A stretch of DNA of 64,000 nt from Halioglobus sp. (lineage in GTDB: Bacteria; Pseudomonadota; Gammaproteobacteria; Pseudomonadales; Halieaceae), in NCBI GenBank assembly GCA_029246385.1, contig JAQWNG010000044.1, positions 6,270 through 70,269 of the forward strand. The letters run 5' to 3'. Shown here one piece after another: positions 1 to 64,000 of this stretch; positions within the stretch are counted from its first letter, which is position 1; the number at the start of each line of letters is the position of its first letter. Under the pieces are notes generated by a model. It searched no databases, was not told the origin of the DNA, and was given only the letters and a program-made list of their open reading frames with translations. The translations under genes and the position numbers were made by a program.

Positions 1-642
1 CACAGCCTTGAGCGTAAAATCGCGTTGACGTAAAGGCGACTGCACTGCTTTAGATGTTGGCTGCTCAAAGCTAACCGTCAGCGTATCGACTACCTTCAAC
101 TGCGGCCGGTGAGCTGCAGGAAAGTTAATCGCCAAGGAACCTAATGCCGCCGCATCGTAAAGGGCAGGCGCGACAGTCGCATCAGCTATGGAAATATGGG
201 TCACATGACCCAGCGTCTTAGGCCAGCTGAGCTCGAGTCTCTCCATTGAGGCGGGCGAGGTTAACTTATTATAAAGGCGCCACTCCAGACCGTCGGGGAT
301 AAAGTCAAGTTCGATATGACCTCGCACCTTGCACACTTCAACCTCCTGTGGAACTCCGATCAGTTTTTCCGTCGAAGCAAGATCATCAATGTGCCGCGTA
401 ACCAACGGAGATTTCAGTATTTCCTTCAATTGATGTCGGTCTAGTTTAGCGCCAACTGCGCTAATTATCGGGAGATCGTGGGTGACCGTCCCCCCCTGCT
501 CTTCCACCAGCGCAGAGAGGTCAACAGAGGACGAACCCTGCAACATCACGTCTAGAACATCCGAGTCTTTGGCAAATGCACAAGCACAAGCACAGAATAG
601 CAAAGAGATCAGAAATGTCGTCGTGCGCCTAAAGGACTTCAT
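1..642 (-). CDS. secreted protein of unknown function, C-terminal part cut off by the window edge (signal peptide plus subtilisin-propeptide/I9-like segment)
   Basis: Absent from the ORF track because it runs off the left edge. Hand translation of the minus strand from ATG (640-642) gives MKSFRRTTTFLISLLFCACACAFAKDSDVLDVMLQGSS..., open for all 214 codons down to position 1. It has a charged n-region, a hydrophobic core and an AFA-type cleavage site. The next ~70 aa resemble inhibitor-I9 propeptides, but no D-S/T-G peptidase motif follows. It starts 20 nt after the stop of the upstream GGDEF-EAL gene. Confidence 0.6.
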   Translation of the reverse strand, partial: MKSFRRTTTFLISLLFCACACAFAKDSDVLDVMLQGSSSVDLSALVEEQGGTVTHDLPIISAVGAKLDRHQLKEILKSPLVTRHIDDLASTEKLIGVPQEVEVCKVRGHIELDFIPDGLEWRLYNKLTSPASMERLELSWPKTLGHVTHISIADATVAPALYDAAALGSLAINFPAAHRPQLKVVDTLTVSFEQPTSKAVQSPLRQRDFTLKAV

Positions 643-662
643 CCGCGTTGAATTGTCCTAAA

Positions 663-2402
663 TTAATGGTCCATGGCTTTTTGAATTTGTTGCGAAAAGT
701 CTGTTTGTAGAATGTTTGGAACGTCCTCGGGATAGATCGGCCGAGCGAAATAAAAGCCTTGCAGTAGGTCGCACCCTTTGCCCACAAGATAAGCCAGCTG
801 ACTTTCATTCTCTATGCCCTCTGCAATCACTCGCAAATTAAGCGCTTTTGCAAGCCCGAGAATGGCGTCAACGATGGCTGCCCCATCGGATGTATTTAAG
901 TCATTAACAAAGCTATGATCGATTTTGAGTGTGTCTATCGGAAAGCGCTTAAGGTAACTCAGCGATGAATAGCCCGTACCGAAGTCATCAACTGCGAGGT
1001 CGATACCGAGAGATTTTAATGCGCGCAGCTTTGCAATATTGGTCTCAGCATCGTTCATGATGGCGCTTTCTGTCAGCTCAAGCTCTAGACGCTCGGGTGA
1101 CAAAGCAGATTTCGTCAAAAAGTCTGCTATCCAATCAGACAGATTCCCCTGATTAAACTGTAACGGAGAGATATTGACACACACACGGAATGCACGGAGG
1201 CCAAGAGTATCCCAGTACAGGCAATTCCTAGCGACTTCTTCCATTACCCATTCACCCAACTCGATTATTTGGCCCGTACTCTCAGCTATCGGAATGAACT
1301 CGTTCGGAGATACCATGCCGCGCTTAGGATGCTTCCAGCGGACTAGCGCCTCCATGCTTACTACCTCACCGGTTATGGAGTTGATCTGGGGTTGGTAGCG
1401 CAACTCTAGTTCTGAATTACGCAGCGCGTCGCGTAATTCTTCTTCCATTTTTAGTTTCTCTACCGCCTTGGCGTTCATCTCCTCATTATAAAATCGATAG
1501 CAAGCTCGACCTTCCGCCTTGGCAAAATACATAGCAGTATCGGCATTTCGAATCAAGATATCTGGGTCGTCACCATCTTGGGGGTACAGCGCAATTCCAA
1601 TGCTGGGTGTCACCACGGGGTTGTGCGACTGCAGGGGTATTGGCTGGGAGAGACATTCGAGGATGCGCTTGGCGACCTTTTCAATATCAGACATGTCATC
1701 CACATCTGATAAAACAACTGTGAATTCATCACCACCCAATCTAGAAATTTCAGCGGCACCGGACTCCTTATCTTGAGCAGCACTGTTTTCCGACAAATAA
1801 TTAACGGAGTCCTCTTCACGCAATTCCATCGTTAGTCTTCTGGCTATTTCCACCAGCAGGCTATCTCCGCGAGCGTGACCAATCGAATCATTAATACGCT
1901 TGAAGTGATCTAAATCGATAAAAAGCAGCGCTGCTACTGTCTGGCGCCGTTGACTGCGCTTAAGAAGCCGAGTCAATTGCTCATTAAAGCTTCTTCTGTT
2001 GGGAAGGCTGGTAAGGGGATCATAGTAAGCGAGGTGCCGGAGTCGATCTTCCTGCCGCTTGAGCGAATTAAATGCAGAGCTGGCACGAAGCATATATTGC
2101 ACATCGCGACCTAGTAATGACCAATTGACCGGCTTTGTTTTGTATTGGGTCGCCCCAGCGTCGAACCCTTTGTCTATGGACTCGCGATCTTCAGAGCCTG
2201 TCACAATCATAATAGGAATCGTTTTACCCTGTGGCAACTCTCGGATGCGCTGACACGCATCAAGGCCTGTCATCCCGGGCATCTCTACGTCCATGAATAC
2301 TAGATCAGGTCTTTCAGTCACAAAAATAGATATGGCCTCACGCCCGTTGGAGGCCTCTATAACGACCATGTCCTCTGCTTCGAGACACTGGCGTGTCAGC
2401 AA
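663..2402 (-). CDS. response-regulator receiver / GGDEF diguanylate cyclase / EAL phosphodiesterase
   Basis: 579-aa ORF. The receiver has DLVFMDVEMPGMTG (acceptor Asp) and KP. GGDEF is intact (RLGGDEF). EAL motifs are EALVRW, ELTES, DDFGTGYSSL, KIDHSF, EGIE and QGFYFARP. The annotated TTG start cuts off receiver strand beta-1; see the finding on 2403-2465. Confidence 0.85.
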   Translation of the reverse strand: MLTRQCLEAEDMVVIEASNGREAISIFVTERPDLVFMDVEMPGMTGLDACQRIRELPQGKTIPIMIVTGSEDRESIDKGFDAGATQYKTKPVNWSLLGRDVQYMLRASSAFNSLKRQEDRLRHLAYYDPLTSLPNRRSFNEQLTRLLKRSQRRQTVAALLFIDLDHFKRINDSIGHARGDSLLVEIARRLTMELREEDSVNYLSENSAAQDKESGAAEISRLGGDEFTVVLSDVDDMSDIEKVAKRILECLSQPIPLQSHNPVVTPSIGIALYPQDGDDPDILIRNADTAMYFAKAEGRACYRFYNEEMNAKAVEKLKMEEELRDALRNSELELRYQPQINSITGEVVSMEALVRWKHPKRGMVSPNEFIPIAESTGQIIELGEWVMEEVARNCLYWDTLGLRAFRVCVNISPLQFNQGNLSDWIADFLTKSALSPERLELELTESAIMNDAETNIAKLRALKSLGIDLAVDDFGTGYSSLSYLKRFPIDTLKIDHSFVNDLNTSDGAAIVDAILGLAKALNLRVIAEGIENESQLAYLVGKGCDLLQGFYFARPIYPEDVPNILQTDFSQQIQKAMDH

Positions 2403-2590
2403 CCGAACGTTCTGGTCATCATCAACAACAAGAATTTTGGCTTGATGGCTTATAGGATCTGTTCTCTATATTGACTGACGAAAGTAACCGTTATACTCAT
2501 CACGCTAGGCTATCACTAGTAAGGCCTTGCGACTAGCGAGAATGCTTACTAAGGAGCAGCCACCCGAAAAACCGCTCGCCGGCACCTAGC

Positions 2591-4297
2591 CTAAGACAAA
2601 AGCTGCTCACGACGCAGCACAGCATGTTCCTGCACAAAACGCGGCAGATTCTGCAAGGGAATTGCCGGACTGTAATAGAATCCTTGCACCTGATGACAAT
2701 GGTGATCACGCAAAAACTGAATTTGCTCATGCGTTTCTGCGCCTTCTGCCACAACGACTAAACCCAGTCGACGTCCTATCTCAATAATCATACAGCAGAC
2801 TGCTTGCTGGCTTTCATTGTGCGGTAGATCACGCACAAAACAAGCATCAATTTTCAATGCAGAAATCGGCAGCTCCGTGAGGTGATTAAGCTGAGAAAAA
2901 CCTGTGCCAAAATCGTCTAGTGAAAAAGAGATCCCAAGTTCTCGCAGTTTGTTCATGCGTGACTTAATTTCTAAAGAGCTTTGTAAAATCGTTGATTCCG
3001 TTAATTCGAACTCAATTTTCGCCCCATTCGCACCGCTGCGCACGATAATATCCTTAACGATTTCGACAAAAGCGTCGTCCTCGATCTGAGAAAATGAGAT
3101 GTTCACGGCAACATCCACATTTTTCATGCCTTGTTCCTCTAGCCAAATCTGAGCGTTGCACGCGTGTTGAATCACTTGATAGCCTATGGCCTTCATAAGC
3201 CCCATGTCCTCGCAGGCGGACATAAAATCGCCGGGCAAAAGGAGGCCGCGCTCCGGATGATTCCAGCGCAGTAAAGCCTCTAGCCCCACAAGATGACCAG
3301 ATCCAAGGTCTATTCTAGGCTGATAATGCAGCTCAAACTGATTCTTCCTCACAGCGGTGCGCAGCTCTGCTGTGAGCGACGTATTGCCCTCAACATCAAA
3401 GACAAGCTTCTCAGAGTATCTAACGAACCGACCACCCTCAATACTTTTTGCCTGCTGCATCGCGCGGCGCGCGTGTTCGACCAGATCTGAAAAATCGTCA
3501 CCGTCTTCCGGATAAATCGCCACACCGATACTCGCCTCAACAGCCACCTGCTGGTCACTCAGGAGCATCGGAAGGGAAATAGATTTAAGCATTTTTTCCG
3601 TAATAAGCTCCACATCGTCAGTCGAATTGACGTCTTCAAGCACGATGGCAAACTCATCGCCACCAAGCCGCGCTATACTGTCAGTACTGCGCATTTTATT
3701 GATCAAGCGTTGCGAAATAGATTTGATCATGACATCGCCATCAGATTCGCCATAGTGGTCGTTGATGTTGGTGAACTGGTCAATGTTGATGTAGAGCAAA
3801 GCTGTGTTGGAGCCATAGCGCTTGGAACGATCCATGGCGCGCTCTAAGTGAGCACGGAAACCCACCCGATTAAGCACCCCAGTGAGCGTATCACGATTGG
3901 ACAACTGTCCTATTTGATCCCGAGCCTGCTTGAGCTTGATATTGTAATCGAGAATACGGTGCACTAATGCATCCTGTAATTGACCGCGGGTGAGATAGTC
4001 TTGCGCCCCCAGTTCGCGCAAATGGGTGAAAGAAGCCTGTTCAGACTCATCAAGCATTACAAGAAGCGGGGCCGCGGCATTATTTTTGTTGGCCAGACGC
4101 AGCAGATACTCAGTTTGAGCTCCATGGCCAATAATTACGGCATCTATCATTGGGTCTAAGAGCGCTTCCAGTGGACGTTCCATGGTCTCTTGAGCCGCAA
4201 GCTGGAATCTCGCCGGTTGCGCACGCGACAGACACGCGGCCAAAATCAGGTGGTCAGCCTTGTTCTCGGATATGATCAGTACTGTGTGCTGTTCCAC
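2591..4297 (-). CDS. degenerate (pseudo-)receiver / GGDEF / EAL protein
   Basis: 568-aa ORF. The N-terminal CheY-like fold lacks the acidic pair (SEN instead of DD), and the acceptor position reads DAVIIG. GGDEF is intact and has an I-site (RSTD-SIARL-GGDEF). EAL motifs are EALLRW, ELTES, DDFGTGFSQL, KIDACF, EGAE and QGFYYSP. Confidence 0.85.
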   Translation of the reverse strand: MEQHTVLIISENKADHLILAACLSRAQPARFQLAAQETMERPLEALLDPMIDAVIIGHGAQTEYLLRLANKNNAAAPLLVMLDESEQASFTHLRELGAQDYLTRGQLQDALVHRILDYNIKLKQARDQIGQLSNRDTLTGVLNRVGFRAHLERAMDRSKRYGSNTALLYINIDQFTNINDHYGESDGDVMIKSISQRLINKMRSTDSIARLGGDEFAIVLEDVNSTDDVELITEKMLKSISLPMLLSDQQVAVEASIGVAIYPEDGDDFSDLVEHARRAMQQAKSIEGGRFVRYSEKLVFDVEGNTSLTAELRTAVRKNQFELHYQPRIDLGSGHLVGLEALLRWNHPERGLLLPGDFMSACEDMGLMKAIGYQVIQHACNAQIWLEEQGMKNVDVAVNISFSQIEDDAFVEIVKDIIVRSGANGAKIEFELTESTILQSSLEIKSRMNKLRELGISFSLDDFGTGFSQLNHLTELPISALKIDACFVRDLPHNESQQAVCCMIIEIGRRLGLVVVAEGAETHEQIQFLRDHHCHQVQGFYYSPAIPLQNLPRFVQEHAVLRREQLLS

Positions 4298-4334
4298 TGT
4301 GAATCCTTGACTGCTTGCGCACTGTACGCTAACT

Positions 4335-4389
4335 CTGAAAAGCGCCTATTTTAGTCGTTTTTGCGACAAACTAGTCAGCGCTTTTTCAG
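4335..4389. repeat. long imperfect inverted repeat / A-tract-GC stem-T-tract hairpin in a divergent intergenic region
   Basis: CTGAAAAGCGC (4335-4345) pairs with GCGCTTTTTCAG (4378-4389), with one extra T. An inner GTCG/CGAC stem sits inside the loop. Confidence 0.4.
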
Positions 4390-4600
4390 AATTTTATCTT
4401 ATAAATAACAGAAGGTTATACGGAATAATTGACTGAAACTCTAGTAAATGTTTATTGAAAATTACCAAATCGAGAGTACCCTCGGAATGTGTCCCAATTA
4501 ACGCACTCATGCGTCATCGCTACCTCAGCAATTACTCGCAATGACGCCACCCTGCACACGCCACTTTAGACACGAATTTGGGCTTATGCGTCAGAGGAAA

Positions 4601-4628
4601 TTAACGCCCGCCACTTTTGTGTTAGAAT
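4601..4628 (+). promoter_or_regulatory. candidate sigma70 promoter of nadA
   Basis: TTAACG (4601-4606), a 16-nt spacer, then TGtTAGAAT (extended -10; TAGAAT at 4623-4628). It lies 35 nt upstream of the nadA ATG. Pattern match only. Confidence 0.3.
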
Positions 4629-4662
4629 TACCGTTCGTGTTTTCCATTTCTAATAGTCGTCT

Positions 4663-5736
4663 ATGAGTCTTGCTTCCGAAAAACTGAGAACCATCCGGGA
4701 TCAGGTACAATCTCATCTCGATCGTGCAGAGCAAAAGCAGCTTAAGCCGGAACAGGAGCGGTCACTTAAGAACCAAATACGAACTCGCCTGCAGGAAGAA
4801 AATGCTGTCATTGTCGCGCATTATTATACGTCCCCAGTCATCCAAGCCCTGGCCGAAGAAACCGGTGGCTGCGTCTCCGACTCGCTCGAAATGGCGCGCT
4901 TTGGCCACGATCATCCCGCCACGACACTGGTGGTCGCTGGCGTCAAATTTATGGGCGAAACCGCCAAGATTCTTACACCCCAAAAACGCGTTCTGATGCC
5001 TACACTGGAAGCAACCTGCTCCTTGGACCTGGGTTGTCCAATCGATGAATTTTCTGCTTTCTGTGATCAGCACCGAGACCGCAAGGTTGTAGTCTATGCC
5101 AACACCTCAGCGGCGGTGAAGGCCAGAGCGGACTGGGTCGTCACTTCCAGCATAGCGCTTGACGTGGTAGAACATTTGACCGAACAGGGCGAAAAAATTC
5201 TGTGGGCGCCCGACCAATATTTAGGCGATTATGTGCAACGACAAACTGGCGCTGACATGCTCATGTGGGACGGCGCATGCATTGTGCATGAAGAGTTCAA
5301 GGCACGCGGTATCGCCGATTTGAAGCGCGTCTACCCCGATGCCGCGGTACTAGTCCACCCCGAATCGCCCGCTGCAGTGGTAAACCTAGCGGATCGCGTG
5401 GGTTCAACCACGCAAATTATTCGGGCCGCAAGTGAAATGGATAACAAACGCTTCATCGTAGCCACTGACCAAGGTATATTTTATAAGCTGCAGCAGCAGG
5501 CACCCGATAAAGAATTTATTATCGCACCCACAGCTGGTGCAGGCGCAACCTGCCGTAGCTGTGCTCAATGCCCATGGATGGCAATGAATGACTTGGAAAC
5601 GCTAGCGCAGGTATTCGAGATAGACGATAACGAGATAGACGTAGAGCCGGCTATCGGAGCGCAGGCCATGATCCCCTTGCGCCGTATGCTAGATTTTGCC
5701 AACGAACTTCAAATCACCGTCAAAGGCAACGCCTAA
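4663..5736 (+). CDS. nadA: quinolinate synthase A
   Basis: 357 aa, collinear with E. coli NadA: [62 protein letters not shown]. Confidence 0.95.
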
Positions 5737-5769
5737 AGCCTTGCTCTGTAGAAACATTACAGTGGGAAT

Positions 5770-7245
5770 TTAGAATGCCTCCATCCGCTCCTGCATTTTA
5801 GTGACATCCGCAAGACGTTGGTGGACTTTAGCCGAAACCAAATAGTTGTCCTGGCTCAATTTCAACGCGTAGGTAAGTTGTTCTTTAGCGTCGTCTAAGG
5901 ACCCTTTAAGAATAAAATACTCTGCCCGGGATTCATGCAACGCGATAATATTGCCGGATAAACCCTGTACCTCTGCCAGTAGATACCAGAGGCTAGGATC
6001 ATTAGGCCAGCGCTTGCTCTGCTTTACTAGTACTTCCGCGGCGATATGCGGCTGTTGATTTTTCATCAACGCTCGGGCGTAGCTCATGGTCAAGGGATGG
6101 TTACCTGGAGAGATCGCTAACCGGCGAGCCAATTTCTTCGCAGCCTGACCTGGCTGATTACGCGCCATATCAATACCCGCATCAGCAAGGATATATTCGA
6201 GACGATTCGGCTGTGTTGACCAAATGGCACTCAGCTCCAAACTAGCCTCATCCGCGCGCCCAGAAGCCGTCAGCGCAATCACCAGTCCGTAGGTCGCGGC
6301 CTCGCGCGAATAGGGTGTGCCGTCCAGTTCTCCCTGAAACCTTTCTACCGCTAGGTCGGGGGTTTCAGACAGCTCAGTGATAACGCGAGCCCGCATCAAT
6401 TGATAATCTAGATTTGGAACACGCGCTTTCGTCGGAAACTTTCTCGCACGGTTGCGTGTATCGGCAATACGGTTTTCGGACAAAGGATGAGACCGCAGAA
6501 ATTCGGGTATCTGCTCGCTGGTTGTGTATCGCGTTGCGCGCAACATACGCTCAAACATCGCGGGTGCGGCATGCGGATCCATACCCGCATCCACGATTGT
6601 TTGCATTCCAATGCGGTCAGCTTCCTGCTCATTACTTCGACTGTAACTCAGTGCCGAATCTTGCGCCGCCGCCTGCGTTGCGGATAAGGCTGCCAGACCC
6701 GCGTCTGTGCCCGTGGTTGCCATCAATACAAAACTTGCCAACATAGCAGCAAGATTCAAAGGCTGCATTTTTTGTTGGTACTCCACCCCACGCGAAAAGT
6801 GACGCTGGCTTAAGTGAGCTATTTCATGTGCCAACACCGTAGCAAATTCGTCTTGTGTTTGAGCCCAAAGCAGAAGCCCATTATGAATACCGATCACACC
6901 GCCGGGAACTGCAAAAGCATTCATTGTCGGATTGTCGACAATGACTAGATCTATGCGTCGATCTTCAAGTTTAGAGTGACTGGCCAGCTTATAGATGAGG
7001 TTTTCAACATAATCAAACAACAAGGGATCGTCTATGGTCGGGACTTGACCGCGAAAAGCGCGCAACCAGGCGCGGCCTAAGTGGTACTCAAATTCCGATG
7101 AAAATACGCTCGTGCTGGATTCACCGAGGTTCGGTAGTTTGAATTCCTGTGTGTTAGCGGCAGCGGTATTGGCCACAATAAAGGAGAATCCAATTGCGGA
7201 TATCAGGCGTCGCGCACGTGCTATAAATACTGATACATTAAACAC
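5770..7245 (-). CDS. bepA: M48-family periplasmic metalloprotease with C-terminal TPR region (BepA/YfgC-like)
   Basis: 491 aa with a signal peptide. It has the HEXXH motif HEIAHLSQRH, a downstream E (NEQEADRIG) and a TPR-like C-terminal half. GTG start. Confidence 0.85.
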   Translation of the reverse strand: MFNVSVFIARARRLISAIGFSFIVANTAAANTQEFKLPNLGESSTSVFSSEFEYHLGRAWLRAFRGQVPTIDDPLLFDYVENLIYKLASHSKLEDRRIDLVIVDNPTMNAFAVPGGVIGIHNGLLLWAQTQDEFATVLAHEIAHLSQRHFSRGVEYQQKMQPLNLAAMLASFVLMATTGTDAGLAALSATQAAAQDSALSYSRSNEQEADRIGMQTIVDAGMDPHAAPAMFERMLRATRYTTSEQIPEFLRSHPLSENRIADTRNRARKFPTKARVPNLDYQLMRARVITELSETPDLAVERFQGELDGTPYSREAATYGLVIALTASGRADEASLELSAIWSTQPNRLEYILADAGIDMARNQPGQAAKKLARRLAISPGNHPLTMSYARALMKNQQPHIAAEVLVKQSKRWPNDPSLWYLLAEVQGLSGNIIALHESRAEYFILKGSLDDAKEQLTYALKLSQDNYLVSAKVHQRLADVTKMQERMEAF

Positions 7246-7336
7246 AGTATGAAATCACTGATTTATTCAAGGGCATAGCCTAGTGTACTGCATTCACAAA
7301 AATTAGCTGCATGACAATGCCTGTCGCGCAGGCATT

Positions 7337-8599
7337 TTACGGCTGTGCAGACACAGAAGATTTGCCGCCTGCCCAAGGCGCCACCCAGATTAACAGCAGC
7401 ATCCCGGGAAACGCCAGAACGGTACACAGTAAGAAGAAGTCGACCCACCCAATGTTCTCAACAATGATACCTGTGCTCCCGTTGACAAACGTTCGCGGCA
7501 CTGCCGCGAGCGCCGTAAAAAGCGCAAATTGCGTTGCGGCGTAGGTCTTGCTCGTTTCGCGCGCGATAAAAGCGGTAAAGGCGGCGGTACCCATTCCAAC
7601 ACCGAGGTACTCAAAAGCAATCACTAATGCTAGCAGCCACAATTTTGGCTCCGAGCTGGCCAGCAGAGCAAATCCCAGAATACTGGCCATCTGCACCGCA
7701 CCAAACATCCATAGGGCGCGATTTATACCGATTCGCAACATAATCAGCCCACCCACTAAACCGCCAATAATCGATGGCCACAACGCCGCATTTTTCGCGA
7801 CTAAACCAATCTCCGTCTTAGTGAACCCCATCTCAAGGTAAAATGGCATGGTTAACGCTGTGGCCATGCTGTCGCCAAGCTTATAAAGGAACATAAAGCC
7901 CAGCACCAACAATACTCCTGACCAGCCTCTGCGTCCCAAGTACTCAAAAAAGGGCGCGGACAGCGCCTGCCGGAGTCCCATTGCCGCCGGCGGCATAGAC
8001 TTCGGCTCAGACACGACCAAGCTCATTATAATACCGACCGACATAAAGCCGGCGGTAATCCAGAAAACACTAGACCAAGGCAAGATGTCCGCTAGGATAA
8101 GCGATAGTGACCCCGGCACCAGACTGGAAATACGATAAGCCTGCACGTGGATAGAGCTGCCTAACCCTAGCTCATTATCCGACAGTATTTCGCGCCTGTA
8201 GGCGTCTAAAACTACATCCTGACTGGCGCTAAAAAAAGCAACCGCCAGCGCGAGGGCCGCGATCAACTTGGTAGACTGCTCTGGATTAAACATACCCATG
8301 ACGCCAATTGAAAGCAGCAAAAACACCTGGGTTACCAACATCCAGCCTCTACGTCTGCCCAAAAAAGGTGGAATGAAACGATCCAAGAAAGGTGCCCAAA
8401 GGAACTTAAGCGTGTAGGGCAAGCCAATCAGCGAGAATAATCCTATCTCGGTCAGAGATACGCCGCCGTCACTAAGCCAGGCAGGGACGAGCTGAAAGAG
8501 CACATAAAGCGGCATACCTGACGCAAGGCCGGTAAAAACACAGGCCAGCATACGACGGTTAAAAACGGCAGCGCGAAAACCAGCGATGGCAGCACTCAA
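7337..8599 (-). CDS. ampG: AmpG-family muropeptide MFS permease
   Basis: 420 aa, multi-TM. N-terminus FTGLASGMPLY..LVPAWL and LKFLWAPFLDR are typical of AmpG/PAT family. TTG start. Confidence 0.85.
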   Translation of the reverse strand: MSAAIAGFRAAVFNRRMLACVFTGLASGMPLYVLFQLVPAWLSDGGVSLTEIGLFSLIGLPYTLKFLWAPFLDRFIPPFLGRRRGWMLVTQVFLLLSIGVMGMFNPEQSTKLIAALALAVAFFSASQDVVLDAYRREILSDNELGLGSSIHVQAYRISSLVPGSLSLILADILPWSSVFWITAGFMSVGIIMSLVVSEPKSMPPAAMGLRQALSAPFFEYLGRRGWSGVLLVLGFMFLYKLGDSMATALTMPFYLEMGFTKTEIGLVAKNAALWPSIIGGLVGGLIMLRIGINRALWMFGAVQMASILGFALLASSEPKLWLLALVIAFEYLGVGMGTAAFTAFIARETSKTYAATQFALFTALAAVPRTFVNGSTGIIVENIGWVDFFLLCTVLAFPGMLLLIWVAPWAGGKSSVSAQP

Positions 8600-8688
8600 G
8601 GCGTTTTAATCTTCAAAGACACTATCGCAAGTCGACAGTAAAGAGCCATATCTATCAAGCATACCATTGCTAAAGCAGTACACCCTCA

Positions 8689-10125
8689 TTAGAGCTTCTT
8701 CAAAAGTGCGGCTGCAATCAAGCCGAGGTTACCCCACATCGACTGTGCATATACACCCGTTCGCCACAAATGCAGCAATCTGCGAGGGAATGGCTGATCT
8801 CTAGCCGCACGAAAGTCATCCAAAAGTCTCTGATTCTCTTCGGTTAAGTAAGACCGGCTTTGCTGCAGCGCTTCGATGTGTTGGGTATTCCATATCCGGT
8901 TACGCCCCTGCAGCGCCAACCAGAATCGCTTAAACCTAACGCTCCAGTTCCTCGATGAACCGACTAGGTTATTCTTATGCTGGCGATAGCTTATCGAAGG
9001 ACGCTCATCATAAATAACCAATCCCCCTGATCCCGCTACCAAAATATAGGTCCACCAATCATGCGTTACGATGTCGACTGGACCCACAGCAGAAAGGAGA
9101 TCTCTTGCCGCAAGATTCATCACCATAGTATTGCCGCCAGCGATATTTTGAATCAGTGCATTGGCGAAGCTAGGTTGCTTAGAAAACAAGGGCGACAAGC
9201 CAATATTACGCCCGTGTATGTCTATCAGCAGGGAACGCGAACAGTAGAGTGCGGGGCGATCATCCGGAAGAGAGGATAACGCCTCGACAGCGCGAGACAA
9301 TTTATTTGTAGCCCAGATATCATCTTGATCAGCGTAGGCGAAATAATCTCCTTCAATTTTTGAGAAAATTAATGAAAAAAAGTTTTCTGCATGACCACGC
9401 CTGGGTCCCTGACCTACTGATAGTAGATCCTCACCCCAACGGTCACGAAACGTCTGAAGTATGTTCTGTGTTTCATCCTGTGAACCATCGTCAGAGACAT
9501 AAATCGATACTCGCACATCTGCTTGCTCGGCGATGGATTCCAACTGCTGTGCTAAAAATTTTCCACCGTTGTAACAGCACAGCAGCACCGCGACTGTAGG
9601 GACGGTGTCAGAACTTAACGCCATTGAACCTTGCAGAGGCTTGCTACAATCGTCCTCGCTCTGACCACTAAAGCTTCCATTTATCGACTCGCCCTGCTCC
9701 TCGTCAATTTTCACATGATTTTGCAGAGCCTTGATGATATTGCTCTGAACACCAAGCGCCATGAATACGGCTCTGTCCAGCGCTCTGGCAAGCGCTTCAA
9801 CTAAACCATGGCCTTGGGGTACGTTTGCAGGAAATGTGATGCCCGCATCAGTCATCCCCATCGGCGCGACATTGTTACTTAATAAAAAGTTATGCGAAAC
9901 ATTTGCCAAATATATGGATTCTGGCGGAAGATCTGTACCGCTCAATAAAGGAATGTTTAACTGCTTGCTTAGCGCAGCAGCAACATCTTGGTCCGAAACC
10001 AGCCCCAGCTTTACTAGGACTTGGCCTAGTAAGTGGCCCAATTCTGACTTCGCAAGCAGGGCTTTCTCTGCATCACTCTCGGAGAGCTTGCCTTGCTCTA
10101 ATAGCAATTCCCCCAGTTTTTTCAT
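8689..10125 (-). CDS. MshEN/T2SSE_N-type (c-di-GMP-binding) domain fused to a family-2 glycosyltransferase (rhamnosyltransferase-like)
   Basis: The ORF track gives 8689-10188. I prefer the internal ATG at 10125 (MKKLGELLLEQG...). The N-terminus carries two 24-residue MshEN-like motifs separated by 5 residues. The C-terminal half has GT2 motifs VAVLLCCYNGGKFL, YVSDDGSQDET, YADQDDIW and HDWWTY. Confidence 0.8.
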   Translation of the reverse strand: MKKLGELLLEQGKLSESDAEKALLAKSELGHLLGQVLVKLGLVSDQDVAAALSKQLNIPLLSGTDLPPESIYLANVSHNFLLSNNVAPMGMTDAGITFPANVPQGHGLVEALARALDRAVFMALGVQSNIIKALQNHVKIDEEQGESINGSFSGQSEDDCSKPLQGSMALSSDTVPTVAVLLCCYNGGKFLAQQLESIAEQADVRVSIYVSDDGSQDETQNILQTFRDRWGEDLLSVGQGPRRGHAENFFSLIFSKIEGDYFAYADQDDIWATNKLSRAVEALSSLPDDRPALYCSRSLLIDIHGRNIGLSPLFSKQPSFANALIQNIAGGNTMVMNLAARDLLSAVGPVDIVTHDWWTYILVAGSGGLVIYDERPSISYRQHKNNLVGSSRNWSVRFKRFWLALQGRNRIWNTQHIEALQQSRSYLTEENQRLLDDFRAARDQPFPRRLLHLWRTGVYAQSMWGNLGLIAAALLKKL

Positions 10126-10252
10126 AAACCATTCGATCTCACGCAAATGTGTGGAGAAGGTTAGCGCTGGTAACAGCGAAACACGCACGATTGACTCGAA
10201 TTCAGTGTAACATAACTCTAATCGGCGTATGCGCTAGGAAATCTAAACATAA

Positions 10253-10270
10253 CCGAGCAAGCGTGTTCGG
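10253..10270 (-). terminator. weak candidate terminator after the last gene of the long minus-strand operon
   Basis: On the minus strand, CCGAAC-ACGCUU-GCUCGG (one mismatch) is followed by UUAUGUUUAGAUUU. It begins 12 nt downstream of the thiolase stop. Confidence 0.3.
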
Positions 10271-10281
10271 CGCAGATCGAA

Positions 10282-11484
10282 TTAGGCAACTTCGAAAAGC
10301 CCAGCAGCCCCCATGCCGCCGCCAATACACATTGTGACCACGACGTATCCTGCACCCCGACGCTTACCTTCAAGTAACGCATGGCCCACCATCCGCGCCC
10401 CACTCATACCAAACGGATGACCAATAGAAATAGAACCTCCGCTGACATTAAGCTTGGCATTATCGATACCTAACTGGTCGCGGCAATAGATCACCTGGCA
10501 CGCAAATGCCTCATTCAGTTCCCAAAGATCGATGTCGTTAACCGTTAGACCATGACGCTGCAGAAGTTTAGGGACTGCAAACACCGGTCCAATGCCCATC
10601 TCGTCAGATTTGCAACCCGCGACAGCGAGACCGCGGTAGACGCCCAAGGGTGAGAGTCCCCTCTTGGACGCCAACGTTGCATCCATCAACACACAAGCAG
10701 AAGCACCGTCAGAGAGCTGCGAAGAATTCCCAGCCGTAATAAACCGTCCTTCTTTTATCCGCTGGCCATCCTTAAACACAGGCTCCAAGGCAGCAAGACT
10801 TTCCAGCGTGGTGGCGGGACGATTACAATCATCTCGATCTACCACTGTCTCCTGATAGCTAGTCTCTCTCGTTTCTTTATTGAACATAGCCATTGTGGTG
10901 GTCATTGACACGATTTCAGCGTCAAACAGGCCTGCGTTCTGTGCAGCAGCCGTGCGCTGTTGGCTTTGTAAAGAGTATATGTCCTGAGCTTCACGACTAA
11001 TGTTGTAACGTTTAGACACCACTTCAGCGGTCTCTAACATTGGCATATAAGCCGCAGCATCGACGACGTTAACTGCCTGTGACACATTGCGGTAAGCATT
11101 CTTATGCTTAGTCTGCACCAGTGATATAGACTCCACTCCACCGGCCACCGCGATATCATATTCGTTGCACATAATACTCTTGGCGGCAGACGCAATCGAC
11201 ATCAGGCCAGAGGAACACTGGCGCTCAATCGCCATGCCGGCGACAGAGTCAGGCAGGCCGCCGGCGATACCGCTGAGACGTCCTATATTATAGCTCTGTG
11301 TGCCCTGCTGTGCCGCGGCGCCAAAAATACAATCGTCGACCTCTGACGGATCAACCCCAGCTCGCTCAACCGCCGCGCGCACGACATGGCCGCCCATAGC
11401 AGGCGCTTCTGTGTCGTTAAATCCGCCACGAAATGATTTCGCCAAACCGGTTCTTGCTGTAGACACTATGACCGCTTCTCTCAT
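10282..11484 (-). CDS. acetyl-CoA C-acyltransferase (thiolase)
   Basis: 400 aa. Thiolase N-terminus MREAVIVSTARTGLAKSFRGGF, active-site Cys region RQCSSGL, C-terminal NVSGGSISIGHPFGMSG and CIGGGMG. Confidence 0.9.
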   Translation of the reverse strand: MREAVIVSTARTGLAKSFRGGFNDTEAPAMGGHVVRAAVERAGVDPSEVDDCIFGAAAQQGTQSYNIGRLSGIAGGLPDSVAGMAIERQCSSGLMSIASAAKSIMCNEYDIAVAGGVESISLVQTKHKNAYRNVSQAVNVVDAAAYMPMLETAEVVSKRYNISREAQDIYSLQSQQRTAAAQNAGLFDAEIVSMTTTMAMFNKETRETSYQETVVDRDDCNRPATTLESLAALEPVFKDGQRIKEGRFITAGNSSQLSDGASACVLMDATLASKRGLSPLGVYRGLAVAGCKSDEMGIGPVFAVPKLLQRHGLTVNDIDLWELNEAFACQVIYCRDQLGIDNAKLNVSGGSISIGHPFGMSGARMVGHALLEGKRRGAGYVVVTMCIGGGMGAAGLFEVA

Positions 11485-11542
11485 ATCACCTCTCTTAATT
11501 CTTTATAACTACTTCATCTAAATTTTTTTAACAATGCACCAA

Positions 11543-12334
11543 TTAACTGCGTTGACTTGAAACCGGTACTATCTCGCCCGTCATATAGCTCGAATAATCC
11601 GACGACAAAAACATCATGACATTGGCGACTTCCCAAGCCTCCGCGGCACGCCCGTAGGCTTCTTTAGCCTCTAGCTCAGCCAATAATTCTTCCGAGGCAG
11701 ACTTGCGCAACATGGGGTGCAACACAATGGACGGCGCAACAGCATTGATACGCACATTAAAGTCAGCAGCCTCCAATGCAGCGCAACGCGTCAATGCCAT
11801 CACTCCTGCCTTAGCAGCGGCATAGTGCGCCTGTTCTTTTTGTGCACGCCAGCCCAGCACAGACGCATTATTGACAATGACGCCGCCTTGCCCGCGCGCC
11901 TTCATGACCTTCATCATATAGCGCGTCATACGCATAGTGCCGTTAAGTGTTACATCGATGACTCGATTCCACTCATCATCTTCCATTTCCATTAGCAATT
12001 TTGAGCTACCGAGGCCTGCATTGTTAATCAGAATATCGACGCCGCCCATATTCTCTTCAGCGAAATCCACCAGCGAACGCACATCGTCTTCGACCACCAC
12101 ATTGCCTATTTTACCGTAGACTTCAGCAAGACCGGATTCTTGTTTCAGCTTGCCAACCGCTATCGACAATCGACCCTCATGAATATCACTGAGCACAATG
12201 GCGCGGGCGCCCTCTTCTGCAGCCTTGATGGCAGCAGAAAAACCGATTCCGGCGCCGGCTGCCGCGGTTATCAATACGGACTTGCCTTTGATGAGATCGT
12301 GACCGGGCACATATTTGGGCGATTTCAAATTCAT
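11543..12334 (-). CDS. short-chain dehydrogenase/reductase (SDR)
   Basis: The track ORF extends to 12460, overlapping the upstream gene. ATG at 12334 is preceded by AAAGGA, giving 263 aa. Motifs: TAAAGAGIG Rossmann, NNAG, YAAAK catalytic. Confidence 0.85.
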   Translation of the reverse strand: MNLKSPKYVPGHDLIKGKSVLITAAAGAGIGFSAAIKAAEEGARAIVLSDIHEGRLSIAVGKLKQESGLAEVYGKIGNVVVEDDVRSLVDFAEENMGGVDILINNAGLGSSKLLMEMEDDEWNRVIDVTLNGTMRMTRYMMKVMKARGQGGVIVNNASVLGWRAQKEQAHYAAAKAGVMALTRCAALEAADFNVRINAVAPSIVLHPMLRKSASEELLAELEAKEAYGRAAEAWEVANVMMFLSSDYSSYMTGEIVPVSSQRS

Positions 12335-12353
12335 AATGAGTCCTTTAAACCGT

Positions 12354-13556
12354 TCACTTGGCCACACCTTTGGGTTCTTTGGGCATACCCAGACCCCGCT
12401 CGGCAATGATATTACGTTGGATCTGGTTAGTGCCGCCGTAGATAGTGTCAGCGCGGACAAACAAATACATAGATTGTAAACGACTTAAGCTGTACGGCGC
12501 GTCCTCGAGGATTTCGCACTCAGGACCCAATACATCCATTGCCAGCTCACCCAGACTGCGGTGCCAGGTAGACCAAAATAATTTGTAGATAAGGGCTTCC
12601 TTTTGGAGTCCCCCATCGCTACCGCTTTGGCCAGACAAGATACGCATAGAGTTATAACGCATAATTTTTAGCTCTGAATGCGCCCGTGCAAGGCGCTGAC
12701 GAATCGCCGGATCCTTTGCGGCGCCATTATTTTTGGCGACACGAATAACCTCATCTAATTCATTTTGAAATTGCATTTGCTGACCAAGCGTTGACACACC
12801 TCGCTCGAAACCCAGCAGCCCCATTGCCACCTTCCATCCTTCGCCTGGCGCACCGACAATGTCGTCTGCATCACACTGCGCCTCATCAAAAAACACCTCA
12901 TTAAATTCAGAGGTGCCCGTGATCTGCTCGATAGGTCGGACTTCAACCCCGGGCTGGTCCATCTTTATCAGGAAAAATCCCAAGCCTTTGTGTGCTACAG
13001 AATCAAGGTCGGTGCGAGCGATCACAAAACAATAGTTAGACTCATGAGCTAGTGAGGTCCAGACCTTTTGCCCGTTAATAATCCATTTGTTTTGCGCTTC
13101 ATCAAAACGCGCCTTCGTCTTGACGTTGGCCAAATCTGATCCCGCGCTAGGCTCAGAGTAACCCTGACACCACAGTTCAGTACCCGCAACGATACCGGGC
13201 AGATATTTTTTTTTCTGTTCATCGGTACCGAAGGCAATAAGCGTAGGGCCAGCCAGCCCCTCGCCAATATGCCCGACGCGCCCCGGCGCTCCCGCCCGCG
13301 CGTATTCCTCAAAAAAGATCACCTGCTGCTCAATCGAACAGCCACGGCCACCATATTCCTTTGACCAGCCAACGCAGGTCCAACCACCCTCTGCGAGCTT
13401 TTGCTCCCACACTTTGCGTTGCTCGGGGAATGTATGCTCGTCACCGGGCCCACCGCGAAAGCGCAACTTTTCAAATTCGCCGGTCAGATTGACCTGCAAC
13501 CAATTGGCAATCTCCTGTCGAAATTGCTCGTCTTCGGCACTAAAACTTAATTTCAC
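12354..13556 (-). CDS. acyl-CoA dehydrogenase, alpha-type (large) subunit of an adjacent-gene pair
   Basis: 400 aa ACAD fold. The C-terminal motif is IYGGTNQIQRNIIAERGLGMP. Its start overlaps the stop of the upstream ACAD gene by 4 nt. Confidence 0.85.
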   Translation of the reverse strand: MKLSFSAEDEQFRQEIANWLQVNLTGEFEKLRFRGGPGDEHTFPEQRKVWEQKLAEGGWTCVGWSKEYGGRGCSIEQQVIFFEEYARAGAPGRVGHIGEGLAGPTLIAFGTDEQKKKYLPGIVAGTELWCQGYSEPSAGSDLANVKTKARFDEAQNKWIINGQKVWTSLAHESNYCFVIARTDLDSVAHKGLGFFLIKMDQPGVEVRPIEQITGTSEFNEVFFDEAQCDADDIVGAPGEGWKVAMGLLGFERGVSTLGQQMQFQNELDEVIRVAKNNGAAKDPAIRQRLARAHSELKIMRYNSMRILSGQSGSDGGLQKEALIYKLFWSTWHRSLGELAMDVLGPECEILEDAPYSLSRLQSMYLFVRADTIYGGTNQIQRNIIAERGLGMPKEPKGVAK

Positions 13557-14725
13557 GAATCTCCTCCTTCATCCAGCAGCATACAAGCCAAGCGCTCACG
13601 ATGAAAAACACCGTTGCCTAGCAAATGCTCGGAAGATTTTGCACGTTTTAAATACAGGTGGACGTCGTATTCCCAGGTAAAACCCACACCTCCAAACAAC
13701 TGCAGTGCGTCACCGGCAACGGCAAAGTAGGCATCGGAGCAATAGGACTTTGCGACACTGGCCGCCTCACTCAGCTCCGCCGAAAGTGGACCACCCTCCA
13801 GTGCCTCTTGAGCTACGCAGGCGGCATAATAAATCGCGGAACGCGCAACTTCGACTTTCAGCATCATATCGGCGGCTTTATGCTTTACCGCCTGATAACT
13901 CGCAATGGTGCGGTTAAACTGCACTCGCTCGCTGGTATATGCCACCGTCATATCGAGTAGCTGCTGGCAGCCGCCGACCTGCTCCGCAGCCAGTGCAATC
14001 GAGGCGAGGTCAATCACCGTGGACAGCGATTTCCAAGCCTGTCCCGGCTCGCCCATTACAGCATCCGCCGGGAGGCTCACGTTTTTCAGTTGCACAGCGG
14101 CCTGCTTACGCGCCTGATCCATCGTTGGCAACCACTGTCGACTGACGCCGTCGGTGGTTGCCGGCAGCAAAAAGAGGCTAACACCCTCTGCTCCCGTTGC
14201 ACCCTCGGCCCGAGCCGCCACGATCAGAAGGTCAGCAGTATGCCCATCAATGACATAGCGGTAATCACCATTTAACAGATACCCGTCACCCTCACGCCGC
14301 CAGGTCGCGGTAATCGATTCTGCGTCCCAGCGACTTGAACCGCCGTTGAATGCCAATGTTGCAGTCACCGTACCCTGGCACAGTTGCGCTAGCCAGTGCG
14401 CCTGTTGCGATTCACTGCCTGCCACCCGCAACGCATTGCCTGCCAGACAAACGGTGGACAAAAAGGGCGCGCACAGGAGTGAGCGGCCCATCTGCTCCAT
14501 CATGGCAACCAACTCGACATAACCTAGACCCATGCCACCATAGGCTTCCGGCACATGAATTGCCTGCCAGTACATTTCACTGCAGATACGATTCCACAGT
14601 TCAGGCTCATAGCCCTGCTCCGTGTCCATAGCACGACGTACCGCCGCACTATCAGACACCTCAGCGAGAAAGGCGGCCGTTGTATCACGAATCATTTCCT
14701 GTTCTTCTGTAAATGCGAATTCCAT
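13553..14725 (-). CDS. acyl-CoA dehydrogenase family protein, beta-type subunit
   Basis: 390 aa ACAD fold. It lacks the Y-x-G-T-x-x-x-Q motif and instead has QLFGGVGFTWEYDVHLYLKRA near the C-terminus. Confidence 0.8.
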   Translation of the reverse strand: MEFAFTEEQEMIRDTTAAFLAEVSDSAAVRRAMDTEQGYEPELWNRICSEMYWQAIHVPEAYGGMGLGYVELVAMMEQMGRSLLCAPFLSTVCLAGNALRVAGSESQQAHWLAQLCQGTVTATLAFNGGSSRWDAESITATWRREGDGYLLNGDYRYVIDGHTADLLIVAARAEGATGAEGVSLFLLPATTDGVSRQWLPTMDQARKQAAVQLKNVSLPADAVMGEPGQAWKSLSTVIDLASIALAAEQVGGCQQLLDMTVAYTSERVQFNRTIASYQAVKHKAADMMLKVEVARSAIYYAACVAQEALEGGPLSAELSEAASVAKSYCSDAYFAVAGDALQLFGGVGFTWEYDVHLYLKRAKSSEHLLGNGVFHRERLACMLLDEGGDS

Positions 14726-14749
14726 AACTTCTCCGATCAGCGCCTGACT

Positions 14750-15643
14750 TTAGGTGCCCCAGACTTTCTGAGCCGGCACTTCCTCTGCCAACAATTTTTT
14801 CATCGCCACTCCCATTTCGGCTGGCGCCCACGCCGCGCCGCGATCGACGCCGGCTGTCGTGCGCCAACCGTCGCAAATGCAAATGCGACCACCTTCAGAC
14901 TCGAATACTCGCCCAGTCACCGCAGCAGCTTCCGCACTGCCGAGCCACGCCAACAGGTTCGAGACGTTCTCAGGGGCGAAGTGGTCAAAGCTGCCATCCT
15001 CCGGCTTCGCCATGCGTTCAGCCATTTCTGGCACCGCACTGGTCATACCCGTGCGAGCCGAAGGAGCGACTGCATTGGCAGTGATGTTGTATCGACCAAG
15101 CTCTGCGGCTTGATTCAGTGTCAACGCAGCAATACCCGCTTTGGCCGCAGCGTAGTTTGATTGCCCGATGGAGCCCTGCAAGCCGGCACCCGAGGTCGTA
15201 TTGATAATACGTGCATCCACCGGCTGACCTTCCTTTGATCGCCCGCGCCAATAGTGGACGGCGTGAGAGCTGATGCAAAAATGACCTTTAAGGTGCACCG
15301 CCATAATAGTGTCCCACTCTTGCTCGGTCATAGAGGCAAACATACGGTCGCGATTAACGCCGGCGTTGTTTAACACGATATGTAAATCACCGTAGCTGTC
15401 GATGGCCTGCTTAATGGCATTGAGGCTGTCGTCGTAATGCGTGATGTCACTACTGTTAACCACAGCTTTGCCGCCGGCAGCAGTGATCTCGTTCACCACC
15501 GCCTGAGCTGCCTCTGTATTAATATCGTTTACCACAACAGCGCAGCCTTCAGCTGCGAATACTCGTGCGTGTGCCGCGCCCAAGCCACCACCGGCACCGG
15601 TAATGATGGCGACCCGCCCTTGTAGAATTCCACTCATCGTCAA
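14750..15643 (-). CDS. SDR-family oxidoreductase (hydroxyacyl-CoA dehydrogenase-like)
   Basis: 297 aa. Motifs: ITGAGGGLG, NNAG, YAAAKAG. It resembles the dehydrogenase domain of MFE-2/Hsd4A-type and Rv3548c-type enzymes (family level only). Confidence 0.8.
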   Translation of the reverse strand: MTMSGILQGRVAIITGAGGGLGAAHARVFAAEGCAVVVNDINTEAAQAVVNEITAAGGKAVVNSSDITHYDDSLNAIKQAIDSYGDLHIVLNNAGVNRDRMFASMTEQEWDTIMAVHLKGHFCISSHAVHYWRGRSKEGQPVDARIINTTSGAGLQGSIGQSNYAAAKAGIAALTLNQAAELGRYNITANAVAPSARTGMTSAVPEMAERMAKPEDGSFDHFAPENVSNLLAWLGSAEAAAVTGRVFESEGGRICICDGWRTTAGVDRGAAWAPAEMGVAMKKLLAEEVPAQKVWGT

Positions 15644-15701
15644 TATCCTCTCGTTAGGTCCTGTTGCATCGCGTTATAACGTCGCCTCTAGCGGCATCGC
15701 C

Positions 15702-16850
15702 CTATAGACGTTCCAAAATAGTCACGTTAGCCTGACCTCCACCCTCGCACATAGTCTGCAGACCGTACTTACCACCCGTGCGCTCTAACTCATGCAGCAG
15801 TGTCGTCATCAGCTTAGTGCCAGAGGCCCCTAGCGGATGTCCCAGTGCGATCGCACCACCGTTCACATTAGTCTTCTCAATGGGATAACCTGTCTCGATC
15901 AGCCATGCCATCGGCACCGACGCGAACGCCTCATTAATTTCGATATGGTCAATGTCTGATAGTTTTATACCAGATTTTTTAAGCGCATATTCCGTTGCTG
16001 GAATTGGCGCGGTGAGCATCCAAATAGGATCGGCCGCGCGGACGCTCATGTGCACGATGCGCGCACGCGGGGTCAAGTTATAGCGCTTCAGTGCCGCCTC
16101 TGACACCACCAGCAACGCCGAAGATCCGTCACAGGTCTGACTCGACACCGCTGCGGTAATCGTGCCGCCTTCCATCAACGGTTCCAATTCAGCCATTTTT
16201 TCCATCGAGGTATTGCGTGGCGTCTCATCCATAACAACACCATTGAGGGGTACAATCTCGCGATCGAAGCGCCCTTGCTCAATCGCAGCAAGCGCCAGCG
16301 TGTGCGAGCGTAGTGCAAATTCTTCCATCTGCTCGCGTGAAATTTTCCACTTGTCTGCAATCATTTGTGCAGACACAAACTGCGACGGTGGCGTACTACC
16401 GTAACGCGCAACCCAACCTTGGCTCCCTGAAAACGGATCACTGAACCCCATAGGCTGTGCCGCGATCATCGCGGAGGAGATTGGAATCTGCGTCATAGTC
16501 TGAACTCCACCGGCGACGACCACATCATTAACACCAGCAATAATAGCCTGCGCAGCAAAGTGCACGGCCTGTTGCGAAGAGCCACACTGGCGATCAATGG
16601 TCGTGCCCGGCACTGCATCAGACAGACCCGCAGCAAGCCACGCAGTGCGCGCAATATCGCCAGCGAGGGGTCCAATCGTATCGACGCAGCCAAACATCAC
16701 GTCATCGTACTCAGCATCGGGAATGCCGTTACGCTCGACTAACGCTTTCAACACATGAGCCCCGAGATCCGCACCGTGAACATCACTAAGGCCTCCTTTG
16801 CGGCGACCTGTCGGTGAGCGTACTGCGTCAACTATGTATGCGTCTGTCAT
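15702..16850 (-). CDS. thiolase (FadA6-like by context)
   Basis: 382 aa. Motifs: MTDAYIVDAVRSPTGRRKGG, RQCGSSQQA, NGGAIALGHPLGASG, CEGGGQA. Confidence 0.85.
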   Translation of the reverse strand: MTDAYIVDAVRSPTGRRKGGLSDVHGADLGAHVLKALVERNGIPDAEYDDVMFGCVDTIGPLAGDIARTAWLAAGLSDAVPGTTIDRQCGSSQQAVHFAAQAIIAGVNDVVVAGGVQTMTQIPISSAMIAAQPMGFSDPFSGSQGWVARYGSTPPSQFVSAQMIADKWKISREQMEEFALRSHTLALAAIEQGRFDREIVPLNGVVMDETPRNTSMEKMAELEPLMEGGTITAAVSSQTCDGSSALLVVSEAALKRYNLTPRARIVHMSVRAADPIWMLTAPIPATEYALKKSGIKLSDIDHIEINEAFASVPMAWLIETGYPIEKTNVNGGAIALGHPLGASGTKLMTTLLHELERTGGKYGLQTMCEGGGQANVTILERL

Positions 16851-16867
16851 GTGTATACCCTTTATTT

Positions 16868-17914
16868 TTAAACAAAAGTGGCGCCAGCACCCAGCACCGC
16901 GTCTGTGGCGAACACACGTTCGCCAATACGTGTTTTGTGGAAGCCTGCGTCACCCCAGGTGTTGGCCAGCGCCCACGCTTTCTTCATAAAAATATGCAGG
17001 TCAACTTCCCACGTGTAACCCATCGCACCGTGAACCTGCACACTGTTTTTTGCGGCCAGATTCGCAGCCTCGCAGGCGACCAGTTTAGCGTGTGACACGG
17101 CGTGGGCCGCAACACCCTGACCCGTTGCTACGGCGTAAGCGGCGCGATGCGTCGGTGCCTTGGCGTATTCAAGGCGCACTGCGACGTTGGCCATGTGATG
17201 CTTTACTGCCTGAAAACTTCCGATAGGCTTTCCGAACTGCTGACGCTCACCGGTATAATGCACCGATAGATCAATCATTCGCTGCGCCAGCCCTAAGACT
17301 TGAGCGGCACAGCCCAGCGCACCGCGATTGAGCGTGCGGGCAATCAGCGTTGCGGCCTGCTCACCGCTAGCAACCGGGGCGGCACTATCGAGCAGTTCCA
17401 CCGTGAACAACTTTCGCGACGGGTCAACGGACTCGCTGTAGCATAGACTGAACTGATCCGGCGTCGCGGCATAGAGTGTACCGCCCTGCTGCATCAACAG
17501 AAGATCAGCCACATGTGCGTCCTCTACTAACAGATTCTGCTCTAGGCCAACAACAACCTTCGCCTCACCACTGGCCACCTTAGGCAACCATTGCTCAGCT
17601 AACTCACCGCCGAGGTCATTGAGCAGGGGAACCGCAACCATCACCGTATGCACCAAGGGTTCAGGTAATCCAACGTAGCCACACTCCTGTGCCAACAGCA
17701 CAAAATCCAGCACCGTCATACCGAGACCACCGTTCGCTTCCGACACCGTCATACCTGTCAACCCCAACTCTGCGAGCTGATTCCATAACGCGTCTTCGCG
17801 GCCACTGTCGGTTAACCAACTGGCGCGAATACGTTCAGGGGTTACTTCGTTAACCAGAAAGTCTCGCACGGATTCCTGAAACAGCAGTTGATCTTCGGAA
17901 AATGTAAAATCCAT
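16868..17914 (-). CDS. acyl-CoA dehydrogenase family protein, beta-type (small) subunit
   Basis: 348 aa. The C-terminal motif is VQVHGAMGYTWEVDLHIFMKKA and there is no YxGT motif. It starts 3 nt after the stop of the upstream ACAD. Confidence 0.8.
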   Translation of the reverse strand: MDFTFSEDQLLFQESVRDFLVNEVTPERIRASWLTDSGREDALWNQLAELGLTGMTVSEANGGLGMTVLDFVLLAQECGYVGLPEPLVHTVMVAVPLLNDLGGELAEQWLPKVASGEAKVVVGLEQNLLVEDAHVADLLLMQQGGTLYAATPDQFSLCYSESVDPSRKLFTVELLDSAAPVASGEQAATLIARTLNRGALGCAAQVLGLAQRMIDLSVHYTGERQQFGKPIGSFQAVKHHMANVAVRLEYAKAPTHRAAYAVATGQGVAAHAVSHAKLVACEAANLAAKNSVQVHGAMGYTWEVDLHIFMKKAWALANTWGDAGFHKTRIGERVFATDAVLGAGATFV

Positions 17915-17917
17915 AAA

Positions 17918-19081
17918 TTACCTCGGCATTCCCAGCATTCGTTCGGCGACAATGTTACGCTGTACTTCATTCGTGCCGGCATAAATCGGTCCAGACTGGG
18001 AGAACAACCACCCATCCAACCATGTGCCTACACCGTTCGCAGCCGGCGCGTGCGCAGCGAGTTCCGCTCGAGCACCTAAAATACTCATGGCGGTGGCGTG
18101 CATATTCTGGTCCAACTCCGACCAAAAAATTTTATTGGTAGAGGACTCTGCTCCAATCTTGCCGCCTTTATTTAAACGACAGGCCGTCTGATAAGTTGCA
18201 AGACAGTAACTCTCCGCATCAAGATAAGCACCAAGGACCGCATCTTTGACCGCAGGATCACAATCTGCCGACGCGCGATTAGCCATATACAGCTCGACCA
18301 GGCGCCGTGCGGTTTCCTGAAAACGCGCCGGCGAGCGCAACATCAGGCCGCGCTCGAAGCCCGCTGTTGCCATCGCAACACCCCAACCTGCGCCCTCATC
18401 ACCAAGGCGATTCTCAATGCCAACCTCAACATTATCGAAGAATATTTCCGCGAAGCCGGGCAGCCCGTCGAGCTGCGGAATCGGGCGCACAGTGATACCC
18501 GGACTGCTCAGCGGCACCAAAATAAACGTAAGACCCCGATGGCGTTCAGACTGCGGATCTGTGCGAAACATACCGAAACACCAGTCCGCCCATACGGCTC
18601 GGGTAGACCACGTTTTCTGGCCGTTAATAATATACTTGTCCCCCTGCAGCATCGCGGTGGTGCGTATTGCCGCCATATCGGAGCCCGCGTTGGGCTCTGA
18701 CCAAGCCTGCGCCCACACCTCTTCACCGTTGGCCATTTTAGGAAGGATGCGCGCTTTCTGTTCTTCTGTGCCGTACTCCATCAGGGTCGGACCGAGGAGA
18801 AAGATACCGTTCTGGTTCACGCGCAACGGGGCCCGCATTTTGTAATATTCTTCCTCGAAGATCAGCCACTCGATCAAATCGCAGCCGCGGCCGCCCAGCA
18901 CCTGCGGCCATGTCACCATCCCCCAGCGGCCTTTGTTGAGCGTTGCTTCCCATGCTCTGTGCTGCGTAAAACCTTCCTCAGTATCAAAGCTTTTCAGCGC
19001 CTCAACTGGGACATTGTCGGCGAGCCAGCTGCGAACCTCCTCACGAAAGGCCTGCTGTTGCTCTGTATATGCAAGATCCAT
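17918..19081 (-). CDS. acyl-CoA dehydrogenase, alpha-type subunit
   Basis: 387 aa. The C-terminal motif is IYAGTNEVQRNIVAERMLGMPR. Confidence 0.85.
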   Translation of the reverse strand: MDLAYTEQQQAFREEVRSWLADNVPVEALKSFDTEEGFTQHRAWEATLNKGRWGMVTWPQVLGGRGCDLIEWLIFEEEYYKMRAPLRVNQNGIFLLGPTLMEYGTEEQKARILPKMANGEEVWAQAWSEPNAGSDMAAIRTTAMLQGDKYIINGQKTWSTRAVWADWCFGMFRTDPQSERHRGLTFILVPLSSPGITVRPIPQLDGLPGFAEIFFDNVEVGIENRLGDEGAGWGVAMATAGFERGLMLRSPARFQETARRLVELYMANRASADCDPAVKDAVLGAYLDAESYCLATYQTACRLNKGGKIGAESSTNKIFWSELDQNMHATAMSILGARAELAAHAPAANGVGTWLDGWLFSQSGPIYAGTNEVQRNIVAERMLGMPR

Positions 19082-19084
19082 TGT

Positions 19085-19843
19085 CTAATCCTTAAACGTC
19101 ACGTCACGTTTTTGTACAAAAGCATCGCGCGACTCCTGCGAGTCATCCATGGTGTAAGCTTCCAACGTAAAGCCTTGTTCCCAGCGATACTTATCTTCTA
19201 GATTGCCATCCTCAATACCGGTGAGCGCTTCCTTAGCCAGCTTGACCATTGCTGGCGATTTCGCCGCAATTTTAGCGGCAATATCCCGCGCGGCAGGCAG
19301 CAGTTCAGACAGCGGCACCACTTTTTCTACAGCGCCCAGTCGGTAGGCCTCCTGTGCGTCAATAAACTCTCCGGTAAAGTACATATAACGCACTTTTTGT
19401 ACCGGAAACATGCGCTGCAGATGCGCGCCACCACCCATGGCGCCGCGATCAATTTCCGGCACACCAAAGCGCGCGCAGTCAGAGCAGATAATAATGTCAG
19501 CAGCGCCGGCCATGCCAATCCCACCGCCGAGCACAAAACTGTGCAATGCGATAATCACCGGCTTGGGGTTACGATGAATGGCGCGAAAAGTCTCGTAGTT
19601 ACCCTTGTTGACATCCACTATTTTTGAGGGATGTGCAGCGAGTTCCTTGATATCCACACCGGCACAAAACCCTTTTCCAGCCGCACCAATAATGACTACG
19701 CGGACATCATCATTGACACCTAGCGCATCAATCTGAGCCGCAATAGAGAACCAGCCTGCGCTGTCAAAAGCGTTAACTGGAGGATGATCGAGAATCATCT
19801 CCGCAATACCGTTTTCGATACTCACCTTAAAAGGCTTGGACAT
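19085..19843 (-). CDS. enoyl-CoA hydratase/isomerase (crotonase) family, EchA20-like by context
   Basis: The track ORF extends to 19936 over the upstream gene. ATG at 19843 is preceded by AGGAG, giving 252 aa. Crotonase motifs: PPVNAF, FCAGVDIKE, GGGIGMAG. Confidence 0.85.
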   Translation of the reverse strand: MSKPFKVSIENGIAEMILDHPPVNAFDSAGWFSIAAQIDALGVNDDVRVVIIGAAGKGFCAGVDIKELAAHPSKIVDVNKGNYETFRAIHRNPKPVIIALHSFVLGGGIGMAGAADIIICSDCARFGVPEIDRGAMGGGAHLQRMFPVQKVRYMYFTGEFIDAQEAYRLGAVEKVVPLSELLPAARDIAAKIAAKSPAMVKLAKEALTGIEDGNLEDKYRWEQGFTLEAYTMDDSQESRDAFVQKRDVTFKD

Positions 19844-19847
19844 AACA

Positions 19848-20927
19848 CTACTCCTGAGAATGTTCGGTAACGCGCAGTGATAAACAAGTAAGGCGTTGCT
19901 TGGCCTCGGTAACAATAGAATTAACCAGCTGCTCACAGCTCAGCAACTCGTTGATCACACCCGCCACCTGACCCGAGGGCAGAACACCTAGCGACGGCTC
20001 ACCGTCAACCATCGCCTTTTGGATGATCATTGGCGCGTTGGCAGACATGATTGCCTGAGCCGCGGTCATGTCATCGTCCTTGCCCATGGCAATAGCAGAC
20101 TGCAACAAACTAAACAACGTGGCACCGGTGTGCTTTCGAAACGCGAGCCCGTTACGCATCGCAATAATCAGCTTGCGCACAGTGCTAGCCTTCTCTAGTT
20201 CGGTAAGTAACTCATTCATAATCATACGCTGAGGTATGCCGTCCATCGCTTTGGAGACGATAATGTTGCCGGGGTTTTTACAGTCGACATAACGCTGCAG
20301 CGTCTCTTGCGGCACAGGGCTTTCGTCAGTCATTAAAAAGCGTGTCCCCATCGCAATACCATCTGCGCCCCACGATAGTGCAGCCAGTAAACCACGACCG
20401 TCCTTGAATCCGCCCGCCCCCACCACAGGTACTTTGTCTGCAACGGCATCAACGACCTGTGGGACCAGCAACGTGGTCGGGATTGGGCCGGTGTGACCAC
20501 CCCCTTCTCCACCTTGAACCGTCACGGCGTCAGCGCCAAGCTCTACGGCCTTAATCGCATGCTTTGGCAGGCCCACAGTCGGCATACAAACCACGCCTGC
20601 ACCCTTAAGCTTATGAATGAGCTCTGGGCCAGGGGAACGAGAATAGCTGACTGCTCGCACACCGTGGCGAATCACCATATCGACAATATCTGACGCATTA
20701 GGCTGATACATATGGAAATTGACGCCGAAAGGCTTGTCTGTGAGCTCCTTTACACGCAGGATATCCCGCTCCATTTCATCAGCAGGAATAGTTGCCCCGG
20801 CGAGAAAACCGAAAGCACCCGCATTGCAACTCCCTGCGACCAATTTTGGGTCGGCCACCCAGCCCATGGCGGTTTGGACAATGGGATAGCGACAGCCTAG
20901 AAGTGTCGTTAAGCGCGTTTCAAGCAT
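19848..20927 (-). CDS. ipdC: nitronate monooxygenase (NMO/2-nitropropane dioxygenase) family FMN oxidoreductase; IpdC-like acyl-CoA reductase by context
   Basis: 359 aa. Motifs: PIVQTAMGWVA, GGEGGGHTG. It sits directly downstream of the IpdAB-like pair, as Rv3553 does in M. tuberculosis. Confidence 0.7.
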   Translation of the reverse strand: MLETRLTTLLGCRYPIVQTAMGWVADPKLVAGSCNAGAFGFLAGATIPADEMERDILRVKELTDKPFGVNFHMYQPNASDIVDMVIRHGVRAVSYSRSPGPELIHKLKGAGVVCMPTVGLPKHAIKAVELGADAVTVQGGEGGGHTGPIPTTLLVPQVVDAVADKVPVVGAGGFKDGRGLLAALSWGADGIAMGTRFLMTDESPVPQETLQRYVDCKNPGNIIVSKAMDGIPQRMIMNELLTELEKASTVRKLIIAMRNGLAFRKHTGATLFSLLQSAIAMGKDDDMTAAQAIMSANAPMIIQKAMVDGEPSLGVLPSGQVAGVINELLSCEQLVNSIVTEAKQRLTCLSLRVTEHSQE

Positions 20928-20942
20928 GCATATTGCCTCGTG

Positions 20943-21743
20943 TCAGGAGCGGTTTCCTGGGGGATTATCGAGTATCTGGTGCGCCCGCTGGTTATGTGGA
21001 TCTAATGCAGCAATGATATCCAATTGTTCCTGCGTCGGCGCCTCAGTCGTTGGCACCTCTGCTGGAATGTGTAATGGATAACCGGTATTCTGCTGCACCT
21101 CTTCTACTGAAACACCCGGGTGCAATGACACCAACCGAATCTGATGATCCGGGCCACCGAAGTCCATCACGCACAAGTTGGTAATCACCAACCGGATATC
21201 GATATCGTCTAAGCTGTGCCCTTTGGGAAGGCGCGCTGGGTTATAGCCAATAGATGACACGAAGTCGCACTCACCTTCTTTAAATACGCGGGTATTGTGT
21301 CCGGGTACAAAAAAACTGTTCGGGTGAGAAATTGAGTTTCCCGGAAAGCCTCGGGCACCGAGCATCATGGTCTTAGGCTTATCATAGCTACCACCGAGCG
21401 CCGAAGTATTGGATTGACCATACTTATCAATCTGGGTCGGCCCGAGCATAGCATGCCGCTTACGACTCCAAACGTTGTCGAAGATGCGTGAAAACCCCAT
21501 CCAGCTCTCCGTTGATGGGACGAAGTCCGGGGCACGACTGCCGATCGGGTTTGGCTCACTCAACATCCACGCTTCCGAGTCAGTCATCATCAAATCAGGA
21601 TTAGTGGTTTTCATGGCAAGGCTGGCCGCCAGACGAGGAACCACACCAATACCGGTGCCCAATACTTCGCCTTCATTGGCGAAGGACTTGCTGGCGGCGA
21701 CAATGCAAAGTTCGGCCAGGGTATATTCAGCTGCTGCTGTCAT
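20943..21743 (-). CDS. ipdB: CoA-transferase family beta subunit, IpdB-like
   Basis: 266 aa. The N-terminus EYTLAELCIVAASKSF is typical of beta subunits of the IpdAB (COCHEA-CoA ring-opening) clade. It is paired with the alpha subunit 24 nt upstream. Confidence 0.75.
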   Translation of the reverse strand: MTAAAEYTLAELCIVAASKSFANEGEVLGTGIGVVPRLAASLAMKTTNPDLMMTDSEAWMLSEPNPIGSRAPDFVPSTESWMGFSRIFDNVWSRKRHAMLGPTQIDKYGQSNTSALGGSYDKPKTMMLGARGFPGNSISHPNSFFVPGHNTRVFKEGECDFVSSIGYNPARLPKGHSLDDIDIRLVITNLCVMDFGGPDHQIRLVSLHPGVSVEEVQQNTGYPLHIPAEVPTTEAPTQEQLDIIAALDPHNQRAHQILDNPPGNRS

Positions 21744-21767
21744 TGCGTCTCTCTCCTGGTGGTTCGA

Positions 21768-22646
21768 TTAATAGGTAGGCAATTCAATAGCGCAGATGGC
21801 ATCGAGGCCGCCCACATTATTTTGATATTCTTGTTCAGAGGCGCCGAGGTATTTCTGAACATAGTCTTTAAATCCCCCCTCTCCTTTGGCCGAGGCCGCA
21901 TAAGCCTTAAAATGCGCCACATCGAAGCCGTATAGCGGACTGCAAGACGTGGGGTGAGCGCCTCCGGCTATCGGCACCACGCCGCTGGTCATGGACCGCT
22001 CCCAATGCACCATGCGCGCTTGTGCAGGATCGTGAAAGTACTCAGACTCAACCAGTTCATCGCAAGACACAAAAGTCTTGACCGCCGCGCGTGCAAACCA
22101 GTCATCCATGTAATGATCAGGGCCGGCAATCTGACACACACCGCGCGCATCCGCCTTATCTGCATGAATGAGCGAAGCGTCCAGTTTTAGTGCAGGCATA
22201 GCGACCCATTCCTTTTCGTCATAAGGACTGTCGATCACTTTGATGCCAGGATTTTGAGTAATGACATCTGTACCTAAACCAACCTCTGTAGGAATAAAAG
22301 GAATACCCCAACTTGCTGCGCGCAACCCCAAGAGCATCATCCCCTCATCAATTTCCATCACTTCGATAGAGCCGGACTGACGGGCCTGACGAAAGTAAGG
22401 CTCCAGAGGAATAAAATCCAGCGAGACAAACGCGAATACAACCTTTTTCACCTTACCCGCAGCACACAACATACCGACGTCAGCACCGCCATAGGCAACG
22501 ATAGTAAGATCCTTTAGACTGGAGCGTAAAATTTCGCGCACTAGCGCCATTGGCTTGCGCCGTGGACCCCAACCACCGATACCAACGGTCATACCGTCTT
22601 CAAGTTGCGCGACGACTTCTGTCGCCGTCATTTGCTTGTTCATCAC
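21768..22646 (-). CDS. ipdA: CoA-transferase family alpha subunit, IpdA-like
   Basis: 292 aa. GMTVGIGGWGPRRKPMALVREILRS..DLTIVAYGG..GKVKKVVFAFVSLD and AMPALKLDASLIHA are collinear with my recollection of M. tuberculosis IpdA (Rv3551). Confidence 0.8.
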   Translation of the reverse strand: MMNKQMTATEVVAQLEDGMTVGIGGWGPRRKPMALVREILRSSLKDLTIVAYGGADVGMLCAAGKVKKVVFAFVSLDFIPLEPYFRQARQSGSIEVMEIDEGMMLLGLRAASWGIPFIPTEVGLGTDVITQNPGIKVIDSPYDEKEWVAMPALKLDASLIHADKADARGVCQIAGPDHYMDDWFARAAVKTFVSCDELVESEYFHDPAQARMVHWERSMTSGVVPIAGGAHPTSCSPLYGFDVAHFKAYAASAKGEGGFKDYVQKYLGASEQEYQNNVGGLDAICAIELPTY

Positions 22647-22658
22647 TTCCTTCCTTTT

Positions 22659-23123
22659 CTAGCTGACGATCCGCGCCATGCGGTAGTCGTGTTTGATGAA
22701 ATTAACACCGAGAGTACTGTGCGCACTGCGCACGCCTGCGACAACACTAATCCGCTGATGTACAAACTCCGCCAAGTGCTCTGCGTTGCGCACCATGGTG
22801 ATTGCAAGGATATCGGAGCGGCCCAGCATCACCCCAACGAATCCTAACTCCGTGATATCCGCCAACTGCTCGGCAACGGCCTTGGTCTGTCCACTGCGCT
22901 CAACCTCAATCCAAATATAGGCCAGCGCGGCGTCCTTAAAACGATCAATATTGGTGACCGCTGTGATACGAATCAATTTTTCTTCTTCCATGCGCTTCAC
23001 CCTAGCGCGCACAGTGCCTTCAGTCACACCCAGTCGCTCAGCGATATCTCGATTACTTACCCGAGCATCGCGCGACAGTCGCTCGACGATAGCGAGGTCT
23101 GCTGCGTCAAGCTTACGCCGCAT
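22659..23123 (-). CDS. Lrp/AsnC-family transcriptional regulator
   Basis: 154 aa. HTH segment LDAADLAIVERLSRDARVSNRDIAERLGVTEGTVRARVKRM followed by a RAM-type ligand domain. It overlaps the upstream paralogue by 11 nt. Confidence 0.85.
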   Translation of the reverse strand: MRRKLDAADLAIVERLSRDARVSNRDIAERLGVTEGTVRARVKRMEEEKLIRITAVTNIDRFKDAALAYIWIEVERSGQTKAVAEQLADITELGFVGVMLGRSDILAITMVRNAEHLAEFVHQRISVVAGVRSAHSTLGVNFIKHDYRMARIVS

Positions 23124-23607
23124 GAAAAGGCACCCAGTCAGGCTGGTTCTTCAGCACATCTAGTGCAAGCGCCGGAGTGAGACGCCTCACGCCCGAAATA
23201 GCACCTAAGGTGCCACTAATCAATTCACTCAGCGCTGCCTGATTCTTGGACAGCACAAGAATTTCAATATCCTGCGCACCCACCACGACGTTGACGGAGA
23301 ACACCTCTGGGATAGCGGCCATTTCCCGCGCCACGACTTCTGGCGAACGCCCTTCGACTTGCACACCGATGGCCAGTAACATGCCGAAGCCCGCCGCTTC
23401 TGTGTCCGTCACCGCCACCACTCGCATCGTGTTGGACTCTTCCATGCGGCGCACCCGCGCCCGCACCGTATTTTCCGCGATATCCAGCTCGCGCGCGATA
23501 GCCCGATAGGCCATACGCCCGTCCGCGCGCAGCAGTGCAATAATCGCCTGATCCGTGTTGTCTAGGTCGATGTGGCGAGAGTGTGTACTGGCGGATAAAT
23601 CGTTCAC
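23113..23607 (-). CDS. Lrp/AsnC-family transcriptional regulator
   Basis: 164 aa. HTH segment LDNTDQAIIALLRADGRMAYRAIARELDIAENTVRARVRRM plus a RAM domain. Its GTG start overlaps the ligase stop (GTGA). Confidence 0.85.
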   Translation of the reverse strand: MNDLSASTHSRHIDLDNTDQAIIALLRADGRMAYRAIARELDIAENTVRARVRRMEESNTMRVVAVTDTEAAGFGMLLAIGVQVEGRSPEVVAREMAAIPEVFSVNVVVGAQDIEILVLSKNQAALSELISGTLGAISGVRRLTPALALDVLKNQPDWVPFHAA

Positions 23608-25190
23608 CGTTTTACCTCGGCGCTATTTGCCAATGCCGCTTTATCCACTTTTCCGCCCGCATTTATCGGAAGCTCGGGCAGGAAGACGACTGACCGCGGC
23701 ATCTTGTAATTCGCCATATGCGCCCGCGACCACTCAATAACCGCTGCCTCATCTACTGGATCGCCAGCATCCTTCACCAAAAAGGCTTTGGCTACCTCGC
23801 CCATGCGCTCATCGAACACACCGATTATCGCCGCCCTCGCGATGCCAGGCATGTCACACAGAATATTCTCAATTTCAGCGGGATAGCAGTTGAATCCTCC
23901 GACAATAAACATTTCCTTAATACGCCCAGTGATGCGCACGTAACCATCTTCATCCATAACGCCAACATCACCCGTTTTAAGCCAGCCATCATGGGTGATT
24001 GCGTCTGTCGTTGCTTCGCCATTGTTAAAATAATGGTGCATCACGTTGAAACCCCGAACCCAGATTTCCCCATCAACACCGGCAGCAACACACTGTCCTT
24101 GCTTGTCGACGCATTGAATTTCCGTTCCATCCATCGCGCGCCCAGAACTATGAGAAACACGCTCGGCACTGTCGTCGGCGCGGCAAATGGACACCACCCC
24201 ACACGTCTCAGTGAGCCCGTAGGCCGTCACCACGACTTCAAAACCCAGCTCCTCGCGCATCTGTCGTACCAGTTCGACCGGCACTGGCGCCGCGCCGGTC
24301 ACGGCGAGACGCAAACTGGATAGGTCATACTCTTTGCGCCGTGGATGCGCGAGCAGTGACTGGTAGATCGTCGGCGGCCCAGGAATCATGGAAATTTTTT
24401 CGCTCTCGATCTGCGCCAGCACAGCATCAAGATCGAAACTGAGCACCGGAATCATGCGGGCACCGCAAATAATGGCGGACAACCAGCCAGCCTTATAGCC
24501 AAAGGAGTGGAAGAACGGATTGATGATCAGATAATTGTCATCGCTGCACAGAGCGACAGTCGCACTCCAGTTCTCGAAGGTACGGATATTCTGGCCGTGC
24601 CCCGTCACCACACCCTTTGGGTTACCGGTGGTACCAGAGGTGAAAAGAATGTCTAGCGTATCACCGGGGGTTACTGCGGACGCTCTTAACGCCACCTCTT
24701 TCACCGGAACAGCCTCCCCAGCCGCAAGAAAATCTTCCCACGACTGGCACCCCGCCGCCACACCACTGAACAACACCGTGCGTTCGAGATCAGGGAGCGT
24801 CTGGCCAGCCAGCATTGCAGGGTAGTGCATGCCAAGAAAATCGCCCACCGTAAACAGCAGTTTCGCACCACTGGAACGAATGATGTAGGCGCCCTCAGAA
24901 CCCTTGTAGCGCGTATTCAGGGGAACCAGCACGCCCCCGATGCTCTGCGCGCCGATGGCCGCGATAATCCACTGGTAGATATTAGGCGCCCAGATAGCAA
25001 TGCGCTCTCCTTTTTCAAGCCCAGCGGCAATAAAGGCCCGCGCCGCACGCACCCGAGCAGCATCGAGCTGCTCGTAAGTCAGCTGCACCTCGCCATCAAT
25101 GATGGCAATGCGTGGGCCATAAGCCGCCGCCGCGTCGACAACGACCTGCGGCAGGGTACGCTCTTTGTATTGTTGGTTCGGATTAAGCAA
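23604..25190 (-). CDS. AMP-dependent acyl-CoA synthetase (FadD3/HIP-CoA ligase-like by context)
   Basis: 528 aa. Motifs: AMP-binding FTSGTTGNPKGV, TAYGLTE, TGD, GGKVDK. It is the first gene of the 15-gene block. TTG start. Confidence 0.8.
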   Translation of the reverse strand: MLNPNQQYKERTLPQVVVDAAAAYGPRIAIIDGEVQLTYEQLDAARVRAARAFIAAGLEKGERIAIWAPNIYQWIIAAIGAQSIGGVLVPLNTRYKGSEGAYIIRSSGAKLLFTVGDFLGMHYPAMLAGQTLPDLERTVLFSGVAAGCQSWEDFLAAGEAVPVKEVALRASAVTPGDTLDILFTSGTTGNPKGVVTGHGQNIRTFENWSATVALCSDDNYLIINPFFHSFGYKAGWLSAIICGARMIPVLSFDLDAVLAQIESEKISMIPGPPTIYQSLLAHPRRKEYDLSSLRLAVTGAAPVPVELVRQMREELGFEVVVTAYGLTETCGVVSICRADDSAERVSHSSGRAMDGTEIQCVDKQGQCVAAGVDGEIWVRGFNVMHHYFNNGEATTDAITHDGWLKTGDVGVMDEDGYVRITGRIKEMFIVGGFNCYPAEIENILCDMPGIARAAIIGVFDERMGEVAKAFLVKDAGDPVDEAAVIEWSRAHMANYKMPRSVVFLPELPINAGGKVDKAALANSAEVKR

Positions 25191-25257
25191 AGATTACTCG
25201 CAATTCATAGACCATAAGATTTATATGATAATCAGTATCCTATCAGTTTAAAACAAT

Positions 25258-25291
25258 TATTCGTAGATTTTTTACACTTATATTACGAATA
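25258..25291. promoter_or_regulatory. 8-bp perfect inverted repeat in the AT-rich region upstream of the ligase/Lrp/ipd operon
   Basis: TATTCGTA (25258-25265), an 18-nt AT-rich spacer, then TACGAATA (25284-25291). It lies 68-101 nt upstream of the ligase start at 25190. Confidence 0.4.
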
Positions 25292-25348
25292 CAGACAAGA
25301 CAAGGCACAACCCCGTCGAGAGACGCCGTTGCATCCCGACCGGATCGA

Positions 25349-25864
25349 TTACTGTGGCAGCGAAATCTCCATAATCGGTAACTCGTCTGGCATCCCGCCC
25401 AGCGACACGGCACAGCGAGAAAATCCACTGAAGTGAGCGACCACCAGTGATAGGTGGACCAGCGCTTTCGAGGTAAATTCCGCCAGCAATTCTGTCTTGA
25501 GCTGCTCTGTGAGACCACGCGGGTTCGCGAGAAACTGATCGGTAAATGCCACAATTAACTTCTCACGCTTGCTCAGGTCACTGCCTCTGAAATCGTCCTG
25601 AATCATCGCGACCTTGTCTTCGCTAAGCCCGTCTGCCTTTGCAATATCGTAACGCACGCTTTTACAGAAGACGCAATTGACTGTTCGAGCATTACGCAAA
25701 CGTGCAATCTCGATTTCTGACGGCGTGAGCGGGCCGCACTCCCAGATTTTTCGGTTGAGCGCCGCGTAATAGTCCAGCGTCTCTGGCACAAGGCCTAACG
25801 CGGAATCACGAATCATATTACCGCTAGGATTATTAGGGTTAACTGCGCGTGGGCCGCCCGTCAT
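25349..25864 (-). CDS. carboxymuconolactone decarboxylase (CMD)/AhpD-like family protein with CxxC
   Basis: The track ORF extends to 25909. ATG at 25864 overlaps the upstream stop (ATGA), giving 171 aa. It contains NCVFCKSVR (CxxC). Confidence 0.7.
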   Translation of the reverse strand: MTGGPRAVNPNNPSGNMIRDSALGLVPETLDYYAALNRKIWECGPLTPSEIEIARLRNARTVNCVFCKSVRYDIAKADGLSEDKVAMIQDDFRGSDLSKREKLIVAFTDQFLANPRGLTEQLKTELLAEFTSKALVHLSLVVAHFSGFSRCAVSLGGMPDELPIMEISLPQ

Positions 25865-26376
25865 AGTAGTTGTCCAGGCGGTTGCGTCGGAGCGGCCGCC
25901 AGCTGCCACAGAAGACTGAGCCGGGTCATGCCGTCGAGGATACCAAGCGCTTCCACCAACAATACCAAGCCTGCGTCACCGAAATGCATTTTCACGGCGT
26001 CAGCATGCTGGTCTGTTAATGCCTGCACATCCATGGCATAAACTTCAGTGAACGCAAGACAGGCGCGCTCTGCCGGTGAAAACAGACTCCCTGTATCCCA
26101 GTGCGCCAGATGGGCAGTTTTGCCTGCGGGGATTGCAATCTCCTGCCGCTGCAACTCAACAGCACAGCGATGCAACTGTGCGAGGCGTAATCGACACAAC
26201 TCTAGAACATCGGCGGGCACGTGCGACTGTGTCCACAAAGATGCATATAGCGCGTCGAATGGGGCCGCCAGTTCCGCAAGCTCGCCAATCGTGGTATCAC
26301 GATCATCACCATTAGTTACCCAACCCATAGACATCCCCTGAACGTTAAAACCTGTGCTAACACTCTGCTGGAGCAA
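25861..26376 (-). CDS. CMD/AhpD-like family protein (no CxxC)
   Basis: 171 aa from TTG at 26376; ATG at 26334 or 26328 (AGGGG 6 nt upstream) are alternative starts. The helical AhpD-like pattern (LELCRLRLAQLHRC) has no CxxC. Confidence 0.6.
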   Translation of the reverse strand: MLQQSVSTGFNVQGMSMGWVTNGDDRDTTIGELAELAAPFDALYASLWTQSHVPADVLELCRLRLAQLHRCAVELQRQEIAIPAGKTAHLAHWDTGSLFSPAERACLAFTEVYAMDVQALTDQHADAVKMHFGDAGLVLLVEALGILDGMTRLSLLWQLAAAPTQPPGQLL

Positions 26377-26403
26377 CAGCTGCCTATGGAGTATCCATCT
26401 TTT

Positions 26404-28044
26404 CTACGCTCCCGCTGCCGGGAAGGCATAATCTTTAAACATCTGCCGCAACTTGACCTTCTGCACTTTGCCGGTAGCCGTATGTGGCAGCTCATCGATA
26501 AACTCTACTCCGTCCGGCGTCCACCATTTGGCGATCTTACCGTCAAACCACGCCAACATCTCCTCAGCGGTGAGATCCTGTGAATCAGCTCCACGCACCA
26601 CAATCAACAGGGGTCGTTCGCTCCACTTGGGATGGAAATGCCCGATGACCGCCGCTTCCGCAACTTTGGGGTGATCAGTCGCCGCGTTTTCGACTTCGAT
26701 AGAGGAAATCCACTCACCGCCCGACTTGATAACGTCTTTGATACGATCAGTGATGGCCATGTAGCCCTGTGGGTCGATGGTGGCCACATCACCGGTCTCG
26801 AACCAACCCTCATGCGCATGAGCATCAGACCCCTGCAATTTAAAATAACTAGAACACACCCAGGGTCCTCTTACCAGAAGCGAACCAAAGGCCACACCGT
26901 CCCAAGGCAAGTCGTGGCCTTCATCGTCAACAATTTTCATCTCTACGCCGAAAATTTTCCGGCCTGCTTTGAGACGCACTTTGGCAAATTCCTGCTCGCC
27001 TAAACTGTCTCTGGAATCCATGCTCGCGTTGACCGAACCCAAGGGGCTCATCTCCGTCATGCCCCAACCGACCCGCACCTCTACACCGTAGTGATCAAAA
27101 TCCTCCATCACGGAGAGGGGACAGGCGGCCCCACCGACAATGATTTGTCGCAGCGAAGCAACCTCTTCACCGGAGGCCTTCAGATGCGCGAGCATGCCCA
27201 ACCATACGGTAGGGACACCCGCCGAGAGCGTTACACCCTCCTCGTTAATTAGGGTCGCCATAAACTTCCCGTCACCCATTCTGTTGCCGGGCAACACCAA
27301 CTTCGCGCCGGCCATGGGGCAGGCATAGGGATTACCCCATGCGTTGACATGGAACATGGGCACGATTGGCATCACGACATCGCGCTGAGAAATACCCAAT
27401 GCGTCCGGCATCATGGCCGCGTAAGCGTGCAAGATAGTAGAACGGTGGGAATACAATACACCCTTCGGGTTACCGGTTGTGCCCGAGGTGTAGCACAGGG
27501 CACAGGCGGCATTCTCGTCCAACGGTGCCCACTGGAATGTTTCATCTCCGGCCGCAACCAGTGTTTCATAGCAAATGACATTAGGCAGACTGGTTTCGGG
27601 CATAGCCTCTGCGCTCGTCATGATTACCCACGCCTGCACTGTGGGACACTGATCCGCTAGACTTTCCGCCAGCGACACAAAGTCCGGATCGATACAAACG
27701 TAGCGATCTTCTGCATGGTTAATGATATAGGCAAGCTGCTCTGGGAAAAGGCGGGGGTTAATCGTGTGGCAGACATAGCCGCTGCAGGCAGCGGCATAAT
27801 AAATCTCGAAATGCCGGTAATCATTCCAGGCCAATGTGGCAATCCGGTCGCCCTGTTCCAGGCCCCAAAGGGTCATGCCATCTGACAACTTACGCGTGCG
27901 CGCAAATGCTTCTCGGTAAGTATAGCGATGTCGTGGTTGGTCGCCCATTACCGAGACAATCTCAACATCGCCGTTAATGCGCTCCGCGTGCTCTGCGATG
28001 GAGGCAATGGATAATTGCATGTTCATCATCAATCCGTTCATCAC
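26404..28044 (-). CDS. medium/long-chain fatty-acid--CoA ligase (AlkK-like)
   Basis: 546 aa, collinear with my recollection of Pseudomonas AlkK: IATLAWNDYRHFEIYYA, CHTINPRLF, YTSGTTGNPKGVLYSHRS, PMFHVNAWG, IKSGGEWISS. Confidence 0.85.
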   Translation of the reverse strand: MMNGLMMNMQLSIASIAEHAERINGDVEIVSVMGDQPRHRYTYREAFARTRKLSDGMTLWGLEQGDRIATLAWNDYRHFEIYYAAACSGYVCHTINPRLFPEQLAYIINHAEDRYVCIDPDFVSLAESLADQCPTVQAWVIMTSAEAMPETSLPNVICYETLVAAGDETFQWAPLDENAACALCYTSGTTGNPKGVLYSHRSTILHAYAAMMPDALGISQRDVVMPIVPMFHVNAWGNPYACPMAGAKLVLPGNRMGDGKFMATLINEEGVTLSAGVPTVWLGMLAHLKASGEEVASLRQIIVGGAACPLSVMEDFDHYGVEVRVGWGMTEMSPLGSVNASMDSRDSLGEQEFAKVRLKAGRKIFGVEMKIVDDEGHDLPWDGVAFGSLLVRGPWVCSSYFKLQGSDAHAHEGWFETGDVATIDPQGYMAITDRIKDVIKSGGEWISSIEVENAATDHPKVAEAAVIGHFHPKWSERPLLIVVRGADSQDLTAEEMLAWFDGKIAKWWTPDGVEFIDELPHTATGKVQKVKLRQMFKDYAFPAAGA

Positions 28045-28137
28045 TACATTCCTCTTGTTACTTTTTCGTTGTGAGCCTATTCGGTACTAGGCTATTGATC
28101 ATGCAGAGCATCGATTGGGCAAGGCGCAGCACGCTTC

Positions 28138-28974
28138 TCACGCGCCCAGTATCTCCCAGGTATCATCCGGTGTATGTTGCTGCGCCCGATTTTCCTCACG
28201 CAATTTAATTAGGTGCGCACTGAGCGAAAGCTGTGCCATCTTGTGCAGACTGGTGTCGACATCGTCATAAACGACCTTCACCAGCTCATCTAGCGGCACA
28301 CGGCCGGTGCTGCGCAGACCGTCGATGACCTTTTGCTCGCGCATCAGCCGGTGATTCACCAACCAGTCCACTGTCGCTCTTGGTTCAGACATGACATCAC
28401 CATGGCCTGGAGCAATGAATTGCATGGGATAATCTAGCAGCCGCTGCAGAGATTCAATATAGAACTTCATATTGCCACTTGGCGGAATAATCACCACTGT
28501 AGACCCATTCATCACGTGATCACCTGCAAACATCATTCCCTCTTCCTCAAGGAAGAAGCAATAATGATTTCCCACATGACCCGGGGTATGCACCGCGCGC
28601 AACGTAAATTCTTTTGTCGTCAGGGCATAATCGTGTTGCAACTCTATGGTCGGCTTGAACGTCGTGTCCTGAAACATATCGTCCGGCGGAGACGCGCCAA
28701 TAACCTGGGCTCCTGTAGCCTCTGCGACGGCCTTCCAAGCCGGAGAGTGATCGGGATGGGTGTGGGTACAAACGATCCAGCGAATGCGGTCACCGGCGGT
28801 GTCCAATATGGCATCAATATGCGCGGGCAGCGCCGGACCAGGGTCCAGCACCGCCACCTCCTCATCACCCAGCAAATATGTGTTGGTGCCCGGCCCTGTC
28901 ATTACACCCGCATTGGATGCGACCAACCGCCTGACCCTGCCGTTCAGTCGAAAAGGGACTCCGTGTTCAAACAT
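28138..28974 (-). CDS. MBL-fold metallo-hydrolase
   Basis: 278 aa. Motifs: CTHTHPDHSPA (HxHxDH), HTPGH, GDH, and a C-terminal winged-helix-like tail as in LACTB2-type proteins. Confidence 0.8.
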   Translation of the reverse strand: MFEHGVPFRLNGRVRRLVASNAGVMTGPGTNTYLLGDEEVAVLDPGPALPAHIDAILDTAGDRIRWIVCTHTHPDHSPAWKAVAEATGAQVIGASPPDDMFQDTTFKPTIELQHDYALTTKEFTLRAVHTPGHVGNHYCFFLEEEGMMFAGDHVMNGSTVVIIPPSGNMKFYIESLQRLLDYPMQFIAPGHGDVMSEPRATVDWLVNHRLMREQKVIDGLRSTGRVPLDELVKVVYDDVDTSLHKMAQLSLSAHLIKLREENRAQQHTPDDTWEILGA

Positions 28975-28978
28975 AGAT

Positions 28979-30169
28979 TCAAACCATATTGTTAATAGGA
29001 ACTTCGGGGCTTATATCAGCGCTGTAATCCACGCCGTCTACTTCAAAACCGAATAACTGCAGAAACTCTCGCTTATAACCGTCAAAATCCGACAGCTGGC
29101 GCAGCGTTTCGGTATTGACACCCTGCCACAGCGACGCCACCGCTGCTTGTATCGCCGGATCCAGCTCTTTAGCGTCGGCGCGCAAGCGGCCCTCCTCATC
29201 CAGATAAGGATCAGCGCTGTAGAGTGAATCACGGAACAATCCGTCTATTTGCTCGATGCAACCCTCATGGCTGCCCTGCTCCTTCATCACCTTGAACAGC
29301 AGCGCCAAGTAAATCGGCATGGCAGGAATCGCCGCGCTAGCCTGAGTGACTACCGCCTTGAGGACTGACACACGAGCGTCTCCACCCTTTGCCGCCATAC
29401 GCTCACGGATAGCAACGACGCGCTTGTCTAGGTCTTTTTTGGCTGCACCGATGGTGCCATGCCAGTAGATATCCCAGGTCAGCTTTTCTCCAATATAGGT
29501 ATAGGCGGTAGTCTTCGCGCCATCAGCCAGTACACCGGCATCGTCCAGCGCATCAATCCACATCTGCCAGTCTTCGCCGCCCATGACGGCCACTGTATTA
29601 TCTATTTCATCCTGAGTAGCACGCTCCAAATGAAAGTCCTGCACCTCCTCTTTATCGGTATTGACGCCCTTTTGTACGGCATCACCGCCGATAGGCTTGA
29701 GTGTCGAATTGTGCACAACACCGGTAACCGGGTGTTGCCGGCGTGGTGACGCCAAGCTGTAGACCACCAAATCAATCTGCCCCATATCGGCTTTGATGGT
29801 GTCGATAGCCTTCTGCTTGACTTCGTTGCTAAAGGCATCGCCATTGATACTTTTCGCATACAGACCAGCGGCCTCTGCGTGGCTGTGGAACGCCGCCGAG
29901 TTGTACCAGCCAGCTGTTCCCGGTTTAGTCTGCGTGCCCTCTTTTTCAAAGAAGATTCCAAGCGTCTTAGCACCGCACCCGAACGCCGCCGTAATACGCG
30001 ATGACAAGCCGTAACCGGTGGATGCGCCAATCACCAGCACACGGTTTGGACCCTCTGCTATTGGCCCCTGAGACTGCACGTACGCTATTTGTCGCTTAAT
30101 ATTGGCGTCGCAACCGGCAGGGTGACTCGTGATGCAAAGAAATCCGCGGACACGTGGTTTAATGATCAT
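28979..30169 (-). CDS. fabV: enoyl-[acyl-carrier-protein] reductase (NADH), FabV type
   Basis: The track ORF extends to 30286. ATG at 30169 gives [31 protein letters not shown] (396 aa), collinear end to end with Vibrio FabV. Confidence 0.9.
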
Positions 30170-30355
30170 TGGCAAATCTATCCTGTCATATGGATCGATG
30201 TCAGACCTAGGCGAAGCCAGCCCAACTTGAAAACGGCCTAGAAGTTTAGCATATCGGCTGCACACTGCCGCAAGTAGTGTTGCCATGGCATCTTGTGTTC
30301 GCCACTCACTTGACGTTCAATAGTCTCCCTTTGCCAACAAACTGCTAGTGTCTGT

Positions 30356-30934
30356 ATGCTGACATCCCCTCTTCGCTTTGCCACTCCTCAAGCCTGGACC
30401 ACCGTGGTTATGGGAGACTTTGATCGTTTTTTACTCGACCATGCGGCGGCTGAAAAAAAAGCGTCAGGCATGGCAATCTCTATGCTATCGCACTACCCGG
30501 ATCGCACCGAACTGGTGGCGGCTATGGCAGACCTAGCGATAGAGGAACTCACCCATTATCGCGAAGTACTCAAATGGATACACCACCGTGGACTCATAAC
30601 CACGTCAGACCAGAAGGATCCGTATGTCGGTGCATTCCGCCAATCACTGCGGCAGGGCAGTGACATCTATTTTCTGGATCGTCTGTTGACCGCGAGTATT
30701 ATAGAAGCCAGAGGAGCCGAACGTTTTTCACTGGTCGCCGAAGCTTTAGAGCCCGGTCCATTGAAGAAATTCTATCAATCCATTGCCCGCTCCGAGGCAC
30801 GCCACTTTGAACTATTTCTAGAACTGGCAAAAACCTATCTTGACCCCGACATGATTGCCCAGCGCTGGGATGAACTGTTGGACATCGAAGCCAATATCGT
30901 GGCAACTTTACCTATACGGCCAGCACTGCACTAA
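30356..30934 (+). CDS. miaE: tRNA-(ms2io6A37)-hydroxylase, di-iron
   Basis: 192 aa. Ferritin-like motifs: DHAAAEKKA, ELTHYREV, EARGAERF, SEARHFELF. Confidence 0.8.
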   Translation: MLTSPLRFATPQAWTTVVMGDFDRFLLDHAAAEKKASGMAISMLSHYPDRTELVAAMADLAIEELTHYREVLKWIHHRGLITTSDQKDPYVGAFRQSLRQGSDIYFLDRLLTASIIEARGAERFSLVAEALEPGPLKKFYQSIARSEARHFELFLELAKTYLDPDMIAQRWDELLDIEANIVATLPIRPALH

Positions 30935-30950
30935 TGGAGCTCACTCGCTA

Positions 30951-32336
30951 ATGCATAAGAGTGTCGCCCTGCAGCGCTATCTGCGAAGGCACACAGAGAC
31001 GGGTCTGCCTAGCCACCGTTTTGAGCAACCCCATTGGCTTCAGGTGGTAATTATTCCCGCCTATAGAGAATCACCTGCCTTACTCAAAATATTGGAGCAG
31101 ATGCCAGCAGCCAGTGGTCACACACTTATCATTCTTGTACTGAACAGGCCGGATACGGATTGCGACCTACAGGCCAACGCGGAACTGCGAATGGCCCTGC
31201 AAAGTGGCACGTTGCCGCAGGCGCAGCGTGGCTCAGTCGCCGTTAAATGTTTGAACGAGCACACTGATCTTTACCTACACGATATTGAATTACTGTGCGG
31301 ACCGACACCGGCGGCTCTCGGGGTCGGACTAGCGCGTAAGTCGGGCTGCGATTTGGCGCTGCAATGGATGGTCGCTGGCGGCATCAGCGGACAATGGCTT
31401 TGCTGCACGGACGCAGACGCCAACGTGCCACAGGATTACTTCGAACAACTCGATAGCGCATCTGTGGATGCAGTCGCTGCGATTTTTCCCTTCCAACATA
31501 TGCCGGGCGAAACGCAGGGCTGCAATAGCGCCACTGCGTTATATGAACTGCGCCTGAATCACTATGTGCTGGGATTGGAATATGCTGGCTCGCCCTATGC
31601 ATATCATACGCTGGGAAGTTGCATTGCCATCCGGGCCAACGCTTATGTAAAAGTGCGCGGCTTTCCAAAGCGCGCTGGCGCCGAGGATTTTTATATGCTG
31701 AACAAACTAGCCAAAATTGGGCCTATTAGCCGGCTGTCAGGGCAGCGTATTCAGCTGCAATCGCGACACTCCTCGCGGGTCCCTTTTGGAACAGGTCCAG
31801 CGGTAGCCGCTATCATTGCAGCCGGGTTGCCAGAGGATGCTCCGGTCTTCGACCATCCCCGCTGTTTCGAGGCACTTCAAGCATTACTCGCAAGCCTGCC
31901 TGAACTGACCCAATCCCCCGAAGCGGCGCTTGCCCCACTTTTCGTTAGACAGGGGCTTGACGCGACTGTGGCTAAGCAATCAGATGCCGCGCTGCAGGCC
32001 CTGGGAATACGATCGGGCCTCGCCCACTGTCAACGACAAAGCACGTCGAGCGCACAATTCCAGCGTCAGTTTCACCAGTGGTTTGATGCCTTTCGCACAC
32101 TGAAATTTATTCACTTGATGAGCGACGCTGGCTGGGAGCAACAATCCCTGACACAGCTAAAGGCATTACAATCAACATTTTGGCCTGCTGGCCAGGCAGC
32201 CAGCGCACAGCACCGAGCGACTGCGCCTCAACCTGCGCCCAGTGAACTACGATTGACCGCGGTGGCTGGACAACAAACTAACGCTCACGGGCCTCTTGGC
32301 AGGCCCATCAAAAGCTCTCTTCACGCTAGCGAGTGA
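30951..32336 (+). CDS. GT-A fold (family-2-like) glycosyltransferase of unknown specificity with a low-complexity C-terminus
   Basis: The track ORF starts inside miaE at 30855. ATG at 30951 lies 16 nt after the miaE stop, giving 461 aa. Motifs: VVIIPAYRESP, CTDADANVP (DxD), GAEDFYMLNKL. Confidence 0.6.
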   Translation: MHKSVALQRYLRRHTETGLPSHRFEQPHWLQVVIIPAYRESPALLKILEQMPAASGHTLIILVLNRPDTDCDLQANAELRMALQSGTLPQAQRGSVAVKCLNEHTDLYLHDIELLCGPTPAALGVGLARKSGCDLALQWMVAGGISGQWLCCTDADANVPQDYFEQLDSASVDAVAAIFPFQHMPGETQGCNSATALYELRLNHYVLGLEYAGSPYAYHTLGSCIAIRANAYVKVRGFPKRAGAEDFYMLNKLAKIGPISRLSGQRIQLQSRHSSRVPFGTGPAVAAIIAAGLPEDAPVFDHPRCFEALQALLASLPELTQSPEAALAPLFVRQGLDATVAKQSDAALQALGIRSGLAHCQRQSTSSAQFQRQFHQWFDAFRTLKFIHLMSDAGWEQQSLTQLKALQSTFWPAGQAASAQHRATAPQPAPSELRLTAVAGQQTNAHGPLGRPIKSSLHASE

Positions 32337-32360
32337 AGACCGCTCCACTTGCCGTGAACG

Positions 32361-33695
32361 TTACAAACTGAGCTGACGAATATCACCAAGCAACGACACT
32401 ATGCGGGTCAAAAATCGCCCGCCATCGCCACCATTCACTACCCGATGGTCGTAAGATAGCGCAACCGGCAGCAGCGTGCGCGGCAGAAACTCAGTACCAT
32501 TCCAGTGTGGCTTGACGGCGGCCTTCGACACCCCAAGGATAGCCACCTCAGGCGTGTTAACGATAGGTGTAAAACCGTTGCCGCCGATATTACCCAAGCT
32601 GGAAACGGTAAAACACCCGCCCTGCATCTCTGCTGGCAGGAGCTTGCGGTCGCGCGCACGGCTGGCCAAGGCTGCAACTTCATATGCCAATTCCCATATC
32701 GTTTTCCTGTCGACGTCACGAATCACTGGCACCATCAGTCCGGCCGGTGTGTCGACCGCCACACCAATATGAATATATTTCTTGTGAACGAGATCCTCAC
32801 CACCGCGGCCCAGTGAACTGTTAATTTTGGGGTTATCTCGCAGCGCAAGTGCGCTTGCCTTCAACAAAAAAGGCAGAGGCGTAATGCGCGTGGAGCGCTG
32901 CTCGGCCTCAGCCTTGAGCCCCTCGCGGAACGCTTCGAGATCACTAATATCTGCCTCATCGAACTGAGTCACATGGGGCACATTGAGCCAGCTACGGTGC
33001 ATATTGACAGCCGTTAGCTTATCGAGTTTGCTGCGTGGAGTGACTTCGATCTCACCATATTTAGCGAAGTCAGTTTCCTGCACCACAGGAATATCTATGC
33101 CTGCGGTGACTCCGCCTGTCGGTTCACGTATTGACTTGCGCACAAACTGCTGCAGATCCTCTTTGAGGACACGGCCTTGTCGGCCAGTACCCTCCACTCG
33201 TTGCAGCTGAACACCGAGTTCTCGTGCCAGTTTTCGCACAGCAGGGCCTGCATAGACGTGACCACTGGCTTCCACTTCCAGCACAGGCGTATCGCCAGTT
33301 ATAGGTATGTCTTCTACCACCAACTCTTCTTTCGTCGCTGGCACCTCTCGGTCGACGAGTGTCTCTTGTTGCGGCACGACATCATCGACAGCGGACACTT
33401 CACTTGCACCAGTCGCCTGCGCGTCACCGGATACCTCGGCAGCATCCGCGACTTCCTCCGCGACGTCTATCATCGCCACCGCCGCACCCTCTGCCAACTG
33501 ATCGCCTTCCGCCACCAACAACTCAACGACGGTGCCAGCGGCCGTGGCGGGGATTTCCATAGAGGCTTTGTCAGATTCCAATACAATGAGACCCTGATCC
33601 AGCACAATCTGATCACCCACCTTCACCAGTAGCTCAATCACCTCAGCGCCTTCGGCACCGCCGATATCAGGAACGGTTACTTGTTGTAATGCCAC
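32361..33695 (-). CDS. aceF: dihydrolipoyllysine-residue acetyltransferase (PDH E2), single lipoyl domain
   Basis: 444 aa. There is one lipoyl-attachment motif (ESDKASMEIPA), an E3/E1-binding segment (AGPAVRKLARELGV) and the catalytic DHR..G (SYDHRVVNGG). Confidence 0.9.
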   Translation of the reverse strand: MALQQVTVPDIGGAEGAEVIELLVKVGDQIVLDQGLIVLESDKASMEIPATAAGTVVELLVAEGDQLAEGAAVAMIDVAEEVADAAEVSGDAQATGASEVSAVDDVVPQQETLVDREVPATKEELVVEDIPITGDTPVLEVEASGHVYAGPAVRKLARELGVQLQRVEGTGRQGRVLKEDLQQFVRKSIREPTGGVTAGIDIPVVQETDFAKYGEIEVTPRSKLDKLTAVNMHRSWLNVPHVTQFDEADISDLEAFREGLKAEAEQRSTRITPLPFLLKASALALRDNPKINSSLGRGGEDLVHKKYIHIGVAVDTPAGLMVPVIRDVDRKTIWELAYEVAALASRARDRKLLPAEMQGGCFTVSSLGNIGGNGFTPIVNTPEVAILGVSKAAVKPHWNGTEFLPRTLLPVALSYDHRVVNGGDGGRFLTRIVSLLGDIRQLSL

Positions 33696-33713
33696 GCCGA
33701 CTTCCCTCCTGCT

Positions 33714-36365
<2,652 letters not shown>

Positions 36366-36561
36366 CTCAGCTCAAGCTCCTATAAAGCGGCAAGACCAGT
36401 CACACTCAGCCCTTAATTGATTCCAAAAAAGAACTTATGTGATCCTGGCGCAGGCGATAACAGCGGCAAAGCTCACTGCCGAAACTATAGCAGATTCCAA
36501 ATGCGATGCTCAACTTATCAAGCGCGCACTAGTGGGATCGGAGTCATCTGAATACCGACAG

Positions 36562-36582
36562 TTAGTTCCATATTAGAACTAA
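36562..36582. repeat. 7-bp inverted repeat upstream of aceE
   Basis: TTAGTTC-catatta-GAACTAA, about 200 nt upstream of the aceE start. It does not match the PdhR consensus. Confidence 0.3.
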
Positions 36583-36659
36583 TATGTGAATTTACTGTCC
36601 CTAGACCATCTGCGAACCATGAATCCGCTGAATGCCACGGCGCTTTGTCGCGGCTGGCC

Positions 36660-39533
36660 TTACTCTCGAACGTACGCAGAATGTTGACGCTGAATAGCTT
36701 CGGCTGAGCTGTAACCGTCAAATTTGCCCTCTGGAACGATGCCCTGACGCCCCGGTGCTACGACCTGCAGCGAGTGGCGCTGTGATATAAACACCCGCTC
36801 GTAGTAGCGCCTCCAACTGTCTAGGGTGATGGCCTCCACGGCGGCTGCCATCGTCTGGCGATCCGTGAAGTCAAGATCTTGGCGCGCAATGGCTTGCCAG
36901 AAATATTCGCCTCGCTCCGCCTGATTTTTATCAGGCCGCAAAATATCGCTGAGCAACGACGCCTTGTGGCGCTCAAACTGCGCCTCATCCAGCTGTGGCT
37001 CCACGTTAAGCATAAAATCATTCATTGCTACGACGACCGCATTGGCATCTGCAACCGGCGACTGCACCAGCATGAGCACGCCAGGCACCTGCAACTGGGA
37101 GAAACTGGAGGCGCCAACGACATAGCCCAACTGCTGCTCGGTACGCAAGTCCTGAAAAAAACCTGACGACATGATTTGCGCAGTCAAAGCCGTCGCGGCC
37201 CTATCATGCCAGCTATCTCCGTCTCCCTGCAGGTACCACGCAACCACCGAATCATCATGAGGAACATCCACGACATATTGAGCTGACTCGCCGGCAGCCA
37301 ACTTGAGCACTCTGCGCACGGGCAACGTGGGCGCTGGGTCGCTACTGACAATATCCTGCAACATCGCAGACATTTGTTTCACCTCGCCAGCCTCGTAGTT
37401 CCCATAGATCAATACTTCAGCAGAAGCACCGCGCCAGAATTGCCGGATGTACCCATCAAGTTGACTTAAGTCTGTTGCCTCAAGCGCGGCAATCAAAGCC
37501 GCCTCGCCCCATTGATCGAACACCAGACTTTCCCTCAAATCATCAACAATTTGACGACTAGGGCGCTGGGCGACGGCGTTTTTCAAACTGCGGATCATGC
37601 CGCTGCGAACATCGTCAAAACGGCTTTGGCTGAATTTTGGATCGACGATGCTGTTTAACAAACGTTTTAGTAACAATGTCTGCTTATCATTGTAACCACC
37701 CACCCGCAAACCGATACCTTGAGAATGCTTGTAAAAGGCAAAACTCATCCCCGCCAATTGAGCAGGATAGGCAAACTCGTTTACCTTGTCGGTGAGCAGC
37801 GCTGCATAAAGTGCTCCTCGCGCCGTTTGCTCCGGCGTTTGCCCTGCATCGGGTGAGCGGAAATTGAGATACGTTAATCCCCTAGGCACACGGAACTGGT
37901 CGTCCGGCATATACCAGATTTTTTGCCTACCAGATTGCCGCATGAGCTGCGGTGCGTTCGGCATATTCGCGGGCGCCTCCACCAGTGAGACATTCTCGGC
38001 AATGAACTCGTTAGGCGCCGGCAGATGCAGCGTATCCGCGCCCTTGTCACCGTCTGGCCTGGTAACACGATTAACGTCCAGTGGCTGCCGCGCATAAGGT
38101 ACTTGGTAGTACTCCGAGATCTGATTTCCAACAACAGCCTGGTCGCTGAACGTTACCAGCGCATTATCGGGTCGAAGCTGTTGCAGTAGTTCCGCCAAAA
38201 TCGCCTCGTCATAACCTGTCATCATATAAGGCCCGCGCAAGATATCCTGCGCCGCGTAATACTGCATACCACTCGCCACTGCACTCACGTAACGCATTGG
38301 ACTGTCCTGCTCTCGAAAGCGAAAACTCAGGGCTGCAAGTCTTGCTTGCTCGACATACAGCCAATCTTGAGGGCCTTCTTGACGCAACATATCGACATAG
38401 GCAAAAAGCAATTGCAACACGCTGTCCGGGTCTGCCGCCCCCTTTTCCGTCAGCGAGATATTAACGCTGAACAGCGCACCACCCCGCCATGCCAGTCCTT
38501 GGCCTGCAGATAACCCCTCCGCCAAGCCTTTCTGTTTCAGCGTCGACAGCAAACTGCCCTCGCCCTCATGGCCTATCAGATTACCTAAATAGACCTCCGG
38601 CTTTACATGGTACTGCGCACGGTAATCAGGAAGTGGAAAGGAAACACTCAGTTTCCGCTGCGTAGCCAACGGCTGTACCTGCAGGAACAAAGGCAGACTA
38701 CCCGGCACGAATAAAGGCTCAGCAATCGTTTCACGGTCTAAAAAGCGGTTGGGTATTTGACTGAACAGAGGCGCTGTCAGCGCCTCCAGTTCGTCAAGCG
38801 ACTGCGAACCTAGCACCACCAGACGCATCACATTGGCCGAGTAGTAGGTGTTGTAAAACTGGATCAGATCGTCTCGAATACCAGACTCAGGGAGATCTGC
38901 GAGGGTATCCAGTGCGCCCACCGAAAACTGACTATAGGGGTGCTCCTGATTGAATATCTCCTGCAACACATCGAGCTCACGACGGCTATCGCTCTTTAAC
39001 CCCATTTGATATTCAGCCTCAACCGCGTTTTTTTCGCGCTCCACGTATTGCGCATCAAAGCGGGGCGCAATAAAGAACTGAGCAAACCGGTCAAGCGCCT
39101 CCGGCAAATCAGCGCTGTTGACATCAAAAAAGTAGTTAGTATTCTCAAAGCTGGTGTAGGCGTTGCGACTGCCTCCATGCTCGGTAATGAAGTGTCCATA
39201 TTCGGCCGCATCAGGGTATTTCTCGGTACCCAGAAACAACATATGTTCGAGAAAATGCGCGAGACCTGCGCGACCGCGCGGGTTGTCCCCGCTGCCCACT
39301 AAAATATCTAGCGCAGCCGCAGCTTTCGGGGCATCCGGATCAGAAATCAGCAAAACCTCCAGACTGTTATCTAACGTTAGTAGTCGATAGCTGTAATCGT
39401 CATTTGGACTCTGAGTCGGCTGCGGCCCCAGTGACGAAGTGGTGACGCAGGAGGCCATTAACACGACACTCAACACCAGCGGCATGGCCTTTACGCTATG
39501 CCGGAAACTCAACGCAGACATCAGAAACTCCAT
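36660..39533 (-). CDS. M16-family zinc peptidase (pitrilysin/protease III-like)
   Basis: 957 aa with a signal peptide. It has the inverted zinc motif HFLEHMLFLG (HxxEH) with a downstream E. The length and four-domain size fit PtrA-type enzymes. Confidence 0.85.
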   Translation of the reverse strand: MEFLMSALSFRHSVKAMPLVLSVVLMASCVTTSSLGPQPTQSPNDDYSYRLLTLDNSLEVLLISDPDAPKAAAALDILVGSGDNPRGRAGLAHFLEHMLFLGTEKYPDAAEYGHFITEHGGSRNAYTSFENTNYFFDVNSADLPEALDRFAQFFIAPRFDAQYVEREKNAVEAEYQMGLKSDSRRELDVLQEIFNQEHPYSQFSVGALDTLADLPESGIRDDLIQFYNTYYSANVMRLVVLGSQSLDELEALTAPLFSQIPNRFLDRETIAEPLFVPGSLPLFLQVQPLATQRKLSVSFPLPDYRAQYHVKPEVYLGNLIGHEGEGSLLSTLKQKGLAEGLSAGQGLAWRGGALFSVNISLTEKGAADPDSVLQLLFAYVDMLRQEGPQDWLYVEQARLAALSFRFREQDSPMRYVSAVASGMQYYAAQDILRGPYMMTGYDEAILAELLQQLRPDNALVTFSDQAVVGNQISEYYQVPYARQPLDVNRVTRPDGDKGADTLHLPAPNEFIAENVSLVEAPANMPNAPQLMRQSGRQKIWYMPDDQFRVPRGLTYLNFRSPDAGQTPEQTARGALYAALLTDKVNEFAYPAQLAGMSFAFYKHSQGIGLRVGGYNDKQTLLLKRLLNSIVDPKFSQSRFDDVRSGMIRSLKNAVAQRPSRQIVDDLRESLVFDQWGEAALIAALEATDLSQLDGYIRQFWRGASAEVLIYGNYEAGEVKQMSAMLQDIVSSDPAPTLPVRRVLKLAAGESAQYVVDVPHDDSVVAWYLQGDGDSWHDRAATALTAQIMSSGFFQDLRTEQQLGYVVGASSFSQLQVPGVLMLVQSPVADANAVVVAMNDFMLNVEPQLDEAQFERHKASLLSDILRPDKNQAERGEYFWQAIARQDLDFTDRQTMAAAVEAITLDSWRRYYERVFISQRHSLQVVAPGRQGIVPEGKFDGYSSAEAIQRQHSAYVRE

Positions 39534-39538
39534 GAGAT

Positions 39539-40618
39539 TTATGTGAGTGGGTCAGGCTCAGAAACGATTTGCTCAGGGGTAGGCCACGCATTAATTACGG
39601 CCTTGACTAAAGTCGCCAGTGGTATCGCAAAAAATACACCCCATAAACCCCAAATACCGCCAAAAAATAGTACCGCTAGAATAATCGCCACCGGATGCAG
39701 GTTTACCGCCTCCGAAAACAAAAATGGCACTAACACGTTGCCATCCAAAACCTGAATAATCATGTAGACCGCAAACATATAATAAAATTCACCGGTAAAT
39801 CCCCACTGGAAAAACCCGACCATGACCACTGGAACAGTAGCCAGAGCAGCACCAATATAAGGAATAATGACCGAAAGCCCGACCACCAATCCCAACAATG
39901 CTGCATAGGCGACTCCTAACCAAGAAAACGCAAAATAAGTAACGAAGCCTACTATCAATATTTCGAGCACCTTACCGCGAGCATAATTGGAAAACTGCTC
40001 ATTCATTTCTGTCCATATACGTCGCAACAAAGGTCGCTCCGCCGGCAGAAACCCTCCTAACCAACCAAGAATTTTTTCTCGGTCCTTGAGAAAGAAGAAC
40101 ACCAGCATCGGTATCAACACCAAATAAACCAACACCGTAAGAATACTTGGAATTGATGCCAGCGTACGGGTGACTGCGACCTGACCTAACCCGGCAAATT
40201 CAGTCTGCGCGACACTGATGAGATCTCTGAATTGTTCTTTGCTAATAATATCAGGATATCGCTCAGACAAAATCCCCAAAAACTGTTGAGCCTGATCGAG
40301 CATCCTCGGCATTTCACCCACAAAACTTAGTAATTGACGCCAAACCAACGGCAACAACGCAAAGCTAAATCCGAAAAATATGCCGACAAATGCTAAATAC
40401 GACACGGCGACACCCAACCACTGGGGCAAGCCGTAACGCTGAAGTTGGCCCGAGACACCTTGGGCAAGATAGGCCAGTACAATGGCAGCAACCACAGGCG
40501 TAAGAATATCGCCGATGGTCATTAACAATGCCACCGCTATCGCCAGCAACACCAACACAAGCACCGACTCTTCATCAGACAGGTAACGGTGGTACCACTT
40601 TTTAAAAATGTCTAGCAT
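39539..40618 (-). CDS. AI-2E family transporter (PerM/YhhT-like)
   Basis: 359 aa, about 8 TM. The pattern is typical of UPF0118. It ends 5 nt before the peptidase start, so the two are probably co-transcribed. Confidence 0.8.
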   Translation of the reverse strand: MLDIFKKWYHRYLSDEESVLVLVLLAIAVALLMTIGDILTPVVAAIVLAYLAQGVSGQLQRYGLPQWLGVAVSYLAFVGIFFGFSFALLPLVWRQLLSFVGEMPRMLDQAQQFLGILSERYPDIISKEQFRDLISVAQTEFAGLGQVAVTRTLASIPSILTVLVYLVLIPMLVFFFLKDREKILGWLGGFLPAERPLLRRIWTEMNEQFSNYARGKVLEILIVGFVTYFAFSWLGVAYAALLGLVVGLSVIIPYIGAALATVPVVMVGFFQWGFTGEFYYMFAVYMIIQVLDGNVLVPFLFSEAVNLHPVAIILAVLFFGGIWGLWGVFFAIPLATLVKAVINAWPTPEQIVSEPDPLT

Positions 40619-40809
40619 AAATTATCCGTTGCATTATCGGTGCTCTTGCCCTTGGAGCACGCCGTCCCATCTCTACCCAATAGATACTTGCCTAGTCTGC
40701 TACCCTATGCCGCTGTATATAGGCGGTAAATATTGGTTTTAAAGCATCTCTATTACTGTGCTGTGTCAATCTGATGCTTAGTACCTTGCAACCGTACTGA
40801 GAAATCACC

Positions 40810-41067
40810 GTGGACCTATCTCAAGCAAAGGTCAAAAACCTGCGCGGCACAGCGAGATACCAGTTTATCAGGGATAGCCGAGGCTTGTACTTATTTATCC
40901 GCGCAGGAACGCCCGGCGACAAGCCCACCAGAGCTCCGTGGTTGCCCCGAACGACACACTAGGCCAAAACAACCAAGCAGATGCTAGGCAAGATAGCCGG
41001 TATATCGGTCGAGACTGCAAAGCGGAAGCGTAACAGAATCACTGGAGCGGGCAGTGACATCCATAGC
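40810..41067 (+). pseudogene. remnant of a P4-type tyrosine integrase (N-terminal arm-binding/DUF4102 part only, interrupted by an in-frame stop)
   Basis: Hand translation gives VDLSQAKVKNLRGTARYQFIRDSRGLYLFIRAGTPGDK...TTH, then TAG at 40960-40962, then AKTTKQMLGKIAGISVETAKRKRNRITGAGSDIHS, then a stop. This matches the pattern LTDaKVknlkp..k.y.l.D..GLyL.v...G.K..lG.yp.iSLaeAR. No catalytic domain follows. Confidence 0.55.
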
Positions 41068-41155
41068 TAGCATCGCGTCGCAGTATTGCAAACGCAAGCC
41101 GTTCCTCCGAGCATATGGCAAGGCCATACCCGAACTTTAGCGAACCGCTTGCCCG

Positions 41156-42058
41156 TTAATTTAAGGCGACCATCGATGCCATGAGAATCGTTATGAAAGC
41201 CTCAGCCGCTGGCGACCGTGATCGTTTGTCTATCTCAATAATTCCAAGTTCAGTATTCAGTGCTGGATGTGTTACATCGAGCGCTACGAGCAAGCCCTGT
41301 CGGAGTTCAGACTCACAGTTATACGCAGAAGAAATTAGCACGGAATTGGAACACAAAAGCGTGCTTATCAGTGTCGGGTAGTCCCCACAAATAATATGCG
41401 GCAGGATTAATTCAGGGTTAGCATCTGCGACGGCTAATGCTAGTGGGTGTTCTGAGCCAACCGACGTGGGAGACATCAATGCATATTGGGTCAGCTGACT
41501 CAAACTAAGGTTTTTTTCTGCCTGCAGTGGGTGGCCTGTCCGCGCAATCACCGACAAAGGAACATTGGTAATTAATTCTTTCCGTAATCCGCTGGCGCCC
41601 TGATAGCTGCCAAGCCCGATAACAAGAAAATCGAAATCGCGCTTCTCGAGGCCGCGGATTAGATCGTCATGTGTACCTTCGACGACCGTAATCCGGATAT
41701 TGGGATGTCGCGACACGAACTCTGGGATAGATTTTCTTAAAACCAGCTCTCCAATTCCCCTGCCAACGCCAACGTTCAATTCGCCTTCTTCAACATTATG
41801 AAGGAGACGAGCGGCGCGCTGAATATCTTCGACATCGAGCAGTATCTGGTGACACTTGTCGATAATTTCAGTGCAGAAGGGGGTCGCTCGCATGCCACCA
41901 CTATAGCGGTCAAACAACCTCACATTGAGCAGCCCCTCTAAGGTATTCAGACTCCGCGTCAGTGCGGGTTGAGTGATGTGGAGGACTTCTGCAGCCTTGT
42001 GCATGTTTGTTTGCTCCGCAATGACGGTGAGATGGCGGAGCTGTTTTAGGCTTATCAT
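41156..42058 (-). CDS. LysR-family transcriptional regulator
   Basis: 300 aa. N-terminal HTH LKQLRHLTVIAEQTNMHKAAEVLHITQPALTRSLNTLE plus a substrate-binding domain. It is divergent from the lipoprotein gene. Confidence 0.9.
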   Translation of the reverse strand: MISLKQLRHLTVIAEQTNMHKAAEVLHITQPALTRSLNTLEGLLNVRLFDRYSGGMRATPFCTEIIDKCHQILLDVEDIQRAARLLHNVEEGELNVGVGRGIGELVLRKSIPEFVSRHPNIRITVVEGTHDDLIRGLEKRDFDFLVIGLGSYQGASGLRKELITNVPLSVIARTGHPLQAEKNLSLSQLTQYALMSPTSVGSEHPLALAVADANPELILPHIICGDYPTLISTLLCSNSVLISSAYNCESELRQGLLVALDVTHPALNTELGIIEIDKRSRSPAAEAFITILMASMVALN

Positions 42059-42174
42059 GGAATGCCCTTTTGATGCTTTTTAATTATCATATAATAACAA
42101 TTAATAATTATACATTATCAATTAGAACGCCTACGATTGCCACTGGTTTTGAAATTTGCGCGGAGTCGTTACGT

Positions 42175-43635
42175 ATGGATACCTTTAAATTGCCTTGTCT
42201 CGTTGTTACTTTGCTGCTCCTCAGTGGCTGCAAGATTACGCAAGTCGTTCCCGAGGGCGGTACTATTGTGTCTCGCACCGGAGAAGCAGACTGCGCAGCC
42301 AATCAGACCTGCGAGATTGACGTGGTTAACGGCACTGAGTTTTTTGATACGTTTACGGCAGTATCGGATCATGGCTATCGCTTCGCTGGATGGAAACAAG
42401 CGGACGGACACCTGTGCGGTGGCAGCACAGAGCCCTGTGCACTAGAGGGCGTGACGGCAGAGTTAACCAGTTTAGATCTCGAACTTTATCTTGAACCGGT
42501 CTTCGAACCTGATTTACGGGTTAGCCGAACCCCCGACCAAATCACACTCGTTGAATCCAGGACACTCAATTTGAATAGCAATACTTCCTGGGAACTCAAT
42601 TTCTATCGCAATGAGGCCTACACCTGCGGCTTGTCCGGGAACTACACATTTTTCGTGATGGAGCCCGCCAATAATCCCGGTGCCGAGGCACCGCTGTGGG
42701 CCTATCTGCACGGCGGCGGCTATGGCTGGTTCGATGAGAATGAGGAATACGTGGCGGTAAAAACCCAAACCGTGGACGACTGGAATCACGAAGAGTCTTT
42801 TAACGATCTGATCAATAAACATCTCGTGGCCAATACAATGCGCAATGATCAGGTGATGGATTCCACGCTCACGCGACGGATTCAGGAAGGCTACCGTGTG
42901 CTGCTGGTCTCCATGTGCGATCACGACAATTACTCCGGCAGGGGCACGCCCTACCCGAACAACCCGAACCCGAATGGCGGAGAGAGGCAGGTTAACGGCT
43001 TGCAGGCCACCATGGCTGCTATGGACTATACCGTGGCCAATTATCCCAGCACCCAGGTTTTTGCCCACGGCACCAGCGCGGGTTCGATTGGTGTGTTTGC
43101 CATGTCGCACGCCTATGCCGAGGAAGGCACTTTGCTGACGGCGATTGTGGCCGACTCGTGGGCATTCGTTCCCCCCAGGGTATTCGATATGCATGAGAGC
43201 CTGGTTGGCCAAGAGGGTTATGTGTTCAACGAGGGGAGTGACTTTCGAGGTGACGGTATGGATAAAATCGGTTTTGACTACCTGGGCCTGGGTATCTACC
43301 CCGAGGCAGTAATCGAGGGTGGCTTCGTCGAGGTACCGAGCATGTACATTGTCGGCGAGAAAGATCCTGGTTGCGGGGGCTACCGCGATGGCATATTACC
43401 GACAATTCCCGAGGCAGAAGCTGCCGGCTTAAGTAACTGCGGCTGGATGTATGACGACTTGCGTGACGCGATTGCCAATCAACCCGACAGTCCTCATGTA
43501 TTTGATCTCTCTCCCACCGGCGATCACGTTGAAACCAATAGAAGGAATCCCGTTAACAACAGAGTGGATAACTTCATCACCGGTGTGCTGGCGACTGATC
43601 CGCCCTATCCAGTTTTTCTCTCACCCGGTTCTTAG
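42175..43635 (+). CDS. lipoprotein, putative alpha/beta-hydrolase (esterase) with an N-terminal bacterial-repeat domain
   Basis: The track ORF starts at 42070. ATG at 42175 gives MDTFKLPCLVVTLLLLSGC (lipobox LSGC). It has LHGGGYGW (HGGG oxyanion-hole type) and HGTSAGS (GxSxG). The N-terminal GYRFAGW...C...C segment resembles divergent InlB B-repeat domains. Confidence 0.6.
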   Translation: MDTFKLPCLVVTLLLLSGCKITQVVPEGGTIVSRTGEADCAANQTCEIDVVNGTEFFDTFTAVSDHGYRFAGWKQADGHLCGGSTEPCALEGVTAELTSLDLELYLEPVFEPDLRVSRTPDQITLVESRTLNLNSNTSWELNFYRNEAYTCGLSGNYTFFVMEPANNPGAEAPLWAYLHGGGYGWFDENEEYVAVKTQTVDDWNHEESFNDLINKHLVANTMRNDQVMDSTLTRRIQEGYRVLLVSMCDHDNYSGRGTPYPNNPNPNGGERQVNGLQATMAAMDYTVANYPSTQVFAHGTSAGSIGVFAMSHAYAEEGTLLTAIVADSWAFVPPRVFDMHESLVGQEGYVFNEGSDFRGDGMDKIGFDYLGLGIYPEAVIEGGFVEVPSMYIVGEKDPGCGGYRDGILPTIPEAEAAGLSNCGWMYDDLRDAIANQPDSPHVFDLSPTGDHVETNRRNPVNNRVDNFITGVLATDPPYPVFLSPGS

Positions 43636-43907
43636 TCACTGGGGGAGTCTATGTATAAGAGATAGCGGGATTCAACTTAAGGCGGCTTCATTGTCCTGTA
43701 CGGATTGCGGCATCGTTGGATCAAACATCTGAGGGCACGAGTGGATTTCGCCCCTATACCCCCTTGTATGTTATTTCTACTTATGACGACCAAAGTTTTG
43801 CGTATGCCTGCTCACTATACTGTGACGGCTACCATGATTGCTTGAGCAACAACGCCATTTTTATCAACTTTATCCACCCCACCGACTGAAGCTAGCGTGC
43901 CGAGCTG

Positions 43908-44141
43908 TTACTGTTTTTCCATCAAGTAACTGTAGACACCATCAATCTCATCGGTATCAAGCAGCAGGTGGCCTGACTGCTCTGCAAAGACCCGAAAGTC
44001 CCTCACAGAACCCTGATCAGTCGCCAGCACGTGCAGCCTCTGGCCAACACACATACTATTCAGTGCCCGTTTGGCTTGCAACAGCGGCATTGGGCAAGCC
44101 AACCCCCTAGCGTCCACTTCTACCACATTCAACTCTATCAC
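43908..44141 (-). CDS. TusA/SirA-family sulfurtransferase-like protein
   Basis: 77 aa with DARGLACPMPLLQAKRAL (the CPxP motif). Confidence 0.8.
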   Translation of the reverse strand: MIELNVVEVDARGLACPMPLLQAKRALNSMCVGQRLHVLATDQGSVRDFRVFAEQSGHLLLDTDEIDGVYSYLMEKQ

Positions 44142-44227
44142 CGCCGTAAATATCCAACACTATTGGGCCCAGGCCTTAGCTGTGCGACTTTGCGAAACCA
44201 ACAATGTAAGCCCTGATACCTTCCACA

Positions 44228-45019
44228 TTATACGCCCTTAAAGACTGCCGCGCGCCGCTCTATAAAAGATTGGACGCCCTCATTCGCATCCTCGCTGGCC
44301 ATGAGCCGCTGCTGCGTCGGGCCGAGTTCACGCACGGCCGCAGCAAACCCTTCCTCTACAAAGCGTCTCGACGAGGCCTTGGTCGCTTGAATAGCAAGAG
44401 GAGCTTGTGCCGCGATAACCACGGCGATTTCCAGCGCACGCTCCAATTGCTTCCCAACCGGAACGACTTCTTGCACGAAACCGATTCGATAGGCTTCCTG
44501 AGCGTCGAACTCGTCGCTCGTTAACAAATGGTACATGGCATTGCCCCATCCACCGCGCTGTACGAAGCGGATTGTGGCGCCGCCGGTAGCATGAATGCCC
44601 CGTGCCGGCTCCAACTGAGAAAAACGGCAATTGTCAGCGGCGATGACAATATCACCAGCCAATGCAATTTCGATCCCGAAGGTGAAGGTGATGCCCTGCA
44701 CCGCGGTAATGATTGGTTTGCGACAGGCACGGCCAAGCGCTATAGGATCCACTGGTTGCTCCGAGTTTTCCTTTATACTGCTCCCGTGTTGCATGCGTCC
44801 TGTCCACTTGGGAAGGTCGAGGCCCGCGGTAAAGTGGTCTCCGTGTCCGAAGAGTACACCTACGAAGAGGTCATCACTTTCGTCTAGACGCGTAAACGCC
44901 TCAATAAGTTGCTTGGCCATGGTCGGCGTATAACCATTGTACTTTTCGGGTCGATTGAGACCGATCAAAAGTATGTGGCCGCGCTGCTCGACGCTGATGG
45001 AACCTTCTGTGTCTGACAT
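44228..45019 (-). CDS. enoyl-CoA hydratase/isomerase (crotonase) family protein
   Basis: ATG at 45019 is preceded by AGAGGAAAG (the track start at 45040 is also possible), giving 263 aa. Crotonase pattern: LIGLNRPEKYN, FTAGLDL, GITFTFGIE. Confidence 0.8.
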   Translation of the reverse strand: MSDTEGSISVEQRGHILLIGLNRPEKYNGYTPTMAKQLIEAFTRLDESDDLFVGVLFGHGDHFTAGLDLPKWTGRMQHGSSIKENSEQPVDPIALGRACRKPIITAVQGITFTFGIEIALAGDIVIAADNCRFSQLEPARGIHATGGATIRFVQRGGWGNAMYHLLTSDEFDAQEAYRIGFVQEVVPVGKQLERALEIAVVIAAQAPLAIQATKASSRRFVEEGFAAAVRELGPTQQRLMASEDANEGVQSFIERRAAVFKGV

Positions 45020-45168
45020 AGTCTTTCCTCTATAACTCATTCAGGAGAACGTACTCCTCCAAATGCGTATGTAGCGCTATTCCTGCGGTCGTTTGTTGTG
45101 AATGCGAGCTCAGTATGCGCAGCCGTTACGCCTATAGTTTGACATTATTGAAGCCGTAATGTGTATTG

Positions 45169-46071
45169 TTAGCACGCGCCGTGCGCAGCTGCCGAGTGAC
45201 GGCCCAGTGCGATAAGGCCTGCCGCGATCAGCATTTGCAGACCACCATAAAGCAGCAGCGCAAATAGCACCGTGTCGCCGAGTGCCGCTGTTTGTAAAGC
45301 CGCAGCCGGAAATAATGTGGCCTTGATAAGGATGCCAAGATTCACATTGCGCACCACTACCTCCATTTCGATGGCAGAGCAGTCGGCTCGATTCAGTCCG
45401 GTCAGGCGTCCGCTAAACCATCCAATAATCGCGAACAGTAACGTCAGGAAAACGATAATTAATGCATTGTTCCATCCAAACGCTTCTATATCGATCCGGC
45501 CAGCAATGCTTGAACCGATAACGATTAAACCAATACCCAGCAATGAGCCACGAATACACCACTTTGACACATGCACGGCAGATTTTGGGAAGAGATATAG
45601 ATAAAGCATACCTAGTGACAGAGGAATGAGGAGGGTAAGCGCTATCTCCTGCATGATAAGCAGCCTAGGCATGACGAATTCGGGGGGCATATAGTCGCCG
45701 ATCAAAATCTCGAGGATAATCGGCGTTGAAAACAAGCATGCCAGTGTCGTAATTGCGGTGATGCAAATAGACAGCGCAAAATTGCCGCGGGCAAAAAAGG
45801 TAAAAAAATTGGAACTCGCTCCGCCAGGAATCGCGGCAATCAGGGCTATGGACACGGCGATACCCCCCATCAAGCCCAGTGCTAAAATAAAGATTAAAGC
45901 GGATAACGGGATCACCACCAATTGGACCAGCGTTCCCAGGGCTGCCGATTTAGGTTCACGAGCGACGTCGCGAAAGTCACTGCCGGTTAAGGTGGCGCCC
46001 ACGCCGAACATTGCCAAGATGAGCTGAATGGCAGCAAACCAGTATTCATTGGTAATATAAAAGTCGGCCAA
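45169..46071 (-). CDS. bile acid:Na+ symporter (BASS/SBF) family transporter
   Basis: 300 aa, about 9-10 TM. The N-terminal pattern LAMFGVGATLTGSDFRDVAREPKSAALGTLVQLVVIPL is typical of the SBF family. Confidence 0.75.
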   Translation of the reverse strand: MADFYITNEYWFAAIQLILAMFGVGATLTGSDFRDVAREPKSAALGTLVQLVVIPLSALIFILALGLMGGIAVSIALIAAIPGGASSNFFTFFARGNFALSICITAITTLACLFSTPIILEILIGDYMPPEFVMPRLLIMQEIALTLLIPLSLGMLYLYLFPKSAVHVSKWCIRGSLLGIGLIVIGSSIAGRIDIEAFGWNNALIIVFLTLLFAIIGWFSGRLTGLNRADCSAIEMEVVVRNVNLGILIKATLFPAAALQTAALGDTVLFALLLYGGLQMLIAAGLIALGRHSAAAHGAC

Positions 46072-46237
46072 GCTGATAGTCCGTCGAGGTGAGGTGTTGG
46101 TAAAGCGGCTTACAAGGGCTTGTGCTGTTCTGCCTCGACGCGACTCATCTGAAATCTCTGCGGCACAAGCCTGCTAGCAACCCACAAGGTGCTCGTTACG
46201 CTACTGCTAACCCAACAAGCGTTTTTTTGGTCTTACA

Positions 46238-47365
46238 CTAACCGGCAGCAAAACGGGCGGTATGGTAATCCGTGCTACCAAACAAAAATTGAATGGCGGT
46301 AAGCCGTTTAAAATAATGTCCTACATCGAGTTCATCGGTAACACCAATGCCTCCGTGAATTTGTATCGACTCCTCGCCTACCAGACGCGCCGCCTTGCCG
46401 ATCCGGCTTTTAGCCGCTGACAGCGCTTTAGGTGCATTTCCTTTTTGGCTGTCCATCTCCATCGCTGCCATAAGCAAAATAGACTTGGCCTGCGCGAGCT
46501 CTATAAACATATTCGCCATGCGATGTTGCAGTGCCTGAAAGCTTGAAAGCGTCACCTTGAATTGCTTGCGAATTTTGCTGTATTCGACGGTTTTCATCAG
46601 CGACATTTCCATGGCGCCAACCGCCTCTGCACTGACCGCGAGCGCTGCCCTATCGATGGTCATCTCAATAACATCAATAGCCTCACCTGCATTGCCCAAT
46701 AGGTTACTTGCAGGAAGCGTAACATCATCAAACCAAATATCAGCAGCCCGCTGACCATCGACACTGGCATAACATTCTCGTCGAACACCCTGCATGCCGG
46801 CATCGACCCAGATCACACTAATGCCCTCTCGATCGCATGATTCACCAGACGTACGCACCGAGACCAGAATCTTTTCGGCTGCTGCGCCATTTAATACCAC
46901 TGACTTGTGCCCGTTAAGGATGATCTCGTCGCCCTTTATCACCGCGCTGCATTGCACATTCGCCAGTTCATAGCGACTTTGTGGCTCAGCATAAGCAAAT
47001 GCGAGCTGCAGGGATCCCTCCATCAACGGCGCCAGCAGTGCCGCTTTTTGCTCGCTGCTGCCAGCCTCACTGATGACCGTGCCCGCGAGCACGGTATTGG
47101 CTAAAAATGGCTCGACCAGCAGACCTTTGCCGAACTCTTGCATCGCCACAATCAAATCAACCGCACTGCCGCCAAAACCGCCGTCACCTTCTTTAAAGGG
47201 TATGGACAACCACCCAAGCTCAGCAAACAGTTGCCAATGCTCTGCGCTAAACCCAGCGGCACTCTTTGAGACTGCTTGACGGCTATCCCAATCATAGTCT
47301 TGGCTAATAAATTTACCGATGCTTTGTTGCAACATCTGCTGTTCTTCAGTGTATGAAAAATCCAT
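46238..47365 (-). CDS. acyl-CoA dehydrogenase family protein, beta-type subunit
   Basis: 375 aa. The C-terminal motif is IQIHGGIGVTDELDVGHYFKRL and there is no YxGT motif. It starts 15 nt downstream of the alpha-type partner. Confidence 0.8.
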   Translation of the reverse strand: MDFSYTEEQQMLQQSIGKFISQDYDWDSRQAVSKSAAGFSAEHWQLFAELGWLSIPFKEGDGGFGGSAVDLIVAMQEFGKGLLVEPFLANTVLAGTVISEAGSSEQKAALLAPLMEGSLQLAFAYAEPQSRYELANVQCSAVIKGDEIILNGHKSVVLNGAAAEKILVSVRTSGESCDREGISVIWVDAGMQGVRRECYASVDGQRAADIWFDDVTLPASNLLGNAGEAIDVIEMTIDRAALAVSAEAVGAMEMSLMKTVEYSKIRKQFKVTLSSFQALQHRMANMFIELAQAKSILLMAAMEMDSQKGNAPKALSAAKSRIGKAARLVGEESIQIHGGIGVTDELDVGHYFKRLTAIQFLFGSTDYHTARFAAG

Positions 47366-47380
47366 TGTTCTTACCCCCGC

Positions 47381-48592
47381 TTACAGGCCGAGTACGGCTT
47401 TGCAGATAATATTGGTTTGAATTTCGTTACTGCCGCCATAAATTGTGGCTTTGCGATTGTTAAAGTAAGTTGGCGCGCTGCCCGCAGCCTGGTCCGGACC
47501 AATCGCTACACCTTCAAACCCCTCTGTAAACTGATCGCGAACGAAAGGCAGCGCATAATAGCCCGCCAACTCAACGTTGAGCATATCAATGCTCTGCTGT
47601 ATCTCAGTCCCTTTGATTTTCAAAATTGACGATTCCGGCCCTGGCGCCTTCCCCGTACTCACCTCAGCCAATGTTTTAAGTTCGGTATACTCCAGAGCCA
47701 ACAATTCAATTTCTAACTCAGCAATTTTTTGCTGCCACGCCGCGTTATCGCTCAACATCGCATTAGCACCTGATAGTCCATCACTCGTTTGCGTGGCTTT
47801 TTCTTTCAGGTCTTGCAGGCGTTTTTTACTTTTTGCAACACCTGCAATGTTTGTGCGCTCATGGGTAAGTAACACTTTGGCATAGGTCCAACCTTTACCT
47901 TCTTCACCAATCAAGTTTTCTGCTGGCACGCGGACATTATCAAAATGGACTTCATTAACCTCAGGCGAACCGTCTAACAAATAAATAGGCGAAATTTTAA
48001 TGCCCGGCGTTTTCATATTTATCAACAAAAATGAGATGGCGTTTTGATTTTTGACATCGGCTGCACCGGTGCGCACTAAGCAAAAAATCCAATCGGCATG
48101 CTGACCTAACGTGGTCCAGGTCTTGGTGCCATTCACCACGTAGTCATCCCCGTCGCGCATTGCTGTTGTCTTTAATGACGCTAAATCAGACCCTGCATTG
48201 GGCTCGGAATAGCCCTGGCACCACCAAACGTTACTCGCAAGAATATCCGGTAAAAAACGCTGCTTCTGCTCGTCGTTGCCGTATGTATAAATGATTGGTG
48301 CCACCATTTTTAATCCAAAGGCCATCACTTCTGGCGCGCCGACTTTTGCGCACTCATTATCAAAAATATATTTTTGCGTAGGCGTCCAGCCAGTACCCCC
48401 AAATTCGACAGGCCAGTTAGTCGCGGCCCAACCTTTCTTGGCCAAAATTTTCTGCCAGGTCACAAAGTCGTCTTTGGTAAGCTCAATGCTGTTTGCAGCC
48501 TTATCTCGGATGTCGTCCGGGAGCTCCGTTGCAAGAAACGCACTGACTTCTTCTTGAAATGCCAGTTCCTGTGGAGAAAAATCTATGTTCAT
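47381..48592 (-). CDS. acyl-CoA dehydrogenase, alpha-type (large) subunit
   Basis: The track ORF extends to 48643. ATG at 48592 gives MNIDFSPQELAFQEEV (403 aa). The C-terminal motif is IYGGSNEIQTNIICKAVLGL. Confidence 0.85.
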   Translation of the reverse strand: MNIDFSPQELAFQEEVSAFLATELPDDIRDKAANSIELTKDDFVTWQKILAKKGWAATNWPVEFGGTGWTPTQKYIFDNECAKVGAPEVMAFGLKMVAPIIYTYGNDEQKQRFLPDILASNVWWCQGYSEPNAGSDLASLKTTAMRDGDDYVVNGTKTWTTLGQHADWIFCLVRTGAADVKNQNAISFLLINMKTPGIKISPIYLLDGSPEVNEVHFDNVRVPAENLIGEEGKGWTYAKVLLTHERTNIAGVAKSKKRLQDLKEKATQTSDGLSGANAMLSDNAAWQQKIAELEIELLALEYTELKTLAEVSTGKAPGPESSILKIKGTEIQQSIDMLNVELAGYYALPFVRDQFTEGFEGVAIGPDQAAGSAPTYFNNRKATIYGGSNEIQTNIICKAVLGL

Positions 48593-48974
48593 GCTTTGGT
48601 GCCTTCTTTTTGACTTGATAAAAATTCGCACGCAGTATGCCAATATATTGTGTGGATTGGTAGTGTCTGCCTATTTGAACTCATGGAGCCGGCAAGTAAG
48701 CGTCGACCCACCTGTTAGAGGTGCTCAACCAATAGCAAATGCGGGCACACTAAGGAGCTGCATTTGCGCCTCAAGCGCACTCTAACCTTTGAAGGCAGAG
48801 TGTGTATAATCATCATAAGGTTAACTTTAGATTGCAAATAATGCGTCGGATTTTCTTGTTCATCCTTGTTCTCTTATCAGCTGCGTATCACGCTCGGAGG
48901 CGGTAACTCAGACACTATGTCGGACGCCGCGCACCCTTCCATTAAAGATTTTTGACCTATTAAGGAACTCTGCT

Positions 48975-50159
48975 ATGTCGGTAAAAATTGGAACGCCACT
49001 TAGTCTAAACGCTAAAAAAGTGCTGCTGTGCGGTGCCGGAGAACTCGGCAAGGAAGTAGCGATTGAACTGCAGCGCTTGGGGGTCGAAGTTATCGCCGTC
49101 GACCGTTATGCTAACGCACCGGCAATGCAGGTAGCTCATCGCTCTCACGTGATTGATATGCTCGATGGTCAGGCATTGCGCAAGGTCATCGAATTGGAAC
49201 AGCCCGATTTAGTCGTGCCAGAAATCGAAGCAATCGCAACAGATACGCTGGCTGAACTGGAAAGCGAGGGTTTCACTATTATCCCCACCGCAAAGGCCAC
49301 TCAACTAACGATGAATCGAGAGGGCATACGTCGCCTTGCAGCAGAGCAACTCGGGCTCAAAACGAGCACTTACCGTTTCGCTCAAACTGAAAAAGACTAT
49401 TTGGATGCCGTAAGCGACATAGGATTGCCCTGTATCATCAAGCCCATAATGAGTTCCTCTGGCAAGGGGCAATCTTTAGTCAAAACCGAGGCGGATATTT
49501 CCGCCGCATGGCACTACGCGCAAGAAGGTGGTCGCGCAGGCAAAGGCAAGGTGATTGTAGAAGGCTTTGTTGATTTTGATTTTGAAATAACCCTGCTTAC
49601 CGTGCGGCATCGTGATGGGACCTCCTTCTGTGCCCCAATTGGACATCGCCAAGAGGGCGGTGACTATCAGGAATCGTGGCAACCACAAGCAATGACAGCG
49701 TCAGCATTATCGTCCGCACAGGCCATGGCGGAACGAGTCACCACGGCTCTGGGCGGCAGGGGCCTATTTGGTGTAGAACTCTTTATAAAAGGCGATGAGG
49801 TTATTTTTAGCGAAGTGTCACCGCGCCCGCACGATACCGGACTGGTCACACTGGTGTCTCAGGATTTGTCTGAATTTGCGCTACACGCTCGTGCAATACT
49901 CGATTTACCCATTTCAGCGATTCAACAAACTGGGCCGAGTGCATCGAGCGTTATTCTGGTACCCGGCGAAAGTCAGAATGTTCAATTTGGTAGCCTTGAA
50001 AAAGCCCTCTCGATCCAGAGCACTCAGCTACGATTATTCGGCAAACCCGAAGTATCGGGCCTTCGGCGCATGGGGGTTGCACTGGCCACCGCTGCCTCGA
50101 TTGAAGAGGCACGAGCCAATGCCAACGCTTGTGCGACTGCAGTCACAGTAACGATATGA
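48975..50159 (+). CDS. purT: formate-dependent phosphoribosylglycinamide formyltransferase (GAR transformylase 2)
   Basis: 394 aa, collinear with E. coli PurT: [67 protein letters not shown]. Confidence 0.95.
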
Positions 50160-50187
50160 CGTTAGGGACTAATGCAAGCAGTACCCA

Positions 50188-50236
50188 CTAGGTGTTCCGG
50201 CTTACTTGGCCGTCTCAGCAAGCCCGGGACACCTAG
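50188..50236. terminator. 13-nt imperfect inverted repeat between convergent purT and the yeaQ-like gene (possible bidirectional terminator or REP-like element)
   Basis: CTAGGTGTTCCGG (50188-50200) pairs with CCGGGACACCTAG (50224-50236) at 12 of 13 positions. An A6 run follows on the plus strand, so a T-run precedes the hairpin on the minus strand. The loop is long (23 nt). Confidence 0.35.
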
Positions 50237-50247
50237 CAAAAAAGTGC

Positions 50248-50493
50248 TTACGCCTTTTTGATAAGTCCGACGACGAACAGCAGTACTACCGCTCCAAAGG
50301 TCGCGGTGAGAATGGTCCCGAGCAGGGAACCCTCGTCATAAATCCCCACTAGACCGAGCAGCCAACTACCAATTAATGAACCCACGATGCCGATCACTAT
50401 ATTAGCGAGCAAGCCAAAGCCTTGGCCCGTCATTATTACGCTGCCCAACCATCCAGCCACAGCGCCTATTGCAAGAACGATTAAAATTTCCAT
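50248..50493 (-). CDS. GlsB/YeaQ/YmgE-family small membrane (transglycosylase-associated) protein
   Basis: The track ORF extends to 50568. ATG at 50493 is preceded by GGAGA, giving 81 aa: MEILIVLAIGAVAGWLGSVIM.G.GFGLLANIVIGIVGSLIG. Confidence 0.8.
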   Translation of the reverse strand: MEILIVLAIGAVAGWLGSVIMTGQGFGLLANIVIGIVGSLIGSWLLGLVGIYDEGSLLGTILTATFGAVVLLFVVGLIKKA

Positions 50494-50778
50494 GTTGATT
50501 CTCCGTATAATTATTGAATAGAAAAAACGTTTACAATCGCTATAAAACAGGTCCAACGGTTTGAGCATAGTGAAAATTGACCGGTTCGTAAAGATAATGA
50601 TTTGACGCTTAAACCGGCTCGCAGATCAACTTTATCACCCCTGTCATATGAATAGAAAAATTGCTAAAGGGGCACTTTACTTTTACCTGAACCGGCGCTG
50701 TGCGAATCTATTGCGGCCTCTTGGGCTGACATTTGATATTATTCAGTCACACAAAAATTACCGCCGGTACTGCACAGT

Positions 50779-52338
50779 ATGAAAACCAATATTGGACTAT
50801 TTCTTAAAAAACGCGCTGAAATCTGTCCCAATCGGGAAGCCTTTGTGGAGTTTGAACGCAATCGCCGTTTCACTTTTGCCGAGCTTAACGAGCGAGCAAA
50901 CCGTGTGGCAAACGGCCTCAGAGATAGCGGCATTCATCCGGGTGACAGGGTAACCACGCTGCTTAAGAACGGTATCGAATTTGTTGAAACCTACTTCGCC
51001 GTCGCAAAAATCGGCGCTGTGATGGTGCCAGTCAATTGGCGCCTGGTGGCGGGAGAAATTAGTTATATCCTGCAGAACTCTGGCGCAAAAGCGCTGGTGT
51101 ATGACTCGGATTTTGACTCTACGGTTTGTAGCCTGCAAGGCGGAGACCACGGTGCCCTCTTCATAGAGCAATGGATTCGTCGTGAAAATAGCGACATAGG
51201 CACACCGGAGTGGGCAACAGATTATGATGCGTTCGCTGGCTCTTACCCGACACAGGAACCTCCTGTTGGTGCCTGGGACGATGATAACCTATTCATCATG
51301 TATACCTCTGGCACCACAGGACAGCCAAAAGGGGTAGTGCACAGCCATAATGGCATGCTCTGGTCACAGCTTACCAGCATGGCGACCTCCGACATGCGCG
51401 ATGGCGACCGCTGGCTGCTGGCGCTGCCGATGTTTCATGTGGGCTGCCTCAGCCCGACATCGCTGCTAGTGCATCGCGGAGGCGCTGGCATTATTATGCG
51501 AGAGCTAGACGTTGGGGCGATGTTTCGCTGTATAGACGAGGAAAAGGTCACCATATTTATGGCGGTGCCCGCACTACTTCAGTTCATGCTGGTGGCGCCA
51601 GAGCGGGAACAGTGCAATATCTCCTCAGTGCGCTGGATCGCCACTGGCGCCGCCCCTGTGCCGGTCTCCCTGCTCCATGCTTATGAGGCATTGGGCATCA
51701 GCATTTTTCAGGCCTATGGGCTCACCGAGTCCTGTGGACCAGGGACTCTATTGCTTCCCGAAGACGGGGAAGCCAAAGTCGGCTCCTGTGGCCGCCCACA
51801 GATGCATACCGAAATCAACATCATTGATTCGGATGGCGACACTATCCCCATGGGCTCGAACCAAGCCGGTGAATTACTGGTGGGGGGGCGACATCTGATG
51901 AAAGAGTACTGGAACAACCCAGAGGCCACTGCAGAAACCCTGATCGATGGCTGGCTGCATACGGGAGATATCTGCACTTGGGATGCAGAGGGTTTTGTTA
52001 CCGTCTGCGATCGTATGAAAGACATGATCATTTCCGGTGGCGAAAATATCTATCCTGCCGAGCTAGAGAATATTCTTGCCGCCTGCCCAGACGTCCAAGA
52101 AGCAGCAGTGATTGGCCTAGCCTCAAAAAAATGGGGTGAAACGCCTTTAGCGCTCATCGTTCCTGCAGCGGGCACCTCTCCAACCGCCGAGTCTCTGAAG
52201 GCCTACTGCAAAGAAAATTTGGCAGGCTATAAAGTGCCGCAGCTATATGAACTGGTGGAAACGCTGCCACGCAATCCTTCGGGAAAATTGCTAAAGCCCT
52301 CACTGCGCAAACAGTTTCCGGGGCCTGCTCCATTTTAG
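50779..52338 (+). CDS. AMP-dependent acyl-CoA ligase
   Basis: 519 aa. Motifs: YTSGTTGQPKGV, AYGLTES, TGD, GGENIYP, SGKLLK. Confidence 0.85.
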   Translation: MKTNIGLFLKKRAEICPNREAFVEFERNRRFTFAELNERANRVANGLRDSGIHPGDRVTTLLKNGIEFVETYFAVAKIGAVMVPVNWRLVAGEISYILQNSGAKALVYDSDFDSTVCSLQGGDHGALFIEQWIRRENSDIGTPEWATDYDAFAGSYPTQEPPVGAWDDDNLFIMYTSGTTGQPKGVVHSHNGMLWSQLTSMATSDMRDGDRWLLALPMFHVGCLSPTSLLVHRGGAGIIMRELDVGAMFRCIDEEKVTIFMAVPALLQFMLVAPEREQCNISSVRWIATGAAPVPVSLLHAYEALGISIFQAYGLTESCGPGTLLLPEDGEAKVGSCGRPQMHTEINIIDSDGDTIPMGSNQAGELLVGGRHLMKEYWNNPEATAETLIDGWLHTGDICTWDAEGFVTVCDRMKDMIISGGENIYPAELENILAACPDVQEAAVIGLASKKWGETPLALIVPAAGTSPTAESLKAYCKENLAGYKVPQLYELVETLPRNPSGKLLKPSLRKQFPGPAPF

Positions 52339-52434
52339 AAACAGCACCCGACAGACTTGTAGGTCACACGCCCTTCGACAACGATCGCAACAGCGTTTCT
52401 TTATTAATCAATTTTTACCGGTCATAGCGCGCCA

Positions 52435-53853
52435 TCAGCGTGCTGCTCGCTCCTCAAGTTGTCGTTTAATCCTTGTATGATCTTCGCGGGTCATCGAAAT
52501 TTGGCTGAAAAAAACGTACGCGAGCAGCGCCATGCTCCCCGTCAGGACTAGGGTGAATAAACCCAACGATTGCAGCACCGATGGATCAATTGTTCCTGGC
52601 AATGATTCGGGTTTAATGCCGACGAGATCGATCACCACCCCTGCCATGAGCGCTCCCAGACCAGTAGTCGCTTTGGCAATAAAGGCACCGGCAGCAAAAA
52701 ATACACCCTCCTGCCGTTGCTGTGTTTTGAGTTCCTGCTCGTCAAGAATATCCGCTATCAGTGACGCAGAAACCACCCCCAACGTGACAATGGCGAAAAC
52801 GGCGATAAAGGTACTTGCAATTGACAACGCGTAGATTAAGGGGTCGCCATTCGGCGGGAGGACCCCCAATAGGCGCGCACCGATAAGAGACACACTGTTT
52901 ACCGCCAAAACGAGACTAGCGACGCCCAACATTGGAGGCTTATTAAAATGCTGACCGAGCCGGCCCAGCAGCATGAAAGCCAACAACGTGCCTACCGCTG
53001 AAGGTACGACCATACCGGCTAGCTGGTCACTACTAAACTCCCAAAAGTAAGTCCCCAAATAAAGCGAGAGTGTCGTGTATATTCCCGCTGCCATACCAAA
53101 TGCCAAGCCAGCCCCTGTAGTTAGTCTAAAGTGGGCGTTCCCAAAAGCGATGCGTATGTCTCTAATGGGTTTCGATAGATTAAAGGGTGTTGCGTCGGGG
53201 TTACACTTCGGCAATCGCGAAATCACAGTGCGTGTTCCCCAAATACAAAATGCTGCAGTAATAGCCGCCAAAATAGCAGACATAATGCCATAGTGAGCAT
53301 AGTTATCTGCAACGAGCCGGCCATCAGCGCCGTGGTCCATCTGGAAGAAAAACAGAAAGCCAATCGCGGGCAGTGCCATGCCGGCGAGCCAACCCATAGT
53401 AACCCGCGCCTTGGCAATCACAGTGCGCTCATCGTAGTCGGTGGACAGCTCAGCACCCATGGCGGTATGCGGGATACTATAAATCGTAAGAAATGTGCGC
53501 AAAAGAATTGAAACACCTAGGAGCCAGGAAAACACTCCGATTTCTCCCAGATTAGCCGGTGGATCAAACAATAGCAGGAATAACATAGCGGTGGGAATAC
53601 CACCAGCCACCAGCATAGGATGACGCCGCCCCCAACGGGTGCGTAACGTGTCCGACCAACTGCCTACGACTGGATCAGAAACAGCATCCCAACTCAGAGC
53701 CAGAAACATTGCGAGCCCAGTAAGCGCGCCACTCAACCCCTGTACTTGGGTGTAATAGAACACCACAAAATTAACAAAGGCCGCGTCTTTGACCGCAAAG
53801 GGCATAGAGCCAATGGCATAAGACCATTTTTCAAGGCTACTCAATGACCGCAT
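52435..53853 (-). CDS. MFS transporter, glycoside-pentoside-hexuronide (GPH/MelB-like) type
   Basis: About 12 TM. WDAVSDPVVGSWSDTLRTRWGRRHP is the GPH signature region. I prefer ATG at 53853 (AAGGA upstream, 472 aa) over the track TTG at 53889. Confidence 0.75.
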   Translation of the reverse strand: MRSLSSLEKWSYAIGSMPFAVKDAAFVNFVVFYYTQVQGLSGALTGLAMFLALSWDAVSDPVVGSWSDTLRTRWGRRHPMLVAGGIPTAMLFLLLFDPPANLGEIGVFSWLLGVSILLRTFLTIYSIPHTAMGAELSTDYDERTVIAKARVTMGWLAGMALPAIGFLFFFQMDHGADGRLVADNYAHYGIMSAILAAITAAFCIWGTRTVISRLPKCNPDATPFNLSKPIRDIRIAFGNAHFRLTTGAGLAFGMAAGIYTTLSLYLGTYFWEFSSDQLAGMVVPSAVGTLLAFMLLGRLGQHFNKPPMLGVASLVLAVNSVSLIGARLLGVLPPNGDPLIYALSIASTFIAVFAIVTLGVVSASLIADILDEQELKTQQRQEGVFFAAGAFIAKATTGLGALMAGVVIDLVGIKPESLPGTIDPSVLQSLGLFTLVLTGSMALLAYVFFSQISMTREDHTRIKRQLEERAAR

Positions 53854-53899
53854 AAGTTTAGCATCCTTAGCTGCCTCAACTGCCCGCAAACCTTAGCCA

Positions 53900-55522
53900 T
53901 TATTTAGTAGGCGATGCATCGGACACCTGATCAGCTAGACCCGCGTAGGTTTCGCGAAGCTCTCTCTTAAGTACCTTCCCAATTGAGCTTTTCGGCAGCT
54001 CCTCGGTGAAGACAAGTTGACTGATGCGTTGCGATTTCCCCAGCCTATTGTTCGCCCACGCTCTAAGCGTCATTGCATCACCACTTGCGCCAGGCTCTCG
54101 CACCACGATTGCCAGAGGCGTTTCTCCCCAGTCCCGACTGGCTAGCGCGACAACGGCAGCCTCATGGACATCTGGATGCTCTAGTAATTCCAGCTCAATA
54201 TCGTTGGCGTAGACATTAAAACCGCCAGAAATAATCATATCTTTGCGCCGGTCTGACAGGAAAAGCCAGCCATCCTCGTCCAGATAGCCCACATCACCGC
54301 TTTTGTAAAACAGCAGACCGTTGCTGTCATACCATCGCAAGTCACTACTGGCGGCCTCACGATTATGATAACCCTCACTCATATTTCCGGAGCGCCCAAC
54401 TATTTCACCCGTTTGGCCGGTTGCGAGCTCATTACCTTCCTCGTCAATAATTTTTAACAATGAACCCGGCAGCGTAGGACCAACAGAACCCAGTTTGCTC
54501 TGCTGCTTCGCGAGACTACCAATAAACATTGTGCCAACACCGCCTTCAGTCAAACCGTAAAACTCAACCAGCTCACCCGGAAAGTGATCGATAACGTCAG
54601 CCTTGAGCGCTGGACGCAACGGTGCACTGGTGCTGAACTTCACCTGTAGACTACTACAATCGTAGCTTGCGTAGCGTTGCAATCGCATAATACGATCATA
54701 TTGCACAGGCACCAGCATGACATGGGTTACGCTGTGTTTCTGTATCAACCGCAGCGTACCCTCGGCATCAAACTTTGGCATGATCACCAACGTACCTCCG
54801 GCACACAATGTTGGCCACCAGGTCGTTATCGTCGTATTTGAATAAAGGGGGGTGGCAACCAGCGTGATGGCCTTAGAGGTAATACCCATACTCATCAAAC
54901 CAGTAGCCAAAGCCTGTCGAGTCACATGGCTATGAACAATACCCTTGGGAGTGCCCGTGGTACCGGAGCTGTAGATGATATTGAACTCATCATCACCGGC
55001 CAACTGGACGCTAGGCGCAGTGTCTGATTGCGCTATCAGCCAGCTGCCTAAATCACGAAATTGGTCGTTAAAAAAATCGAACCCGATTAGCCCGCCCGGA
55101 ACGATCTGCGCTGCATCACGCAAAAAAACGTGTGTCATTTCTTCCATATCGCGGGCGACAATAAAAGCTTTTGCATTGCAATCCCGCAGCATCAGATTCA
55201 AGCTCTGATCGGTTATCATGCCTTGCATCGGCACCGCACAAGCGCCGGCAATCAGCGTTGCAGCGAACATTTCTGAGTAGTCCATACTGTTTGGCGACAG
55301 CATGGCGACATGGTCACCATGCGCAATACCCAATGCCGCGAGACCATTAGCCATGCGGTAAATGCGCCGAATGGATTGACCCCACGTACGCGACTGAGCA
55401 CCTTCAATTAGCGCAACTCGATCCGCCTGTTCGCAGCGAAATTTCTCCAACAAAACCGGCAGGGCCAAAGCCGGATCAAAATCAAGCTGAACTTTCGCAC
55501 TATTTTCACTTTGCTTAGTCAT
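53900..55522 (-). CDS. AMP-dependent acyl-CoA ligase
   Basis: 540 aa. Motifs: YSSGTTGTPKGI, FYGLTEG, SGD, GGFNVYA, IGKVLK. Confidence 0.85.
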   Translation of the reverse strand: MTKQSENSAKVQLDFDPALALPVLLEKFRCEQADRVALIEGAQSRTWGQSIRRIYRMANGLAALGIAHGDHVAMLSPNSMDYSEMFAATLIAGACAVPMQGMITDQSLNLMLRDCNAKAFIVARDMEEMTHVFLRDAAQIVPGGLIGFDFFNDQFRDLGSWLIAQSDTAPSVQLAGDDEFNIIYSSGTTGTPKGIVHSHVTRQALATGLMSMGITSKAITLVATPLYSNTTITTWWPTLCAGGTLVIMPKFDAEGTLRLIQKHSVTHVMLVPVQYDRIMRLQRYASYDCSSLQVKFSTSAPLRPALKADVIDHFPGELVEFYGLTEGGVGTMFIGSLAKQQSKLGSVGPTLPGSLLKIIDEEGNELATGQTGEIVGRSGNMSEGYHNREAASSDLRWYDSNGLLFYKSGDVGYLDEDGWLFLSDRRKDMIISGGFNVYANDIELELLEHPDVHEAAVVALASRDWGETPLAIVVREPGASGDAMTLRAWANNRLGKSQRISQLVFTEELPKSSIGKVLKRELRETYAGLADQVSDASPTK

Positions 55523-55671
55523 AAAGATCAGTATTCACGATTGATAGGTGGAGTGCTTTTGCTGATACTGTAAGCGTTTTAGGACCTGCATTCAAAGTAT
55601 TACTCGTTGGCTTGCGATAGTGATTTTACGTTCGGGTGAAGGTCGTTCTATCAGATAATGAGGAAGCTGCT

Positions 55672-56688
55672 GTGTGTCGTATTTTCTGTTTTTGTGTGTC
55701 GTTGAGTCTGACCATTCTTATGGCGCACAGCAGTCAAGCCACCACAAGCCCACCACTGAAGGTACTCATCCTTACCAGCCCGGGCGTGTATCACAATTAT
55801 GAATTACAAACTCAGGCGCTAGCATACGCTCTAGCTGAGCGCGTCCATGTCCAAGTCGACGTCTCTCTGGCTGAGGTCGAGCGTTGGAAAACTACAGATT
55901 TTGCGCAAGGCTATGATGTTCTGATCTACAACATCTGCATGGCAGATAATCAAGATGAGACGTTAATAGCTAACCTGCGTCGCCAAAGCGAGGTGCTCGG
56001 TGTGCCAGCACTAGTGATTCACTGCGCGATGCACTCATTTAGAGAGACAGACCTGTGGTGGCCAATGTTTGGACTGCAGACGAAGACGCATGAATCACTG
56101 CGGCCGTTGACCCAAATTCAGACGGCGCCGCATCCGATTCTCAACGGAATCCCTAAGAACTGGACGGTCGGCAATGATGAGTTATACATCAATCTGCAAT
56201 TTGAGGCCCTGACGCTACTCAGCGTAATTTCAGCAGACAATAGACCTCATACGACGGCGTGGCTGGCCTATCAGGGTGCAACACCGATTTTTGGCACCAC
56301 GCTGGGGCATAGTGATGAAACCCTAGATGACCCTGCTTTCCAACGCCTCATCGCCAACGCCGTGCTGTTCGTCACCGGCAATCTGTCTGACCAGGGCGCC
56401 GTAGCGGATAGACTGGATCCGGTCAGCAACACGATCAATATTATAGACACCGTTTCGGCACCCGAAGGCGTCGTGTTCCTCGGCGAAACGGGCAAGGATT
56501 GTGCCTACCGCCAGCTAGCTATCGCCGCAGGGCCTTGTTATTTGGGCTGCATCCTCAATCCGCTAGAGTGGGGCGAGGCAACACAGATCTGCAAACGATC
56601 TTGCGAGCGCAAGTTACCATCTTCCGATGACATCATAAGCACCTGTAGTCCCGATGCGCAATCGAACCCATTGCCTGTGAGTCCGTGA
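55672..56688 (+). CDS. secreted ThuA-like (class-I glutamine-amidotransferase-like fold) protein with a Cys-rich C-terminal extension
   Basis: I prefer GTG at 55672 (GAGGAA 6 nt upstream) over the track GTG at 55636. The signal peptide is MCRIFCFCVSLSLTILMAHSSQA. ThuA-like pattern: LKVLILTS.GVYHNY, DVLIYN, LVIHCAMHSF, TTLGHSDETLDDPAFQRLIANAVLF. The last ~110 aa contain 6 Cys. Confidence 0.6.
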   Translation: MCRIFCFCVSLSLTILMAHSSQATTSPPLKVLILTSPGVYHNYELQTQALAYALAERVHVQVDVSLAEVERWKTTDFAQGYDVLIYNICMADNQDETLIANLRRQSEVLGVPALVIHCAMHSFRETDLWWPMFGLQTKTHESLRPLTQIQTAPHPILNGIPKNWTVGNDELYINLQFEALTLLSVISADNRPHTTAWLAYQGATPIFGTTLGHSDETLDDPAFQRLIANAVLFVTGNLSDQGAVADRLDPVSNTINIIDTVSAPEGVVFLGETGKDCAYRQLAIAAGPCYLGCILNPLEWGEATQICKRSCERKLPSSDDIISTCSPDAQSNPLPVSP

Positions 56689-56789
56689 CCGAGTGACACT
56701 TGGCCAAACCACAGGTAGTAGCGCGGCCACCCAGCGCCGCGATCAGCGACGGGGCAGTGATCACGCCCAAAAAATAAATAAAATCAGGA

Positions 56790-56818
56790 TTGACTGTTTT
56801 CTTTATACCCCACATAAT
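56790..56818 (+). promoter_or_regulatory. candidate sigma70 promoter of the P450 gene
   Basis: TTGACT (56790-56795), a 17-nt spacer, then CATAAT (56813-56818). An AAAAGGGG ribosome-binding site and the TTG start at 56849 follow. Confidence 0.5.
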
Positions 56819-56848
56819 TCAAGTTCAACCTAGAAAAGGGGATAAATC

Positions 56849-58105
56849 TTGACTGCACCGACCGTCACTGACACTCGGCCTCTTGCGGATATGCCGCTGT
56901 TTGATCCGCAAACACTGAAATGCCCCTACCATTACGATAAAACCCTGCGCAATACTGCGCCTATTTACCAGGATCCAGATTCTGGTGTTTTTGTAATTTC
57001 AACCTACGAACTGATACGCGAAGCACACAAAAACGATGCTGTGTTTTCCAACGAGTTCGTGCTGGCAAAGGGCTCCGCAGAAAAGCTTGATGCGGATATT
57101 GATGCCGCAATGAGAAACACCTATAACTTAGGCAAGGGAACACTCCTGACGGTAGATGATCCCGAGCACAAAATATACCGAGACGCTGTCAAAGACTTTT
57201 TCCTCGCCAAAAATATTGAGCGCTACCGCCCTTGGGTGAGCGAATTAGCCGAAAAGTTGGTCAGCAAAATTCCTGATGGACAGCCTTATGATTTTATTAC
57301 GGAATTTGCTCGCCCTCTTCCCTTGTCCATGATCATGCACGTACTGGGCATACCACTGGACATGATCGACGCGGCCTTCAAATGGACTACTGCCAATGTC
57401 ACTGTACTGTCGCAGGTCTCAGACAAGCGAGGCTTGTTGGACGCACACGCCAGCGTGAAAGAAGAATATGATTGGTTTGTGACGGCGTTGGATGCGCGAC
57501 GCACTAATCCTCAGGATGACTTACTCAATCTCGTTGCCCATGCTAAATTCAAAGATAGACCACTGACAATTGAAGAGCAGTTGGGCCACTGTACGCAATT
57601 CCTTGTCGCTGGCAATGAAACCACCACAGCAACACTCGCCGAAGGCATCAGACAGTTGTGTCTTAATCCTGAGCAGGAAGCAGCAGTGCGCAACGACCGT
57701 TCGCTCATTCCCAACCTCGTAGAAGAGACATTGCGCCTTGCGACGCCTACCTCAAATATGTGGCGCATGACAAAGCAGGACTACACCATCGGTGGAGTAA
57801 AGATCCCCGCAGGCAGCATGGTACTGCTGAAGTATTTCTCATCCAACCACGACGAAGCCATGTTTGACCAACCTCTGGAGTTTGACGTGACGCGGGCGAA
57901 TGCGAAACGTCACATCGCCTTCGGCTTTGGCACGCATGTGTGCATCGGCCAACATCTGTCTCGACTGGAAATGATTGTCGCCTGGGAAAAAATCTTCGAT
58001 GGCACCAGCAGCATGCGACTCAATTGCGCACCACAAGATCTCGATTATATGCCTAATATTCTACTGCGTGGCCTCGAGAATCTCCCCGTCATTTTTGAAA
58101 GATAG
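56849..58105 (+). CDS. cytochrome P450 monooxygenase
   Basis: 418 aa. I-helix FLVAGNETTTATL, ExxR (EETLR), heme loop FGFGTHVCIGQHL. TTG start with a good RBS. Confidence 0.9.
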   Translation: MTAPTVTDTRPLADMPLFDPQTLKCPYHYDKTLRNTAPIYQDPDSGVFVISTYELIREAHKNDAVFSNEFVLAKGSAEKLDADIDAAMRNTYNLGKGTLLTVDDPEHKIYRDAVKDFFLAKNIERYRPWVSELAEKLVSKIPDGQPYDFITEFARPLPLSMIMHVLGIPLDMIDAAFKWTTANVTVLSQVSDKRGLLDAHASVKEEYDWFVTALDARRTNPQDDLLNLVAHAKFKDRPLTIEEQLGHCTQFLVAGNETTTATLAEGIRQLCLNPEQEAAVRNDRSLIPNLVEETLRLATPTSNMWRMTKQDYTIGGVKIPAGSMVLLKYFSSNHDEAMFDQPLEFDVTRANAKRHIAFGFGTHVCIGQHLSRLEMIVAWEKIFDGTSSMRLNCAPQDLDYMPNILLRGLENLPVIFER

Positions 58106-58266
58106 AGGAACCTTGTGCAGCGTGTTTAGGGACGCAAACAGCACTAAAAAGTATTCTTCGCTGTAGTGAAAGACAGACATTGCAGATCTCACTGTGCGAC
58201 GGGATTCCTAATTCTTTAATATTGTGCAGCCGCGAGTGGCCGCCCGTTTGGCGATTTTTCCACGCT

Positions 58267-58794
58267 TCACTGATTGCAGGCAATTTGCGTCGCTAACCGC
58301 GCCTTCATAGGCAACACCCATTGGTCTTTAAGTTGTGCCGACAGTAAGTTTGCGGCGTCGAGATCGTCACACAACTTCATTTGATGGGCGAGATCAAACA
58401 TATCTAACTGACGACAAATTTTGGACTCATCATTGAGTGTGAGAAATGAAATTCCCGGCGTTTCATAGAAAGAACCATCAGCGCGCTGTCCAGGACCACG
58501 GTTCATCCAGTGGGTCACCAATTTGTTGCCAACACCGGTGTAAACGCCCATGTAAGGAAACGTCCAGCCTTCCCAGCCCACTTGCATATCTCGCCCGTAG
58601 TGCGTGGCCTTGATCTCGTCTATACCACTGGCGGTTACATCCATTACACCGGCATATTGACACGTATAAATGCAGTCTACTGCATACAACTCGTCGACAA
58701 AAAATAGCCAATCATCGGTCTGAGAGGCTTCTTGATGAGCAGAGATTAATTTTTCCGCCGTCGCTCTCAGTGCTTGTTCTGTCAATCCACTCAT
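58267..58794 (-). CDS. NTF2-like/SnoaL-like fold protein of unknown function
   Basis: I prefer ATG at 58794 (GGGAG upstream) over the track TTG at 58809, giving 175 aa. The assignment rests on size and an alpha+beta pattern; no catalytic motif was recognised. Confidence 0.5.
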   Translation of the reverse strand: MSGLTEQALRATAEKLISAHQEASQTDDWLFFVDELYAVDCIYTCQYAGVMDVTASGIDEIKATHYGRDMQVGWEGWTFPYMGVYTGVGNKLVTHWMNRGPGQRADGSFYETPGISFLTLNDESKICRQLDMFDLAHQMKLCDDLDAANLLSAQLKDQWVLPMKARLATQIACNQ

Positions 58795-58891
58795 GTACTC
58801 TGCTCCCAAAATTTCAGCTACCGCCGTCGCTCGTTGACTACATCAGCCGCGGTAACAATCATTATTTCTCACTAAAATTTGACCGGCATCC

Positions 58892-59668
58892 TCATTCAAA
58901 CATCGATTTAGAGGTTAATGCATTGGGTCGGATTTCCATCAGATCAATTGCAACCCCTGGAGGTTGCGACAGAGCATAGCGCACCGCGTCGCCCACATGC
59001 GTCACGTCCATACCCAAGTCCATGTGCGCGCCAACATCCTTCCACGCTGCTAGCGCCCCCTCAAGCGCCTGCGTGTCCCAGCCATCGGAAAAATTTGTCC
59101 ATGCTCCACCGGGCCGAATACATGTAACCCCGATACCATCGGCCTGAACTTCCAGCCTCAGATCGCGAGTGAACCGCTCTACCGCCGCCTTAGTCGAGGC
59201 ATAAATCGACAAGTGGCTCATTTCATCGTAATGCCAAGCGCTGGCGGAAGAAATCGTAATGATGCGCGGGTTTTGTCTGCCTCTGAGCATTGGAATCACC
59301 AACTGAGAACAAAAAACCGTGCCTAAAAAATTAGTTTGCACCTGCAGAAGCACCTCATCTTCTACAAGATTTTCCACCTTATTAGGTGTCGCCAATCCCG
59401 CGTTATTGACCAGTCCGTCAACTTGACCGAAATGCGTTTGAATCTTTTCAAATGCCATAGTAATACTTGCTCGAGACCCAACATCAGCGGCCACACCGAG
59501 CGCATGGTCTGCTCCAATCTCTGCCACAGCCCGATCAAGACCCGACTGATTACGACTGACAAGTCCAACACGCGCGCCGTGTTCTACAAGACTTTTGGCA
59601 ATCGCCAGCCCAAAACCTCTTGAGCCGCCGGTAACGACGTACACATTATCGTGCAACTCCCCTTTCAT
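58892..59668 (-). CDS. short-chain dehydrogenase/reductase
   Basis: 258 aa. Motifs: VTGGSRGFG, NNAG, YASTKAA. Its ATG overlaps the ALDH stop (ATGA). Confidence 0.85.
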   Translation of the reverse strand: MKGELHDNVYVVTGGSRGFGLAIAKSLVEHGARVGLVSRNQSGLDRAVAEIGADHALGVAADVGSRASITMAFEKIQTHFGQVDGLVNNAGLATPNKVENLVEDEVLLQVQTNFLGTVFCSQLVIPMLRGRQNPRIITISSASAWHYDEMSHLSIYASTKAAVERFTRDLRLEVQADGIGVTCIRPGGAWTNFSDGWDTQALEGALAAWKDVGAHMDLGMDVTHVGDAVRYALSQPPGVAIDLMEIRPNALTSKSMFE

Positions 59669-61134
59669 GTGGCAATCGCAATAGCAATCGTTTTCGTCTC
59701 AAGATATTCCTCAAACCCTTCTCGCCCCATCTCTCGACCGAGACCACTTTGTTTGTAGCCCCCAAACGGCGCATCTGCTCCATAAAAATTTCCACCATTA
59801 ACGTTGACCGTTCCGGTGCGAATTCGCCGCGCCACAGCTAATGCTCGTTCATCAGTGGCAGACCACACGCTCCCTGACAAGCCATAGTCAGAATCATTGG
59901 CAATACGCACGGCATCGTCTTCATCATCGTAAGCGATGACGGCAAGCACCGGACCGAAGATTTCTTCGCGCGCAATAGTCATCTCATTCGTCACATCCAT
60001 AAATACCGTGGGCTCTACATAATAGCCTTTAGATAAATTAGCCGGCACACCGCCACCAATTAACACGCGGGCACCCTGAGCCTTCCCTTGTTCAATGTAG
60101 TTCAGCACACGCTCGCGCTGGCGAGCGTTGACCAATGGCCCCATTATTTGACTGTCGGAGCTAGGATCACCGTACTGGATAAATCCAAAATAGGTTGGCA
60201 GCAATGCCTCAACTTCAGCCTGCCGCGAGCGGGGAATTAGTAATCGGGTATTAATCGCGCAACCCTGACCAGAATGAAAACACACCGCCAGAACACTCAA
60301 CAGGCTTGAAGAAAGATCTGCGTCATCAAGAATGATATTGGCTGATTTTCCACCCAGTTCCAGAAACACTTTTTTAACCGTTTGGGCAGCACGCGCCATT
60401 ATGTGTTTTCCAACAGCGGTGGAACCGGTAAAGGACACCATATCCACGCGCGAATCACCCACGAGTTGATCCCCAACGTCTTTCGGGTTCTCAGACGTGA
60501 TCACATTAAAGACGCCAGGTGGAATATCCGTATGGTCCTTGATCACGCGACCTAACATTGTCGAAGACCAAGGTGTCTCCGGCGCTGCTTTCAATATTAA
60601 GGTGCAACCCGCGGCAAGAGCAGGAACACACTTAGCAAGATTAATTTGCAGCGGCACGTTCCATGGAGTGATGCAGGCCACCACACCAATCGCTTCTTTT
60701 TCCACCAACCGCCGGCTCTTACCACCCATCATCTCAGAAACGCCAATATCCCGACTCCAGTCAAAGTCAGGCAACGTTTGCAATGTGTAATCGATAAAGC
60801 CGATGGGCAATTCGCACTGCGGGCCCATCTCCCCGCAAATACCCAGTGGCGCACCGGTCTCGGCAGCAATCTGTAATTTGAACTCTTCTTGAACCGTGCG
60901 CAGTCCCTGCTGTAATTGCTCTAAACACCTTTGACGAAAACCGTGATTCGTTGACCAGTCGGTCTCATCGAAGGCACGGCGCGCAGCAGCAATCGCTCTA
61001 TCCATATCGTCCGAGCCTGCATCGGCCGCATGCCCCATGACTTCTTCAGTCGCGGGATTAATATTCGGATAGGTTTTTCCAGAGGCGGCTGCGCACAGTT
61101 CACCGTCGATAAATAATCTTGTTTCGGGATTCAT
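59665..61134 (-). CDS. NAD(P)+-dependent aldehyde dehydrogenase
   Basis: 489 aa. Motifs: FTGSTAVG, ELGGKSA (catalytic Glu), HSGQGCA (catalytic Cys), EEIFGPV. Its ATG overlaps the upstream stop (ATGA). Confidence 0.9.
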   Translation of the reverse strand: MNPETRLFIDGELCAAASGKTYPNINPATEEVMGHAADAGSDDMDRAIAAARRAFDETDWSTNHGFRQRCLEQLQQGLRTVQEEFKLQIAAETGAPLGICGEMGPQCELPIGFIDYTLQTLPDFDWSRDIGVSEMMGGKSRRLVEKEAIGVVACITPWNVPLQINLAKCVPALAAGCTLILKAAPETPWSSTMLGRVIKDHTDIPPGVFNVITSENPKDVGDQLVGDSRVDMVSFTGSTAVGKHIMARAAQTVKKVFLELGGKSANIILDDADLSSSLLSVLAVCFHSGQGCAINTRLLIPRSRQAEVEALLPTYFGFIQYGDPSSDSQIMGPLVNARQRERVLNYIEQGKAQGARVLIGGGVPANLSKGYYVEPTVFMDVTNEMTIAREEIFGPVLAVIAYDDEDDAVRIANDSDYGLSGSVWSATDERALAVARRIRTGTVNVNGGNFYGADAPFGGYKQSGLGREMGREGFEEYLETKTIAIAIAT

Positions 61135-62018
61135 ACTGCTGGCTCCTGTGACATTGGCGGCCGTGATTCGTCGTTGGCCATAAATACATCCTCGATACGG
61201 TCACGTACATAGTGCGCTGTGGGCATGACCACACCCCTAGCATTTGCAGTGCTGATAGCGCACTCCAAATCCTTTCGCCCCAGTCGCCCCATCGCGCCAA
61301 AATAGGCATCCATGTCTTCTTCGCTGGCCGTTTTTACAACCGCATTGCGACCGCTGGCAAACATAAACATTTGCTGGTTGACGACGCCGTTGGACAATCC
61401 TACATCACGCAACACTTCCACCGACAGACCACAAGCCTCGGCGAGCCGCGTCGCCTCTACCATCGCAACGAACTCGGTGTACTGGATAAAGTTATTGCAG
61501 AGTTTCAACGCTATGCCAGCGCCGACGGCGCCCGCGTGTACGACCTTTTCCGCAGAAGTTTGGAACACAGACGACCCCTTAGTCAGTTGCTCCGCACTCC
61601 CACCTACCATATAGCACAAGGTACCCTCGAGTGCACGATGAGCTCCACCGGTGATAGGCGCGTCAATCAGATCGAGGCCAAAATCCAACGCCTGCTGAGC
61701 CCAGAGCAGCACATTGGCCTGTGTAACGGTGCTATGAATCGCTATCAGAGTGCCAGGAGACGCGTTAGCGAAGATACCATCATCGCCGTGCAAGAGATTC
61801 TCTACTTGAGCGTCGTCGCGCACACAGATACCTATATGCAGGCAGGCCTTCGCGAGAGCAGCGACCGAGGCACAGCCTGTCGCCCCTTCTGCTACCAATT
61901 CTTCAACGGCAGGTGCATACACGTCATAAACATGTGCACTAAACGCGTCACAAATAAGCCGCTGCGCACAGGGCTTTCCGATATTACCCAACCCTATGTA
62001 GCCAACATTCATTTTCAC
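61131..62018 (-). CDS. NAD(P)-binding 3-hydroxyisobutyrate/6-phosphogluconate dehydrogenase-like oxidoreductase
   Basis: 295 aa. The N-terminal motif is VGYIGLGNIGKPCA (GxGxxG), with PISGG-type APITGG and LKLCNN. Confidence 0.8.
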   Translation of the reverse strand: MKMNVGYIGLGNIGKPCAQRLICDAFSAHVYDVYAPAVEELVAEGATGCASVAALAKACLHIGICVRDDAQVENLLHGDDGIFANASPGTLIAIHSTVTQANVLLWAQQALDFGLDLIDAPITGGAHRALEGTLCYMVGGSAEQLTKGSSVFQTSAEKVVHAGAVGAGIALKLCNNFIQYTEFVAMVEATRLAEACGLSVEVLRDVGLSNGVVNQQMFMFASGRNAVVKTASEEDMDAYFGAMGRLGRKDLECAISTANARGVVMPTAHYVRDRIEDVFMANDESRPPMSQEPAV

Positions 62019-62075
62019 GTTAATTCACTCCTCGTGACGCTCTGTCCAGCGTGCAGTCGATTATTGTTAGAATCC

Positions 62076-62140
62076 AGTGTAGCCATCAGAATCAGAGTCT
62101 GTCAATATAAATTGACTAGTAGTCAATTTCCGTTTACTAT
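62076..62140. promoter_or_regulatory. divergent promoter pair with a three-half-site palindromic operator
   Basis: Half-sites are GTCAAT (62101-06), ataa, ATTGAC (62111-16), tagta, GTCAAT (62122-27). The plus-strand promoter is TTGACT (62112-17), 17 nt, TACTAT (62135-40). The minus-strand promoter is TTGACA (complement of 62100-05), 18 nt, TACACT (complement of 62076-81). Both -35 boxes lie inside half-sites. Confidence 0.55.
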
Positions 62141-62147
62141 TTTCCGC

Positions 62148-63206
62148 ATGAACGCGTTTAACCTTGAAAACATTGCGCCCTGGGTGACGATGAATCAGTA
62201 TCGCCACGATTTTTCCCGACACCTGCTCGGTGTATCTCGGCACCTCCAGAACACAATGATGGGCGCGCTGCGCCAGCAATATGGGCATGACCATCTCCGG
62301 CTGGGCTTTAGCCCCTACATCACTTTGCTCGGAGAGGGTGACAAGCGACTGACAGACTTAGCAGAAATTTTGGGTATTTCTCGACAGGCCTGCAATCAGG
62401 CCGCCAAACAAGTCGTAGCGGCGGGCTATATTGAGCGGACCGCTGATCCTTTCGATGGGCGGGCCAAACAACTGACACTGTCGCCTCGCGGCATCAAGCT
62501 GCGTAGGGACGGCCTTCGCATTTTGGTTGAACTGGATCAGCAACTAGCCGGCATCATTGATGGCTCACGCATTGGCGATGCAAGCACATCTTTACGAAAA
62601 ATCTCTCATCGCCTCTCCCTCAGCTTCACCGCACAAAACAATGACGCCAGCGCAAAAGCCACCATGACCGGTTTGCTGCCCAGACTTTCAGACTACACGC
62701 TGAAACGCCTTATGGAGTTGACCCGAAGCAAAGGCCATCCGGGGCTTAAATTGCGGTTCGGTCAGGTACTGGGACTGATTGGCCCCTCCGGCGGGCGAAT
62801 ACAGAAAATTGCAACAATTCAAGACGTGAGCAAGCAAGCCATCAGCGCCATCGGCACAGAACTGGAAGCGCTAGGATATCTGCACCGCAAAACCGATCCG
62901 AGAGATGCTCGCCAGGTGTTACTAGTCTTCACCGATCACGGAGAAAAGCTTATTGCTGATTCCGTTATAAGTGGCAATGAACTGGAAGCGGAGTTCGCCG
63001 AGATTGTTGGGCAGGCAGCATTAGAGAGGCTGAGCGCGACGCTGCATGACTTGTATTTCGGACTTGAGCTCGAACAAAGCATTTTTGACACCGGCAGCGC
63101 AGCCGAAATTAGTCGGCTGGCGCATCAACTACAACAACGACTCGGCGAGCATGGCAGCAAGGCACTCGCCGGCCTGTTGCTCGGCCCTACTGAATACGCG
63201 AGGTAA
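62148..63206 (+). CDS. MarR-family regulator with two tandem winged-helix MarR domains in one polypeptide
   Basis: This is the real gene within the 664-aa track ORF (61212-63206); it starts at ATG 62148 (352 aa). Domain 1 is LTDLAEILGISRQACNQAAKQVVAAGYIERTADPFDGRAKQLTLSPRG. Domain 2 is IQKIATIQDVSKQAISAIGTELEALGYLHRKTDPRDARQVLLVFTDHG. Confidence 0.75.
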   Translation: MNAFNLENIAPWVTMNQYRHDFSRHLLGVSRHLQNTMMGALRQQYGHDHLRLGFSPYITLLGEGDKRLTDLAEILGISRQACNQAAKQVVAAGYIERTADPFDGRAKQLTLSPRGIKLRRDGLRILVELDQQLAGIIDGSRIGDASTSLRKISHRLSLSFTAQNNDASAKATMTGLLPRLSDYTLKRLMELTRSKGHPGLKLRFGQVLGLIGPSGGRIQKIATIQDVSKQAISAIGTELEALGYLHRKTDPRDARQVLLVFTDHGEKLIADSVISGNELEAEFAEIVGQAALERLSATLHDLYFGLELEQSIFDTGSAAEISRLAHQLQQRLGEHGSKALAGLLLGPTEYAR

Positions 63207-63947
63207 ATGACAATTATGATAGATAGCGAATGGCTAAATTACATATGGCAGCACTACCACATAGTGACCTCACTCGTCGCACTGGCCGGCATCGTTGTCA
63301 TCACCATTGTCGGTAAAAAAATTGCATTCAGTGTGCCCGCGGTAAGCGAAATGCGGCAGCGCAATAGAGAAAAGGATAAGCCCAAGTGGAAGCTCGAAAA
63401 ATATCCACCGGTCGTCCGTGGGACTCAGAAAGTCGGCTTGTATTGCAATCTCGTCTTCTTCCTTGTGCTGCTGCCATTTTGCATCACATTTGAATCTCAA
63501 GCCGTTTGGAAAGTGCTGTTGGACGCTGCCATTATTCTGCTATTTTACGATTTTTTTTACTATTTATCGCATCGCTTTTGGTTTCACGGGCAAGGTGCCA
63601 TGCGCAAGATACATGCCGTGCATCATCAGGCCCGCAACCCCACTTACCTAGACGCACACTATGTACATCCCTTTGAGACTTTCATCGGGCTAGCACTATT
63701 TATGGGATCAACGGCAATTTTGGCGCTGCTTATGGGGCCATTTCAGATCACCACTATTATTCTAACTTATCTGATTTTCACACAGCTTAATCAGATCAAT
63801 CACGTGTATCTGGATCTACCTCACTTCCCTTTCAAAGCGATCAACTGGGTCGTGGCCAAGCACCACGTTCATCATGAGAATATGCACAAAGGCAACTATT
63901 CAACCATTACACCGCTTTATGACAAAATGTTTGGCACGCTAGACTAG
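63207..63947 (+). CDS. fatty-acid hydroxylase / sterol desaturase family membrane di-iron enzyme
   Basis: 246 aa, multi-TM. Histidine boxes: HRFWFH, HAVHH, HHVHHE. Its ATG directly abuts the MarR stop codon. Confidence 0.8.
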   Translation: MTIMIDSEWLNYIWQHYHIVTSLVALAGIVVITIVGKKIAFSVPAVSEMRQRNREKDKPKWKLEKYPPVVRGTQKVGLYCNLVFFLVLLPFCITFESQAVWKVLLDAAIILLFYDFFYYLSHRFWFHGQGAMRKIHAVHHQARNPTYLDAHYVHPFETFIGLALFMGSTAILALLMGPFQITTIILTYLIFTQLNQINHVYLDLPHFPFKAINWVVAKHHVHHENMHKGNYSTITPLYDKMFGTLD

Positions 63948-63975
63948 ACCACATCAAACGCATCGGAGAGCCAGA

Positions 63976-64000
63976 ATGAATGACGAAGAGCGCCGCGCCT
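63976..64000 (+). CDS. 5' end of an unidentified CDS running off the right edge
   Basis: ATG at 63976 is preceded by GGAGAG at 63965-63970, and the frame stays open (MNDEERRA) to the window end. It is too short to identify. Confidence 0.3.

Follow-up and report, generated by a model that had tools for sequence, protein, structure and literature searches.

A chimeric gene of Halieaceae that apparently joins the c-di-GMP receptor head of GspE to a non-processive family-2 glycosyltransferase

NfrB of E. coli, shown in 2021 to be a c-di-GMP-activated glycosyltransferase (PMC8669469, PMC8669472), is a processive membrane-embedded synthase (DxD, TED, QxxRW and TM helices) that has its MshEN receptor domain at the C-terminus and NfrA and YbcH as partners. 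In the BcsA-PilZ cellulose synthase a c-di-GMP receptor is likewise fused to a polysaccharide-gating family-2 glycosyltransferase (GT2) (PMC8669472); its receptor fold is PilZ rather than MshEN, and the enzyme is a processive membrane synthase. The architectures 'MshEN - Glyco_trans_2_3' and 'Glyco_trans_2_3 - MshEN' were listed in 2016 by Wang et al. in their Supplementary Table 4 (PMC5013675). The N-domains of V. cholerae MshE and T. thermophilus PilF regulate pilus ATPases. To our knowledge, the characterized c-di-GMP-controlled glycosyltransferases (BcsA, NfrB, BgsA, PgaCD and the Alg44 and PelD systems) are all processive membrane-embedded synthases, and no characterized example of an N-terminal MshEN domain with a non-processive GT2 was found in the literature searched.

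The window (the whole 64-kb stretch of DNA that was analyzed) includes a gene with this last arrangement. The features of the gene and of its surroundings, with the basis of each assignment, are as follows.

8689..10125 (-): chimeric gene, 478-aa product made of a GspE-derived MshEN head, a linker and a GT2 (ORF, translation, domain profiles)
10048..10119 (-): MshEN motif I, residues 3-26, KLGELLLEQGKLSESDAEKALLAK (translation, NF053729, motif scoring)
10033..10047 (-): spacer SELGH, residues 27-31, 5 residues (translation)
9961..10032 (-): MshEN motif II, residues 32-55, LLGQVLVKLGLVSDQDVAAALSKQ (translation, NF053729, motif scoring)
9706..9960 (-): MshEN_C / T2SSE_N1 alpha-beta subdomain, residues 56-140 (PF05157, model, Foldseek)
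9601..9705 (-): linker, residues 141-175, acidic, weakly conserved, holds the gspE/GT2 junction (pLDDT <50; dN/dS 0.34-0.68)
8692..9600 (-): GT-A fold family-2 glycosyltransferase domain of non-processive type, residues 176-478 (PF00535, pLDDT >90, Foldseek)
9481..9492 (-): DDGS, residues 212-215, GT-A nucleotide-binding acidic motif (invariant, 14 homologues)
9319..9330 (-): DQDD, residues 266-269 (D266, Q267, D268, D269), DxD metal/donor-binding motif (invariant, 14 homologues)
10204..10212 (-): TGYTACACT box resembling an extended -10 element, about 80 nt 5' of the ATG (kept in four fused loci)
7337..8599 (-): ampG-family muropeptide MFS transporter, constant downstream neighbor of the fusion (TIGR00901, 480 bits against a cutoff of 350)
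10282..11484 (-): thiolase, last gene of a beta-oxidation-type cluster, left flank of the deletion site (Pfam)
2591..4297 (-): GGDEF-EAL protein with intact GGDEF, RxxD I-site, EALxR and DDFGTG (domain and motif inspection)
663..2402 (-): REC-GGDEF-EAL protein with intact GGDEF, EALxR and DDFGTG (domain and motif inspection)

The translation of the ORF reproduces what a first-pass annotation of this DNA had reported at residues 3-55 (window 9961..10119, minus strand), namely two 24-residue MshEN motifs separated by exactly 5 residues; the spacing in VcMshE is likewise 5 residues (PMC5013675). The motifs were scored with the strict and the relaxed (database-search) forms of Wang 2016. Motif I agrees with the strict form at 7/11 positions (the misses are K at 1, K at 11, A at 17 and K at 24) and motif II at 9/11 (L at 1, V at 17), and each copy reaches 10/11 in the relaxed form. 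All deviations of the first copy, and the missing leading R of the second, had been described correctly in that annotation, but the V-for-L at position 17 of the second copy had been overlooked. The complete site scores 16/22 (strict) and 20/22 (relaxed), while the next best unrelated sites in six-frame translations of the whole window score 13 and 17; the match is well beyond chance. The NCBIfam model NF053729 ('c-di-GMP_motif') aligns with residues 3-55 over model positions 1-53 of 53 (45.8 bits, cutoff 38). Pfam MshEN (PF05157) matches residues 56-139 with 23.2 bits, a margin of 0.1 bit above the gathering threshold of 23.1, and scores 39.6 bits in an orthologue (P0005). Comparison with the PDB by phmmer recovered T. 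thermophilus PilF (6F8L, E 6e-19), VcMshE (5HTL, 5.6e-8) and XpsE (2e-7).

The AlphaFold model of the N-domain (pLDDT 77 overall, 71-87 across residues 56-140) has helices at residues 4-10, 16-29, 33-39 and 45-56, followed by an alpha/beta unit at 60-149. Its best PDB matches by Foldseek were c-di-GMP-bound MshE (5HTL, TM 0.72/0.77) and PilF GSPII-B (8PDK/9GL5, about 0.69/0.75), and the X. citri PilB N-domain in complex with PilZ (7LKO, TM 0.72) and the XpsE N-domain (2D28, TM 0.71) were also found; some 135-145 columns were aligned to 5HTL, 8PDK and 2D28. Judged from profiles and model, the N-terminus is a complete MshEN domain composed of a four-helix MshEN_N and an alpha/beta MshEN_C, and the HMM and structure comparisons bear out the T2SSE_N-like domain that had been proposed for it. 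The two-subdomain fold (TM 0.69-0.77) and the 24+5+24 motif are those of MshE and PilF GSPII-B, but the ATPase is gone and a glycosyltransferase stands in its place. In the full-length AlphaFold model residues 57-170 have pLDDT <50 and the glycosyltransferase domain >90, and no interdomain geometry could be obtained from it.

The C-terminal GT2 of the first-pass annotation was likewise recovered: Pfam Glycos_transf_2 (PF00535) matches residues 180-288 with 56.2 bits (threshold 23.3, E 5e-15), and the Foldseek matches of the domain, of GT-A fold, were WrtF, the Leptospira glycosyltransferase 6P61, SpsA, TarS and TarP. The Pfam search gave no match to a T2SSE ATPase domain (PF00437, Walker motifs) in the product, the processivity signature QxxRW is missing (there is no Q..RW anywhere in the 478 residues) and no membrane helix was detected, the best 19-residue Kyte-Doolittle average being 1.33 (criterion 1.6). 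Sequence and model assign the C-terminal ~300 residues to a GT-A GT2 of the non-processive type that has a DxD motif, and we propose that the product is soluble or peripheral. The NCBIfam NfrB model (PRK11234) scored 31.5 bits against a cutoff of 1170, as a local match on the MshEN part only. The label 'rhamnosyltransferase-like', and with it dTDP-L-rhamnose as a donor, is circumstantial: relatives that consist of the glycosyltransferase alone (GT-only) lie beside rmlA/B/C/D in 31/80 loci and beside Wzm/Wzt in 17/80, the product reaches no NCBIfam equivalog cutoff, and no rml genes were seen in the 1-42 kb of the window that were annotated.

The protein resembles NfrB in combining an MshEN receptor and a family-2 glycosyltransferase in one polypeptide, and the expected logic would be the same, with messenger binding turning on glycan synthesis. 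It differs in the N-terminal position of MshEN and in a small non-processive GT-A enzyme without QxxRW or TM segment. The 'MshEN - Glyco_trans_2_3' proteins, such as Rsph17029_0522 of R. sphaeroides, have the same domain order, as compared by catalogued architecture alone. Of the 150 nearest MshEN representatives, two have this order (P0209 and P0228, ~1320 aa), and both are taken to be synthase-type because they carry QxxRW and TM-like segments; the glycosyltransferase of the window belongs to a different subfamily, shared by P0005 only among those 150. Since MshEN-GT2 fusions were catalogued in 2016 (PMC5013675) and NfrB was characterized in 2021 (PMC8669469), the novelty first attached to the architecture was overstated; the principle is not new, although this variant of it is. 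What sequence comparison adds here is the origin of the fusion, whose GspE head appears to be what remained after a type II secretion operon was lost.

The gene is a chimera of gspE and GT2 genes. An exhaustive representative search revealed that the closest relatives of the N-domain (P0135, P0124 and P0122, 52-54% identity) are GspE-type proteins with EAPVIRMVNQL..ASDIHI; a word-indexed N-domain search gave 14 same-family fragments only. In a related locus (L085, from an error-rich assembly with many frameshifts) gspE-F-G...M-C occupies the site of the fusion after the same beta-oxidation genes (67-86% identity), and an MshEN head 66% identical to that of the window continues into T2SSE, T2SSF, T2SSG, pseudopilins, GspL, GspM and GspC. 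The other flank is seen at L016, where GspL-M-C-D are followed by ppiC, a GT-only gene without head, a giant glycosyltransferase, a sulfotransferase and an AmpG 75% identical to that of the window; the order in the window is beta-oxidation cluster, fusion, ampG. On this evidence the N-terminal ~165 residues are recognized as the head of the type II secretion ATPase GspE. Over that length the protein is homologous to Halieaceae GspE (Xps-type; L085, P0135, P0124, P0122), with 66% identity over MshEN_N, and shares with it the SGQSDD.FIEHLKDLASEAPV linker and the left-flank synteny, but GspE proceeds into the N2E and ATPase domains (IRLVNQL...ASDIHIEP) and the window protein into GT2. The GT-only orthologues (P0008-P0022, 74-77% identity; L001, L007, L016) have the same GT-A domain, with invariant DDGS, DQDD, HDWW and YRQH, and the same C-terminal amphipathic tail LIAAALLKKL, but they have no MshEN head and start MHAIQPAAPVMLDS. 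They are found inside glycan clusters, and the wider GT2 relatives in clusters of the rml/Wzm-Wzt O-antigen kind, while the fused gene stands alone beside ampG.

The junction can be located by comparing gspE (...DLASEAPV/IRLVN), the GT-only gene (MHAIQPAAPV/MLDSPD) and the fused gene (...DLASEAPV/MLGCPD), and it sits (...DLASEAPV/ML...) at a short microhomology, GCN CCN GTA AT. In the orthologues the linker retains the GspE hallmark SGQSEDDSIEHLKDLASEAPV and then runs into MLGS..VAVLLC, which belongs to the GT-only protein; compared with them, a deletion of 6 aa shortens the linker in the window copy. In a neighbor-joining tree the fused proteins are paraphyletic to a GT-only sister clade rather than cleanly monophyletic. 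A Rhodoferax locus (L015) that had appeared as a second independent fusion in tblastn with residues 2-478 was rejected as such: it has a GT-only gene and then a separate GspE-like gene. The gspE promoter could not be traced into the fusion, as the upstream region of L085 fails to align with the fused loci.

We lean, with modest confidence, towards a reading in which the gene arose as a chimera by deletion and its receptor head would gate the tethered glycosyltransferase in response to c-di-GMP. The ancestral Halieaceae locus would have had the order beta-oxidation cluster, gspE-F-G-H-I-J-K-L-M-C-D, two unknown genes, ppiC, GT2, a giant sulfotransferase/GT2/GT4 gene, a sulfotransferase gene and ampG. 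A deletion at the microhomology (GCN CCN GTA AT) would have joined gspE codon ~165, just beyond the MshEN domain and the '...HLKDLASEAPV' linker, to GT2 codon ~10, and the same event would have removed the type II secretion operon; two sulfotransferase-containing genes, one of them with GT2 and GT4 domains too, would also have been lost. Because such a deletion joined the c-di-GMP-sensing head of GspE to a glycosyltransferase, direct control of a surface-sugar enzyme by the second messenger is probable. The product would be a soluble or peripheral, non-processive GT-A enzyme with a complete GspE receptor head on a flexible acidic linker. A single c-di-GMP would span both 24-residue motifs of the four-helix MshEN_N bundle, with K3 and L32 stacking on the outer guanine faces, L4, L23, L33 and L52 plus A19 and V48 forming the inner hydrophobic platforms, and the G5/G34 backbone amides and K26/Q55 side chains contacting the bases and ribose-phosphate. 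The ligand would then reorient MshEN_C with respect to MshEN_N, as in PilF, altering glycosyltransferase activity, oligomeric state or association with the membrane or a partner. As a consequence, the transfer of a single sugar onto a lipid-linked surface glycan, which we infer to be of the LPS, O-antigen or EPS type, would track cellular c-di-GMP. By analogy with NfrB, we take the effect on the enzyme to be activation.

Binding of c-di-GMP by the window copy is likewise a prediction from the sequence, and the substitutions in its motifs bear on it. The R-to-K/L changes at the first motif positions had been named in advance as grounds on which binding might fail, but PilF GSPII-B has K at position 1 of motif I and L at position 1 of motif II and binds c-di-GMP with a Kd of 6 nM, and its K167R and L196R substitutions reduce the affinity (PMC11731258). 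The K at I-1 and the L at II-1 of the window protein are the same replacements as K167 and L196 of PilF. Because GSPII-B binds with K and L and restoring the arginines weakens binding, the consensus was widened to (R/K/L)LG (PMC11731258). With respect to this 2024 extended consensus, (R/K/L)LGxx(L/V/I)(L/V/I)xxG(L/V/I)(L/V/I)xxxxLxxxLxxQ in two copies with 5 residues between, the only deviations are I-11 (K), I-17 (A), I-24 (K) and II-17 (V). A K at position 11 is also seen in motif I of PilF GSPII-C, RLGEVLVQEGKLS, and a K at position 24 is permitted by the relaxed motif of Wang (PMC5013675). The A at position 17 and the K at position 24 of motif I distinguish the window copy from MshE and PilF and also from its own family consensus (V19->A, at the guanine-stacking corner, and Q26->K), and both positions contact the ligand. 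In VcMshE the L25A mutation, counterpart of A19, causes a more than 10-fold loss of affinity, yet the mutant is still ligand-stabilized.

A competing explanation, which we consider unlikely but the strongest of the alternatives, is that the GspE head is a scar of the deletion that provides a start codon, translation signals and a harmless soluble extension, with no c-di-GMP binding or effect and a constitutive glycosyltransferase. The fusion would stem from an accidental deletion and not from selection for a sensor, and the GT-only relatives function headless. Moreover, ligand-contacting substitutions occur in several members, the window copy included, and other fused proteins are degenerate elsewhere (in P0002, II-21 is Q; in P0006, II-6 is P and the Q positions are occupied by T or K), a scatter that could reflect a site decaying since the loss of the ATPase. 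The N-domain is also two- to five-fold less constrained than the glycosyltransferase. Both halves are nonetheless under purifying selection. Among pairs of fused genes only, dN/dS was 0.12-0.34 in MshEN_N, 0.16-0.57 in MshEN_C, 0.34-0.68 in the linker and 0.09-0.13 in the glycosyltransferase; the window-L005 pair (0.34 in MshEN_N, 0.57 in MshEN_C) was looser than the others. The MshEN_N values, at dS of up to 0.86, are far from neutral, while the adjoining linker drifts. In 29 distinct N-termini the mean entropy was 0.55 at motif positions and 0.79 at the others, the invariant residues are the ligand-site G5, L8, G34, G41 and L42, and the end-to-end NF053729 match is still above its cutoff, all of which speak against a mere scar. 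So does the retention of the fusion through ~35% protein divergence, in at least six clusters at 90% identity. The fusion is confined to Halieaceae; all full-length orthologues (65-86% identity) came from Haliea or Halioglobus MAGs or from marine metagenomes.

It is a good deal less probable that the head acts as a docking module, bringing the glycosyltransferase to a platform in the membrane or to a partner of the PilZ/FimX type, with any control by c-di-GMP being indirect. The MshEN_C (N1E) of type II secretion ATPases binds GspL, and the head stems from such a GspE; the Xanthomonas PilB N-domain binds PilZ; the Foldseek matches include 7LKO and 2D28; and GT-only relatives have T2SS genes as neighbors in Halieaceae and, in Rhodoferax, a GspE-F-G set. 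However, the cognate gspL would have been lost in the same deletion, MshEN_C is the less constrained subdomain while the best-conserved residues lie in the nucleotide-binding motifs of MshEN_N, and neither an MshEN partner gene nor a second MshEN match was found in the 64-kb window. Finally, an assembly chimera or a decaying pseudogene, conceivable for a window from a marine metagenome with frameshifts in the related contigs L085 and L086, is essentially refuted by the same uninterrupted fusion ORF with the same neighbors in independent assemblies (the window, L004, L005, L006 and the P0005 contig), by the low dN/dS of the glycosyltransferase and by its catalytic motifs, which are all invariant.

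If the favored reading of a c-di-GMP-gated chimera is right, the deletion that destroyed the type II secretion system rewired its c-di-GMP sensor onto a downstream enzyme, and c-di-GMP would alter what a surface glycan is made of, instead of switching a membrane synthase on or off. With a sensor on a small, decorating-type glycosyltransferase, glycan editing too would come under direct second-messenger control. The larger claim, that this is the first case of direct c-di-GMP gating of a non-processive soluble Leloir-type glycosyltransferase and, in addition, a receptor-enzyme pair born by one microhomology deletion that can be read base by base, is put forward tentatively and is in our view somewhat doubtful. 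The locus is an unusually clean natural case of re-use of a signaling module: related marine genomes still show both the ancestral and the derived arrangement as well as the junction. Purifying selection has maintained the new gene, and the lineage exchanged a secretion system for it.

The genomic neighborhood offers few clues to the pathway that the enzyme would gate. No glycan cluster surrounds the gene in the annotated window, and an EPS or LPS operon context was discarded, the neighbors being ampG, a BepA-like M48 peptidase, nadA and the long beta-oxidation-type cluster; the annotated part of the remainder (25-42 kb) contains housekeeping genes. The ampG gene follows the fusion in the window, L004, L005, L006, L086 and the P0005 contig, and is 92-94% identical across fused loci compared with 65-86% for the fusion; no terminator-like site was seen in the 90-bp gap between them. 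A functional coupling of the fusion with this MFS gene was considered and downgraded, since the latter is an AmpG-family transporter, conserved at that level, that borders the deletion on the right. Taken as a whole, the beta-oxidation cluster lies ahead of gspE in L085 and ahead of the fusion in L005 and L086; its last thiolase, however, has no orthologue in L085, where an SDR gene abuts gspE. The two GGDEF-EAL genes reported nearby by the first-pass annotation are present, 4.4 kb (2591-4297) and 6.3 kb (663-2402) from the fusion, with intact motifs; their adjacency is kept in the closest relative, L005, only, and is absent in L004 and L086.

Translation probably starts at the ATG at 10125. 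The start MKKLG or MTKLG is kept in all orthologues, and the extension upstream of this ATG shows no codon-like conservation. An N-terminal extension from the GTG at 10188 is unlikely, as L005 has GTC in its place and substitutions in the upstream stretch do not follow a codon-like pattern. A simple sigma-70 scan did not call the TGYTACACT box and was empty upstream on the coding strand; as to transcripts, the sequence was present in metagenomic DNA runs only. In database entries, fragments of the fusion gene go under 'GspE, partial' or 'general secretion pathway protein E', and such labels may sit in genomes that have lost this secretion operon.

The features discussed here are as follows (window coordinates, or residues of the fusion protein).

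8689..10125, minus strand: MshEN-GT2 fusion open reading frame, 478 aa, from translation
9961-10119, minus strand: tandem 24-residue motifs with a five-residue gap (copy 1, residues 3-26; copy 2, residues 32-55), from sequence
Residues 212-215 of this minus-strand frame: DDGS, invariant
Residues 266-269 of this minus-strand frame: DQDD, invariant
10204-10212, minus strand: TGYTACACT box, extended -10-like, invariant among four fused loci
10282-25190, minus strand: co-directional beta-oxidation-type cluster (two thiolases, two SDRs, four acyl-CoA dehydrogenases, an enoyl-CoA hydratase and others)
30855-32336, plus strand: 493-aa open reading frame between an enoyl-CoA reductase gene and pyruvate dehydrogenase E2/E1 genes

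The translation matched the protein quoted in the first-pass annotation, and the two segments lie, five residues apart, where it had placed them. Copy 2 was said there to deviate only at the leading R; this change was correct, but a V for L at position 17 had been overlooked. Against the strict motif and the relaxed search motif, both taken from Wang et al. 2016, copies 1 and 2 fit at 7/11 and 9/11 constrained positions (strict) and at 10/11 each (relaxed). The tandem pattern was the top site in all six frames of the 64-kb window (16/22 strict, 20/22 relaxed), the next unrelated sites scoring 13 and 17. Curated profiles, among them those proposed as a check (T2SSE_N/PF05157 plus Glycos_transf_2), agreed: the matches were NCBIfam NF053729 'c-di-GMP_motif' spanning residues 3-55 end to end (45.8 bits, cutoff 38), Pfam MshEN on residues 56-139 (23.2 bits vs a cutoff of 23.1) and Glycos_transf_2 on residues 180-288 (E 5e-15). 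A PDB sequence search with residues 1-150 found T. thermophilus PilF (E 6e-19), V. cholerae MshE 5HTL (5.6e-8) and XpsE (2e-7). The AlphaFold model of this region (pLDDT 77) begins with four helices and continues into an alpha/beta unit, and its top structural matches were MshE with c-di-GMP (TM 0.72/0.77), PilF GSPII-B with c-di-GMP (~0.69/0.75) and the XpsE N-domain. Profiles and model matches together confirmed the proposed T2SSE_N-like identity and fold of the head.

The concern that binding is abolished when K and L replace the leading arginines runs counter to published work: PilF GSPII-B carries the same residues at its motif-leading positions (K167 and L196) and binds c-di-GMP with a Kd of 6 nM (PMC11731258). 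In that protein K167R cuts affinity 25-fold and L196R 4-fold, and the consensus has been widened to (R/K/L)LG... (PMC11731258). PilF GSPII-C, too, has a K at motif position 11, in its motif I. The remaining concerns for the ligand site of the window copy are A19, a corner of the guanine-stacking hydrophobic triangle, and K26, which stands in for the ribose-phosphate-contacting Gln. The equivalent of A19 in MshE, L25A, lowers affinity >10-fold with ligand stabilisation still seen (PMC5013675). Both residues are confined to the window's sub-lineage among 29 distinct N-termini, whose consensus is MKKLGELL(V/I)EQGK(L/I)SERDVER(T/A)LLAQ-5-(L)FGQVLVKLGLVSEQDVAxALSxQ. The head is likely to bind c-di-GMP; the earlier interpretation is partly supported, its domain identities and fold being confirmed, and the window copy is slightly degenerate.

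Residues 176-478 were modelled as a GT-A fold (pLDDT >90) resembling the non-processive GT2 enzymes WrtF, SpsA, a Leptospira glycosyltransferase, TarS and TarP. This model, the Glycos_transf_2 match and the invariant DDGS and DQDD bore out the assignment of the C-terminus to GT2. A motif scan of the 478-aa protein found no QxxRW, and no membrane helix was found in it. Homologues of the domain number >4,000, nearly all of 300-350 aa and headless. At 80 genomic loci of these GT-only relatives, rmlA/B/C/D adjoin in 31 and Wzm/Wzt in 17, and O-antigen ligase, GT4 and further GT2 genes recur; from these neighbours, we infer that GT-only relatives are members of glycan clusters of the LPS or O-antigen type. 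The fused gene stands outside any glycan cluster in the annotated window.

As an architecture, MshEN-GT2 is not new. Fusions in both domain orders were listed by Wang et al. 2016 (PMC5013675), and NfrB is an experimentally established c-di-GMP-activated example (PMC8669469). GT2 domains occurred in 5 of the 76 longest among the 150 nearest MshEN representatives, with QxxRW and TM-like segments in 5/5. The window protein has the defining features of MshEN and GT2 but departs from the NfrB/BcsA type in domain order, QxxRW, TM segments and model score, and is thus a new variant. The novelty would lie in an MshEN head, a predicted sensor, on a soluble, decorating-type glycosyltransferase, of which no description was found in the literature searched. 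The fusion is a neat case of domain re-use inside a known regulatory theme and lends itself to straightforward assays of binding and activity.

In the best reading, c-di-GMP would bind to the MshEN_N bundle without help from arginines, much as in PilF, and then reorient the subdomains, as the ligand does in PilF (PMC11731258), altering activity or assembly of the tethered glycosyltransferase. The logic would be that of NfrB, acting on a non-processive enzyme. Unlikely, though deserving some weight, is the alternative that the head is a scar without function, attached to a glycosyltransferase that works constitutively. Among four fused genes, for which all pairwise comparisons postdate the fusion, dN/dS was 0.12-0.34 in MshEN_N, 0.16-0.57 in MshEN_C, 0.34-0.68 in the linker and 0.09-0.13 in the GT domain. 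Entropy was 0.55 at motif positions vs 0.79 at other positions (29 distinct N-termini), and the invariant head residues are ligand-site glycines and leucines. The low dN/dS, low motif entropy and invariant ligand-site residues argue for retained function. Against this, sequence change is faster in the head than in the GT domain, and faster in the whole protein than in its neighbours, and contact-position substitutions differ from member to member; the head may have partly decayed in some lineages, the window's included. The fused protein is 65-86% identical across loci vs 92-94% for AmpG and 88-95% for beta-oxidation enzymes (window, L004, L005, L006 and L086), a pattern to be expected if the gene serves surface glycans or was re-purposed recently. 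Besides the c-di-GMP-controlled enzyme that we favour, it is conceivable but improbable that the head serves to dock a partner resembling GspL or PilZ; the Foldseek matches also include the PilB-N complex with PilZ. An artefact or pseudogene can practically be dismissed, given the occurrence of the fusion in independent assemblies and the strong constraint on the GT domain.

Full-length fusions are rare: a set of 5.8 billion proteins contains six clusters of them at 90% identity, and a set of 1.84 billion a single representative at 50% identity, exclusively from Haliea, Halioglobus and marine metagenomes. Wherever flanking sequence sufficed, the same beta-oxidation genes lie on one side and ampG follows the fusion on the other.

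Comparison of loci also allowed us to reconstruct how the gene arose from one for a type II secretion ATPase, which adds to the value of the case; two related contigs, L085 and L016, show the ancestral state. The closest relatives of the head are GspE proteins (52-54% identity, same linker); remoter ones, ATPases of the GspE/PilB type, likewise pass the model for the c-di-GMP motif. At locus L085 (ENA ERZ21849166 contig_3111), the same beta-oxidation cluster is followed, at the fusion's position, by an MshEN head that shares 66% identity with that of the window. This contig is error-rich, with nearly every gene in 2-4 called fragments, so its identities to the window are underestimates. Read across the assembly frameshifts, the head runs into a T2SSE ATPase (gspE), then T2SSF, T2SSG, pseudopilins, GspL, GspM and GspC. 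The Halioglobus locus L016 carries GspL-M-C-D, two unknown genes, a PpiC rotamase, a GT-only orthologue, a giant glycosyltransferase (1,211-aa sulfotransferase/GT2/GT4 protein), a second sulfotransferase and AmpG. GspL-M-C is common to both contigs (41-49% identity), and joining them there gives the ancestral order: beta-oxidation, gspE...gspD, two unknown genes, ppiC, GT2, giant GT, sulfotransferase, ampG. In the window this has become beta-oxidation, MshEN::GT2, ampG. The gspE side of the junction reads ...FIEHLKDLASEAPV|IRLVNQL...ASDIHIEP, the GT-only gene starts MHAIQPAAPV|MLDSPDSLPEVAVLLC and the fused genes read ...IEHLKDLASEAPV|MLG(S/C)P...VAVLLC, with GCN CCN GTA AT in common at the crossover. 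The window's junction has since been shortened by six residues.

Three Halieaceae loci that kept the T2SS (L001, 481-12413; L007; L016, 166-15872, Halioglobus sp. 5NakV-09) have a GspL-M-C-D tail, glycan genes and ampG last. After the tail come two proteins without family hits, a PpiC rotamase, a GT-only GT2, a giant protein (1141-1211 aa; sulfotransferase, GT2 and GT4) and a second sulfotransferase of 650 aa; together these genes make a candidate locus for a sulfated glycan. The same GT2 family also adjoins a secretion ATPase in a second lineage, a Rhodoferax sp. MAG (L015, 7926-12435): 136 bp downstream of a GT-only member there follows a separate gene for a GspE-like ATPase, its MshEN c-di-GMP motif intact, with GspF and GspG-like genes next. 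Two contig-end head fragments, P0129 and P0123, carry in public records the names 'type II secretion system protein GspE, partial' or 'general secretion pathway protein E'. Such fragments could come from a fused gene or a true gspE, and the names can falsely imply a T2SS where the operon was deleted.

Downstream of the fusion are an AmpG-family muropeptide transporter (TIGR00901, 480 bits), a BepA-like M48/TPR peptidase and nadA; the two GGDEF-EAL genes reported nearby were found on this side with catalytic motifs intact. The intergenic region 10126-10290 upstream is ~84% conserved among the four fused loci; it gave no alignment with the gspE upstream region in L085, and a sigma-70 scan made no call on the TGYTACACT box. 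Housekeeping genes occupy 25 to 42 kb of the window; the 493-aa frame at 30855-32336 matched no Pfam family at E<=1e-5. The window is syntenic with L005, a Haliea sp. MAG (protein identity 85-95%), which assigns it to a marine gammaproteobacterium of the Halieaceae. The upstream 15-kb beta-oxidation-type cluster, kept in L005, L085 and L086, also includes a nitronate monooxygenase-like gene, a two-subunit CoA-transferase, two AsnC/Lrp regulators and an acyl-CoA ligase, and has the appearance of a pathway dedicated to beta-oxidation of the side-chain or steroid type.

Follow-up and report, generated by a model that had tools for sequence, protein, structure and literature searches.

Transcriptional control of steroid breakdown is understood mainly in Actinobacteria, with the TetR-type proteins KstR and KstR2, and in Comamonas. 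KstR2 represses the C/D-ring (HIP) regulon of Actinobacteria and responds to HIP-CoA. For Halieaceae, Spongiibacteraceae and the bile-salt-degrading sphingomonads, we know of no described regulator of steroid breakdown. The Lrp/AsnC family includes local activators of adjacent catabolic operons, such as BkdR, and archaeal FL11 and DM1, the latter a stand-alone RAM module without a helix-turn-helix (HTH), are hetero-oligomeric FFRPs. In marine Halieaceae and Spongiibacteraceae, steroid degradation has been predicted and, for some isolates, demonstrated (PMC5790920). Moreover, a paper from 2026 mentions in passing that in Sphingobium sp. Chol11 two Lrp/AsnC genes stand in the place of the TetR gene of C. 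tardaugens (PMC12882949). This remark on a similar pair is the only one that we found, in agreement with the sequence-only reading of the locus described below, which knew of no Lrp-type pair in control of this pathway: Literature queries on steroid degradation in combination with Lrp/AsnC and on tandem or fused Lrp proteins retrieved no characterisation, the motif query being obscured by papers on eukaryotic LRP.

The DNA analysed here (the window) is a stretch of 64 kb from a Halioglobus (Halieaceae) MAG. On its minus strand the genes fadD3, lrpA, lrpB, ipdA, ipdB, ipdC and echA20 follow one another in this order (Table 1), and comparative sequence evidence makes it likely that the products of lrpA and lrpB together form a single heterodimeric Lrp/AsnC transcription factor, each supplying one half, which controls this C/D-ring operon. 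The predicted HIP-CoA ligase scores 701.3 bits against the NCBIfam FadD3 equivalog NF005801, which is above the cut-off of 657 bits. The ipdB-like protein shares 50–70% identity with the product of the gene that succeeds ipdA in sphingomonad, Vibrio and Caballeronia steroid clusters; further downstream, the enoyl-CoA hydratase matches PRK07938 (the echA20 slot), the thiolase PRK07801 and the SDR PRK07791. Because of the identities of the genes downstream of ipdA, we regard the C/D-ring (HIP) operon context as real. Domain and family annotation revealed no amino-acid metabolism genes in the operon, and no haem d1 (nir) or alternative haem (ahb) genes are found among the neighbours, which comprise fadD3, ipdAB, ipdC, ECH, ACADs, thiolases and SDRs. 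As read directly from the sequence, the TGA of fadD3 and the GTG of lrpA share the tetranucleotide GTGA and thus overlap by 4 nt, lrpA and lrpB overlap by 11 nt (23113–23123), and the lrpB stop is separated from the listed GTG of ipdA by 12 nt containing AAGGAAGG, with an ATG 3 nt further on. These junctions are those given by the sequence-only reading, whose gene anatomy stands with the correction that the genes lie on the minus strand. Since the stop of A and the start of B overlap by 1–11 nt in 67 of 70 scorable Halieaceae loci, the overlap is not peculiar to one genome.

Table 1. Coordinates of genes and predicted control elements within the window.
Feature	Position	Strand	Description
fadD3 (HIP-CoA ligase family)	23604..25190	-	operon gene 1; 528 aa; AMP-binding domains
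lrpA	23113..23607	-	A-type Lrp/AsnC module; GTG start; 164 aa; HTH_AsnC and RAM
lrpB	22659..23123	-	B-type Lrp/AsnC module; ATG start; 154 aa; HTH_AsnC and RAM
ipdA-like CoA transferase subunit A	21768..22646	-	Pfam CoA_trans; synteny
ipdB-like CoA transferase subunit B	20943..21743	-	weak CoA_trans match; conserved synteny
Rest of C/D-ring (HIP) gene run	10282..20927	-	presumed regulated cargo; order: NMO/ipdC-like, enoyl-CoA hydratase, ACAD, IpdE2-like ACAD, thiolase, SDR, 2 ACADs, SDR, thiolase
Predicted operator	25259..25290		inverted repeat ATTCGTA-N18-TACGAAT; arms 25284-25290 and 25259-25265
Predicted operator, extended form	25258-25291		TATTCGTA/TACGAATA; A/T-rich spacer
Probable sigma-70 promoter	25225..25253	-	-35 TTTTAA/TTTAAA (~25253-25247), -10 TATCAT (25230-25225); consensus match only

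By their HTH and RAM domains, the products of lrpA and lrpB belong to the Lrp/AsnC family: Both exceed the Pfam cut-offs for the AsnC-type HTH (PF13404; E 4e-13 for LrpA and 3e-14 for LrpB) and for AsnC_trans_reg/RAM (PF01037; E 1e-9 for either protein), PF22482 is matched as well, and a TetR match was found for neither. Pfam and the ORF coordinates hence agree with the pair of Lrp/AsnC proteins of 164 and 154 residues, each with HTH and RAM, that had been proposed between the ligase gene and ipdA. Between LrpA and LrpB, identity is 36% across 142 residues (E 2e-23). LrpA ends in the motif KNQPDWVPF, and LrpB combines the HTH motif DARVSN..IA..LGVTEGTVRARVKR with the C-terminal motif KHDYRMARIV. 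The basic recognition-helix motifs are kept across 75 pairs and five further pairs from sphingomonads. The GxxD loop of the RAM domain is kept in the A-type protein of every lineage and is variable in the B-type, where the loop Asp is not conserved in sphingomonads. A sequence search of solved structures identified the DNA-binding regulators PH0140, FL11, LrpA and Mtb AldR as nearest relatives.

The conservation of the pair was analysed in the best 80 of 220 relatives, all of them Halieaceae with one locus per species, each covered by ~8 kb on both sides; more distant relatives were drawn from a plasmid collection and a representative search. In all 80 Halieaceae loci the order fadD3-A-B-ipdA-ipdB-ipdC-ECH-ACAD is retained as far as the contigs reach, with LrpA orthologues being 66–91% and LrpB orthologues 71–96% identical across this set. 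The pair could have been a peculiarity absent from close relatives, a reading that fails because every examined Halieaceae locus has it in the fadD3–ipdA interval. The expectation that this placement would extend to other Proteobacteria was not borne out: It is specific to Cellvibrionales (Halieaceae, Spongiibacteraceae). An A-then-B pair also occurs in steroid clusters of Sphingomonadaceae, elsewhere in the cluster and not between fadD3 and ipdA, and the steroid clusters of Vibrio alfacsensis and Caballeronia that we examined lack the A/B regulator. In the pairs of Novosphingobium and Sphingobium, A finds its best match in the first gene and B in the second, at 36–46% identity, whereas A and B inside one pair are merely 26–36% identical. 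On the basis of these comparisons, A and B are ancient paralogues, and their orthology spans two bacterial classes. Plasmid matches in Rhodococcus jostii pRHL1, Nonomuraea and M. ulcerans are 34–36% identical to A, which is at best the A-to-B distance.

In Halioglobus pacificus, other Halieaceae and one Spongiibacteraceae MAG, a single fused A–B gene occupies the slot between fadD3 and ipdA; it lies exactly there in P0121, in P0306 (Halioglobus pacificus) and in P0313 (Spongiibacteraceae). LrpA corresponds to the N-terminal and LrpB to the C-terminal module of the fused proteins, and the replacement of the pair by one gene in the same slot implies that A and B act as one unit. Two further apparent fusions were rejected and not taken as evidence because they may stem from assembly or sequencing errors: P0016, from a contig of 1 kb, is a chimera of A and B in one frame, and P0053 arises by read-through, its B being truncated. 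Among the best 150 representatives (50% clustering), 116 are two-module proteins, for which HMM typing assigned the N-terminal module to the A-type in 102 cases and the C-terminal module to the B-type in 52, to neither clearly in 34 and to the A-type in 16, while a clear B-then-A order was found in none of the 116. An AlphaFold2 model of the fused P0306 (pLDDT 90.8, pTM 0.86) predicts a compact two-module pseudo-dimer with a beta-alpha-beta-beta-alpha-beta arrangement in each module. The proposal that the two paralogues form hetero-oligomers thereby gains strong comparative support from the fused genes in the same slot and from the predicted fold. Alternatively, A and B might form separate homo-oligomers with distinct roles, either as activator and antagonist or as two sensors. 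Homo-oligomers are the default in this family, each protein has a complete HTH and RAM, and the 16 of 116 two-module representatives typed A–A indicate that module identity is not always strictly A–B. We nevertheless consider this arrangement improbable, as the A-then-B order is kept in the split pairs of two classes as well as in fused proteins, the A/B junction overlap is conserved, one fused gene can replace the pair, and the fused orthologue is modelled as a pseudo-dimer.

Paired or fused Lrp-like modules can also be enzymes, one case being the sirohaem decarboxylases AhbA/B and NirDL (PMC4145669), and these proteins (PDB 4czd, 4ch7, 4czc) are the only solved example of two diverged Lrp-like modules joined in a heterodimer or pseudo-dimer. 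LrpA and LrpB could by analogy constitute a heterodimeric enzyme or accessory protein on an Lrp fold. Two observations point in this direction: NirDL is the sole structural match of the P0306 model at full length (Foldseek TM 0.63–0.67), and both window proteins weakly match the Pfam family NirdL-like_HTH. These matches, however, reach just 24.6 and 19.4 bits and stay below the 27-bit cut-off, and the PDB sequence search at E<=1e-5 returned no AhbA/B or NirDL chain. When the modules of P0306 are taken singly, their best structural matches are DNA-binding FFRPs (TMt 0.8–0.9), and structural alignment yields 27–31% identity to DNA-binding regulators versus 13–16% to AhbA/B and NirDL, which act as enzymes in the haem d1 and alternative haem pathways. 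Together with the conserved basic recognition helices, the lack of haem d1 or alternative haem genes nearby and the conserved operator-like site that goes with the genes, this leaves an enzymatic role a very low probability.

We then turn from the proteins to the DNA upstream of fadD3. The predicted operator lies within the region 25191–25348 from which the sequence-only reading had proposed the operon and the pair itself to be controlled, and both its conservation and the related sites in regulator-carrying lineages are in line with control from this promoter. The inverted repeat matches once in the window, where no match is expected; its form generalised across lineages is T(T/G)CGTA-N18-TACG(A/C)A. 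Each Halieaceae locus has one site, invariably with an 18-nt spacer, and the operator is found with at most two mismatches in 66 of 66 Halieaceae upstream regions, in which the arm cores TTCGTA and TACG-A are invariant and the flanks have diverged. Directly downstream follows the probable promoter, whose -35 TT and -10 TAnTAT are kept in ~95% of the 66 aligned upstream regions. A function of the repeat as an RNA hairpin or terminator was considered and rejected: The fold amounts to -3.5 kcal/mol with an 18-nt loop and would lie upstream of the probable promoter. Since the arm cores never vary, the repeat offers no compensatory change. A metagenome scan with exact arms returned 80 loci, among which 39 sites adjoin fadD3 and four lie on truncated fadD3-upstream contigs. 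Most of the remaining matches sit on contigs with <38% G+C and are apparently chance occurrences of an A/T-rich pattern; those at higher G+C have no recognisable neighbouring gene. At this exact-arm stringency, which weaker sites would escape, the scan revealed no further promoter of the Halieaceae type and hence no second regulon member.

In other lineages, the conserved operator-like site co-occurs with the regulator genes. The loci with fused genes carry it 64–108 nt upstream of fadD3, and in H. pacificus the arms and the N18 distance are kept although the spacer is not A/T-rich. In four sphingomonads the exact site is found in the hsaC-ipdAB promoter region, whereas the clusters of Vibrio alfacsensis and Caballeronia, which are without the regulator, also lack the site. 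The degenerate pattern TKCGTA-N18-TACGMA was drawn up once the first sphingomonad match had been seen, so the shuffle statistics are partly post hoc; this is mitigated by a spacer control, in which 173 kb of sphingomonad loci contain nine sites with N18 (eight of them intergenic) and between zero and one with any other spacer from 10 to 26. Next to the sphingomonad pairs in L001, L002 and L084 no N18 site is present, which for L001 and L002 counts against the model proposed below, and in L001 TACGCAAAA...TTTTGCGTA stand in everted orientation. Several sites are present in S. herbicidovorans, from which we conclude that its regulon is probably larger; one of them overlaps a near-consensus TTGACA-N18-TATATA and thus takes a repressor-like position, so that the sign of regulation may vary by lineage or be repression throughout. 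The same site also occurs 49 nt upstream of a lone, unrelated Lrp/AsnC gene on a metagenome contig, which adjoins an MttB-like methyltransferase gene and hence stands in an amine-metabolism context. Compared by eye across lineages, the arm variants TTCGTA and TGCGTA do not clearly covary with recognition-helix residues of either A or B.

The inverted repeat might instead be bound by another factor encoded elsewhere, or act as a UP-type promoter element, with the Lrp pair having other targets. Its A/T-rich spacer sits at the usual UP-element position, another regulator may lie beyond the ~8 kb covered on each side, and an arm spacing of 24 bp is unusual for a single Lrp dimer, whose sites typically measure 13–15 bp, which also counts against the model that we propose. 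Despite these points such a reading is very improbable: Site and regulator, split or fused, are found together in Halieaceae, Spongiibacteraceae and the four sphingomonads and are missing together in the Vibrio and Caballeronia clusters, the conserved Halieaceae cluster has no regulator genes other than A and B, H. pacificus preserves the arms and their distance without the A/T-rich spacer, and the lone homologue has the same site at its own promoter.

In the mechanism that we favour, binding of the operator by LrpA and LrpB, the pair in the window would correspond to a two-module A–B regulator divided into two genes. Both halves are presumably translated from the mRNA that they share with fadD3 and ipdAB, and the overlapping junctions would probably hold the amounts of A and B about equal. 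The A–B complex may then bind the inverted repeat, for which at least two A–B units are probably needed because the arm centres, being 24 bp apart, are beyond the reach of the two helix-turn-helix motifs of one dimer. As the repeat abuts the -35 of fadD3, the complex would govern expression of the entire C/D-ring (HIP) operon, its own genes included. The centre of the site lies ~55 bp ahead of the probable transcription start, beside a weak -35. Activation that depends on the ligand, together with positive autoregulation, would be the likelier mode; the alternative would be repression, either by masking of the UP-like A/T tract or by DNA wrapping. Pathway logic, by analogy with KstR2, suggests HIP or HIP-CoA as effector, which the sequence-only reading had named as candidates along with a downstream CoA thioester. 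A more specific version of the model, to which we give somewhat less than even chances, combines an obligate heterodimer or fused pseudo-dimer with RAM domains that sense HIP or HIP-CoA and with an asymmetric reading of the 6-N18-6 site, in which one module would contact a specific arm and the other non-specific DNA, the whole serving as a pathway-specific C/D-ring switch.

The nature of the effector is the point at which a different reading deserves most attention, namely that the pair regulates the operon in response to amino acids or to the general nutritional state and thereby makes HIP catabolism depend on the nitrogen or carbon status. Amino acids or closely similar compounds are the ligands of almost every characterised family member, and the closest solved structures are amino-acid-binding regulators such as PH0140 with Ile. 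Additionally, the A-type GxxD loop, kept in every lineage, is typical of amino-acid-binding members; it is compatible with an amino-acid effector and belongs to the points against the model that we favour. The lone homologue with the same operator, beside its MttB-like methyltransferase, fits this picture as well. On the other hand, the operon is devoid of amino-acid metabolism genes, the loop Asp is not kept in the B-type proteins of sphingomonads, the regulator is fixed in the steroid clusters of two bacterial classes, and in Halieaceae-type DNA the exact-arm site occurs only at the fadD3 promoter. The last two observations fit a dedicated pathway sensor rather than a global regulator, and we judge amino-acid sensing to be unlikely.

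If the proposed role of LrpA and LrpB is correct, the pair would represent a kind of steroid-catabolism regulator that has not been characterised so far, a pathway switch of marine Cellvibrionales and of Sphingomonadaceae, in the latter of which the regulon would be larger, and a third independent regulatory solution beside the TetR proteins KstR/KstR2 and the LuxR-type TesR. A candidate regulator with its operator sequence can now be named for direct tests, along with likely target promoters from several lineages and hosts that can be cultured, and the operator could serve as a sequence marker of the regulon in metagenomes. Moreover, the widespread split-or-fused two-module form of Lrp/AsnC proteins, with its unusual operator geometry, has apparently not been characterised as a transcription factor; it would offer a natural case for how heterodimerisation alters DNA and ligand recognition. 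Should a steroid-derived acid or CoA thioester prove to be the effector, RAM domains would gain a wider range of ligands, and the regulator could yield a biosensor part for steroid-degradation intermediates.

How does this candidate regulator compare to known systems? With E. coli Lrp and AsnC, Pyrococcus FL11 and PH0140, and P. putida BkdR it shares the two-domain fold. Classical FFRPs, however, are homo-oligomers of one polypeptide that recognise 13–15-bp palindromes and respond to amino acids, whereas the system described here consists of two diverged paralogues or their fusion, has a 6-N18-6 candidate site and stands in a steroid-ring catabolic context. FL11 with DM1 provides a precedent for mixed assemblies of Lrp paralogues (see the review PMC2995911), but these partners are neither fused nor a conserved, overlapping and ordered gene pair. 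Also close to the window pair are the overlapping A-then-B pairs of S. herbicidovorans MH, N. aromaticivorans pNL2 and Novosphingobium sp. P6W: Sphingomonad steroid clusters with such pairs carry the same N18 inverted repeat at their hsaC-ipdAB promoters, and the differences lie in the sequence divergence noted above and in the position within the cluster. The pair NCHOL11_RS15865/15860 in the steroid/bile-salt cluster of Chol11 is likened to them by its published description only. To KstR2, finally, the likeness is a functional analogy only, as an Lrp/AsnC protein takes the place of a TetR protein and the candidate operator is a 30-bp inverted repeat with an 18-bp spacer that lies upstream of the -35 and not over the promoter; like KstR2, the pair is encoded inside its own cluster and presumably exerts dedicated control over fadD3, ipdAB, echA20 and the downstream beta-oxidation-like genes.

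The two Lrp/AsnC genes between fadD3 and ipdA, lrpA (A) and lrpB (B), are part of a run of steroid C/D-ring (HIP) genes (~10282-25190) that comprises the only steroid genes in the window. The existence, sizes and overlaps of the embedded pair are as the sequence-only reading had described: The ligase stop and the lrpA start share GTGA, 11 nt are common to lrpA and lrpB, and the 12-nt gap between lrpB and ipdA includes a Shine-Dalgarno-like AAGGAAGG. The orientation had been left unstated; all genes lie on the minus strand. In both proteins (36% identical), an AsnC-type helix-turn-helix and a RAM domain score above the Pfam cut-offs, and the ligase exceeds the NCBI FadD3 equivalog cut-off (701 versus 657 bits). 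A GenBank protein from a metagenome-assembled genome (MAG) of Halioglobus sp. matches lrpA at 100% identity, which assigns the window to the marine family Halieaceae. Housekeeping genes (pyruvate dehydrogenase E1/E2, NadA, M16 peptidase, GGDEF/EAL proteins) lie on either side of the run. No kshA, kstD or hsaA-D homologues were seen within positions 1-64000, which hold no ring A/B genes; the latter, if present at all, must lie elsewhere in the genome.

Features of the window and of the compared loci (L-numbers)
Feature	Position	Strand	Remarks
Acyl-CoA ligase (fadD3)	25190..23604	-	528 aa
lrpA	23607..23113	-	GTG start, 164 aa
lrpB	23123..22659	-	ATG start, 154 aa
ipdA-like CoA-transferase subunit A	22646..21768	-	
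ipdB-like gene	21743..20943	-	
ipdC-like gene	20927..19848	-	nitronate-monooxygenase (NMO)-type
Enoyl-CoA hydratase (ECH)	19936..19085	-	echA20 slot; GTG start as listed
Acyl-CoA dehydrogenases, thiolases, short-chain dehydrogenases	downstream of ECH to ~10282	-	
Predicted operator	25259-25290		ATTCGTA-N18-TACGAAT
Putative -35/-10			TTTAAA-16-TATCAT
Carboxymuconolactone-decarboxylase-family (CMD) ORF	25349..25909	-	between second ligase and fadD3 promoter
171-aa ORF	25861..26376	-	no Pfam match; overlaps CMD ORF
Second acyl-CoA ligase	26404-28044	-	upstream of operon
Operator arms, three fused-gene loci			TATTCGTA-N18-TACGAAAA; TATGCGTA-N18-TACGCATA; AATGCGTA-N18-TACGCATT
One-mismatch N18 sites, S. 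herbicidovorans pMSHV	L085 23674-23703; L085 7575-7604; L083 16905-16934		
CMD-family gene, S. herbicidovorans	L083 14521-15078		2 kb from Lrp pair
Everted hexamers, N. aromaticivorans pNL2	L001 ~8850-8900		ATACGCAAAA-(about 26 nt)-TTTTGCGTAT
Lone Lrp/AsnC gene, metagenome contig Ga0224495_10015416	L162 1650-2233		167 aa
Two-module P0334, Logan contig SRR22405855_59032	L192 788-1867		

As listed, the ECH ORF overlaps the ipdC-like ORF by 89 nt (19848-19936); its Pfam match begins at residue 40 and tblastn alignments in many relatives start further downstream. A start further downstream, and with it a smaller overlap, is probable. By tblastn, the CMD-like gene occurs in the closest relatives only (L003, L006). 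Against the 3-(methylthio)propionyl-CoA ligase equivalog, the second ligase reaches 808.8 bits, slightly short of the 822-bit cut-off. Many Halieaceae keep it upstream of fadD3, along with an MBL-fold gene and a trans-2-enoyl-CoA reductase; it may stand outside the steroid pathway.

With one genome scanned per species, 220 lrpA relatives were found; the best 80 were analyzed and all belong to Halieaceae (Halioglobus, Haliea, Seongchinamella, Pseudohalioglobus; 66-91% identity). In tblastn searches with the window proteins, every Halieaceae locus with sufficient contig retained the order fadD3, A, B, ipdA, ipdB, ipdC, ECH and acyl-CoA dehydrogenase, with A and B about as conserved as the operon enzymes. 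In 67 of the 70 loci that could be scored, the A stop overlaps the B start, by 11, 5 or 1 nt. Absence of the pair from close relatives would have spoken against a role in this pathway; since the fadD3-A-B-ipdA order is kept across the family and the pair is present in all examinable loci, this objection falls away. One MAG, MFD09848.bin.2.30, carries the full fadD3-A-B-ipdAB cluster on two contigs (L009, CAVQGV010000014.1; L026, CAVQGV010000008.1), reflecting either a duplication or a mixed bin, and broken tblastn alignments at several MFD-derived loci suggest assembly frameshift errors.

Control from the upstream promoter had also been proposed, and the 158-bp region upstream of fadD3 indeed contains a conserved inverted repeat, the predicted operator, which is its sole match in the 64-kb window, where shuffles expect none. 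In 47 Halieaceae loci an exact 32-bp copy is found once each, and copies with at most two mismatches occur in 66 of 66 usable upstream regions, in which the cores TTCGTA and TACG-A are invariant and the mostly A/T spacer is fixed at 18 nt; in the alignment of these regions, the intergenic flanks hold nearly no information. Immediately downstream of the repeat follow a conserved TT and TAnTAT, 17 nt apart, which are probably the -35 and -10 elements of the fadD3 promoter. The putative -35 lies 5-6 bp from the repeat end; the repeat centre is ~55 bp upstream of the putative transcription start. We also considered an RNA hairpin; as the repeat forms a poor hairpin and compensatory change is absent, it has the appearance of a protein-binding DNA site.

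Beyond Halieaceae, the nearest relatives in a protein search of plasmid records are from Novosphingobium and Sphingobium, where two Lrp/AsnC genes are nearly always annotated side by side. All-against-all BLAST matched Halioglobus A best to the first gene of the sphingomonad pairs (44-46%) and B to the second (36-44%), while A and B within any one pair share just 26-36% identity; by these comparisons we regard them as ancient, ordered paralogues. The pair is situated amid hsaC-ipdAB-ipdC, hsaADB and hsaEFG genes in S. herbicidovorans MH, 10 kb from hsaC-ipdAB in Novosphingobium sp. P6W and 15 kb from it in N. aromaticivorans pNL2. These are steroid clusters. Not every such cluster has the regulator: The pair is missing from a Vibrio alfacsensis plasmid, on which hsaC directly adjoins ipdAB, and from Caballeronia, with fadD3-hsaC-ipdA.

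The operator follows a similar distribution. In four sphingomonads, the intergenic region heading the hsaC-ipdAB operon contains an exact T(T/G)CGTA-N18-TACG(A/C)A in each case, and the site is absent from the Vibrio and Caballeronia clusters; on this evidence the N18 site appears to travel with the regulator. Three more one-mismatch sites on S. herbicidovorans pMSHV (expected 0.2), all intergenic, are found upstream of a TonB-dependent receptor, in a choline dehydrogenase-like/SRPBCC gap and in an SDR/LLM oxidoreductase gap, which suggests a multi-operon regulon in sphingomonads as opposed to the single site per Halieaceae locus. The degenerate K/M pattern was devised after the first sphingomonad match and the shuffle statistics are partly post hoc; better arguments are the intergenic placement and a spacer control on 173 kb of sphingomonad loci, in which spacer 18 gave 9 sites and each other spacer from 10 to 26 gave 0 or 1. 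Upstream of the pNL2 pair, the same hexamers in everted arrangement replace the N18 inverted repeat, which may indicate a different binding geometry or coincidence. Scanning metagenomes with a stricter pattern yielded 80 loci. Of the sites, 39 adjoin fadD3 and 4 are on truncated Halieaceae fadD3-upstream contigs. Most remaining matches lie on low-GC contigs and look like chance; the other higher-GC matches had no recognisable gene alongside. On L162, a lone Lrp/AsnC gene (33% identical to lrpB) is preceded at 49 nt by an exact ATTCGTA-N18-TACGAAT, which a partial second copy overlaps, and is followed by an MttB-like methyltransferase. This independently ties the motif type to this Lrp/AsnC branch and suggests that the 6-N18-6 operator type is common to a wider branch with other ligands.

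The suggestion that A and B form hetero-oligomers gained its firmest footing from gene fusions. An exhaustive HMMER search of 1.84 billion representatives with lrpA gave 83 matches below 1e-30, and 116 of the best 150 representatives are 310-365 aa long and match over two stretches. A- and B-profiles made from split pairs typed 102 of the 116 N-terminal modules as A; of the C-terminal modules, 52 were typed as B and 16 as A, and 34 were ambiguous. A clear B-then-A order was found in none. In P0121, from Halieaceae MAGs, the A-specific KNQPDxVPF tail is followed by a ~45-residue linker and a B module ending in KHDYRMxRIV. Three fused genes (Halieaceae MAGs, cultured Halioglobus pacificus, a Spongiibacteraceae MAG) occupy exactly the fadD3-ipdA slot, with ipdB, ipdC and ECH next. 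In the Spongiibacteraceae locus the fusion starts 3 nt past the fadD3 stop; in the other two loci, start and stop overlap. The operator is found 64-108 nt upstream of fadD3. Of the available arguments for A and B acting as one unit, this Rosetta-stone relation in identical genomic context is the strongest. The AlphaFold2 model of the H. pacificus protein P0306 (34 fused homologues aligned) has a pLDDT of 90.8, with the linker alone uncertain, and a pTM of 0.86, which predicts a defined mutual arrangement of the modules. A distant two-module protein, P0334 (34% identical to P0121), neighbors an FAD oxidoreductase, an AveC-like gene and an RPE65-type carotenoid oxygenase, a non-steroid yet lipophilic-substrate context.

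The best-supported reading is that A and B constitute a heterodimeric Lrp/AsnC regulator of the HIP operon that would bind the repeat at the fadD3 promoter. Both would be translated from the same operon they control, with the overlapping junctions probably keeping them equimolar. Because the arm centres of the 6-N18-6 repeat are 24 bp apart, beyond the reach of the two helix-turn-helix motifs of one dimer, binding probably involves at least two A-B units; the Lrp/AsnC family assembles as tetramers and octamers. The site lies beside a weak -35, which points to a positively autoregulated activator. Repression may apply instead, in S. herbicidovorans, where the N18 site overlaps TTGACA-N18-TATATA, or everywhere. 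As effector of the A-B regulator, pathway logic and the KstR2 precedent would favor HIP or HIP-CoA; the record of the Lrp/AsnC family and the GxxD loop that the A type conserves would also be compatible with an amino acid.

The sequence-only reading knew of no Lrp-type pair controlling this pathway. Likewise, our literature searches found no experiments on this regulator or the predicted operator, nor on transcription factors of the two-module Lrp/AsnC kind; a passing 2026 remark, made without experiments, mentions two contiguous Lrp/AsnC genes in the bile-salt cluster of Sphingobium sp. Chol11 and a TetR there in Caenibius tardaugens (PMC12882949). Steroid degradation is documented for Halieaceae and Spongiibacteraceae (PMC5790920) and several species of the compared set are cultured, so the predictions can be checked directly.

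By every sequence and fold criterion tested, A and B belong to the Lrp/AsnC family. Full-length P0306 matched only the fused sirohaem decarboxylase NirDL in Foldseek (TM 0.63-0.67, 16% identity); its single modules best match the DNA-binding regulators PH0140, FL11, AsnC and NMB0573 (27-31% identity, TMt 0.8-0.9), with AhbA/B at 13-14% identity. The A/B regulator shares with AhbA/B and NirDL a split-or-fused two-module architecture, but its proteins differ from that family in sequence and genomic context. KstR2 is a functional analogue, not a relative. While the Lrp/AsnC family and the steroid C/D-ring pathway are each already known separately, we found no description of the predicted combination, in which a regulator in heterodimeric or fused form has an unusual operator and a steroid C/D-ring role in marine Cellvibrionales and sphingomonads.
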